Source: Eledone cirrhosa (Eukaryota). From it: a stretch of DNA of 64,000 nt. Made by a program: the position numbers and the translations under genes. The stretch lies in NCBI GenBank assembly GCA_964016885.1, contig OZ024743.1, forward strand, positions 374,046,001-374,110,000. The letters are read 5' to 3'. Shown here piece after piece: positions 1 to 64,000 of the stretch. The notes below the pieces were generated by a model. It saw nothing but the letters and a program-made list of their open reading frames with translations. It had not been told where the DNA came from and ran no database searches. Position 1 is the stretch's first letter, and every line of letters starts with the position of its first letter.

Positions 1-240
1 GAGAGAGAGTACGAGTAGAGAAAGAGCGAGAGAGAGAAAGTGAGAGACAGAGACGGAGAGATGTATATATTGATATAAAACTGAAAACTTTTAGCGTTGT
101 TACTTAAGTGGAAACTGTAAAGCGACACCACTCCAATATTTCAGTTCCTCATAATAAATCATAAGAATACATATAAACACTACTTAACGTATTTATGACT
201 TTCTTCTCTTGTTTGTAAGTACATGTGTACATGTATGCAT

Positions 241-367
<127 letters not shown>

Positions 368-420
368 CGCGCGCGTATGTGTGTGTGTGAGTGTGTAGAT
401 CAGTGTGTGACAGATATATA

Positions 421-1207
421 AATATATATATAAATATAAAGGTTTACATATACAACAAGTTATAGATATATATGTTGCAACCGGTCACTTTTAGGCTCTA
501 TGAAGAATTAATAAATTAAATAATCAGAGCAATATATCATAAATCATGTCCTTAGAATTATTTAATTTATTTAATTTATTAATTCTTCATAGAGCCAAAA
601 AGTGACCGGTTGCAACATATATATTTATAACTTTATGTATATGTAGACCTTTATATTTAATAATCTCCCGTTAGGTTGAGATAGAATTTGGCGATATTTG
701 GCTGCGCTTTCTAGCAATAAGCCTACCCGCCGTAAGCAACCAATCACATTCTTTCTAACTTGACCACAGCCACATTGCGATTCTTAGCCATTTTTGAATC
801 TAATTTTGGCGCTATCACGTTGGAGAACTAAATGTCTAATTTTGAGTTTGTCTCCTGATGAATCCTAACTCAAGACATTTCCTATTAATTGAATGTCTAA
901 AAATACGGATGAAACCATGGTAGAGATATAATTACGGTATGTACACATTTCTTCTAAGTTTAATTTTACACCTAATTGTGTATGGTTGATGGTATATTTA
1001 GTCAGTTCCTACATGCTGTCGAAATGTTGGATAAATACTCTATTGGGGCCACCGCGAAGAGGCCACTTTCGGTTATTTGTTGGAGATTTCTTCATAAGAG
1101 CCTTTATTCTTATAGCTTGGTCTAATTGATTTTTTGTATGGTTAATTATGTTAATTGGGAGAGGAAATGGTATATATTTTACCTAATAATTCTAAGGACA
1201 TGATTTA

Positions 1208-1212
<5 letters not shown>
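421..1212 (+). mobile_element. Hammerhead-containing non-autonomous element (Penelope pLTR/retrozyme-like) with 5' inverted arm, in (TA)n
   Basis: ~433-523 is the reverse complement of ~568-657; the spacer atcataaatcatgtccttagaattatt is the reverse complement of the 3' end (~1185-1212); hammerhead at 849-928; TA tracts on both sides. Confidence 0.75.
849..928 (+). ncRNA. Type I hammerhead ribozyme motif
   Basis: Stem I tgtctc/gagata; core CTGATGA; stem II atcc...ggat with extended insert; GAAA; palindromic stem III CCATGG; GUA cleavage triplet. Confidence 0.85.
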
Positions 1213-1253
<41 letters not shown>

Positions 1254-1303
1254 GTGCGTGTGTGTGTGTGAGTGTGTAGACCAGTGTGTGACATATATAT
1301 AAG

Positions 1304-1352
<49 letters not shown>

Positions 1353-1699
1353 TGAGGTATATATGCACACATGTATGTTTATATAGAGAGAACAGCTTTT
1401 ATTTTGAACAGGTTATAGTAAAGACATGGCTGTGTGGAATCGTTTTCATCTTTTTTCATATCACTTTATTTAATGTTTTAAGAAGAAGAATGTTCCTAAG
1501 TAGATCCACTTTCAAAATATTCGCGAACTCATCTTCTGAATGATGTAATAGGAGTGGTGCGTTGTTGCATAGTCTCCGCGTTTTGAAGTAAGCGACAAGC
1601 GTTTATTAGAATGATGTAGTAAGTGATAAAGTTGTCACCAAATTGAAAATTGTTTCACAATTTACTGATTGCTACGTCCATAATTTATATCATATGTGT

Positions 1700-2000
1700 T
1701 GCATTCGTTGACGCTTTTGTATTTTGTTATTAATGCAGATTCTATAGTAATGCTTAATTTAAAAAAAAATGTAATTTTATATGGCATGATATTATTATAA
1801 GGCAGTATTTTTTCTCTCTTCCCATGTCTTGTGTTTCGTATTGTAATGTGCAGTAATGTCTTCTTGTTGTAAATGCATGGTCAATCAACGAAAACGGGCT
1901 GTACTTGTGCATCCGATATAACAGTTTAAGACACGAAGTTTACAACTTCGAATTTTTAGAATGAAATTTCTTTATTACATTTGTCGTCTAAAAAACTACG
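1700..2000 (-). pseudogene. Decayed GIY-YIG endonuclease fragment of a Penelope-like element
   Basis: Manual minus-strand translation: TTNVIKKF (frameshift) CYIGCTSTARFR*LTMHLQQEDITAHYNTKH ... LSITIESALITKY; matches the TNVIY..YIGxTxTxLxRRLTMH..IxEALxI pattern of PLE endonucleases. Confidence 0.65.
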
Positions 2001-3019
2001 GTCTATGGCTTGTAGGTTGGTGGCTTCATCTTAATTAGCCGTCTTTATATTGCAGTATTTTTATAATGTTATAGGTGTTAGCTTTTCATTAGGTTTAATG
2101 CGCATTGTGGGTTGTTTTTTTTTCAATTTTCATTTCGACCTACGTATACTTTTTTATTTTGTTGTTATTTTTAATTAAACAAAAAAACTGTAGTATACGA
2201 GTATGTTTAAAAAGATATTTACCGTCCAGTAGGCAGGTATAAATGGCAAGGTCGTTGCTTTGGGGTTGTGAAGTTTTGCATTTGGGCGTGTCAAATCTTT
2301 CTATTAAATCTAGTTATGGAGATGAGAGAGGTGCCAGAAGAACTGAATCTCGACTTAAGACTACAGTGCAGAACAGTCTGTAATACACTCACACACTCAC
2401 ACACACACACACACAGACACTCACACACACATCCTCACTTACACATACAAACATATATATACAGAGAGACAGAGAACTACAGCGTTAATGGAGAACAAAG
2501 CTATACATACATACATTCATACATACATACATACATGCATATATACATACATACATGCATACATGGATACATACATGCATATATATACATACATGCACAC
2601 ATACATACATACATACATATATACATACATACATGCATACACATATATATATATATATTATATAAATATATGTATATATATCTAGTGTTTATTCAGGTGC
2701 AATACACTAAGAAATCCCCGCTAAAAATAAAACAAAAACACAAACATAAAAAAGAACCACATACGTTTTTGTTTGGATTGAGAATTAACATTTTCTCTAA
2801 GATCTTAATCAATAAGATTTCCTTATAGGAATATATTCTAATTCCTATTTACCGGAGTTTGTAAGAAAAACAAAAAGATAGTTAAAAACTTTGGTATATC
2901 AGTCAAAACAGACTGAATAAGGACAACATGCCATACGATGTAGAAACATCTTTTTATCTCCTCTTTCAGCATTCTCTTTTTATATTTCAACACAAAAGAA
3001 CTGATATTAAATTAAGTTA

Positions 3020-3206
3020 GGGCGGTGGATTGGCAGTATCGGTAGAGGGTCGGACGCCATGCTTTCCAGCATAGTTACGTCCCTTTACGATCTGAGTTCA
3101 AATCCCGCCGAGGTTGACTTTGCCTTTCATCCTTACGGGGTCGATAAAATAAAATACCAGTAATGCACTGGTTAATTTCTGGCCTTGTGCCTAAAGTAGA
3201 AACAAT
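3020..3206 (+). mobile_element. tRNA-derived SINE (family A)
   Basis: A-box-like tggcagtatcggtag, B-box-like gagttcaaatccc, conserved core gactttgcctttcatccttacggggtcgataaaat, 3' ctggccttgtgcctaaagtagaaacaat; many copies in the window. Confidence 0.85.
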
Positions 3207-3376
3207 AAAATTAAGTTAGAGAGAAAAATTAGAATGTGATGGTGAGCATATAAATATGAAAAAAAAAAAAAATGAATGCTATTACCAAAAATTATTTTTA
3301 CATATATATATATATAAGTGGTTACACAACAGTTAGTTCACCATACCACTACGGATATTACCTTCCAGTGTTCCAC

Positions 3377-3424
<48 letters not shown>

Positions 3425-3652
3425 ATACTTTGGGAGAGTTGCCAATAATACACATGCACCTGTTGGTTTTTCACTTCAATTTATTATAAATTTCCGGTTG
3501 GTAGGTTGCTTATATAATGTCAAAGCTCTTTCGTCACACATTCTGTGACATCCTCAGTGACTAGATTGGGTCTTGTGTGTTCACAATACACAACACACAG
3601 AAACAAGATGGTGTAGGACAGAACAAAGGAGAGACACAGAACCTAAAATCTC

Positions 3653-3770
3653 ATCGTGGCTGAGTGGTTAGAGAATTAGATTCGCACTCGTGAGGTACTG
3701 AGTTGGATTCCCGGACCGGGCGATGCGTTATATCCTTGGGCAAAACACTTTATTTCACGTTTCTCCTCCT
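3653..3770 (+). mobile_element. tRNA-derived SINE fragment (CORE-like, family B)
   Basis: gtggctgagtggttag (A box), gagttggattccc (B-box-like), followed by tccttgggcaaaacactt. Confidence 0.65.
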
Positions 3771-3957
3771 ACCTGGAGTTGCGACCGATAGATAGCAATT
3801 GGAAAGACCAATGGAAACACTGTTTCCTCGGTTCGATTTGACGAAAGTCGATCAACTGTCGATATATATATATATATATATAATAGTAGGTAAATAAAAA
3901 TCCAATGTGTAGAGCAACTCAAGTCTGCAGGGCGAGTTTGAATATAAATATTCAGGT

Positions 3958-4020
<63 letters not shown>

Positions 4021-4091
4021 TGTGTGTGTACGTGTGTAGGTATGTGTGTATGTATGTATGTATGTATGTATGTATGTATGTATGTATGTAT

Positions 4092-4473
4092 GACCCCTTA
4101 GCCCTTGTCAAGGCAGAATTCTAGGAGAAGGAAAACTCTGATATAACACCTGCAACCCTGATGGTATCCAGTGATGTTGACTTGTTCTTCTTTTTGGTAA
4201 ATATCATCTTGGTTAAGAGAGTGGGACTGGCTTTGTGCAGTGCCTTTGCTCACTATAAAAGCTTCACGGCACAGGCATTGCTTTATATCTGGAGATCTCT
4301 CTGCACTTGTCATCACATGGTAACATGAGCCCAGGACTATGTGTCAGTAATTGTCACAAGTGTAGTGTTTGTACCAGAGTTTTCAAGTCACACTCGTTCA
4401 GCGCATCGGTAGGGGGTCTCCTACATGGATATAAAGTAGTGGCCGTACTCGAAAACGAGTTGGCAGCCACCAT
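4092..4473 (+). mobile_element. 5'-truncated copy of (ATGT)n-associated non-autonomous retroelement
   Basis: Near-identical to copies at 20852, 23332 and 24050; ends gaaaacgagttggcagccacc followed by (atgt)n. Confidence 0.85.
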
Positions 4474-4599
4474 GTATGTATGTATGTATGTATGTGTATT
4501 TATATGTGTGTATGTGTAATTGAAGACATAGTAAACACGTCTAATTAAAGACATTGGAGAATAAGGGAATCAAAATGGCGGATGGAGTTTAGGATCCTG

Positions 4600-5100
4600 C
4601 TGTTAGGGGCCTTCATTGGTTGAGGGGTCTTTATTGGTTGGGGGCCTTCATTGGTTGAGGCCCTTTATTTGTTGAGGTCCTTTATTGGTTGGCGGCCTTA
4701 ATTGGTTGGGGTCCTTTATTGGTTGGGGTAATTTATTAGTTGGGGGTCTTTATTGGTTGGAGGACTTTATTGGTTGGGGGCCTTTATTGGTTGGGGGTCT
4801 TTATTGGTTGGGGGACTTTATTTGTTGGGGGACTTCATTGGTTGGGGATCTTTATTGGCTGAGGTCCTTTATTGGTTGGGGGACTTCATTGGTTGGAGGT
4901 CTTTATTGGTTGGGGGTCTTTATTGGTTGGGATCGTTTATTGGTTGGGGTCATTTATTGGTTGTTTTTTTTTATTGGTTGGGGTCCTTTATTGGTTGAGG
5001 TCTTTTATTGGTTGGGGTCCTTTATTGGTTGGGGGACTTCATTGGTTGAGGGCCTTCATAGGTTGGGGGCCTTCATTGGTTTGGGGGTCTTCATTGGTCG
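4600..5100. repeat. ~20-bp minisatellite (ggggtcctttattggtt variants)
   Basis: About 25 tandem degenerate copies, most containing ATTGG. Confidence 0.9.
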
Positions 5101-5544
5101 GAATTGTTAGCAACTTACACGTTAAAGCAGACTGTTCCGTTATTCTAAAAACTGGAACACTTGCCAACAGATACTGATGGAGGTCGAACGCGAACACGCA
5201 TGCGCACACACATGCGTATACATATAAATATAAACATAAACCACTCCGCTATTTGCGGGCCCTGACTCTTGAATATAGTCGTAGGGGCGGCATAGTGAAA
5301 TACGGTGCCTCATAGGTTATTCTTCTTTATGACTGAACTGAACTGGTTTCTTATGACGAAAATAGTGAGAGAGAGCAGGGGGAGGGGAGAGAAGGAATAA
5401 TAGAATATAAGAAATAAACTAAAAATAGAACCCAATAGCAATAACAACAACAATAACGGAGAATAACGGTTTCATTTATTCAACCATGTTTTGTATATCA
5501 TGATCCGAAAGGGAGTGTTATTAAAATGGCATGAAGCAGTAAAT

Positions 5545-5714
5545 GAGAGAGAGAAAGAGAGAGATAGAGAGAGATAGAGAGATAGAGGGAGAGAGAGAGA
5601 GAGAGAGATTGATAGATAGATAGATAGTAGACACATAGATAGATGGATAGGGAGAAACGGGAGAGAGAGAGGGGGCGAGAGGGATGGTAATAGATAGATA
5701 TAGAGAAAGGGAGG

Positions 5715-5745
<31 letters not shown>

Positions 5746-5814
5746 AAGATATATATATATATATGTATATATATATTAAGATATATATATATATAAAGAT
5801 ATATAAATTTATAT

Positions 5815-5866
<52 letters not shown>

Positions 5867-5924
5867 TTATATCTTTATATAAATTTATATCTTTATATAT
5901 ATATATATCTTTATATATATATAT

Positions 5925-5959
<35 letters not shown>

Positions 5960-5968
5960 AATTTATAT

Positions 5969-6025
<57 letters not shown>

Positions 6026-6034
6026 AATTTATAT

Positions 6035-6081
<47 letters not shown>

Positions 6082-6125
6082 TAGAGAGAGATAGAGATAG
6101 AGAGAGAGAGAGAGAGAGAGAGTCG
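5545..6125. repeat. Compound (GA)n/(GATA)n/(TA)n microsatellite
   Basis: Visible directly. Confidence 0.9.
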
Positions 6126-6348
6126 GATCAAAATATTAAATGGAATTTCTTGAATTACTTATTCTGTTTTTCTCTTACCTCTTCAAAAGGCAATGTAATA
6201 TCATATGAAGCTTATATCATTGTATTTATTTCTAGGAAGTATTTTATATTTTACATTTTATTTTAGAAACATATTAATTACACGGGACTTGCCCCGTCTT
6301 CTTAGAGGTCAGTAATATTGAATATTTCTCTTGAAGGTTTCAACACAG

Positions 6349-6442
<94 letters not shown>

Positions 6443-6538
6443 TATAGGAAAAAGTATGACCCCGACGGCAGAGCTCAAGCCGTTTCGACGGCTATTTCTG
6501 AACTAAATTGTTCCTTACCACATCTTCTTCGTCATATA

Positions 6539-6574
<36 letters not shown>

Positions 6575-6596
6575 TATATATATATATATGAATATA

Positions 6597-6671
<75 letters not shown>

Positions 6672-7432
6672 GTAAATATCTTTAAGTCGTTTGGAAGCCT
6701 CGACAATGCAAATGGGTAAATCTCCGGGTAACAAGATCCGGTGGTGGAGAGAGAGATGTAAGTGGGTGTACGTTGAGATGCGTGGTGTGTATAAGATGTG
6801 TAAGATGTCTAGAAGAATGAAGGGAAGAGTATAAAGGATAAAATAAAAATAACAACACAAGAGAGAGTTACCTTGGGAGAGATTTAATAGTCCCTATATA
6901 TTTCGGATTCACATCCATCAACTGGGGGTTTTTTCCGGGGTGGGGGAAAGGTTGTCTGTCGGACAGGTGCGAAACGCGTCCTCCGCTGTTTGTTGTTTTG
7001 AATATTCAAAATTTTCTAATAACTTATTTTTCAATTTATCATTTTGCAATTTAATATTTTTAATTTAATTTAATTTCATCCTATAACTCGCAACATAAGT
7101 TTAACGTTCCAATCTTCGGTTCACACATTAGACCATACATAGATTCTTTGGAGTAGCATTTTTTTCGCGGCTTTTTCTAGCATGAATGTAGTGTGACCTT
7201 TACGCTTACTTCTTTCTCCCTTTTTTCTTTCTTCCCCTTTTTCTTTGACGGAGAGGTGGTAGTGCATTATAAGCCTTCGCCCCTTCACCAGATGTTCATT
7301 AGTAGATTAAGTTGCCACCACTTTGAGGGCGACTGGCTGAGATAAGGGCGGCTAGTTGGTCAGTCGTCCTCTTTGTCTCTGTCTCTGATTTTTCGGACCC
7401 ATGGTTTTTTACATATTCCTTTGTTATATTCC

Positions 7433-7496
7433 AATACCTGATGATATCACCGGATTCATATGGAACCCGGTCATTGAAATGATCTTGTATAATAAA
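7433..7496 (+). ncRNA. Degenerate Type I hammerhead followed by AATAAA
   Basis: atac-CTGATGA-t...accgg..ccggt...t-GAAA-tgatct-t-gtat then aataaa; stem III is damaged; (TA)n about 50 bp downstream. Confidence 0.5.
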
Positions 7497-7565
7497 CCTT
7501 TCAAGGATTTACACCAATCCAGCCTCCTGTTATTTTATTTTATATATATATATATATATATATAT

Positions 7566-9345
7566 CGTTAAAATACCGTCACATATAGAACAAGTCTACA
7601 ATCAACCATACGATTTAAAATCGATAAAGGAAGATTCGGGCCAAACAGATAAAAAATATCAATAAAACAATACGTCAATAATTTAAATGAATGTAAAATC
7701 ATACCCGGACCCACTAGAAAGGTGTTAAATCTAGCTTCATGGGTTTCTGTAAATCCTTAGACAGTACTCTATCAGCTCACATATAAATATAAAAGCCTAC
7801 TAGAATAAGTGGAATGGAGTTTACGTTGTCAACGAGTTTTATCCTGGCGGCAAAGGAGTCAACTAGCGGTGAAAAACGCACATGGCATTAGACAAGGGAG
7901 ATGACCCCTATATCCGCGAAAATAATTCGAGTGAATGTGGAAATACACATATCGAATTAGAGTGCTCAATAGACATGTTAAAATAAAACAAAAGCTATTC
8001 ATCACTCAATAGAATCGACAAAATATGAGCAATAAAATTAACTGGTGGATAGCTATGTCCAGAGCTAAATATATTAGAAAGATCGAGTATCGAAAAATCG
8101 GCGCACGAGTTAACGAAAAACGAAATCCGATATGAGCGGCAGAGGGCTCAATAATTCAGATGAATCAGAGCTATAACTATCGTTAAAATACCGTCACATA
8201 TAGAACAAGTCTACAATCAACCATACGATTTAAAATCGATAAAGGAAGATTCGGGCCAAACAGATAAAAAATATCAATAAAACAATACGTCAATAATTTA
8301 AATGAATGTAAAATCATACCCGGACCCACTAGAAAGGTGTTAAATCTAGCTTCATGGGTTTCTGTAAATCCTTAGACAGTACTCTATCAGCTCACATATA
8401 AATATAAAAGCTGATAGAGTACTGTCTAAGGATTTACAGAAACCCATGAAGCTAGATTTAACACCTTTCTAGTGGGTCCGGGTATGATTTTACATTCATT
8501 TAAATTATTGACGTATTGTTTTATTGATATTTTTTATCTGTTTGGCCCGAATCTTCCTTTATCGATTTTAAATCGTATGGTTGATTGTAGACTTGTTCTA
8601 TATGTGACGGTATTTTAACGATAGTTATAGCTCTGATTCATCTGAATTATTGAGCCCTCTGCCGCTCATATCGGATTTCGTTTTTCGTTAACTCGTGCGC
8701 CGATTTTTCGATACTCGATCTTTCTAATATATTTAGCTCTGGACATAGCTATCCACCAGTTAATTTTATTGCTCATATTTTGTCGATTCTATTGAGTGAT
8801 GAATAGCTTTTGTTTTATTTTAACATGTCTATTGAGCACTCTAATTCGATATGTGTATTTCCACATTCACTCGAATTATTTTCGCGGATATAGGGGTCAT
8901 CTCCCTTGTCTAATGCCATGTGCGTTTTTCACCGCTAGTTGACTCCTTTGCCGCCAGGATAAAACTCGTTGACAACGTAAACTCCATTCCACTTATTCTA
9001 GTAGGCTTTTATATTTATATGTGAGCTGATAGAGTACTGTCTAAGGATTTACAGAAACCCATGAAGCTAGATTTAACACCTTTCTAGTGGGTCCGGGTAT
9101 GATTTTACATTCATTTAAATTATTGACGTATTGTTTTATTGATATTTTTTATCTGTTTGGCCCGAATCTTCCTTTATCGATTTTAAATCGTATGGTTGAT
9201 TGTAGACTTGTTCTATATGTGACGGTATTTTAACGATAGTTATAGCTCTGATTCATCTGAATTATTGAGCCCTCTGCCGCTCATATCGGATTTCGTTTTT
9301 CGTTAACTCGTGCGCCGATTTTTCGATACTCGATCTTTCTAATAT
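7566..9345. mobile_element. 615-bp-unit tandem plus fold-back palindrome in (TA)n
   Basis: cgttaaaataccgtc at 7566 and 8181 (period 615); sequence turns back at ~8410 and runs ~1.5 units as the reverse complement to 9345; TA tracts on both sides. Confidence 0.85.
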
Positions 9346-9362
9346 ATATATATATATATATA

Positions 9363-9662
9363 TATTATAACGGCGATGAATTAGTTTTGCGAGGTTTTTG
9401 ATATGAAATCGTGTGTCGAAACAAATATTGTTATACTTGGGGAGGGTCATATTGGTGTAATATATTGCCAGAATTAATAACAGAACACACTCACTGTTTG
9501 GTTGGTTTTCGCTTTTCGCTTCTGTGTCTTTTATATCGGTTAATTTAATTTATTCGGTCCTCAATGTTGCCATTGACTGACCAACGGTCAAAGATACAGA
9601 TACAATATAGACACAAACACATATATATAGTCTATCAAAGTTCTTTCGTATAAACAAACAAA

Positions 9663-9697
<35 letters not shown>

Positions 9698-9998
9698 ACA
9701 GACTAAATAAAGATGGCGTAAGCATACAATGCAACGGGAGGAAACATAATAGCAACATTGACGAGGTTGCAGATGTGCAACGAAAGAACTTTGATAGACT
9801 ATATATATGTGTTTGTGTTTATATTGTATCTGTATCTTTGACCGTTGATCAGTCAATGGCAACATTGAGGACCGAATAAATTAAATTAACCGATATAAAA
9901 GACACAGAAGCGAAAACCAACCAAACAGTGAGTGTGTTCTGTTATTAATTCTGGCAATATTATTACAACAATATGACCCTCCCCAAGTATAACAATAT
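9363..9998 (+). mobile_element. Palindromic element in (TA)n with degenerate hammerhead
   Basis: ~9426-9648 is the reverse complement of ~9780-9998; 9758-9797 reads tTGACGA-ggttgca gatg tgcaac-GAAA-gaac-tt-tgatag (core C mutated, weak stem I). Confidence 0.7.
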
Positions 9999-10266
9999 AT
10001 ATATATTCATCTTTCTATATATAATATATTATTTTACTTTTACTGGTTTCAGTCAAACTGCGACTAATATATGTAATTAAACACATACACACGCACACAC
10101 ATAAACACATACATGCATGTTTATATATATGTGTGTACATACTAGAAACAGTACCCCGACGATGCTCAGGAAAAAGATGACTTAGTCAGTGGACGATTTT
10201 TGGTTAAAGAAATTATGACAATTCAACATAAATATATTATTTGAAATACAACGTTTATATTCGCAG

Positions 10267-10920
10267 TAAACCCCTGTAATTGAAAATATACCTCTTTGTG
10301 TTTTCTTCTCTTTATACTGTATTATGAAGAGCCCGGTACCTACACATTGAGTTCATTAAATTACAGGGGTTTAACACGAGTTTTTAACTCTCTTTTTTTA
10401 ATTTGATATTTTGGCTCTTAACTCATTTCTTTATGTAAGTTGAGCTTCTTAAGTTGAATGGTTATGGGCTGCTAATTCTAGCGGCCTGTTAATCCATTCA
10501 AGCCACTATGAACTGTGTAGCGCACGTATTTTCGTCTTTCTCATCATGTGCATTATTTAGTTATCTGAAACATTTTTAGAAGTGTGGACCATACTGTCTT
10601 TACACCTGTTGAGAAAGTCTGAGAGGTATTGTATCGGCACTTTTTATGGCGAAACATTCTCTTATTAGAGTTTGTCCAGGTGTTTTGTAGTTATAAAATA
10701 TTGGTTTGTGCATTTTTATTTACTCTTTTAATTGATATGTATTTTCCACTCCTTTCGTAGACTTTATGTTTTTCACTCTAGTGGACCCCTACCCCTTGTA
10801 ATTGAAAACATACTTCTTTTGTGTTTTCTTCTCTATATACTGTATTATGAAGAGCCCGGTATCTATACATTGAGCTCATTAAATTACAGGGGTTTAACGG
10901 GAATTTTTAACTCGTTTTTT
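10267..10920. repeat. Two dispersed copies (~10267-10390, ~10790-10915) of a ~105-125-bp unit with inverted ends (MITE-like)
   Basis: taaacccctgtaatt ... aattacaggggttta; second copy is diverged. Confidence 0.55.
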
Positions 10921-11356
10921 TTTTTTAATATATATGAGGGTGGTTTGTTTGTCATCTAGGTGTTTTGTTTAGGCTGTCAACTAATATATATTCATATGAT
11001 ATATATATTTATTACATTTTAATATATTTATATGTTTATTCATTTATCCATACTCTGTGTTTGTGCCACACTTCCAATGTATGTGCTGGTCCTTTTATTC
11101 AAATATGTTTTTTGTTTTCTCTCAGTTATACGTCCATTTTTATCAATCCCAAGCTGTGTTTAAATGTAGCCTTTATCATTGTTCACACCACCAGATTGTG
11201 TGGTCTTGTCTAAAGGTGTCGAAACCACTAAGATATCTCATAGACAGCTGACGATGGCAAATTCTAGATTTAGCCATGCCTCCCTTTAGACGCAGCTATA
11301 CCTCTCTTCATAAATAAGAGAGGTCACAGAAAATAACACAGGAGGGAAATATAATA

Positions 11357-11430
11357 TAATTGTTTCTACTTTTGGCACAAGGCCAGCAATTACCCCAGTG
11401 TATTACTGGTACTTTATTTTATCGACCCTG
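11357..11430 (-). mobile_element. SINE family A 3' fragment
   Basis: attgtttctacttttggcacaaggccagcaat...actggtactttattttatcgaccc. Confidence 0.75.
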
Positions 11431-11870
11431 GGAAAATATAATATAATGATGATACATTAGTTGAACGCTTGATATTGTAGGAAAAGCGTTTTAACATTTC
11501 GTTAGTCCTTCATCAGAAGAAAGAATAAGAGAGAGAGGTAGAGATAGAGAGAGATAGAGAGATAGAGATACAGATAGAGAGAGATAGAGATAGAAAGAGA
11601 GATATGTTTCTTTATTTGCCACCAGGGCATCAAAAGTGGCACAAGTACAAAGGGGGGAGTTTACAAAACAAGGCGTCCTCAATAAGGAGGAGGCAATAAC
11701 AATATATAAAAATAAAATAAAATATAACAAAAAATAAAATTTATAACAAAGTCCTCAATAGAGAGGAGGCGCCTTGGGGGGGGTCGCACACACCCCCGAA
11801 AAAAAGTGTGCAACCCTTTTCCTCGGGAGCACAGAGAAGGGGTGCTCCCTTGGTCTTTCATCTTCCTCAC

Positions 11871-14800
11871 CTATAGTCTGATGTAGAGTGAAGGCCCATT
11901 TACACGGGCCATTCTCGCCACTTTCACCCATCTTTCATAAAAACGGCTGGGGTGCAGCACCTCTCTCTCCATCCTGATCCTTCTTCCGAAATGATATCGG
12001 AAGAAACGGACCAGTTGTTGGCCAGAGAGAAAGGTGTCTGACCTCAGTCCTTTCAGACGCGTCCACCATACAACCTCTTTCGCCATGGCTATTACGCACA
12101 GAAACACCGCCTCTTCTTCGTTCTTGAAGAGGGGAGGCGGCTTGATCGTTACAATAGACTCGGTGGTCAACCGGATCGGTCCCACCCTTGACAGCAGTTG
12201 TTCGACATAGCCCCACAGATCGGCAATGCCCGAGCAGTGTACCAATGCGTGTGCAACGGTTTCCTCATCGCACACGCATCTGGGACAGATCTTTTTCGAG
12301 GGGTCCCTACCCGGGCGCCCGTGTCTGTAGAGCCTTTCTCTAACGGGCAGAGCCCTTCTGTAGCATTGCCAGGCCAGGGACCTCTGGAAGTTATCCATGG
12401 GTCCCGGGCTGAATGTCCTACCGAACAGGTTGGCCAGTTCGTTTTCCTCCATGCCTAGGGGTTCTCCGAGGGCGTCGTCGCACCTGCTAACCACCAGCCC
12501 TCTATAGAATGACGAGGTGGATTCTCCACTGACAGCCGGGTCCTCCTGCCAGAGAGCCGTGAGCGCCTGGGCACACTCGGTGTGCCAGGTGCCCAGTTTT
12601 CTCGGTCTTTGCTTGACCCAGGATTGCAGCTCGGTGAGTGAGACGAGTCTGGGAAAGGCTCGCCTCACAAACGGGGCCCACACCGGTTGACCGGAGAGGA
12701 ATACGTGAAGGTGCCGTAGCCTTAATGCGTGTTTACGTATCATTAGCCACGGCATCCCCAGCCCTCCTTTCGAAGGGTGTTGACAGCAGATGGATCTCCT
12801 CACCATAGGAGCCCGCTTCTTCCAAAGGAATTGGAAGAGTGCGCGCTCCATTTTGGCGAGCGTTTCCCTTGGGCAAGGCACAACGGTCAGGCGGTAGTAG
12901 ATGACGGACGCTATATAAGTGTTCGCCACCTCCTCCCGACCTTTCAGGGACAGTTTGCACTCGGCCCACTTCTGGGTCAGTGCAAACACCCTGTTCGTTA
13001 CCTCACCCCAGTTCTTCTCCACCTGGAGGTCTGGTCCGAACCAGACCCCGAGCAACTTCACCGGGCCCTCCGTCCAGCGCCCGACGACGCCATCGGAGGG
13101 CATCGATCTGCCCCTCCACGTGCCGAGTTGCAGACCGATCGACTTGTCCAGGTTCAGCTTAGCACCTGTAAACCTTTCCTACTCATCCAGTAAGGTGCCG
13201 ATCGCCCCGATTTCCGAGGCCGTCGACACCATTACTGTTACCTCATCGGCGTAGGCTGACACTGCTTTCCGCAATCCTGGTTCCAACGGGATGCCCTACA
13301 ACAACTCCAACTGCTGCAGCAGTTGCTCTAGAGTCATTACATACAGAAGGGAGGAGAGAGGGCACCCCTGTCGGATGGACCGCGATTTCGAACGGCTCCG
13401 AGAGGTAGCCGTTCACCTTGACCCTAGAGCAGATGCGGCTGCTGTGCATGGCATTGATTCAGCTCCTGAAAACGAGTCCGAATCCTGCCGCCGCTAGCAC
13501 CGCATCCAGGTAACCATGGTCGACCCTATCGAATGTCTTAGATTGATCCAAGTTGATCAGGGCCCCACCAAAGCCGGGTTCGTTCCCAACCCTCTCTATG
13601 ATGTATCGCATGAGGTGGAGGTTGTCGTGGATGGACCTGGACGGGATAGCACATGTCTGCGCATCTCCCACCAGGTTGCCCACGATAAGCGCCAACCTCT
13701 TTGCTAGCACCTTGGCCAAAATCTGTAACTCTGTATTTAGCAGAGTTATGGGCCTGAAATTATTTATATCGTCCCCCTTGTTCTCGTCCTTCCTAACCAG
13801 CGTGACTACGCCCTTGGTCACAGCACAGGGAATTCTCCCGTTCTGTTGCCAGTTGCAGTAGACCGCCTCGAGGAGATCGGGGAACAAGTCCGGCATAGCT
13901 AGATATAGTTCGTATGGAAGACCATCGAGACCCGGGGATTTGCGTTTGCCGCATTGGCTCAGCACGTCCTCTATCTCAGCGGCTGAAATCGGCTCCTCGC
14001 AGGACTTCGCCTCCCTGTCCGAGAGACGCGGCAGGCCGTCGAGGTATGGACCGAAGTCCACATCCCCAACCGGCTCCCCGCCCCTTCCGAACAATCCGGC
14101 AAAGTGCTTTTGAAAAGCATCGCACATCTGCTTAGGTTCAAGGATCACCCGTCCATCCTGGTCTCGCAAAGACCGGATAGTGGATCTGCTCCCTCTTTTG
14201 GCTTCTGTCACGCGGGCCCAGCTAACAGCTTTGGTCCCCTCGTTTCCCAGAGCACGTATTTTGCTTCGGACGATGCAGCCTTCGTGTTTCGCGTCGAAGA
14301 ACTGGCCCAGGGCCGTTCTCGACGCCAGCACTCTGGCCACGTCGCCTCTTCTACACTATCTACCAACTCCCTTTCCTTCCTATTTCTATTTGAGGCTAAC
14401 TCCTTACTAAATTATATAGAGACTACTCTAATCTCTCTTTTGAGAGATCCCCACCGCCTGCTGTTGACAATGGCGCCCGTCAACCGCTCCTTAACTAAAG
14501 TGCTAATCCGGTCCCTGTAAGCCTTACTTGCCGGTAAGGACAAGTTGAGCTTCCAGTAACCGGGTCCCTGTCTATGAGTTCTGTCAAGGTTGACCATGCA
14601 GGTCACTAATTTGTGGTCTGAATAGCCAACCATGCGCATTTTTGGACAACTTAAAAAGTCCTTATCCTTAATTCTAACTAAGAACCTATCTAGGTACGAC
14701 CTAGATGATCCGCTACGATTTGCCCAAGTCCAGGTTGGCGCAGTCGGAAAATCTAGTCGATATCTATCGGCCAGGTCAAATCGACCGATTAACCCTTTGA

Positions 14801-15293
14801 GGCTATTACACCCCTCTGTATCGGGTCAGGCCCCTACGTAGTCCCAGCGTGCATCTAGGATACCATTCCAGTCCCCCACTAATAGCAAGGGGCGGGACGT
14901 CCCTAGAAAAGTCTCCAGACGATGGAAGAAGTCCGGCCGCATTGACCCGAAAGGGCCGTAGGCGGCTACCAACCTAAACGCTCTGCCTTTACCACTGCCA
15001 AGGTCCAGAACCACGAGTCGACCCTCCGGGTCCAAATGTACCATCTGTGTTGCGAGACCCAGATGTTTTTGCAGCAGAACTACAACCCCACCCCCGCCTA
15101 CGGGCTGACAGAGAGATGCGTGCATCTCAAAGTCATCAAAGGTGGGGGCCAGCTGTCGCACGTTGCTGATCCGGGCCTCGCAAATAACCATCACATCTAT
15201 ACGTTGTGACCTGAGGTCATTTAGAAGCATTGCTTGCTTCCAAGTTGAGCCCAGGCCACGCGCATTTAAACAGCCTACTCTTAGCATAGCCAT
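11871..15293 (-). pseudogene. Tx1 ORF2: AP endonuclease, reverse transcriptase, C-terminal zinc finger (disrupted)
   Basis: LNARGL, VGDWN, SDH, PGYWKLN, KSPGLDGLPYE, FRPITLLN, LDQSKTFDRVDH, KLLGVWFG, CPRC..ETVAHALVHC across several frames. Confidence 0.93.
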
Positions 15294-15481
15294 ATTGGTG
15301 GTGAAGAGAAAAGGCACTTACCTCTCAGCGTCCCGGGTATCGGGCTGCACAATTTCCATTAGGGTGGGGGATGGGTTGTTGGGTGGGGTGGTGGTTTGTG
15401 GAAGTGTAGGGGCATCAGTGTGTTGTGTGGTTGGGGAGTTTGGAGTTGTGTGGGTGTTTGGGGAGGGGGTGGGGTAGTTTT

Positions 15482-17115
15482 TTAGGAGGACGCGGTTAAT
15501 GGGCCCGACGCAGGGGGGGGGCCCACGTCCTCTTTAAAATTGTTTTTTAAAGTTTTATAGGTGTCCTGTGGGGCCTTAATCATTTTGAGGTGGGGGAAAT
15601 CCCCTGCCTGGGTGAAGTTAGGCCCTTGTGTTTTTATTAGATTGTTGTTGTACACAATGTTTAACAGTTTTTTGTTTCTTGTGTTTATGTATGTGTATGC
15701 ATGTTTTTGTTTTTGTGTGGTGTTTTTTGTTTGCTGTTGTTGTGAGCTCTTTTGTGTTGGTGTCAGTGTTATGTTTTGGGGAGGGGTTGTTTTCATTTGT
15801 GTGTCTGAGGTGTGTTTTCTTTTTTTTCTTTTGATTGTGTGGAAGTGCTCCTCCTCGTCTGACGACGAACTAGGGTCATATTCCGCGTTGGAGGGGAGGG
15901 GTATATTTTCGGGTTGTGTTTGCGGTGCGGGTGTTTTGGAAATTGTTTTTGTTTTTTGAGTGGGGGGGGGGGGGGTGATGGGTTGGACATTGTTTTGTTT
16001 TGGTTTGAGCTGTGGTGGTTGTTTTTGTAGTGGTAGTTGTGGTGAGTTGTGCAGTTGTTGGTGGTGTAGGCAGGATTGGGGTTTTCTTATTAAGTTGGGG
16101 ACAGACAGCCCTCAGGTGACCTCTGGTTCCGCAGAGGAAACACGAGGGCCGCCTACCCTCAACGGTAATGTTGATGAAAGTTTGGTCATCCAGTATGACG
16201 CGTTCAGGGATCTGGGCGATCCTTTCGGGCCTCATTTGAACTACAAGTTCGAGGCTCGTTCCACTGAACGCGTCACCCGATGCCTTTCCCATGGACACCA
16301 GCGTGTCATCATCCAGGTCCAAGAAACCTGTCAAAACCCACCATATATGTCCATAATCGGCAGGATGGTGTGGATTTTTTTTTGTGTGTTCTTCTACCCA
16401 TGTACGTAGGGTAGAAGGTGTATGCGGTGGATGTGATTGGTTTGATGGACAGTTTCACTGCTGTGTCCCTGTCCTTCATGAGAATGGATAGACTCCCGTA
16501 GAGTCTATCCTTCTGAATGAAGGTGATGTCCTTCATGACGTCTTTTAAACCAGCTCTATCTCACTCTGTGATGGTTGAGCTGGTTTTTTGCTTTTATTCG
16601 AGATGGTCCTAAACATGACAGTGTTTAGGAGTCTCTGGCTTTTTAGTTCCGGGGGGAGGGGGGATCGTGAATGAACCATTTTCCCCGTACACTATATATT
16701 TTTTGGCATCTGCCAGTAGCTCCTTCGCTTTGGTTATATCTACTGGCAGATAGTCGAGGGTTTTCCTTGCCGTCTCGGCGCAGGAGAAATTTTTTTTGTT
16801 TGTGTTGCTGTTGTAGTTGGTGGTGTTGTTGTTATCATTGTTGTTGTTATCACAGTTATTGGTCTTGTTGTTGTTGTTATTGTTATTGGTGTTGTTTTCG
16901 TCCGTCGCATTGTTGTTGTTATTGCTGTTGCTGGTGCCGCTGGTTCTTTGGGTTGTTGCCATGGCAACGTCAAGTTGTCGGTCAACAGGTGGAGAAAATC
17001 CTTCCCCTGGCTGACCTTTCTTTTTGACCTCTGCTACTGTGACAGTGGAAGGGGGAAGCTGTAAGTTTATCTTCCCCTTTCCTCCTTCGAATTTTGGTGA
17101 AGAAGCTTCAGCCAT
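15482..17115 (-). pseudogene. Tx1 ORF1 gag-like nucleic-acid-binding protein (frameshifted)
   Basis: Asn-rich N-terminus, YPTYMGRR, EGRRPSCFLCGTRGHLRAVC zinc knuckle, Thr/Pro-rich tail. Confidence 0.85.
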
Positions 17116-17380
17116 TTTAAAAAATGTTAACTTTTCAACAAGAAAAAACATTTTTTGTTTAACTATTTCGCCTAAAGGCGTAGAATATTTTGAGAGACTG
17201 ACCAGATCAAAGTTTGACCTGGCAGTCCCTCTACAAAATGGTACAAAATTAAAGTTTACAGACAAGAATTTCTATAGAAATTTAAACAGAACTTACTCAG
17301 CAAGTTATACGCGTGTGTTCATCCCAATAGATAGATAGATAGAAAGAGAGATAGATAGATAGATAGAGAGAGAGAGATAG

Positions 17381-17435
<55 letters not shown>

Positions 17436-17878
17436 GGAGAGAAGAAAAAAGTAAATGGGAGTAAGAAAAGAAAGAATGCGGGGAAAAGTTAGGAGAGAAA
17501 GCGTTGTTAGTCATCCATCTTGTAAAGTGAAAATTTCCAAACGATGTTAGTGTTGATGAATTATTGAAAGGGAGATAAACATAAAAGAAATAGAAAAAAG
17601 TTGTTTGTTTATATAAAGCTGGGACAGACATACCTGTACCTATTTCTTTATTAATTTATTTAGTTTTGATTAAATTCCACTGGAAGTTGAAACCGTCGAC
17701 AGAAATCATTAATTCTATGGCGCTTGTTACATTTGCTAATAGAAATGTTATTTTAAAAATATTTATCCGTGGAACAAATTTATAACAGTGCCTAACAAAA
17801 CAATGATACTAAATATCATGATTCCTTTAACAATATTACCCTATTCTTTTATCATTATTATAACTTTGCTGCCTTTAA

Positions 17879-18608
17879 GGGCGGTGAATTGGTAGTATCG
17901 GTAGAGGGTTGGACGCCATGCTTTCTAGCATAGTTACGTCCCTTTACGGTCTGAGTTCAAATCCCGTTGAGGTTAACTTTGCCTTTCATCCTTATGGGGT
18001 CGATAAAATAAAGTACCAGTAATGTACTGGGTAATTGCTGGCCTTGTGCCTAAAGTAGAAACAATTATTATAACTTTGCCTTTCATCCTTACGGGGTCGA
18101 TAAAATAAAGTACCAGTAATACATTGGGCAATTATTATTATTATGTTACTGTTAGCGGTTAGCTTGGCAGAATCGGTAGAGCATCGGACAACATACTTTG
18201 CTGCACTGAGTTACGGCCCATTACTTTCTGAGTTCAAATCCCGTCGAGGTTAGCTTTGCCTTTCATCCTTACGGGGTCGATAACAAAAAGTACCAGTAAT
18301 GCACTGGTGTCAATTTAGTCGAGTTTCCCCTCCCCTTAAAATTGCTGGCCTTGTGCCTAAGGTAGGAGCAATTATTATGTTGTTGTTGGGGCGTTGGCTT
18401 GGCAGAATCGGCAGAGCGTCAGACAAATGCTTAACCGTATTTGTTCCGGGTTTTTACTTTCTGAGTTCAAATCTCTCCGAGGAGAACTTTGCCTTTCATC
18501 CTTACGAGGTCGATAAAATAAAGTACCAGTCACGCACTGAGGTCGATTTCATCGACTTCCCCCTCCCCACCCAAATTGCTGGTCATGTGCTTATATCAGA
18601 AACCATTA
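17879..18608 (+). mobile_element. Cluster of tandem SINE family A copies (~17879-18066, partial ~18070-18130, ~18155-18375, ~18388-18608)
   Basis: Repeated A box/B box and core ctttgcctttcatccttacggggtcgat. Confidence 0.85.
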
Positions 18609-18946
18609 TTATGTTGCTGTTGTCTTTAAATATTTATTTGCGTCTTTCACTTTGGCGAAGTAAATACTAATTAGTTATTATAGAAATAAAGAAAATAATG
18701 TTAAAAGGAGGTAATTATGGATCAATTCGAATAATGAGCTTGTGTCCAATTTAATCACTTCAAAACACACAAGCAATTAAAATAAAAAGAGGAGCATAAC
18801 CAATATTAGTTATAAATGAATTTAAGTCGAAGTGAATTGTGTGTTTAACTTCATTATATTCCAGCCAAATGATTTTACACCCGATTTTACAGTCATGATA
18901 CCAGTTCCAACCAGGCTGCGCATGTCAATCCCGTTCATGTAAATAA

Positions 18947-19337
18947 TGGCCAGCATATTTTGGGGGAGGGGGAAGTCGATTAAATCGACCCCAGTTTGTG
19001 ACTGGTACTTTATTTTATCGACCCCATAAGGCTGAAAGGTAAAGTTAACCTCGGCGGGATTTGATCTTAGATCATAAAGGGCCGTAACTCTATGCTGCAA
19101 AGCATGGCGCCCGACCCTCTACCGATACTGCCAATCCACCGCCCTAAAATTGTTTCTACTTTAGCCTCAAGGCTAACAATTATCCCAGTACATTACTGGT
19201 ACTTTATTTTATCGACCCCCGTAAGGATGAAAGACAAAGTTAACCTCGGCGGGATTTGATCTCAGATCATAAAGGGTCATAACTCTATGCTGCAAAACAT
19301 GGCGTCCGACCTTCTACCGATACTGCCAATCCACCGC
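18947..19337 (-). mobile_element. Two tandem SINE family A copies
   Basis: Reverse complements of the 3020-3206 SINE (~18947-19145, ~19148-19337). Confidence 0.85.
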
Positions 19338-19345
19338 ACTCGTGC

Positions 19346-19575
19346 TCATGTAAATAATGAACAGGAGAGGTGACATACACACCCTTGGCAGAGTCCGACT
19401 TCCACATTGAATGGTTTCGATTTAGCATCATTTATCTGAACACAAATACTCGGGTATTGGTATAGAGACATGAGGGCAGCAAGAAGCTGACCATCGATCC
19501 CATACTCCTGCAGAACCTTCCACAGCAGATTACGAGGAACGCGGTCATATAAGGTCGACAAAACAAGATTATACC
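19346..19575 (-). pseudogene. RTE-like reverse transcriptase fragment
   Basis: YDRVPRNLLWKVLQEYGIDGQLL...SKPFNVEVGLCQGC. Confidence 0.75.
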
Positions 19576-19599
19576 TCTTGGCAATACTTTCACGATTTC

Positions 19600-19967
19600 A
19601 ATCTTTTTTCTTTTTCTTTCTATTTTTCTTCTACTTTCTATCGTTCTGGCGTTCTTTTTCTACTTTTTATTTATTTCTTTATTTCTTTTTCTTTATTTCT
19701 TTCTTTCATTCTTTCTTCCATTTGTTATCCATTCCTTCTTTCTTTCATCCATTCTTCCTTTCTTTCTTTCATTCTTTCTTTCTTTCATTCATCCTTTCTT
19801 TCTTCCATTTGTTATCCATTCCTTCTTTCTTTCATCCATTCTTCCTTTCTTTCTTTCATTCTTCCTTTCTTTCTTTCTTTCATTCATCCTTTCTTTCATT
19901 CTTTCTTCCATTTGTTATCCATTCCTTCTTTCTTTCATCCATTCTTCCTTTCTTTCTTTCATTCTTC

Positions 19968-19998
<31 letters not shown>

Positions 19999-20093
19999 TC
20001 ATTCATCCTTTCTTCATTCTTTCTTCCATTTGTTATCCATTCCTTCTTTCTTTCATCCATTCTTCCTTTCTTTCTTTCTTTCATTCATTCATC

Positions 20094-20128
<35 letters not shown>

Positions 20129-20300
20129 TCATTCATTCATCCTTTCTTTCATTCTTTCTTTCTTTCTTTCTTTCTGCTAACAGCAATATATTTCCTTTTT
20201 GCCTTACTACATACATTTCTTCATTCCTTCTTCTGTTCTTCATCTTTCCTTCCTTCACCGTCTTCTATCCATCCATCCAGCCATTCATTCTTTCTTTTTC
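19600..20300. repeat. (TTTC)n/(TTCA)n compound pyrimidine tract with a repeated ccatttgttatccattcc unit
   Basis: Visible directly. Confidence 0.85.
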
Positions 20301-20545
20301 TGTTGCTTACCCCCTTTAATTCCTTCCCAACAATCAGATTACCCCTCCTCCACTTCCACAAGCAACTCTCCATCATATACCCCAAACCCTTTTTCCTCTG
20401 CCAGAAACCTAATATCATAATTACTTATTACTGAAACCAACATAACACACACACATACACACACACAGACATGCACGCACACACACTATACAACTATACA
20501 TACATACGCACATTCATATATTCATGCATTCATATACACAAACGC

Positions 20546-20581
<36 letters not shown>

Positions 20582-20773
20582 GTATATATGTATCTATCTA
20601 TCTATCTATCTATTTATCTATATATGTATTTCTTTATAACAAAGTCCCATCCACCCTCCCTTCTTTCTGTTTCTTTCAACACGTCATCTTCAATTCAACA
20701 GACTTTTGGGGATTTCAACCCTCATATCGATCAAATAAGCAGACGTGTCTTTTCAGAATTTGACACATTCTGA

Positions 20774-20804
<31 letters not shown>

Positions 20805-20851
20805 TGTATGTATGTATGTATGTATGTATGTATGTATGTATGTATGTATGT

Positions 20852-21175
20852 ATGGTATCCAATGATGTTCACTTCTTTTTGGTAAATATCATCTTGGTTA
20901 AGAGAGTGGGACTGGCTTTGTGCAATGCCTTTGCTCACTATAAAAGCTTCACGGCACAGGCATTGCTTTATATCTGGAGATCTCTCTGCACTTGTCATCA
21001 CATGGTACCATGGGCCCAGCACTATGTGTCAGTAATTGTCACAAGTGTAGTGTCTGTACCAGAGTTTTCAAGTTGCTGGCTGGACTAAAATCACTCTTGT
21101 TCAGCGCATCGGTAGGGGTTCTCCTACATGGATATAAAGTAGTGGTCGTACTCGAAAACGAGTTGGCAGCCACCA
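20852..21175 (+). mobile_element. 5'-truncated copy of (ATGT)n-associated element
   Basis: Same 3' end as the other copies; (atgt)n on both sides. Confidence 0.85.
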
Positions 21176-21189
21176 TGTATGTATGTATG

Positions 21190-23290
21190 TTATCTCTTTC
21201 TCTTAATTTCGAGTATATTTTCTTTGACCGACCACCTTCCTGGTGGCAAGGTTGTAAAAGAAAAGAAATTGTCATCCCTTGAATGCAAAGAATGTTTTGC
21301 AAATTTTGAAGGTGCCAGCTATCGCAGCCATTTGTAGACTATGAATTAGGGAGCTGCGCTTTTTTGTCCGCAAATCCAAGTTCAGTCATACTTCGGTCCA
21401 AGCGGGTTGGTATATAACCCGTAGCTCCAATAATGATGGGTATGAAGCTAAAGGTGTATCTTGGATACTGAATTTGTAAACTCCTCATCAATGGTCCGTA
21501 GATGTCCTCCTTCTCCTGTATTTTTCTGACAACGTTTACATCAAGTGGGCAGCTGATCTCCACAACAGAACACGTTTTCAATGTGTGGTCCCAAACAACA
21601 ATATCAGGCCGGTTGTACTTTAATTTGGTGGCAGTTTTTATTTTCAGGTTCCACCAGTATTCCTTAGTGCCATCTGTCTCAATATATTCTTCCTCGTTTG
21701 TTGTTAATTTTGTTTTTCGAAGTGCGTTCCAGATGGTTCTAGCTATCCCATCGTGTCTCGTGTGGAGGTCACATTCTTTCGCAGCTGGCAACAATGTGGC
21801 TTACATCCCCGATCTTTGTTTTACATAGCCTACATTTATTGTAAGCTGCTGTCCTTCCCCTTTTGTGCAGCAGATATTTGGTAGTGAGTTCTTGTTCCTG
21901 TATTGCATAGAGATATCCCTCAAGGTGTGATGTTATAAACTTGTCGGAACTCCATGCCAGGCTTTTTGAGTGGTTTATCCCCTCTATGGTCTGTGTTTTA
22001 CGTCTCAAGTATCCATGCACAACTTTTTCTGTAAATTGGTCAATTCTTTCATCTTGTTTGAACATTGAATAGGATCTTCCGATTTCTCTGGGTGAGAGAT
22101 TTATATCAGGCTTTATTCCATATCTCTCCTCCAGATCAGTCGCTATTTTAATGATATTTTTTTTTTCATGCTCATAAACCTGGGCAAGATGGTTGCCAAC
22201 CTTTTTCCTCTGTTGAAGGTGTTGCTTCAGTGTTACTATCCGGGTCTCATATGTTGTTAATATGGATTTTAGACCCCGGCCACTTTCTTTGCGTGAGAAG
22301 TATAGCCTATCCACATCACCATTGATGTTAAAGTTCCCAGTAACACTGAGAAGTTTGCGAGTTTCTAACATCCATCTCACTTAGTTCTTGCAATGACCAG
22401 TTCAGCAGGCCAAATGTTGGCGTTAGAATTGGCACAGCATAAGTATTGTGGGCAATGTATTTGTTGTACGCTGACAGTTCTGATGACCATATTTTCTTTA
22501 TTCTTCTGAGATATTCAGTTCTGGTTCTCTCCTTATTTATGGGTCCATGATATCTGACATTCTCATCCTGTCCAAGATATCTGTAGTTGTCACCTCACTG
22601 TAGAGGTTGTATTGTCAGGCCGTTCATCTCTAGATTTCTAGAGGAGGGCACAGCTCTTCCACGTTTTACAGCCAAATATGCACACTTGGACTCACCAAAT
22701 TTCATTTTGATGTCTGTTGAAAGTTGTGCAATGAGGTCCAATTGTTTCTTGATGTCATTGATATTTGGCCCATACAACTTCAGGTCATCAACAAAGAAAA
22801 GATGGGAGATAGTTCTGGACCCACTTCTTTGTCAACCTTGTTTCCTGAGTAGGTAAGATAGTGGATTTAGTGAGAGAACGAAGAGTAGCACTGATAAGCT
22901 ATCACCCTGAAAGATGCCCTTCTGGTAATGTATCTTATCAGTCTTAACTTGCTCCTTGTCACCTCTAAGGATCAAATTGGTGTACCAGTTCTTGGTCAGG
23001 CGTTCAACAGCAGCTACCAATGGTTGTGGGACTTTAGCTAACTGTAAAGCCTTAATAATCCACCCATGAGGTACACTATCAAATGCTTTTTGATAGTCCA
23101 GCCGCACCGCAGTCATGTTTCTGCGATTATTTGTTGTTTTTTCCTGTATCATTTTATTAGTCAGTAGGTGATCTATGCAACCCCACACCCCACTCTTTCC
23201 ACCAGCTTGCTCAGGTGTTATGATGTTGTTGGTAGCACAGTGATCCTGTAAGAACAGGTTAAGGCACTCAGTATATAATTTATATATGAT
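21190..23290 (-). mobile_element. 5'-truncated RT-RLE non-LTR retrotransposon (R4/Dong-like), disrupted
   Basis: GCIDHLLTNKMI, LDYQKAFDSVPH, GIFQGDSLS, CRLC..HIVASC, RHD, NRPDIVVWD..VVEISCP, K..K...Y, PIIIGATG; ends in (ACAT)n on the minus strand. Confidence 0.9.
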
Positions 23291-23331
23291 GTAATGTATG
23301 TATGTATGTATGTATGTATGTATGTATGTAT

Positions 23332-23945
23332 GTTATGTCAGGTCACCAGTTGGTGCTACTGGTAACATGTATCCCAGTACAACCTGTCTCATGGTCGGGT
23401 CGTTGGCGACTAAACTGGCAACCCCACCAAGGTTTCTTGGTGAGGAGGGTGACTTTGGACATCCTGCAGGACTAAAAACAAAACCTGTCAAAGGGCAAAG
23501 GAGCTCTTAAGAGTCAATGGCCATCCAAAATCACCGGGAGAGATGACCCCTTAGCCTTTGTCAAGGCAGAATTCTAGGAGAAGGAAAACTCTGATATAAC
23601 ACCTGCAACCCTGATGGTATCCAATGATGTTGACTTATTCTTCTTTTTGGTAAATATCATCTTGGTTAAGAGAGTGGGACTGGCTTTGTGCAGTGCCTTT
23701 TCTCACTATAAAAGCTTCACGGCACAGGCATTGCTTTATATCTGGAGATCTCTCTGCACTTGTCGTCACATGGTACCATGGGCCCAGCACTATGTGTCAA
23801 TAATTGTCACAAGTGTAGTGTTTGTACCAGAGTTTTCAAGTCGCTGGATGGACTAAAAAGTCACACTCGTTCAGCGCATCGGTAGGGGTTCTCCTACATG
23901 GATATAAAGTAGTGGCCGTACTCGAAAACGAGTTGGCAGCCACCA
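23332..23945 (+). mobile_element. Longest copy of (ATGT)n-associated non-autonomous element
   Basis: ~610 bp between two (atgt)n tracts; no substantial recognisable ORF. Confidence 0.85.
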
Positions 23946-24049
23946 TGTATGTATGTATGTATGTATGTATGTATGTATGTATGTATGTATGTATGTATGT
24001 ATGTATGTATGTATGTATGTATGTATGGACACACATACATACATACATA

Positions 24050-24495
24050 CAGGAGCTCTTAAGAGTCAATGGCCATCCAAAATTACCGGGAGAGATGACC
24101 CCTTAGCCTTTGTCAAGGCAGAATTGTAGGAGAAGGAAAACTCTGATATAACACCTGCAACTCTGATGGTATCCAATGATGTTAACTTGTTCTTCTTTTT
24201 GGTAAATATCATCTTGGTTAAGAGAGTGGGACTGGCTTTGTGCAGTGCCTTTGCTCACTATAAAAGCTTCACGGCACAGGCATTGCTTTATATCTGGAGA
24301 TCTCTCTGCACTTGTCGTCACATGGTACCATGGGCCCAGCTCTGTGTCAATAATTGTCACAAGTGTAGTGTTTGTACCAGAGTTTTCAAGTCGCTGGCTG
24401 GACTAAAAAGTCACACTCGTTCAGCGCATCGGTAGCGGTTCTCCTACATGGATATAAAGTAGTGGCCGTTCTCGAAAACGAGTTGGCAGCCACTA
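24050..24495 (+). mobile_element. 5'-truncated copy of (ATGT)n-associated element
   Basis: Tandem with the previous copy; same 3' end. Confidence 0.85.
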
Positions 24496-24501
24496 TGTAT
24501 G

Positions 24502-24594
<93 letters not shown>

Positions 24595-24607
24595 ATACAT
24601 ATATATA

Positions 24608-24850
24608 TACATACGTTAACCTTGGTCTTCCACTTCTAGTGTGTCCATGTAGGGGCTCCCACAGGAACACTGAGTGCAATGTCAACTCTGGATGTCGGTG
24701 AGCATGTCCAGCTAACCTCAGTTAGACCAAGGTTAACGTATGTTGATGCCCTAAGGACATACACTGGTCTGTTGGAGACGCAGGACATGGCAGCGATAAT
24801 GAGGGACAGAGACCGCTGGAGAGAACTCGTCCATGGAACTCGGGAATTTT
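24608..24850 (+). mobile_element. RTE-like LINE 3' fragment with inverted 5' portion
   Basis: Minus strand [18 protein letters not shown]; plus strand RPRLTYVDAL...MRDRDRWRELV, a typical RTE C-terminus. Confidence 0.75.
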
Positions 24851-24909
24851 ACCGATTTTATAGATATATATACATATATACATATGTATATATATGTATA
24901 TACATATAT

Positions 24910-24963
24910 ATTCCAAACCCATGCTAGCGTGGAAGATGGACGTTAAACGATGATGATGATGAT
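24910..24963 (+). mobile_element. 3' tail fragment of an RTE-type SINE/LINE
   Basis: acccatgctagcgtggaagatggacgttaaac(gat)n. Confidence 0.55.
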
Positions 24964-24981
24964 ATATATATATATATATAT

Positions 24982-25286
24982 AATATAAGATCAAAAGATG
25001 GTTAAAAGAGTTCCAAGTATTTTATTATGCGCATTTCAAAAACAAATATAATCATGAGATGATATCTGCGTTTTCATCAGATAAAATAGGGATACATGAT
25101 ATGAAGGTTAAAAAACACTTGTGAATAGTGAAGTTTTTCAATCAATATATGTTGATTTAAAACTTCACTCTTTTAACCATCTTTTGATCATATATTATTT
25201 ATACTCCAGTCCTACAAACTGTAGAGTGCTACTTATCCGATATTTGCATTGCTTTATTGTGCTACAATAAAACTCACCTCCTACAT

Positions 25287-25290
<4 letters not shown>
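24982..25290 (-). mobile_element. Hammerhead element in (TA)n with inverted repeats
   Basis: ~24982-25011 is inverted against ~25167-25197; ~25186-25290 is inverted against ~27983-28088. Confidence 0.7.
25018..25088 (-). ncRNA. Type I hammerhead ribozyme motif
   Basis: Minus strand: tattttat-CTGATGA-aaac...ttttt-GAAA-TGCGCA-TA-ataaaata; 8-bp stem I, palindromic stem III. Confidence 0.85.
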
Positions 25291-27847
<2,557 letters not shown>

Positions 27848-27871
27848 GTATATCTATATATATATATATAC

Positions 27872-27913
<42 letters not shown>

Positions 27914-27922
27914 GTATGTATG

Positions 27923-27986
<64 letters not shown>

Positions 27987-28084
27987 GTAGAAGGTGAGTT
28001 TTATTGTTGCACAATAAAGCAATGCAAATATCGGATAAGTAGCACTCCACAGTTTGTAGGACTGGAGTATAAATAATATAAGAT

Positions 28085-28152
<68 letters not shown>

Positions 28153-28155
<3 letters not shown>

Positions 28156-31100
28156 TATAGACATAGAATATTCGAAAATATTCTGTATGTTTATAATAAA
28201 CATTTTGAAGACCTAATCGCTATAGAATAGAATACGTCACGTATTACAATTAGATTCTCGATAAAAGCAAGGGAAGTAAATCTACGCGTTTCATTCTTAT
28301 TAGAAATCGTCAGGACTACATATCCAGTGCTTTCATCGAGAATGACACAGCTAGAGACTTATAGAATACTTAGCTGTGTACAGGAACTGGTTTGAAAGAG
28401 CGGTTGCCGGTCCGGCAGAAATTAGAAATTGGAATAAATGCTCTGAAATAGCGATATATATGTGAATATAGACATAGAATATTCGAAAATATTCTGTATG
28501 TTTATAATAAACATTTTGAAGACCTAATCGCTATAGAATAGAATACGTCACGTATTACAATTAGATTCTCGATAAAAGCAAGGGAAGTAAATCTACGCGT
28601 TTCATTCTTATTAGAAATCGTCAGGACTACATATCCAGTGCTTTCATCGAGAATGACACAGCTAGAGACTTATAGAATACTTAGCTGTGTACAGGAACTG
28701 GTTTGAAAGAGCGGTTGCCGGTCCGGCAGAAATTAGAAATTGGAATAAATGCTCTGAAATAGCGATATATATGTGAATATAGACATAGAATATTCGAAAA
28801 TATTCTGTATGTTTATAATAAACATTTTGAAGACCTAATCGCTATAGAATAGAATACGTCACGTATTACAATTAGATTCTCGATAAAAGCAAGGGAAGTA
28901 AATCTACGCGTTTCATTCTTATTAGAAATCGTCAGGACTACATATCCAGTGCTTTCATCGAGAATGACACAGCTAGAGACTTATAGAATACTTAGCTGTG
29001 TACAGGAACTGGTTTGAAAGAGCGGTTGCCGGTCCGGCAGAAATTAGAAATTGGAATAAATGCTCTGAAATAGCGATATATATGTGAATATAGACATAGA
29101 ATATTCGAAAATATTCTGTATGTTTATAATAAACATTTTGAAGACCTAATCGCTATAGAATAGAATACGTCACGTATTACAATTAGATTCTCGATAAAAG
29201 CAAGGGAAGTAAATCTACGCGTTTCATTCTTATTAGAAATCGTCAGGACTACATATCCAGTGCTTTCATCGAGAATGACACAGCTAGAGACTTATAGAAT
29301 ACTTAGCTGTGTACAGGAACTGGTTTGAAAGAGCGGTTGCCGGTCCGGCAGAAATTAGAAATTGGAATAAATGCTCTGAAATAGCGATATATATGTGAAT
29401 ATAGACATAGAATATTCGAAAATATTCTGTATGTTTATAATAAACATTTTGAAGACCTAATCGCTATAGAATAGAATACGTCACGTATTACAATTAGATT
29501 CTCGATAAAAGCAAGGGAAGTAAATCTACGCGTTTCATTCTTATTAGAAATCGTCAGGACTACATATCCAGTGCTTTCATCGAGAATGACACAGCTAGAG
29601 ACTTATAGAATACTTAGCTGTGTACAGGAACTGGTTTGAAAGAGCGGTTGCCGGTCCGGCAGAAATTAGAAATTGGAATAAATGCTCTGAAATAGCGATA
29701 TATATGTGAATATAGACATAGAATATTCGAAAATATTCTGTATGTTTATAATAAACATTTTGAAGACCTAATCGCTATAGAATAGAATACGTCACGTATT
29801 ACAATTAGATTCTCGATAAAAGCAAGGGAAGTAAATCTACGCGTTTCATTCTTATTAGAAATCGTCAGGACTACATATCCAGTGCTTTCATCGAGAATGA
29901 CACAGCTAGAGACTTATAGAATACTTAGCTGTGTACAGGAACTGGTTTGAAAGAGCGGTTGCCGGTCCGGCAGAAATTAGAAATTGGAATAAATGCTCTG
30001 AAATAGCGATATATATGTGAATATAGACATAGAATATTCGAAAATATTCTGTATGTTTATAATAAACATTTTGAAGACCTAATCGCTATAGAATAGAATA
30101 CGTCACGTATTACAATTAGATTCTCGATAAAAGCAAGGGAAGTAAATCTACGCGTTTCATTCTTATTAGAAATCGTCAGGACTACATATCCAGTGCTTTC
30201 ATCGAGAATGACACAGCTAGAGACTTATAGAATACTTAGCTGTGTACAGGAACTGGTTTGAAAGAGCGGTTGCCGGTCCGGCAGAAATTAGAAATTGGAA
30301 TAAATGCTCTGAAATAGCGATATATATGTGAATATAGACATAGAATATTCGAAAATATTCTGTATGTTTATAATAAACATTTTGAAGACCTAATCGCTAT
30401 AGAATAGAATACGTCACGTATTACAATTAGATTCTCGATAAAAGCAAGGGAAGTAAATCTACGCGTTTCATTCTTATTAGAAATCGTCAGGACTACATAT
30501 CCAGTGCTTTCATCGAGAATGACACAGCTAGAGACTTATAGAATACTTAGCTGTGTACAGGAACTGGTTTGAAAGAGCGGTTGCCGGTCCGGCAGAAATT
30601 AGAAATTGGAATAAATGCTCTGAAATAGCGATATATATGTGAATATAGACATAGAATATTCGAAAATATTCTGTATGTTTATAATAAACATTTTGAAGAC
30701 CTAATCGCTATAGAATAGAATACGTCACGTATTACAATTAGATTCTCGATAAAAGCAAGGGAAGTAAATCTACGCGTTTCATTCTTATTAGAAATCGTCA
30801 GGACTACATATCCAGTGCTTTCATCGAGAATGACACAGCTAGAGACTTATAGAATACTTAGCTGTGTACAGGAACTGGTTTGAAAGAGCGGTTGCCGGTC
30901 CGGCAGAAATTAGAAATTGGAATAAATGCTCTGAAATAGCGATATATATGTGAATATAGACATAGAATATTCGAAAATATTCTGTATGTTTATAATAAAC
31001 ATTTTGAAGACCTAATCGCTATAGAATAGAATACGTCACGTATTACAATTAGATTCTCGATAAAAGCAAGGGAAGTAAATCTACGCGTTTCATTCTTATT

Positions 31101-33714
31101 AGAAATCGTCAGGACTACATATCCAGTGCTTTCATCGAGAATGACACAGCTAGAGACTTATAGAATACTTAGCTGTGTACAGGAACTGGTTTGAAAGAGC
31201 GGTTGCCGGTCCGGCAGAAATTAGAAATTGGAATAAATGCTCTGAAATAGCGATATATATGTGAATATAGACATAGAATATTCGAAAATATTCTGTATGT
31301 TTATAATAAACATTTTGAAGACCTAATCGCTATAGAATAGAATACGTCACGTATTACAATTAGATTCTCGATAAAAGCAAGGGAAGTAAATCTACGCGTT
31401 TCATTCTTATTAGAAATCGTCAGGACTACATATCCAGTGCTTTCATCGAGAATGACACAGCTAGAGACTTATAGAATACTTAGCTGTGTACAGGAACTGG
31501 TTTGAAAGAGCGGTTGCCGGTCCGGCAGAAATTAGAAATTGGAATAAATGCTCTGAAATAGCGATATATATGTGAATATAGACATAGAATATTCGAAAAT
31601 ATTCTGTATGTTTATAATAAACATTTTGAAGACCTAATCGCTATAGAATAGAATACGTCACGTATTACAATTAGATTCTCGATAAAAGCAAGGGAAGTAA
31701 ATCTACGCGTTTCATTCTTATTAGAAATCGTCAGGACTACATATCCAGTGCTTTCATCGAGAATGACACAGCTAGAGACTTATAGAATACTTAGCTGTGT
31801 ACAGGAACTGGTTTGAAAGAGCGGTTGCCGGTCCGGCAGAAATTAGAAATTGGAATAAATGCTCTGAAATAGCGATATATATGTGAATATAGACATAGAA
31901 TATTCGAAAATATTCTGTATGTTTATAATAAACATTTTGAAGACCTAATCGCTATAGAATAGAATACGTCACGTATTACAATTAGATTCTCGATAAAAGC
32001 AAGGGAAGTAAATCTACGCGTTTCATTCTTATTAGAAATCGTCAGGACTACATATCCAGTGCTTTCATCGAGAATGACACAGCTAGAGACTTATAGAATA
32101 CTTAGCTGTGTACAGGAACTGGTTTGAAAGAGCGGTTGCCGGTCCGGCAGAAATTAGAAATTGGAATAAAGGCTCTGAAATAGCGATATATATGTGAATA
32201 TAGACATAGAATATTCGAAAATATTCTGTATGTTTATAATAAACATTTTGAAGACCTAATCGCTATAGAATAGAATACGTCACGTATTACAATTAGATTC
32301 TCGATAAAAGCAAGGGAAGTAAATCTACGCGTTTCATTCTTATTAGAAATCGTCAGGACTACATATCCAGTGCTTTCATCGAGAATGACACAGCTAGAGA
32401 CTTATAGAATACTTAGCTGTGTACAGGAACTGGTTTGAAAGAGCGGTTGCCGGTCCGGCAGAAATTAGAAATTGGAATAAATGCTCTGAAATAGCGATAT
32501 ATATGTGAATATAGACATAGAATATTCGAAAATATTCTGTATGTTTATAATAAACATTTTGAAGACCTAATCGCTATAGAATAGAATACGTCACGTATTA
32601 CAATTAGATTCTCGATAAAAGCAAGGGAAGTAAATCTACGCGTTTCATTCTTATTAGAAATCGTCAGGACTACATATCCAGTGCTTTCATCGAGAATGAC
32701 ACAGCTAGAGACTTATAGAATACTTAGCTGTGTACAGGAACTGGTTTGAAAGAGCGGTTGCCGGTCCGGCAGAAATTAGAAATTGGAATAAATGCTCTGA
32801 AATAGCGATATATATGTGAATATAGACATAGAATATTCGAAAATATTCTGTATGTTTATAATAAACATTTTGAAGACCTAATCGCTATAGAATAGAATAC
32901 GTCACGTATTACAATTAGATTCTCGATAAAAGCAAGGGAAGTAAATCTACGCGTTTCATTCTTATTAGAAATCGTCAGGACTACATATCCAGTGCTTTCA
33001 TCGAGAATGACACAGCTAGAGACTTATAGAATACTTAGCTGTGTACAGGAACTGGTTTGAAAGAGCGGTTGCCGGTCCGGCAGAAATTAGAAATTGGAAT
33101 AAATGCTCTGAAATAGCGATATATATGTGAATATAGACATAGCTGTACACAGCTAAGTATTCTATAAGTCTCTAGCTGTGTCATTCTCGATGAAAGCACT
33201 GGATATGTAGTCCTGACGATTTCTAATAAGAATGAAACGCGTAGATTTACTTCCCTTGCTTTTATCGAGAATCTAATTGTAATACGTGACGTATTCTATT
33301 CTATAGCGATTAGGTCTTCAAAATGTTTATTATAAACATACAGAATATTTTCGAATATTCTATGTCTATATTCACATATATATCGCTATTTCAGAGCATT
33401 TATTCCAATTTCTAATTTCTGCCGGACCGGCAACCGCTCTTTCAAACCAGTTCCTGTACACAGCTAAGTATTCTATAAGTCTCTAGCTGTGTCATTCTCG
33501 ATGAAAGCACTGGATATGTAGTCCTGACGATTTCTAATAAGAATGAAACGCGTAGATTTACTTCCCTTGCTTTTATCGAGAATCTAATTGTAATACGTGA
33601 CGTATTCTATTCTATAGCGATTAGGTCTTCAAAATGTTTATTATAAACATACAGAATATTTTCGAATATTCTATGTCTATATTCACATATATATCGCTAT
33701 TTCAGAGCATTTAT

Positions 33715-33720
<6 letters not shown>
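28153..33720 (-). mobile_element. Retrozyme-like array: 16 tandem 311-bp hammerhead units plus ~1.85 inverted units, in (TA)n
   Basis: Unit starts at 28153, 28464, 28775 ... 33129; inversion from 33143 to ~33720; one hammerhead per unit. Confidence 0.9.
28276..28319 (-). ncRNA. Type I hammerhead motif, repeated every 311 bp (plus-strand copies at 33207-33250 and 33518-33561)
   Basis: gtagtc-CTGACGA-t ttct aata agaa t-GAAA-CGCG-TA-gatttac. Confidence 0.8.
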
Positions 33721-33770
<50 letters not shown>

Positions 33771-33944
33771 GGAATAGAATGAAACGAAATTTCATTTCTC
33801 ACTCTTAGTACGGCACTTACTTAAATGTATGTATGTATACGCACATACATATATGTATACAGACGTATACATACATACATACTTACATTATATGTATATA
33901 TATATATATAAATATATATATATACATACATATTCAGAATCTGT

Positions 33945-34035
<91 letters not shown>

Positions 34036-35081
34036 GTATATATACATGTAAAGTTATATTTAAAATTGTTGGGTTACAACTAGTAAATATTTATAACTGA
34101 TATAAAAGCACTCGACAAATATTTGGAGTATTTGAATTAACCTTACACTTGATAAACTTATATATTAAATATAGGAACATATGTAGACATTATTGGACAT
34201 CATAATCTTTTTTGCGATATTCCTTGCTAGATGTGATTTGATAGATAATTTTTGGCTTTGTCTTGTAGTGAACTTGGCAATATATTGTCAATTAACCTTG
34301 AAGGGTTGTTCTTTGTGGTTTATTTTTATTTTTATTTTTATTTTTATTTTTATTTTTATTTTTATTTTTATTCTTTTAGTATTGTAGTATTCTATAATAT
34401 TTTTATATTTTTATTTTTATTTTATTTTATTTTTATTTTTAATATTTTTATATGTAAATTTTTTTTTTTTATATGTAAATTTTTATTTTTAATATTTTTA
34501 ATATTTTTATATGTAAAGTTTTAATACGTAATATTTTTAATACGTAGTATTTTTAATATGCAATATTTTTATTATGTAATATTCTTTCGTAATATTCTTT
34601 TTTAGTTTTCTATTCTATATTTTTATATTTTTATATATTTTTACTTATTATCATTATTATTGTTATCTCTGCTTATAATATAATATATATTTTCGATTAG
34701 TATATTGAAATCTGCTCTCTATTTCTGCTTGATAGATAATCTTGTAGAGTAATCGCAAGAATAATAATACGCTCAAATTTTTATACCACATTGAGAATGT
34801 TTTCCGGTAACTTTGAATTTGCGGAGTGAATCAGTTGGATTCACATAGACATATGAATTTTTTTAAAAAACTAAACATAAGATAATGAATTTTCACGCAT
34901 TGTGAATACTTGTTTCATTCAGGAATACTGATATTTACAATATAGTGTAAGTTTTATAAATTCTAATACATTAAAACATAGGGTTTTCTACGCCTCGAAT
35001 ATGTCTGGCTATTTTTAAATTTTTCTCTCTCTATATCTCTCTATATCTCTCTATATATCTCCCTTACATTAATACTTGAGC

Positions 35082-35116
<35 letters not shown>

Positions 35117-35483
35117 ATGCATCATTGATACACTTACTCAAAATGACCTCCCACTACCTAATTTTTCTATATCTATATTTATATATGTATCTATCTCTAT
35201 TTCCTCTCTCTCTCTATATATATATATATCTCTTTCGGTCTCTTTACATGAAGCTCTTCGCTTTATCTATTTTTCCATCTCTCTATTTTGTCCCATGCAT
35301 TTCTTCTTTTTCTTCTTTTTCTTCCTTTTCTTCGTTTTGTCTTTCTTTCTTTCTTATTTCCCTCTTTTCTCTCTCTCTTTCTTTCTCTCTGTATTTTCAC
35401 TGCTAGAGTGAACCTCTTCAAATGAAGTTGATGTTTATTACGGTATGTCGAATATATTTATCTATAAAACTGTTTATATTGTA

Positions 35484-35545
35484 TTTTGTCTGATGAAGGC
35501 ATAGCATATTGTTAATATGATATCCCCGAAATATATATAATGAAA
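35484..35545 (+). ncRNA. Degenerate hammerhead motif
   Basis: CTGATGA-aggcatagcatatt gtt aatatgatatcccc-GAAA-TATA-TA; long imperfect stem II, poor stem I. Confidence 0.5.
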
Positions 35546-35595
35546 TAAATATGGTTTTATAAATATAGTTTTCCATTTATTTAATATTGCATATG

Positions 35596-35631
<36 letters not shown>

Positions 35632-35632
35632 C

Positions 35633-35734
<102 letters not shown>

Positions 35735-35893
35735 TTTTTTATTTGATAGAAGGAACTTCTACAGGACTAGTACTGTTTCATTCAGATGAAATCTTCAGGA
35801 AGCTCCTGAAGATTTCATCTGAAGCTTCCTGAAGATTTCATCTGAATGAAACAGTACTAGTCCTGTAGAAGTTCCTTCTATAAAATAAAATAA

Positions 35894-35898
<5 letters not shown>
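35735..35898. mobile_element. Minimal palindrome of two opposed hammerheads in (TA)n
   Basis: Plus 35823-35873: agcttc-CTGAAGA-t ttca tc tgaa t-GAAA-cag tactagtc ctg-TA-gaagtt; mirror copy at 35754-35804 on the minus strand. Confidence 0.8.
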
Positions 35899-35950
<52 letters not shown>

Positions 35951-35951
35951 G

Positions 35952-35990
<39 letters not shown>

Positions 35991-35991
35991 G

Positions 35992-36030
<39 letters not shown>

Positions 36031-36031
36031 G

Positions 36032-36089
<58 letters not shown>

Positions 36090-36090
36090 C

Positions 36091-36215
<125 letters not shown>

Positions 36216-36427
36216 CATATATATATACATATATATATACACATGCATACACACAGGCACACACACATATATAAATATATTGAATTACTTTTCAAATTGG
36301 ATGATATTTTTTGTATCTTGTTTGTATGCAGTCATTATATAGAGAACTAAGGAGTCTTTTCTTGTATTTTCCGCAGGCCTGTATGCAAGGGGTGGTGTGG
36401 GGGTAGCTCCCCCACACAAACACGCAT

Positions 36428-36475
<48 letters not shown>

Positions 36476-36974
36476 TAAAGCCTGAATATTTGGCCGCCAG
36501 ACAATTTTTCCAAAAAATATTTCTTAACATGGGATCTGTTAAGGTAGTAGTTGAAAGTGGCTACTACAAAGGAGATAGCAATATTTACATGCTTCACGAA
36601 GAAAAAAACACCCCAACAATTCTATGGATTTAAAAAGAAGTAAAGAAAATGGCAGCTACAACGATAGACACTTGCCAAAAAAATAAAAGAACATATTTAC
36701 AAACGCTGCTTGCCCTGTAACTCAGACACGTGACGATTGCCGAAATTTCTAGAACAGTTTTGCTAACGTAGCTATCCAAGAAGAAACGCTGGTCGGTTTC
36801 AGGTAAGCTAAAACGACATGGGAATGGTGTTACTAGTAACAGTACTTCATTGCTTGAGGAATACACAGGAACAAGCAGATAGAGAAATAATATACCTCTG
36901 CCTTATCAAAAATGGTGAGAGATTTTATATACCCACAAAAGAAAAAAATGGAAGACAGTAAGCTGCTACAGAAT

Positions 36975-37490
36975 AGATATAGTAACAACTGAAAACCTCA
37001 GTGCAACGACAGATGCAACAACGACAGATACAGCAACAACAGATGCAGCAACAGTAAATGCAGTAACAACAGATGTAGCAACAACAGATGCAGCAACAAT
37101 AATTGTAGCAACAACAGATGCAGCAATAACAGATGCAGCAACAGCAGATGTAGCAAAAACAGATGCAGCAACAACAGATGTAGCAGAGAGAGATGCAGTA
37201 ACAACAGATGCATCATTAACAGATGCAGCAACAACAAATGAAGTAACAACAGATGCAACAACAACCGATGTAGCCAGTGGCAGCAACAACAGGTACAGCA
37301 ACAGAATCAGCAACAACAAATGCAGCAACAACAGATGTAGCAACAGATGCAGCAATGGCAGATGTAACAACAGATGCATCAATAACAGATGCAGCAAGAA
37401 TAGATGTAGCAACAACAGATGCATCAACAACAAATGCATCAACAACAGATGCAGTAACAACAGATGTAGCAACAACAGATGTAGCAAGAA
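36975..37490. repeat. 15-bp minisatellite (gcaacaacagatgca/gta)
   Basis: More than 30 degenerate copies. Confidence 0.85.
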
Positions 37491-37989
37491 CTGTTTCTTG
37501 CGCACAACCAATTGCAGTTACGATGTAGACGAAAACGTTTTCTCGTCTTAAATAACATGAGCCTACGACGTGAGGTGGTCTCGCAGCAGGAACAGCTCAT
37601 TGTCTTGAGAGAAGGGGACCAATAGAGGGTGGGATGCAATGGAAATCAAAAAGATAGGGAAAAAGCGCACAAAAGAATAGACATAAATCTACATGAAAGG
37701 TGTGTAGATTCTTTCACCGGGATGACATAGAATTCATGATTTCTTTTTAATAGCAGATAAGATAAGGAGCTAATTAATACACTAAAGGATATGTACCCTA
37801 GAGAAACTAACAAAGTACTCATTGAGATTGAATTGAAGTCACTTTACGTTGAACAAATGAACGATAGATTGCTGGTGGAAACTACAAAAGTCTATGAACA
37901 GCTAGCTATAATGTAGCTACATAGAAGCAGACGTAGCTATTTTCTCATTCAGTCCGGAAGGAGTGTTTGTGCCCCTACGGCCATCTCAA

Positions 37990-38046
<57 letters not shown>

Positions 38047-38294
38047 TTTCTTTATTAACCACAAGGGTTTACATAAAGTAGACATTAAGGACAGTGCAGG
38101 ACAATGCAGGACGGTACAAATGGGCATTTCTGCGTGTAAAAAACAAAAACAGAGGATGTAACAAAAAATAACAATGAAAAATTCCCCAATAGGGGGGAGA
38201 CTTCGGAGGGACATTTGTGGAGAAAGCCCAGTAAAAAGCCACAATGACCCCGACCACCAAGGCAAGTGCCCTCTCCCAGTTTTCCACCTTTAAT

Positions 38295-41200
38295 TTACAG
38301 ATATATACTCAGAGTAGGCCCATTCACTCGGGCCATTCTTGCAACAAAATGCTGGGAAGAGAGCACTTCCCTCTCTACTCTGATTTTCCTTTTCAAATGA
38401 AATTTGAAAAAGTCAATCAGAGCATCACCGAAGAGGTAGGTGCTCGTCTTCAGCCCTTTCAAACGTGTCCACCATACTATCTCTTTCGCCATGGCCACCA
38501 GGCAGATAAAAACTGCCTGCCCTTCCCGGCTAAAGGAGGAGGGCGGGGCAATCCTCACGATGGACTCAGATGATAGCCGGATCCGTCCTAAACGCGACAG
38601 CAGGTGTTCGACATAAACCCACAAGTCAGCAATTTTCGGACACTGGACGAGTGCGTGCAGGACGGTTTCGTCGCCCTGCGCGCATCTCGGACATTCCCGG
38701 CTGACGGCACCTCCATGCCTGTAGAGTTTATCCCGAACTGGCAAGGCTCCTCGGTAGCACTGCCAGGCCAGAGATTTCTGGAAGTTGTCCATAGGCCCTG
38801 GCCCGAAAGTTCTTCCGAAGAGATTGGCTAGTTGATTTTCGTCGACACCTAGAGTTTCCCCAAGTACGTCGTCGCTCTTCCCCTCCACTAATCCTCTATA
38901 GAACGCCGAGGTGGAGTTTCCACCGATCACATTGCCCGATTGGTCGAGGGCTGTGAGCGCCTGAAGACATTCCAGTCTCCAGGCGCTCCCTCTCGGTCTT
39001 CGCTTGACCCAGGACTGCAGCTCCGTCAAGGAAACGAGCTGGGGAAATACGTGTCTAGCAAACGGCGACCACACCTGATCACCGTCGAGGAAGAGGTGGA
39101 GATGTCGTAGCCTGAGCGCGTGCCTGCGCATCATCAGTCACGGCATGCCCAGCCCTCCACGTAGCGGGTGTTGACAACAGATGGACCGCCTGACCATCGG
39201 AGCGCGTCCCTTCCACAAAAAGCGAAAGAGCAAACGCTCCAGCGCAGTTAGGCGAGGCTTAGGACAAGGTACGACGGTCAGGCGGTAGCAGATGACAGAC
39301 GCGATGTACGCGTTAGCCACCTCCGCTCGACCTTTCAGGGATAGCTTCCTCTCCGCCCATTTCTGGGTGAGAGAAGCCACCCTGCTCGTCACCTCGTCCC
39401 AGTTTTTGTCCGTCTGGAGGTCCGGACCGAACCAGACCCCTAGCAATTTAACCGGTCCGTCTGTCCAGCGTCCGACGACGCTGTTGGACGGCATGGACCT
39501 GCCTCTCCAGGTGCCGAGCTGCAGGCCCACTGACTTTTCCTGGTTGATCATTGCTCCTGTCACCGCTTCGTATTCTCTTAGTGTAGTGCCGATCGCGTCG
39601 ATGTGTTTGGCGTTCGACACCACTACGGTGACATCATCCGCATATGCTGACACGGATCTTCCGCATCCTAGTTCGCTCGGGATGCCCCTCAACGTCTCCA
39701 GTTTGTGCAGTAATGGCTCGAGAGTCAATACGTACAAGAGGGACGAGAGGGGACATCCTTGGCGGACCGAGCGCATGATGTTGAACAGTTCCGACAGGTG
39801 ACCGTTCACTCTCACCACAGAGCAGATGTCGCTGTGCATGACAGCGATCCAGCCTCTGAAGACGGGCCCAAAGCCAGCCGCCCTCAGTAATGCCGCTAGG
39901 TAACGATGGTCAACCCTATCGAAAGCTTTCGACTGATCTAAATTGATCAAGGACCCACCCGTGCCAGGTTCCCTAGCTACCTTCTCCACAATGTATCGCA
40001 TGAGGTGGAGGTTGTCGTGGATGGATCTGTCGGGAATGGCGCATGTCTGCGCCTCTTCCACCAGACCACCAACGACAAGCGCCAACCTCTTTGCTAGCAC
40101 CTTGGCCAAAATCTTGAACTCTGTGTTTAGCAGAGTTATGGGCCGGAAATTATCTATGTTATCCCCCTTGTTCGGATCCTTTCTCAGCAGTGCCACCGCT
40201 CCTCGGCTCACAGAACTGGGAATTCTCCCGTTCTGTTGCCAGTTGCAGTAGACGTCCGCCAAGAGGCCTCCGAACAAGTCTGGCATCTGTACGTAAAGTT
40301 CATAGGGCAGACCATCCAAACCAGGCGATTTACCCCTTGTGCAGCCAGTCATTGCCTCCCTTACTTCAGCGGCTGTTATCGGCTTTTCACAACACTTCGC
40401 CTCAGTGGCCGAGAGCCGCGGCAGTCCGTCGAGGTAGACACTAAAGTCCATCCCTCGACCCGGCCCACCGCTGCCCCCGAACAGCTGAGCGAAGTGTCGC
40501 TGAAAAGCATCACACATTTGCCCGGGATCGAGTAGCATGCGCCCGTCGTGGTCCACCAAAGACCGGATCGTGGCTTTGTTGCCACGACGCGCCTCCGCCA
40601 CTCGGGGCCAATGAACGGCTTTCGTCCCCTAGTGTCTGAGAGCACGCACCCTTGCTCTGACAACGCACCCTTCGTGCTTTGCATTGAAGAATTGGTCAAG
40701 GGCCAATTTCGCCGCAAGCACGTCGGTCGCAATGCCTTTGCTAAGCGCCTCGTCTAATTTTCTAACTAGTTCTCCCTCTGCTCTATTTTTCTCTATTGCT
40801 AAAGCCTTACTAAACCTAATGGATTCTATTCTAATCGCTCTTTTCAGAGCAAACCACCACTTGTTGTTGACGATGGCCCCCGTCAACGCCCGCTTAACTA
40901 GTTTGCTAATCCGGTCTCTGTAGGCCTTGCGCGCTGGTAAGGACGCGTTTAGCTTCCAGTAGCCGGGTCCTCGTCTATGAAGCCTATCTAAGACAAGCAC
41001 ACAGATCACGAATTTGTGGTCCGTGTAGCTGACTATCTTGAATTGTGGACAGCCTATGCTAGACCTATCTATTTCCCTATAAAATACTCTATCTAGATAT
41101 GATCTGGATGACCCTATCCGATTTGTCCAAGTCCACATTGGCACATTCGGGAAATCCAATCGGTACCTGTCAGACAGTTCAAAACGCCTGAGCAGGTTGG

Positions 41201-41695
41201 TGAGGCTCTTGCACCCGCCACCCCTATCCGCTAATCCCACACAGTCCCAGCGTGCATCTAAGATCCCGTTCCAGTCTCCCACTAACACTAAAGAGCGGGA
41301 CGTTCCAAGAAAGGTCTCCAGACGCCGGAAGAAATCAGGCAGCCCTGCTCCTGTCGGGGCATAGACGGCCACTAGCCTGAAAGCTTGCCCGTCTCCGCTG
41401 GTCACGTCCAGCACCACCAACTTACCCTCTGGGTCCAGGAAGATGGCCCGTATGGCGAGATCCAAACCTCTCCGAAAAAGCACAGCAACTCCTCCCCCGA
41501 TCCAGGACGGCTGGGAGATGCGTACACATCGTAGCCGCCGAAGATCGGTGCGAAGGCCCGTGCTTCGGAGATTCTGGTCTCGCTGATGGCCACTACATCT
41601 ATGTTTAGTGACCTGAGGTCGTTGAGCTGGTGACCCTGCTTCCATGACGACCCCAAGCCACGCGCATTTATGCTACCTATTCTGAGTGAGGTCAT
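38295..41695 (-). pseudogene. Tx1 ORF2 APE-RT-zinc finger (a few stops/frameshifts)
   Basis: INARGL, ISET, VGDWN, YLD, TDH, RQGCPLS, AYADDV, CPRC..ETVLHALVQC. Confidence 0.95.
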
Positions 41696-42059
41696 GTTTA
41701 AAATAGAGTGGAAAAGATGGGAAAGACCACTTACCGTACTTTTCGTAGAGGAGGGATGGTTTTTACATCCCTTTTCACTTGATCGTCTGGTGAAGGGACC
41801 GTTGAATCGTCCATTCGGCTGGTCATCGGCTCTTCTATGAGTATGTCCGAATATACTCTTCGATTGATAGTTCCTCCTAGGTCTCTGAAATCACCAACTG
41901 CGTTGGGGAATTACGTTTTAATGTTTGTGTATTGTTTCTGTGCTATTTTTAGCAGTCTTATGTTAGTTGGCGTTTTGATTGGTGCTGGTATTATGTAGTC
42001 GTGTTGTGAAATGTCTGTGTGTTCAATTATGTAAGTCATTAGTTTCTTGTTGTGTGTAT

Positions 42060-43829
42060 TTATTGCCGTGCATTTGTTTTTCTGGGTGTGGGGTGTGGTT
42101 CTGCTATTTTCTTGTCGTTGTTGCTGGGTGTGTGTGTTTTGTTGTTGTGTTTGCGATATTGGTGCTTGTGGTGTTGAGGTGTTGTTGTTGGTGGTGGGGT
42201 TGTCGCCGGTGGTGATGGTGGTGCTAGTGTGGGTGGTGATGGTGTTGGTGGTGTTGCTACTGTGAGTCTCTTTGCAGTAGACTTTACCCTTTTTTCATTT
42301 CTTTCCTCCCTTTTCAAAGGCGACGATGCGCTGCTTCTGCGTTTGTGCCTTCTTACGACCTTTTGCCATCCCTCTCCCACCTCACACTCCATGTCTGATT
42401 CTGTGAGGTCGGGGAGGGGTACCAGCTCCACTCTTTCACTTGTTGTTGTTGGTGATGTTTGCACTGGAGTCTCTGTTGCAGCTGCATTTGGTATTGCTGT
42501 TGTTGTTGTTGTTAATACTTCCACTGCTGCTGCTGTTTTTGATTTCCGTGGCGTGGGTATGGGTGCCACGGACCTATCGTTCCTGGTTGCTGCTTGTCCT
42601 GTTGCTGGTAGCCGTGGAGCCGGTTTCGGAAGGAGGGGGGATTTCTCCTTTCTCATGGTCTTCTCGTTGCAGAAGGCCCTGAGGTGAGTCTTCGATCCAC
42701 AGCGAAAGCATTTCGGGCGTTTGCCCTCAACACTTATGGGAAGTTGAGTGCCTTTATCGAAGTCTATCACATCCGGGATAGCTTCGATGCACTCCTGGTT
42801 GGTTTGGATTAACATCTCAATGGAAGTGTCGACCCAATCTTCTCTTACTTTTTTCTGTACTTGCAGTACAGTTGTTTTGTCCTCGATTCCGACGAGGACA
42901 GACGCGGCCAGCCAAGAAGGGGCCATCCCGGGGGGGACGTGGGTCAGTTTGACCCTCACAATTTTTTGCCCGCAGTAGGAGGGCACCAACACCATTTCCT
43001 CGCTCCTTAGGGTCACTACGGATTGAGCCTTTGCCTCCTGGGGTGTGGAAAAAAGTACGTCTACGGTGGCATATTTCTTGCCTCGGGTGATGTGTGTTTT
43101 CCGCCGCCACACAGACCCCAAGGCTTTTTGTATTTGAGCCTCTGTGGCTCTTTCCACCCTACGGGATTTTGTACTTACTGTACGGTACGTGACCGTACAG
43201 TGCTGTTGGGTTTCGAAAAATTTTTCCGCTGCCTTGCAGATTGCTCGGTGTCCAGTTTTTGTCACCATCTTCTTCGCTTCCTCTAATTCCTTATTTGTTA
43301 TGAGGATTGTTTCCAGGTTCTTCGCGATACCTGCAAACGAGATTGGTTTTTCTTTGCTGCTGTTGTTGTTGTTGTTGTTGTCGTCAGAGCTGCTGTTACT
43401 TTTGTTGTTGCTGCAGGTACTACGACTACTGCCGCCGCCGCTGTTGCTGTGGTTGTTGTTGTTGTTGCTGCTGCTAATGCTGTTGTTGTTTATGCTGCTG
43501 CTGATGCTGATGCGGCTGCTACTGTTGTTTTCATTGTCACTGTTGCTGTTGTTATTACGGCTGCTATTATTCCTGACGTCAGACGAATGAAATGGGTTTT
43601 CGTATTTCCCGCACACCTGTTTCGTCGTCGTTGTCGTCGTGGAGAAACCTTGCACGCTTTGCACGAGACTTTTCTTTTCTGTCGTCGCTTGCGAAAGAGA
43701 AGGGAGGGAGAGAGACACATTTAAAGAAGGGAGGGAGAGAGACAATCTTCTCTCTGCTGTAGTGACGATTGAGGAAGAAAAAGACGGAATGAGTGGGAGT
43801 GACCTATAAAAATTCTTTTTCGTAGCCAT
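42060..43829 (-). CDS. Tx1 ORF1 gag-like protein with CCHC zinc knuckle
   Basis: Long open frame (ATG at 43829); Asn/Ser-rich N-terminus; EGKRPKCFRCGSKTHLRAFC; GWQKVVRR; C-terminus possibly frameshifted. Confidence 0.85.
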   Translation of the reverse strand: MATKKNFYRSLPLIPSFSSSIVTTAERRLSLSLPSLNVSLSLPSLSQATTEKKSLVQSVQGFSTTTTTTKQVCGKYENPFHSSDVRNNSSRNNNSNSDNENNSSSRISISSSINNNSISSSNNNNNHSNSGGGSSRSTCSNNKSNSSSDDNNNNNNSSKEKPISFAGIAKNLETILITNKELEEAKKMVTKTGHRAICKAAEKFFETQQHCTVTYRTVSTKSRRVERATEAQIQKALGSVWRRKTHITRGKKYATVDVLFSTPQEAKAQSVVTLRSEEMVLVPSYCGQKIVRVKLTHVPPGMAPSWLAASVLVGIEDKTTVLQVQKKVREDWVDTSIEMLIQTNQECIEAIPDVIDFDKGTQLPISVEGKRPKCFRCGSKTHLRAFCNEKTMRKEKSPLLPKPAPRLPATGQAATRNDRSVAPIPTPRKSKTAAAVEVLTTTTTAIPNAAATETPVQTSPTTTSERVELVPLPDLTESDMECEVGEGWQKVVRRHKRRSSASSPLKREERNEKRVKSTAKRLTVATPPTPSPPTLAPPSPPATTPPPTTTPQHHKHQYRKHNNKTHTPSNNDKKIAEPHPTPRKTNARQ

Positions 43830-44047
43830 GTTTTTTTTTTTTTGTTTAAAATAAATATTGGGCACAAAACCCCAATAAGCAGTTATTTAACCCCGAAGGG
43901 CCAAATAACGGGCAGAAAGACCCCTCTCACGAGGAGGAGGGTGTTTTTGTCTACAAGTTGGTAAAAGTTTAAAACAATTTACAATTGTTATAGCGTTCAA
44001 AATTTACAATACCTTACAGAGCCGAGCCTCCGTCAACCATAGCATTC

Positions 44048-44091
<44 letters not shown>

Positions 44092-45084
44092 GAAGAAGAA
44101 GAAGACGCACGAGGTGGTAGAAGGTCATGAAATCGCTCCCGTAAGTTTTTGATTTTTAACATATTTAAATCAATTGTGAAATAACAATTCTTAGTACAAA
44201 TGTTGCATAAACCACCGAATGAAGTCCCATAAAATTTCGGATCCATATTATATTGTTATATCGCTCAAATATTCAATTTTGTATTATATATTTTGTATTA
44301 AAAAAAAGAAAATGGTTATAAATGGAAGAAAACACCCCCTGTCTACACTATATAGAACAGCCAAATAACAGCAATTTCACCAACACCAGAAACTTGATAC
44401 ACCACCTATCCCATCACACTAAATATAACAGCCAGATAACGGCAATTTCACCACCACCACCATCAATCCCGGCATGATAATAATAATTACTATTATTATT
44501 GTCTCAAATTTTAACAAAATGTTTAATTCCAATTTTACGGGAATATGTCAACACAATATATATTAAACATACGAACACAAACTCATAGATACTACATATC
44601 ACAAAACCCAGTAACCACAACGCCACCGCCGCCACCACCCCATCCATCATCTTGCTACCACTATCCCATCGCCGCCGCCACCACTCCTTCATTGCTACCA
44701 CCACTATTCCCCTGTTAACTTGAGAGAGAAAGGGGAAGGTGGCGGTATCACTAGACAAGGGAGAGGCTAGCAAAAGATATAAATAGATTGACTTAGTGAC
44801 CTGGCCACCGGCCAAACGTCAACAATCATCAACAACTATGGCACTGCTGGCTCACCCCTTCCTCACCAACAATATAAAAAGCCCCGGCACCACCACCGAC
44901 ATAGCCAACAACAATAACAGGCAACTACAGCAAAAAGTATATTATATTATTGTAATGCACTGGGTGATTACTGGCCTTGTGCCTGGAGTGGAGACAATTA
45001 TTAATAATTTCATTCTTAAGCCACGCAATGCTCACATTAAGGAACCACTCATGATAATAACAATTTAAAAAAAACAACAAAAAG

Positions 45085-48000
45085 AAAACCCCGTGACCAA
45101 GAAATACCGGGATGGTGGCCGGCGGGGAATAGCCGTGTCTCTAGGGGAGAACGACCCCTCTAGTCTTGGTTGACACTCGTTGTAGAAGTGGTAACACGAA
45201 ATGATTACCCCTTGGCGGATAACGATAAAACGCGACTAAATAAAGTAAATGTCTAATGATAAAATCTCATACCGGATCGGCCGTCACCCGGGTAAAAAAG
45301 GGCCGCGTCCCTCAGAGAGGAACCGGACTGGGGTCGAAAAATCAGCTAATGGTTCAAACCTTCCCATCACTTCGGAGCTGGAGACCTCCCATAACCGGAA
45401 TACTCCTACTGTTGGCCCTCCATGCTCACCACCAAGAAATCCAAAGAAAAAGAGAGAAAAATGGTCAAGGGAAGATAATAAAGAAGTCCTTGAGGCTTTC
45501 TACACTGCCATGTACTACCCATCAAATACATCCAATACAGAACAGACATATATCAACTGGAAAAAGAAACATCCCGAAAACAGAGGCTATATTGACAGTA
45601 ACAAACTAGCCAATATACGAAGAAATATTGTAAGAAAAAAGTTACTAACTGATATAGAAATTGATCAGATCAAGCTATTAGCACAAAGTCAGCGAAGGGA
45701 AAATGAAACATGTGTCAGTGAAAACGAGGTAAACAGTAACACTTCGAACCCCAGGGTTGGGGCGGAATCACTGGCAACAGAACAAATTAAAGAAAGGATC
45801 GAAAAAGTGGAGGGAGTGCATGCTCAGGATGAAACTCCAAATGAAAATAATGAGATCGTAAATGATAAAGAAATGAATGAGAATGAACTTGCCAACTTGA
45901 AGGATGAAATTATGATCGAATGGATGAAAATGAAAGAATCTGACATGGTGCAACGAGACACCCTCCCTAAGATCCAGAACTCCAAACAGAACCAAAAGAT
46001 AATACACAAGACTAACATAATTCTCAAAAACATTATCATCACAAACAAACTAAACATTACTGATTTAAATCATCTCTATTATGCATCGGCTAAAGTCACC
46101 ACTCACTTATGTGGAGTGAAGATGAAAAAACAAAGGAATTCCCACAAGAAATCTACTTGGCAAGATAACATCAATCGCCAAATAAACCTTCTCCGATCTG
46201 ACATAGAAATTTTAACAAACTATAAAGTAGGTGAACATGTTAAACAAACTAAACTTAGAAAATTGAAAAAAAAGTACAGTATAAAATCAACATGTGACAT
46301 AGACATGCTGATAGAAATAATCAAGCAAAAAGTGTCGGCCAAGCTGCTCGTATAAGGCGCTTTGAAAAACGATCTAGATTCTATAAGGACAATAATATGT
46401 TCAAAAACAACCAAAGAAACTTCTACAGAAAAATTGGTAAGTCAACAATAACTGCTAAATCAATACCACCCAAGGAGGAAGTGCAAGAATTCTGGGAAAA
46501 GATCTGGGCCGAAGAAAAAGTTCATAACATACATGCCCCATGGATAGACAGACAAATGAAAGATACAGCTCACCTTGAGGAACAAATATGGGAAAATATA
46601 ACAGTTGAACAGTTGCGCTTGGCTCTAAGAAAAACCAGCAAATGGAAATCCCCAGGAAAAGACAAAATACAAAACTTTTGGATAAATGCCTTCACAGAGT
46701 CTCATGAGCTGTTAGCCCAACTTTACAATGAAATAGTTAAGGAGCCAGAAAAGATACCTTCATGGCTAGTTAACGGCATTACATTCCTGCTTCCGAAGAA
46801 TGATGAGACAAACAATCCCCAAAATTACAGACCGATAACTTGCTTGACCACAATGTATAAAATTTTAACATCAGTCCTAACTGAATACACATATGACCAC
46901 CTGATAACAAATGACCTATTTCCCATTGAGCAGAAAGGGTGTAAACGAGGCTCATATGGCTGTAAGGATCAGCTTTTGGTTAACAAAATGATACTGGAAG
47001 ATTGTCATAATAGACACAAAAATCTATCGATTTCTTGGATAGATTATAAAAAAGCATTCGATAGTTTGCCACACAGTTGGATTGAAAAATGTTAAGAGAT
47101 TTTCAAAATATCCCCCGTTGTCAGGAGGTTTTTGTCATTCAGTATGAAGACATGGAAAACGACACTCCTTTTGAATAGTGAAACAAAATCACTGGAAGCT
47201 GGAGAAGTTAATATTAATTGTGGAATTTTTCAGGGTGACTCTTTATCACCGCTTTTATTCTGCATCGCACTTATACCATTAAGTAAAATGCTCAATGAAA
47301 CAAAACATGGATATAAAGTATATGACAAAACCATTAATCACTTGTTCTATATGGATGGCCTGAAACTATTTGCAAAAAATGATGAACAATTGCAAGGTCT
47401 ATTATCCACTGTGGAGCAGTTCAGTGATGACATTAAAATGGAGTTTGGACTAGATAAATGCGCCAAAGCAACGTTCACCAGAGGAAAGCTGCTGGAGAGT
47501 TCAGACATTAATCTTGATCGGGGGAACGTGATAAGAGAACTTGATCAAGAAAAAACTTACAAATATCTAGGTGTTTGTGAAGGAGACGGAATCAAGCACT
47601 CGACAATGAGGGAAAGGATAAGGAAGGAATGTTACCGGAGAGTAAGAGCAATCTTAAGAACGGAATTGAATGCAAGGAATAGGATCGATGCCATAAACAC
47701 GCTTGCCATACCAGTAGTAACCTACAGTTACAATGTCATCAACTGGTCAAGCACAGAGATCCGTAGGCTCGATACAAAAATTCGAAAATTCTTAACCATG
47801 CACAGAATGCATCACCCTAAGGCAGATATAGATAGAATATATCTCCTTAGGAAAGAAGGAGGACGTGGGTTAATCCAGTTAGACATTGCGTTGAAAACTG
47901 CAACAATTGGATTATCTACATATCTAAGGGAATCACATGATTGGATGATCAAACTCGTTTTGAAACACGAAAGCATCAAAAGATCATATTCCATTACAAA

Positions 48001-49066
48001 AGATGCACAAAGATACAGCAATGGACTACAAATTTCAGAAGTCCCATTTACTGCTGAAATGGAAAACACAGAAAAAGAAAAGCAGGTAAAAGTAACTGCA
48101 AAGAAAGAACTGCTACAGAAACTGGCTAAGAAATGGCAAGAAAAGCCTCTGTATGGAAAATACCCAGAGCGTGCTAACAATCCTGATGTTGACAAAACTT
48201 TAACCCATGAGTGGTTGGCATCCTCTGGACTGAAATCGGAGACTGAAGGACTGATTATATCAGCACAAGATCAGTGTCTGCCAACAAAAAATTACCAACC
48301 CAACATAATAAAAAATGGATGCAGCCCATTATGCCGTGTATGCAAAAAACAACCAGAGACCATTGACCATATAATTTCAATGTGCAGTACTATAGCTCCA
48401 ACCGAATACCTAAACAGGCATGACAGAGCTGCACAATACATACATTAGATAATGTGTAAGCATTTTGACCTGCCCCATCAAAAGAATTGGTGGGAGCATC
48501 AACCATCTCCCATACTTGAAAAAGATCACATCTCAATCTTGTGGAACTTTAGCATCCAAACAGACCGAAAAATAGATGCAAATAGACCTGCTATAATATT
48601 GAAGGACTTTAAAAAAGGGTATGTCTGTTAATTGATATATCTGTTCCAATAGACAAGAATGTATGTATAAAAACATTTGAAAAATTGAGCAAGTATAAAG
48701 ACCTGGAGATAGAAATTGGAAAAATGTGGAAATTGAGAACTAAAACAATACCAGTGGTTGTAGGCGCTCTGGGAATGATACCTAAGGGGTCTAATGATTA
48801 CTTATCGCAAATCCCAGGAAACCCGCGTATAGGAGAAATACAAAAGATAGTACTAATGGGAACTGCCCATATACTAAGGAAGATTCTGTCAATATAAGTA
48901 CATCACAAGTCTAAACACTAAAGATGCATGTGTGAGTATGTATGTTCTTTCTTGAACATGGCGGACCTTGTTGTCTCTTGAGGTCACTGGTTGTGACTTG
49001 GTGATAACTCGTATGAACATAAAGCAAGATAAATGCAACTGTAATAATAATAATAATAAAAATAAT
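45085..49066 (+). mobile_element. Near full-length R4/Dong-like RT-RLE retrotransposon ending in (TAA)n
   Basis: Single broken ORF 45249-48897; 3' UTR; (taa)n tail from ~49042. Confidence 0.92.
45249..48897 (+). pseudogene. RT-RLE polyprotein with stops/frameshifts
   Basis: KWSREDNKEV N-terminus, WKSPGKD, YRPITCL, DYKKAFDS, GIFQGDSLSP, YMDG (mutated YMDD), CRVC..HIISMC, RHD, NRP..LIDISVP, KYKDL, PVVVGALG. Confidence 0.92.
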
Positions 49067-49345
49067 GATTTCATTTATTAGCCACAAGGGCCGACATGTA
49101 GGGGACAATACAAAGACAGGGACAGTGGGGGTTTACAATAAGGTCGAGTAAAAGTGCACAATGGCAAGACTAATTTAACAATGAAAATATAAAAATATAA
49201 AATAAACTATGCATAAATATAACAAAATAAATTCCCCGATAGGGGGTGGACGACCCTGGGGTGATTCGGGTACCCCACCAATCCTGCACCACCCTGCGCT
49301 TCTAGGGAACCCAGGGAGAGCACCCCTCTCCTCAAGTTAGCCAGC

Positions 49346-52300
49346 CTATAGGCGCATGGTCAGAGTAGGCCCATTCACACGAGCCATTCTCGCCACATTC
49401 ACCCACCTTTTAGCAAATGTACTGGGGGGCAGCATTTCTCTCTCCATCCTCACCCTCCTTTCCAGGTGAAACTTGAAGAAGTTGATGAGGGATTGGTCTG
49501 TCTTTAGTCCTTTCAGCCTGGTCCACCATATAATCTCTTTCGCAACTGCCACCAGGCAGAGGAAAATGTCCTGCTCTTCCTGACCTAAGGAAGGTGGCGG
49601 CTCGATCTTCACTATGGACTCGGCCGATAGCCGGATTCGTTCCACACGCGACAGTAGCTCTTCGACATAACTCCACAACTCAGTAATGCACGGACATTGG
49701 ACAAGTGCGTGCAGAACGGTTTCGTCGTTCTGTGCGCATCTTGGGCAGGTCCGTCTGACAGCACTTCCGTGCCTGTAGAGTTTATTCCGAACCGGCAGGG
49801 CCCCAATGTAGCACTGCCAAGCGAGGGATTTCTGGAAATTGTCCATCGTCCCCGGCTCAAAAGTCCTCCGGTACAGACTAGTCAGTTCGACTTTGTCGAG
49901 GCCCAAAGCTTCTCCGAGTGCGTCATCGCACTTGCCCACCACTAATCCTCTATAGAACTCGAGAGTGGAAGTTCCACTGATCGCATTGCCCGCTTGGTAG
50001 AGGGTAGTGAGTGCCTGGCAACATTTCAGGTGCCAGTCACCCAGTCTCGGTCTCTTCTTGACCCAGGACTGCAGCTCAGTCAAAGAAATGAGCTGCGGAA
50101 AGGCCCGTCTGATAAACGGCGACCACACCTGTTCACCATTGAGGCAGAATATCTGGAGATGTCGCAGCCTCAACGCATGTCTGCGCATCATTAGCCACGG
50201 CATGCCCAGCCCTCCGCGTAGAGGGTGCTGGCAGCAGATGGACCGCCTCACCAACGGAACTTGTCCCCTCCACAAGAATTTGAAGAGGAGCCGTTCCAAC
50301 TTGACGAGGCGCGGACGGGGCAAGGCACGATGGTTAGGCGGTAGTAGATGACGGCGCGATGTACGCATTCCCCACCTCCGCGCGACCTTTCAGTGATAGC
50401 TTCCTCCCAGCCCATTTTTGGGTGAGACTGGCTACTCTGCTCGTTACCTCGTCCCAATTCTTTTCCACCTGGAGGTCTGGTCCGAACCAAACCCCGAGCA
50501 ACTTTATCGGTCCGTCCGTCCAGCGCCCCACGACGCTGTTGGACGGCATGGGCTTGCCTCTCCAGGTTCCGAGCTGCAAGCCCACCGACTTTTCCGGGTT
50601 AAGTTTGGCTCCTGTCAACCTTTCATATTCCTTCAGTAAGGTGCCGACCACCTCGATTTATGAGGTGTTCGACACCATCACGGTGATGTCGTCCGCATAA
50701 GCCGACACCGCCTTTCCACGTCCCGGTTCGAGCGGGATGCCCTGCAACAGCTCCAGCTTCCGCAGTAAAGGCTCGAGAGTCAATACGTACAGAAGGGAAG
50801 AGAGAGGGCACCCTTGACGGACCGATTGGGAGAGCCGAAATGGTTCCGAGAGGTGGCCATTAACCTTGACCACCGAGCGTGTGCCGCTGTGCATTGCAAC
50901 GATCCAGCTTCTAAAGACAGGGCCGAAGCCAGTTGTTTTGAGGACAAACTCCAGATACCGATGGTCGACCCTATCGAATGCTTTCGATTGATCTAAATTG
51001 ATCAGTGCCCCACCGAAGCCAGGTTTACACCCTACCCTCTCTATGATGTATCGCATGAGGTGGAGATTGTCGTGTATGGACCTGGCTGGGATTGCGCAAG
51101 TTTGCGCCTCCCCAACCAAATCCTCGACGACAAGCGCCAATCTCTTTGCTAACACCCTGGCCAAAATCTTAAACTCTGTGTTGAGCAGAGTTATGGGCCT
51201 GAAGTTGTCTAATGTATCCCTCTTGTTCTCGTCTTTCCTTATCAGCGTCACCACTCCCCTGCTCACAGAACTGGGAATACTCCCATTCTGTTGCCAGTTG
51301 CAGTAGAGTGCTTCGAGGAGTTCGGAGAACAAGTCTGGCATATTTACGTAAAGCTCGTAGGGCAGGCCATCCAAACCGGGTGACTTGCGCCTCATGCAGC
51401 CGACAAGGACGTCCTGAATTTCGGCTGAAGTAATCGGCCTTTCGCAGCGCTCAGCATCGACCGTCGAGATGCACGGCAAGCCGTCAAGGTAGGGACTGAA
51501 ATTCGCTACTCTCTCTGACTCGCCACTCTCCCTGAACAACCGAGCAAAGTGCTGGCGAAAGGCCTCACACATCCGCTTGGAATCGCTTATCTCGTGTCCG
51601 TCTCGGTCCGCCAAGGACCGAATTGTGGTTTTATTACCACGCTGCGCCTCCGCCACGCGGGCCCATCGAACAGCTTTAGTTCCCTCGCTTCTCAGCGCAC
51701 GCGCCTTAGCTCTGACAATACAACCTTCGTGTTTGGCGTTGAAGAAATGGTCTAATGCCATTCTCGCCGCTAGCACGTCAGTTGCGATGCCACTACAAAT
51801 AGCCTCGTCTAACTTATCTACCAGCTCCCCCTCCTTTCTATTTTTCTCTAACGCTAGTTCTTTGCTGAACTCTATCGAAGTTACTCTAATCTCTCTTTTG
51901 AGAGCCCCCCACCATCTGTTGTTGATGATCCCCCTGTCAACTTTTGTTTAACTAAATTGTTGACTCGGTCCCTGTAAGCCTTACGTGCCGGAAATGACAT
52001 GTTCAGCTTCCAGTAACCCGGTCCTAACCTACGCGTTTTATTTAGGTCGACCGTACAGATCACAAATTTGTGATCTGAATAGGCGACCGTTTTAAAAAGT
52101 GGACAGCCCACACTATTTCTATCTATTTTCCTAATGAAGATCCTGTCTATATACGATCTAGATGACCCCATTCGGTTGGTCCATGTCCATACTGGCACAT
52201 TGGGGAAATCTAGTCGATACCTGTCAGACAGTTGGAACTGGCTGAGTAGGTGCTTGAGGCTTTTGCACCCCCCGCTCCTATCGGCTACTCCCACACAATC

Positions 52301-52750
52301 CCAGCGTGCGTCTAAGATGCCATTACAGTCCCCCGCTAACAGTAAAGGGCGAGACGTACCCAGAAAGGTCTCCAGGCGCCTAAAGAAGTCAGGTCGTCCG
52401 GCCCCTGTAGGGGCGTAGACGGCCAGCAGTCTAAAGGCACCACCTTCGCTACTGCTCACATCCAAGACCACCAACTTACCGTCCGGGTCCCGGAAGATCG
52501 ACCTTACCTCGAGATCCAGTCCTTTCCTAAACAGAACTGCCACCCCACCCCCCATTCCCGGCCTGCTAACAGATGCGAGAATCTGATAGTCGTCGAAAAT
52601 GGGGGCTAGTGCGCGCGTGTCGGAAATTCTGGTCTCGCTTACGGCAATCACATCCATTTCCAGCGACCGGAGGTCGTTGAGCAGGCGACCCTGCTTCCAG
52701 GGTTACCCCAGGCCGCGAACATTTAAACTTCCTACTCTTAATATGGCCAT
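49346..52750 (-). pseudogene. Tx1 ORF2 APE-RT-zinc finger (frameshifted)
   Basis: VSET, AGDCN, YID, SDH, RQGCPLS, AYADDI, CPRC..ETVLHALVQC. Confidence 0.93.
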
Positions 52751-52781
52751 ATTGGTAAGCTAAGAGAGAGAGAGGGAAGGT

Positions 52782-54713
52782 TTACTTACCTCCCGGGTCT
52801 TGTGAAGGTCGGGTGGTTCGACCTCCATGGTTGGTTGGGTTTCTTTTGGGAACCCCTTTAAAAGTCTTGATGTGGGTTTCACATTCGGGGTTCCCACGTC
52901 TTGAGGAAAGCTCTCTCGAATTTCTTTGAAGGAATTGAGTGACATTCGGACCAGAAGCAAATCTTCTGGCACGCAAAATGTGCTCATTTCAAAAATCTCC
53001 CCCTCTGTGTGAATGTCCTCGCTTCGCGCTAAGAGGGCCATCAGTTTATCGTTGGCCCTTCTGACAAGCACGAAGTTTTTAACATTTTGTTGGTGTGGTT
53101 TTATTTGTTTTCGTTTTGGTGAAGGTGGTGGCGATGGTTTTGGTGGTGTTGTTTCGGGTATGTCTATGTTTGTTGTAGGTGTGGTGTCTGCAATTTCAGG
53201 TATTTGTGTGTTTATTTGTACTTGTGTTTGTTTAGGTTGTTTGCGTTTCGGGGATTGTGGAGGTGGTGTCGATGTTGCTGTTGGTGATGATGTTATTGGG
53301 GAAGTGTTTGCGTTAGTGGTGTCTGTATTTTTTGTTGTGTGTGTTTTTTGTGTTTTGTTGGGGCTTTTTTTGTGTGAGTTTTCTCTGTTTTTTTTGCACT
53401 TTTGGGTTTTCCTTCATCTTCGCTGCTGGAAGACAAAGGGTCTGTGTCTGTGAGTGTCTCTGTGTCTGTGTGTGCGTTTATTGTTTTGTCTATGTGTATA
53501 ATTGTGTGGGGGTAGGGGGGGAGCTTTCCTCGTTTTCTCCTTGGATTGGTTTTGGTGTTGGTGGTGATCCGGCTGCTTTTGATGTTGGTGTCCGTGTTTT
53601 TGTTGATGTTGTTTTTGGTGGTGGTGGTGGTGCAGCTTTCCGTGCTGACACTGGCGTTGGCAACAAAGGAGGTTTGCGACCCCCTGCATTTTTGCGCTGA
53701 GGGCAGAAGGCTTGAAGATGCGTTGCTTCCCCGCAAACGAAGCAGCGTGGCCTTCTTCCGTCAATCATTAGTTGGATTGTTGTCCCGTCCTGCAGGCGGG
53801 AAAAATCCGGGATGTTATTCATATCCTCCGGTTTCATTTGGAGAAGAATCTCCAAATCCATTCCGGACCAGTCCTCTCTCTCTGTCCTTTTGATGTCCAG
53901 GAGGGTGGTGTCTGTCCCCTCCTCGATTACGCATCCCAGCAGCCACCATATGTTCATTCCTGGTGGGATGCTGGGAATGCGTACCTTCACTGTCCTTTTA
54001 CCCATATAGGACGGATGCATGATAATGCGTTCCGTTCTGCAGGGGGTCACCGAGTGCTTAATAGCGAGGGCCTCGGTTTTGAACAGTACCGAGATGGTAC
54101 CGTACTGTTTGCCTCTTGCTTTGTACTCTATGTTACTTCCGATGTACTCCAAAGCAGCCTCTACCTCTGCTTGGCTCGCAAGTTCCACTTTTCGTGTCTG
54201 CACCGAAATACATCGAAAGAACACCGTCCTCCTTTGTATGGCCGCTATTGCCTCGCCCGGGATGGTCAGGTTTGCCCAGGACTTCTCCCGTTTAATTAGC
54301 CTCCACGCTTTGGCCAACTGTTCGTCTTTATCGCTAATATCAATATCAATATTCAATAAGCGCTTTGTTTTTGCTGCTGCTGCCGCAAATGTGGTGTTTC
54401 TGATACTCTTATTGTTGTTGTTGTCATTCTTGCTGTTGCCTCCGCCATCCTTGTTTACATTGAAGCTGTCGGTGTTATTGTCGTTATTGCTCTGAGTTGT
54501 TGTTGTGGTGGTGGTGGTGGTGATGTCGTTTTCAGATGATACTGTTGCTATCACAGAAGGTTGTGATGGAAGCTTTTGAGTTTTGCCTTCACATTCAGTA
54601 GAGTGGATGACAGGCATGACTGTAGCCGTCGTAGTCGTGGTGAAATCTACAGTGGCTGCCTTTAAACTTTTGACCTGAACGTTGTTTACCGTTTCAAGGT
54701 CGAAAATTTCCAT
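52782..54713 (-). pseudogene. Tx1 ORF1 (407-aa open frame, then frameshifted tail)
   Basis: Thr/Asn-rich N-terminus, HPSYMGKR, DGRRPRCFVCGEATHLQAFC. Confidence 0.85.
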
Positions 54714-55435
54714 AATTTTCTTTTGGTGGGGAAGCGATTTTTTTCGAAGTTTTTAAAAATAAATCTGAATATTCGGGCTTAAAGCCCGAATATTGAGAGG
54801 TATCCCTCTCTTTAAATCAAGATGCGTACCTTAAGTTTCGTTAATGACAAGAAAATACAAAAAAAAGGACACTTTAAAACAGCTTAAAGTTACGAACCTT
54901 TCCCCCCGCAGATTTGTACTGTCTTCACACATGTAGGGCCATACGACGGATGGGCGGCTTGTATAACACACAGACACACACACAGGCCGGCTACACGTAA
55001 AACATAACTTGGAAGACGGACGACGGATGGGCGGAATAATAATAATAGTTGTCTAAATACAGGAATAGAGTTTTCAGTTGTTATTTTCTTCTAGAAATCA
55101 TTTACTGATGTTTTATTCATATTGAAGTTTCTGTTGTTTGCTTTTGGTTGTTGTTGTTGCTGGTGTTTTCTTTGTTATTGTATTTTAGCTTTTTCGATTT
55201 ATGTATATATACATTTCAAATTTATTTATTTTTGGTTTATTTGTTCAGATAATCTGTTTAATTACTATTTAGGATATTGATGTTTATTTTTATATTTTTG
55301 CGAGTTATTATTATAATAATTATTATTATTGTTGTTGTTGGCGTCGTCACTGTTGTTGCTGTTGTAATCTCGTTTTGAGGAAGGGATGAATATTAATCAA
55401 TAATTCATGAATAGCTGTCACAATATCTTATAATA

Positions 55436-55623
55436 ATTGTTTCTACTTCTGGCACAAGGCCAGCAAATGCCAGTGCATTACTGGTGCTTTATTTTATCGA
55501 CCCCGTAAGGATGAAAGGCAAAGTTAACCTCGGTGGGATTTGAACTCAGATCATAAAGGGCCGTAACTCTATGCTGCAAAGCATGGCGTCCGACCCTCTA
55601 CCGATACTGCCAATCCACCCCCC
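55436..55623 (-). mobile_element. SINE family A copy
   Basis: Reverse complement of the 3020-3206 SINE. Confidence 0.85.
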
Positions 55624-56549
55624 TTATAATATATCTTATAATAATGACGATGATGATGATAATGTTTATAATTTCGAAAATATGAAAATGTGAACGTACC
55701 AAACACAGAAAAAGCTGTAATAACTGTCGATCACTATAGATAATTGTTGAAAATATTGGATAAGTTACCCTAACACACACACACACACACACACATATAT
55801 TTATTTATATATGTATTCGTGAATGAATAATAATTATATTATAATCATATTATTAATATTCGGTTCGTTTGCAAGCAAACAACCTCGTGACATCATGTGT
55901 TTTCTAGATGATGGCGTTATCCTTTTGTACCAGCGGTAGCAGAGAGAAAACAGTCGACAATTGTTTCGGTGTTATTGCCCCTTATCGAGACTGTGTATCC
56001 TCGTCGCCGCTACTCGCTGGAACTGCTGAGAATACATAGTAATATGTAATATAGATATTCTAACTCAGAGCTGCGTGAGTTGGAAGGAATACTGTAATAC
56101 ATGATCTGAGATATTCTAACAACTGAGCTAATTTACCGCCGTAATTACATGTAACTGCTCTCTAATATTTTTAATCAACGAAAGGGCTTATGAGGCGTTT
56201 AACGATCACTTAACATGTCAGAAAGAGCAACGATCTGAGCTCCCTAACGGTGCCAATCTGTATCCACTTTTGCCTTTTCCTCTTGACAACATTGATGACG
56301 TGGAGATAGGTGACTTGCATGCTAGTATTCCACCTTAGAGAAGAACTTTCCAGGTGTATGTTCCTGTTCTAGACTGTGATTACAGGAATATTTAACTGCT
56401 ATGTCTTACAAGTCGAGTCACTGAATGGTTTTATTTACATCTAATGTTAACTGAGAGTTTTTTGTGGTTTAGTTAAACAGAAGGAGCAAGCCTGCCGCTG
56501 TTACTACCGTTGTTGTTATAGTTATTATTGCTGTTGATTCAAATATTTT

Positions 56550-59500
56550 GTTGCAGACAACACACTAGTAATAATTTACTGTCATGTTTATAGCCAATAC
56601 TTGTTGCACCTTATGGTGCAGAAAACACAGTACTACTGACTTACTCTACATGTTTATAGCCAATACTTGTTGCACCTTATGGTGCAGAAAACACAGTACT
56701 ACTGACTTACTCTACATGTTTATAGCCAATACTTGTTGCACCTTATGGTGCAGAAAACACAGTACTACTGACTTACTCTACATGTTTATAGCCAATACTT
56801 GTTGCACCTTATGGTGCAGAAAACACAGTACTACTGACTTAACATATTTATAGCCAACACTGTTGCACTTTGCGGTGCAAACAACATAGTACTACTAAAA
56901 TACTCTATATGTTTATAGTCAACACTTGTTGCACTTATGTTGCACATAACACAGTATTGACTTACTCTACATGTTTATAGCCAACACTTGTTGCACTTTA
57001 GGATGCAGAGAACACGGTACTACTGACTTACCCTATATGTTTATAGCCAACACATGTTGCACTTTATGGTGCAGAGAACACAGTACTACTGACTTACTCT
57101 ACATGTTTATAGCCAACACTTGTTGCACTTTATGGTGCAGAGAACACAGTACTACTGACTTACTCTACATCTTTATAGCCAACACTTGTTGCACTTTATG
57201 GTGCAGAGAACACAGTACTACTGACTTACTCTACATGTTTATAGCCAACACTTGTTGCACTTTATGGTGAAGAGAACGAAGTACTACTGATTTACACTAC
57301 ATGTTTATAGCCAATACTTGTTGTACCTATGTTGCACATAACACAGTACTACTGACTTACACTACATGTTTATAGCCAACACATGTTGCACTTTATGGTG
57401 CAGAGAACAGAGTACTACTGACTTACTCTACATGTTTATAGCCAACACTTGTTGCACTTTATGGTGCAGAGAACGAAGTACTACTGACTTACACTACATG
57501 TTTATAGCCAACACATGTTGCACTTTATGGTGCAGAGAACAGAGTACTACTGACTTATTCTACATGTTTATAGCCAACACATGTTGCACTTTATGGTGCA
57601 GAGAACACAGTACTACTGACTTACTCTACATGTTTATAGCCAACACTTGTTGCATTTTATGGTGCAGAGAACAAAGTACTACTGACTTACTCTACATGTT
57701 TATAGCCAACACTTGTTGCACCTATGTTGCACATAACACAGTACTACTGACTTTCACTACGTCTTTATAGCCAACACTTGTTGCACTTTATGGTGCAGAG
57801 AACACGGTACTACTGACTTACACCACATGTTTATAGCCAATACTTGTTGTACTTTATGGTGCAGAGAACACGGTACTACTGACTTACTCTACATGTTTAT
57901 AGCCAACAGTTGTTGCACTTTATGGTGCAGAGAACACGGTACTACTGACTTACACTACATGTTTATAGCCAACACTTGTTGCACTTTATGGTGCAGAGAA
58001 CACGGTACTACTGACTTACTCTACATGTTTATAGCCAACAGTTGTTGCACTTTATGGTGCAGAGAACAAAGTACTACTGACTTACTCTACATGTATTTAG
58101 CCAACACTTGTTGCACTTTATGGTGCAGAGAACAAAGTACTACTGACTTACTCTACATGTTTATAGCCAACACTTGTTGCACATTATGGTGCAGAGAACA
58201 AAGTACTACTGACTTACACTACATGTTTATAGCCAACACTTGTTGCACTTTATGGTGCAGCGAACAAAGTACTACTGGCTTACTCTACATGTTTATAGCC
58301 AACACTTGTTGCAATTTATGGTGCAGAGAACACAGTACTACTGACTTACTCTACATGTTTATAGCCAACACTTGTTGCACTTTAGGATGCAGAGAACACG
58401 GTACTACTGACTTACTCTACATGTTTATAGCCAACACTTGTTGCACTTTAGGATGCAGAGAACACAGTACTACTGGCTTACTCTACATGTTTATAGCCAA
58501 CACTTGTTGCACTTTATGGTGCAGAGAACACAGTACTACTGACTTACACTACATGTTTATAGCCAACACTTGTTGCACTTTAGGATGCAGAGAACACGGT
58601 ACTACTGGCTTACTCTATATGTTTATAGCCAACACTTGTTGCACTTTATGGTGCACATAACACAGTACTACTGACTTACCCTATATGTTTATAGCCAACA
58701 CTTGTTGCACTTTATGGTGCAGAGAACAAAGTACTACTGACTTACTCTACATGTTTATAGCCAACACTTAGTTGCACTTTATGGTGCAGAGAACGAAGTA
58801 CTACTGACTTACTCTACATGTTTATAGCCAACACTTGTTGCACCTATGTTGCACATAACACAGTACTACTGACTTACACTATATGTTTATAGACAACACT
58901 TGTTGCACTTTATGGTGCAGAGAATACAGTACTACTGACTTACTCTACATGTTTATAGCCAACACTTGTTGCACTTTATGTTGCACATAACACGGTACTA
59001 CTGACTTACTCTAAATGTTTATAGCCAACACTTGTTGCACTTTAGGATGCAGAGAACACGGTACTACTGACTTACTCTACATGTTTATAGCCAACACTTG
59101 TTGCACTTTATGGTGCAGAGAACACGGTACTACTGACTTACTCTAAATGTTTATAGCCAACACTTGTTGCACCTATGTTGCACATAACACAGTACTAATG
59201 ACTTACACTACATGTTTATAGCCAACACGTGTTGCACTTTATGGTGCAGAGAACAAAGTACTAGTGGCTTACTCTACATGTTTATAGCCAACACTTGTTG
59301 CACTTTATGGTGCAGAGAACAAAGTACTACTGACTTACTCTACATGTTTATAGCCAACACTTGTTGCGGTTTATGGTGCACATAACACAGTACTACTGAC
59401 TTACTCTACATGTTTATAGCGAACACTTGTTGCACCTATGTTACACATAACACAGTACTAATAACTTACACTACATGTTTATAGCCAACACGTGTTGCAC

Positions 59501-62500
59501 TTTATGGTGCAGAGAACAAAATACTAGTGGCTTACTCTACATGTTTATAGCCAACACTTGTTGCACTTTATGGTGCAGAGAACACGGTACTACTGACTTA
59601 CTCTACGTGTTTATAGCCAACACTTGTTGCACTTTATGGTGCAGAGAACAGGGTACGACTGATTTACTCTACATGTTTGAAACCAACACTTGTTGCACTT
59701 TAGGATGCAGAGAACACGGTACTACTGACTTACACTACATGTTTATAGCCAACACTTGTTGCACCTATGTTGCACATAACACAGTACTACTGACTTACAC
59801 TACATGTTTATAGCCAACACTTGTTGCACTTTATGGTGGAGAGAACAAAGTACTACTGGCTTACTCTACATGTTTATAGCCAACACTTGTTGCACTTTAT
59901 GGTGCAGAGAACACAGTACTACTGACTTACTCTACATGTTTATAGCCAACACTTTTTGCACTTTATGGTGCAGAGAATACAGTACTACTGACTTACTCAA
60001 CATGTTTATAGCCAACACTTGTTGCACTTTATGGTGCAGAGAACAAAGTACTACTGACTTACACTACATGTTTATAGCAAACACATGTTGCACTTTATGG
60101 TGCAGAGAACACAGTACTACTGACTTACTCTACATGTTTATAGCCAACACTTGTTGCACCTATGTTGCACATAACACAGTACTACTGACTTACACTATAT
60201 GTTTATAGACAACACTTGTTGCACTTTATGGTGCAGAGTACACGGTACTACTGACTTACTCTACATGTTTATAGCCAACACTTTTTGCACTTTATGGTGC
60301 AGAGAACAAAGTACTACTGACTTACTCTACATGTTTATAGCCAACACTTGTTGCACTTTATGGTGCAGAGAATACAGTACTACTGACTTAATCTACGTGT
60401 TTATAGCCAACATTTGTTGCACTTTATGGTGCAGAGAACAGGGTACTACTGACTTACTCTACATGTTTAAAGCCAACACTTGTTGCACTTTAGGATGCAG
60501 AGAACACGGTACTACTGACTTACACTACATGTTTATAGCCAACACATGTTGCACTTTATGGTGCAGAGAACACAGTACTACTGACTTATTCTACATGTTT
60601 ATAGCCAACACATGTTGCACTTTATGGTGCAGAGAACACAGTACTACTGACTTACACTACATGTTTATAGCCAACACTTGTTGCACTTTAGGATGCAGAG
60701 AACACGGTACTACTGGCTTACTCTATATGTTTATAGCCAACACTTGTTGCACTTTATGGTGCACATAACACAGTACTACTGACTTACCCTATATGTTTAT
60801 AGCCAACACTTGTTGCACTTTATGGTGCAGAGAACAAAGTACTACTGACTTACTCTACATGTTTATAGCCAACACTTAGTTGCACTTTATGGTGCAGAGA
60901 ACGAAGTACTACTGACTTACTCTACATGTTTATAGCCAACACTTGTTGCACCTATGTTGCACATAACACAGTACTACTGACTTACACTATATGTTTATAG
61001 ACAACACTTGTTGCACTTTATGGTGCAGAGAATACAGTACTACTGACTTACTCTACATGTTTATAGCCAACACTTGTTGCACTTTATGTTGCACATAACA
61101 CGGTACTACTGACTTACTCTAAATGTTTATAGCCAACACTTGTTGCACTTTAGGATGCAGAGAACACGGTACTACTGACTTACTCTACATGTTTATAGCC
61201 AACACTTGTTGCACTTTATGGTGCAGAGAACACGGTACTACTGACTTACTCTAAATGTTTATAGCCAACACTTGTTGCACCTATGTTGCACATAACACAG
61301 TACTAATGACTTACACTACATGTTTATAGCCAACACGTGTTGCACTTTATGGTGCAGAGAACAAAGTACTAGTGGCTTACTCTACATGTTTATAGCCAAC
61401 ACTTGTTGCACTTTATGGTGCAGAGAACAAAGTACTACTGACTTACTCTACATGTTTATAGCCAACACTTGTTGCGGTTTATGGTGCACATAACACAGTA
61501 CTACTGACTTACTCTACATGTTTATAGCGAACACTTGTTGCACCTATGTTACACATAACACAGTACTAATAACTTACACTACATGTTTATAGCCAACACG
61601 TGTTGCACTTTATGGTGCAGAGAACAAAATACTAGTGGCTTACTCTACATGTTTATAGCCAACACTTGTTGCACTTTATGGTGCAGAGAACACGGTACTA
61701 CTGACTTACTCTACGTGTTTATAGCCAACACTTGTTGCACTTTATGGTGGAGAGAACAAAGTACTACTGGCTTACTCTACATGTTTATAGCCAACACTTG
61801 TTGCACTTTATGGTGCAGAGAACACAGTACTACTGACTTACTCTACATGTTTATAGCCAACACTTTTTGCACTTTATGGTGCAGAGAATACAGTACTACT
61901 GACTTACTCAACATGTTTATAGCCAACACTTGTTGCACTTTATGGTGCAGAGAACAAAGTACTACTGACTTACACTACATGTTTATAGCAAACACATGTT
62001 GCACTTTATGGTGCAGAGAACACAGTACTACTGACTTACTCTACATGTTTATAGCCAACACTTGTTGCACCTATGTTGCACATAACACAGTACTACTGAC
62101 TTACACTATATGTTTATAGACAACACTTGTTGCACTTTATGGTGCAGAGTACACGGTACTACTGACTTACTCTACATGTTTATAGCCAACACTTTTTGCA
62201 CTTTATGGTGCAGAGAACAAAGTACTACTGACTTACTCTACATGTTTATAGCCAACACTTGTTGCACTTTATGGTGCAGAGAATACAGTACTACTGACTT
62301 AATCTACGTGTTTATAGCCAACATTTGTTGCACTTTATGGTGCAGAGAACAGGGTACTACTGACTTACTCTACATGTTTAAAGCCAACACTTGTTGCACT
62401 TTAGGATGCAGAGAACACGGTACTACTGACTTACACTACATGTTTATAGCCAACACATGTTGCACTTTATGGTGCAGAGAACACAGTACTACTGACTTAT

Positions 62501-64000
62501 TCTACATGTTTATAGCCAACACATGTTGCACTTTATGGTGCAGAGAACACAGTACTACTGACTTACTCTACATGTTTATAGCCAACACTTGTTGCACTTT
62601 ATGGTGAAGAGAACGAAGTACTACTGATTTACACTACATGTTTATAGCCAATACTTGTTGTACCTATGTTGCACATAACACAGTACTACTGACTTACACT
62701 ACATGTTTATAGCCAACACATGTTGCACTTTATGGTGCAGAGAACAGAGTACTACTGGCTTACTCTACATGTTTATAGCCAACACATGTTGCACTTTATG
62801 GTGCAGAGAACAGAGTACTACTGACTTATTCTACATGTTTATAGCCAACACATGTTGCACTTTATGGTGCAGAGAATACAGTACTACTGACTTACTCTAC
62901 ATGTTTATAGCCAACACTTGTTGCATTTTATGGTGCAGAGAACAAAGTACTACTGACTTACTCTACATGTTTATAGCCAACACTTGTTGCACCTATGTTG
63001 CACATAACACAGTACTACTGACTTTCACTACGTCTTTATAGCCAACACTTGTTGCACTTTATGGTGCAGAGAACACGGTACTACTGACTTACACTACATG
63101 TTTATAGCCAATACTTGTTGTACTTTATGGTGCAGAGAACACGGTACTACTGACTTACTCTACATGTTTATAGCCAACAGTTGTTGCACTTTTTGGTGCA
63201 GAGAACACGGTACTACTGACTTACACTACATGTTTATAGCCAACACTTGTTGCACTTTATGGTGCAGAGAACACGGTACTACTGACTTACTCTACATGTT
63301 TATAGCCAACAGTTGTTGCACTTTATGGTGCAGAGAACAAAGTACTACTGACTTACTCTACATGTATTTAGCCAACACTTGTTGCACTTTATGGTGCAGA
63401 GAACAAAGTACTACTGACTTACTCTACATGTTTATAGCCAACACTTGTTGCACTTTATGGTGCAGAGAACAAAGTACTACTGACTTACACTACATGTTTA
63501 TAGCCAACACTTGTTGCACTTTATGGTGCAGCGAACAAAGTACTACTGGCTTACTCTACATGTTTATAGCCAACACTTGTTGCAATTTATGGTGCAGAGA
63601 ACACAGTACTACTGACTTACTCTACGTGTTTATGGCCAACACTTGTTGCACTTTATGGTGCAGAGAACACAGTTCTACTGACTTACTCTACATGTTTATA
63701 GCCAACACTTGTTGCACTTTAGGATGCAGAGAACACGGTACTACTGACTTACTCTACATGTTTATAGCCAACACTTGTTGCACTTTAGGATGCAGAGAAC
63801 ACAGTATTACTGGCTTACTCTACATGTTTATAGCCAACACTTGTTGCACTTTATGGTGCAGAGAACACAGTACTACTGACTTACACTACATGTTTATAGC
63901 CAACACTTGTTGCACTTTAGGATGCAGAGAACACGGTACTACTGGCTTACTCTACATGTTTATAGCCAACACTTGTTGCACTTTAGGATGCAGAGAACAC
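56550..64000. repeat. 66-bp satellite array (with 65-bp variant), runs off the window end
   Basis: Unit atgtttatagccaacacttgttgcactttatggtgcagagaacacagtactactgacttactctac, more than 100 copies. Confidence 0.97.

Follow-up and report, generated by a model that had tools for sequence, protein, structure and literature searches.

Animal non-LTR retrozymes are described as non-coding tandem arrays with units of 150-450 bp, a GC content below 50% and one type I hammerhead per unit, features shared by the array reported here, and a circular template together with a PLE partner has been proposed for them (PMC7229834; 10.64898/2026.07.22.740005). Published work already covers retrozymes and their circles as well as the PLE-plus-circle model (PMC7229834, PMC4209133), and the hypothesis that PLE enzymes reverse-transcribe circular RNA for more than one unit dates from Cervera 2014, 2020. 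The text of Li 2026 ties retrozymes to pLTRs and PLEs by phylogeny only, also invokes local satellite-type growth, and carries no analysis of insertion ends (10.64898/2026.07.22.740005). Minimal hammerheads lying close together on opposite strands are mentioned in PMC4209133; PMC9940879, in the portion available, adds nothing further on mechanism. PLEs are described as leaving an inverted 5'-truncated copy, a tail of 30-40 nt and a bias towards (TA)n (PMC8557442, PMC3846280), the tail corresponding in vitro to the spacing of two RT start sites, with extension of both target strands (PMC11167929).

The window analysed here is a stretch of 64,000 nucleotides from Eledone cirrhosa (contig OZ024743.1). 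A 311-bp periodicity is perfect over 28152-33142 (16.05 units), and from 28153 onwards 16 full units are identical apart from a T>G substitution at 32171 (plus strand, unit position 154), the sole substitution in the element, just as the original prediction, made from the letters of the DNA, had it. This tail-less arm (28152-33142) lies on the minus strand in RNA sense, and extends from an inner 5' end at unit position 116 to an outer 3' end at 130, unit positions being numbered from the predicted cleavage site. Directly adjoining it at 33143-33720 is a reverse-complement arm of 578 bp (1.86 units, 100% identity; about 1.85 had been predicted), which runs on the plus strand in RNA sense from an inner 5' end at position 210 to an outer 3' end at 165. 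Its last 35 nt (33686-33720, plus strand, unit positions 131-165) form a tail between the two fixed ends; the tail opens with an internal AT run similar to the target. The (TA)n target extends over 28087-28151 on the left and 33721-33770 on the right; with respect to target-site duplication (>4 bp when present), the flanks of the element consist of (TA)n. The array has no ORF of 100 aa or more, a GC content of about 0.34 and no LTR structure. It is non-coding and, having no ORF with RT and GIY-YIG, non-autonomous. The 311-bp unit falls within the 150-450 bp range of animal non-LTR retrozymes, a fit in size already pointed out in the original prediction. Four LINEs within the window are unrelated to the array. 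Contigs of the independent data set X1 do not cover the inversion junction of this locus, a gap that carries no information on polymorphism.

A type I hammerhead is predicted every 311 bp on the minus strand, one per unit as had been claimed. The first occupies 28254-28343, with the core CUGACGA at 28307-28313, GAAA, and a predicted GUA cleavage site between 28283 and 28282; the inverted arm contributes two more on the plus strand, with cores at 33213 and 33524. The type I core elements CUGANGA, GAAA and NUH are present and stem I is open. N7 is C, U or A depending on the lineage, and the hammerhead core is invariant. The anatomy comprises a long stem I with an internal loop, a U-U at the base of stem II, a 1-bp stem III and a palindromic CGCG loop. 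Axolotl HHR_Amex1 and HHR_Amex2 likewise have a 1-bp stem III closed by a palindromic loop and a U-U at the stem II base, and axolotl retrozyme hammerheads with both oddities (weak palindromic stem III, stem II U-U) cleave as dimers according to PMC7229834. The predicted fold of the 166-nt hammerhead region has z=-4.3 against shuffles and that of the circular monomer z=-3.6 (0 of 100 shuffles as low), while the outer part of the extended stem I pairs with a predicted probability of 0.9-1.0. Counting against the motif, stem II is paired with a probability of no more than about 0.1 in the ensemble prediction; Rfam returned no hammerhead match, neither at gathering score nor at E<=10. Judged by sequence features, the locus classes as a non-LTR retrozyme on all those tested except Rfam and behaves like a PLE insertion.

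Young, dispersed insertions of the kind seen in the window number at least 1,041, this being the count of exact junctions genome-wide between the position-165 end and (TA)n (reversed control, 0). The family comprises at least 13,080 hammerhead cores in the 3.0-Gb genome, counted with a pattern that does not capture the 295G haplotypes, to which 25 of 79 sampled elements belong, and the window's own haplotype is represented by 233 cores. An older sister family with a 322-nt unit has 990 tail junctions. We sampled 14 loci selected on unit identity alone (set 1) and 97 regions with 98 elements selected by the 165 end only (set 2); in the tail-anchored sets one flank is TA by construction. L077 was dropped (wrong side fetched), and L168 was kept in alignment A1 in the wrong orientation, the effect being lower pairing counts only. 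Variant counts leave out the 25-30 nt flanking inversion junctions. Data sets X4, X5 and X6 (run type unrecorded) each hold one 340-nt contig with a single haplotype; 340 nt equals 310+30, a closed cycle if k=31, and these contigs were given no weight regarding circles.

A two-armed, head-to-head structure was found in 90 of the 98 tail-anchored elements (51/58 and 39/40), and in all 88 two-armed elements with a visible far end (50 and 38) the opposite arm ends at 130-139. Each such element is laid out as (TA)n, two arms with their 3' ends outward, and (TA)n again; only one arm bears the tail, whose length is the 26-35 nt between the 165 and 130-139 ends. In set 1, where both ends are visible in 12 loci, the pair is 139/165 in ten, 139/170 in one and irregular in one. 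The mid-unit ends noticed in the original prediction are fixed across the family. The 130-139 end lies on an AT run inside the unit; in 43 of 64 cases the arm ends at 130, and in 21 it takes in the run. Among the remaining 10 of the 98 elements, L208 and L209 were later closed with the same 130-139 end, four are single-armed, one has a 19-nt tail arm and three are without clear structure. The arms meet with an overlap of 0-6 nt at 41 of 63 junctions and of 8-31 nt at 8, and none of the inversion junctions is recurrent among 64 loci. Since they combine an inverted 5'-truncated copy, a one-sided tail and a (TA)n target, the retrozyme insertions have the inverted-copy-plus-tail geometry that is the signature of PLEs. 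Although recorded in the original prediction, the inverted piece and the ends inside the unit had been overlooked there as the key to this signature. The family actively supplies an animal genome with multi-kilobase palindromes.

PLEs of the same genome were collected by a GIY-YIG scan and a query with a PLE RT fragment, and 80 loci were compared. They comprise several Neptune-like families, Poseidon-like families and one young Hydra-like family, the clade labels resting on motifs described in Craig 2021, without a tree. Neptune-like PLEs (L140, L130) show the same insertion geometry as the retrozymes. The retrozyme tail and hairpin (see below) are absent from all 80 loci, among which the partner PLE was not found. 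When these loci were compared for homology to a pLTR, the only match was one of 25/28 nt over the hammerhead core to the young 758-aa Hydra-like family, which has no match in the tail region; this family was rejected as the partner, as it shares the hammerhead core but ends at a single site without a tail. A search for a PLE ORF upstream of 30 sister-family loci gave no match, a weak test with two query proteins.

Evidence on the template comes from the haplotypes. Both arms carry the same haplotype at 49 of 51 loci (permutation mean 6.4, maximum 14, 10,000 permutations), with 28 haplotypes among 79 well-covered elements. Units depart from the haplotype of their locus at 184 of 271,529 positions (0.068%), and the difference between loci is 0.98%. 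In a lineage of nine loci marked by a 2-nt deletion and enumerated genome-wide, all units at each of three loci share an additional variant (5/5, 6/6 and 5/5) that is absent from the other members, although for any such "private" variant the parent locus could be missing from the assembly. A new variant in every unit of both arms is most simply explained if the whole insertion derives from one monomer. The first two candidates tested for genome-private variants were lineages of 5 and 9 loci, not private, and a search for a parent singleton fixed in a daughter locus gave no clear case. There are exceptions to uniformity: in L098 the haplotype switches at the same turn in both arms, in L068 it switches inside one arm, and in L205 haplotypes alternate; mid-copy editing or a template switch may account for L068, and dimer circles for L205. 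Some long arrays were remodelled later at the DNA level, as shown by amplification in L081 (an arm of about 45 units) and L058 (a 7-unit duplication) and by a later duplication in L057. Because of these cases the 16-unit arm in the window, which lies in about the 2% tail of the exponential length distribution described next, may likewise include later growth.

Arm lengths are exponential, with means of 3.8 and 5.5 turns at 50 loci (KS p 0.49 and 0.60) and of 4.8 and 4.6 turns at 38 further loci, giving an estimated processivity of about 1.2-1.7 kb per arm. There is a weak correlation between the lengths of the two arms (rho about 0.3, p 0.04-0.05), and the longer arm can be either one (20/50, 18/38), which excludes a simple fold-back. 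Fold-back self-priming (Arkhipova 2013) was rejected as a general route, the arms being unequal either way and their inner phases unrelated, in spite of the longer overlaps at 8 of 63 junctions. Inner ends are spread evenly over the unit (chi-square p=0.77); 7 of 202 5' ends fall no more than 5 nt from the cleavage site, where 7.1 would be expected. At 1,129 crossings of the cleavage site (747+382) no sporadic indels were seen save one beside an inversion junction, other differences being lineage-wide or single substitutions. Jumping of the enzyme from one cleaved linear monomer to the next was also rejected, as there are neither scars nor run-off at position 0. The rolling-circle reading of the original prediction, with one template, gains support from the haplotype sharing between arms, the scar-free cleavage site and the exponential arm lengths.

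Several signs point to an RNA stage. Lineage variants cluster at N7, the base of stem II, loop II and stem I, where pairing is preserved; none of 28 variable sites falls in the 12 core positions, an absence that chance alone gives about one third of the time. In RNA sense, fixed A>G changes outnumber U>C by 12 to 3 when counted by event (p=0.006) and by 7 to 3 by distinct site (p=0.10, not significant), and singletons number 9 and 13. The A>G excess could be due to editing or to selection for G-U pairs, and since both operate on RNA it is counted as an RNA-level sign; the A>G changes that recur at positions 20, 259 and 276 of the unit may be A-to-I editing of the stem-I duplex fixed in DNA. 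Just upstream of both ends lies an 8-bp hairpin with a UUCG loop (28165-28184, minus strand). The sister family retains the hairpin through compensatory changes: three of its pairs are changed on both sides and the loop is GCAA or GCCA in place of UUCG (kinship inflates such scores). The hairpin is a candidate enzyme-binding element.

Our preferred reading, to which we give a probability of roughly 70%, is that the element is a non-autonomous retrozyme and that a PLE enzyme, starting from both target strands, reverse-transcribes its predicted circular monomer over and over. The array would be transcribed, the hammerheads would cut out monomers, probably as dimers, and a host ligase would circularise them. 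By analogy with the PLE literature, the enzyme would bind near the conserved hairpin and nick both (TA)n strands. The fixed arm ends at 165 and 130-139 would be the two priming sites, the AT run at 130-139 being able to pair with the target. Each arm contains a random, exponentially distributed number of turns, with means of about 4-5.5, that run straight past the cleavage site; rolling-circle synthesis followed by end-joining of the arms would produce this pattern, and some long arrays were then remodelled as DNA. Two published results weigh against the scheme: the anole PLE prefers uncleaved RNA as its dominant substrate in vitro (Frangieh 2024, PMC11167929), and in vitro cleavage was not seen for 8 of 9 Xenopus retrozyme dimers (Li 2026, 10.64898/2026.07.22.740005). 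A more specific version, in which each insertion records one circular RNA and two PLE RTs working from opposite target strands, simultaneously or sequentially, we advance tentatively and rate below even odds; if true, it would account for the tandem, inverted and tail structure of PLEs generally.

A PLE enzyme might instead twin-prime a linear multimeric RNA, either a read-through transcript or an RNA-to-RNA rolling-circle concatemer, the circle not being the direct template. Scar-free junctions and random 5' ends are equally expected in that case, the in vitro preference of the anole enzyme speaks for it (PMC11167929), and the switches in L098 and L068 suit a mixed linear template. By plain read-through, however, a new variant cannot become fixed throughout an array, and short parents cannot give rise to long arrays again; the 11 minor variants recurring in more than one element stand mostly on different haplotype backgrounds (unit order compared for part only), and the distinctness of all inversion junctions among 64 loci also tells against it. 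We regard a linear template as unlikely, with the proviso that an RNA concatemer copied from a circle is indistinguishable at the DNA level from the circle itself.

The other rivals place multiplication in the DNA or in the assembly. Insertion of a short seed by a PLE followed by local unequal crossover and conversion, the satellite route of Li et al. 2026, could draw on the visible duplications in L058, L057 and L081, but minor variants are absent altogether from 30 of 73 elements, those of the shared type that duplication leaves behind are confined to 7 of 73, and both arms are multi-unit with exponential lengths, rare variants in common and intact ends; as a general explanation it is quite improbable. 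Still less credible is DNA-only satellite spread through extrachromosomal circles or a Helitron-like rolling circle, with the hammerhead as a passenger: a DNA circle would also yield homogeneous multi-turn arrays, yet the two fixed ends 26-35 nt apart, the head-to-head arms with random inner ends, the occurrence of this geometry in PLEs too, the strand-asymmetric variants and the hairpin covariation are left unexplained. Collapse of diverged units by the assembly is a negligible prospect, even though the copy number at this locus was read from the assembly: between-locus differences of 1% are retained, as are unit-specific variants in arrays of up to 45 units, and the independent X1 contains these haplotype variants as well as numerous distinct inversion joints. 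Reverse transcription of a circular monomer remains our preferred account. With more than 1,000 young events, the statistics favour a monomer template per insertion and PLE-type priming on both strands; if the rolling-circle reading is true, they would support at the DNA level a copying route known until now as a proposal. Exact start sites, a candidate binding hairpin and a defined 311-nt substrate make the origin of PLE tandem, inverted and tail structures testable.

Twin priming of L1 resembles these insertions in that both target strands prime cDNA and the head-to-head arms are joined by microhomology; it differs in its linear polyadenylated template, variable second priming site and target-site duplications. 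With EN+ PLEs (Neptune, Hydra, Poseidon), as described in the texts available, the retrozymes share the inverted truncated copy, the one-sided tail, two start sites, the (TA)n target and a hammerhead upstream of the tail (PMC8557442, PMC3846280, PMC11167929). In contrast to those elements they have no ORF, run for as many as dozens of complete turns where PLE tandems are partial, and carry a canonical long-stem hammerhead where the PLE type is minimal. Chlamys PLEs such as MRC1 are also non-autonomous with multicopy head-to-tail insertions (Craig 2021, PMC8557442), but belong to green algae and mostly lack hammerheads (PMC8557442); they resemble their partner at the 3' end, whereas no such partner match was seen among the 80 PLE loci here. 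For published retrozymes RNA has been demonstrated, whereas the E. cirrhosa family is described here from DNA, and the texts on published retrozymes do not report head-to-head arms, fixed ends, a tail, (TA)n targeting or per-insertion haplotypes (PMC7229834; 10.64898/2026.07.22.740005). We found no published report of two-armed tailed retrozyme insertions or of per-insertion haplotype tests, though supplements may hold such structures. The kind of element is known, and its insertion anatomy and the per-insertion evidence appear to be new.

At one insertion of the 311-nt retrozyme (L205) a single variant is present in alternate units of both arms (4/9), which might reflect either a dimeric circle or an ambiguous template base. 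At two others (L068 and L098) the haplotype, that is, the set of variants common to the units of one insertion, changes inside a single insertion. These switches might stem from a linear template of mixed origin, from an edited or exchanged template, or from later conversion. Unit positions 1-2, directly 3' of the predicted cleavage site, carry four alleles, each lineage-wide, and are possibly a ligation-site hotspot. The sequencing runs X4, X5 and X6, labelled as three organisms other than the source species, each gave one 340-nt contig, of a single common retrozyme haplotype.

An older sister family (L145-L174; L050:1603-1910) has a unit of ca. 322 nt with 75-80% likeness to the retrozyme and the same tail, the stretch between the two fixed outer ends; 990 tail junctions of this family were found. 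Its arms are short and its hammerhead is often decayed.

The window contains a second head-to-head element (26795-27735), unrelated to the retrozyme and flanked by (TA)n, with a unit of 466 nt, arms of 407 and 536 nt, a right-hand tail of ca. 70 nt and its own hammerhead-like core near 27403 (+). L135 and L183 contain relatives. Additional hammerhead repeat families occur at L131, L132, L135 (tandem units of ca. 490 nt plus an inverted arm), L136, L191 and L194.

Other repeats in the window are broken LINE copies, with APE endonuclease, RT and zf-RVT matches at 11871-16454, 38295-43886 and 49346-54752 and an RT match only at 45249-48448, and a satellite of 66-bp period (56552-64000; at least 113 copies, 91% matches).

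A young and abundant family of Penelope-like elements (L256-L275) has a 3' region consisting of a very long simple repeat, with one end site only. The core of its minimal hammerhead is nearly identical to that of the retrozyme, and its many intact ORFs of 758 aa carry a C-terminal endonuclease and Hydra-like motifs.
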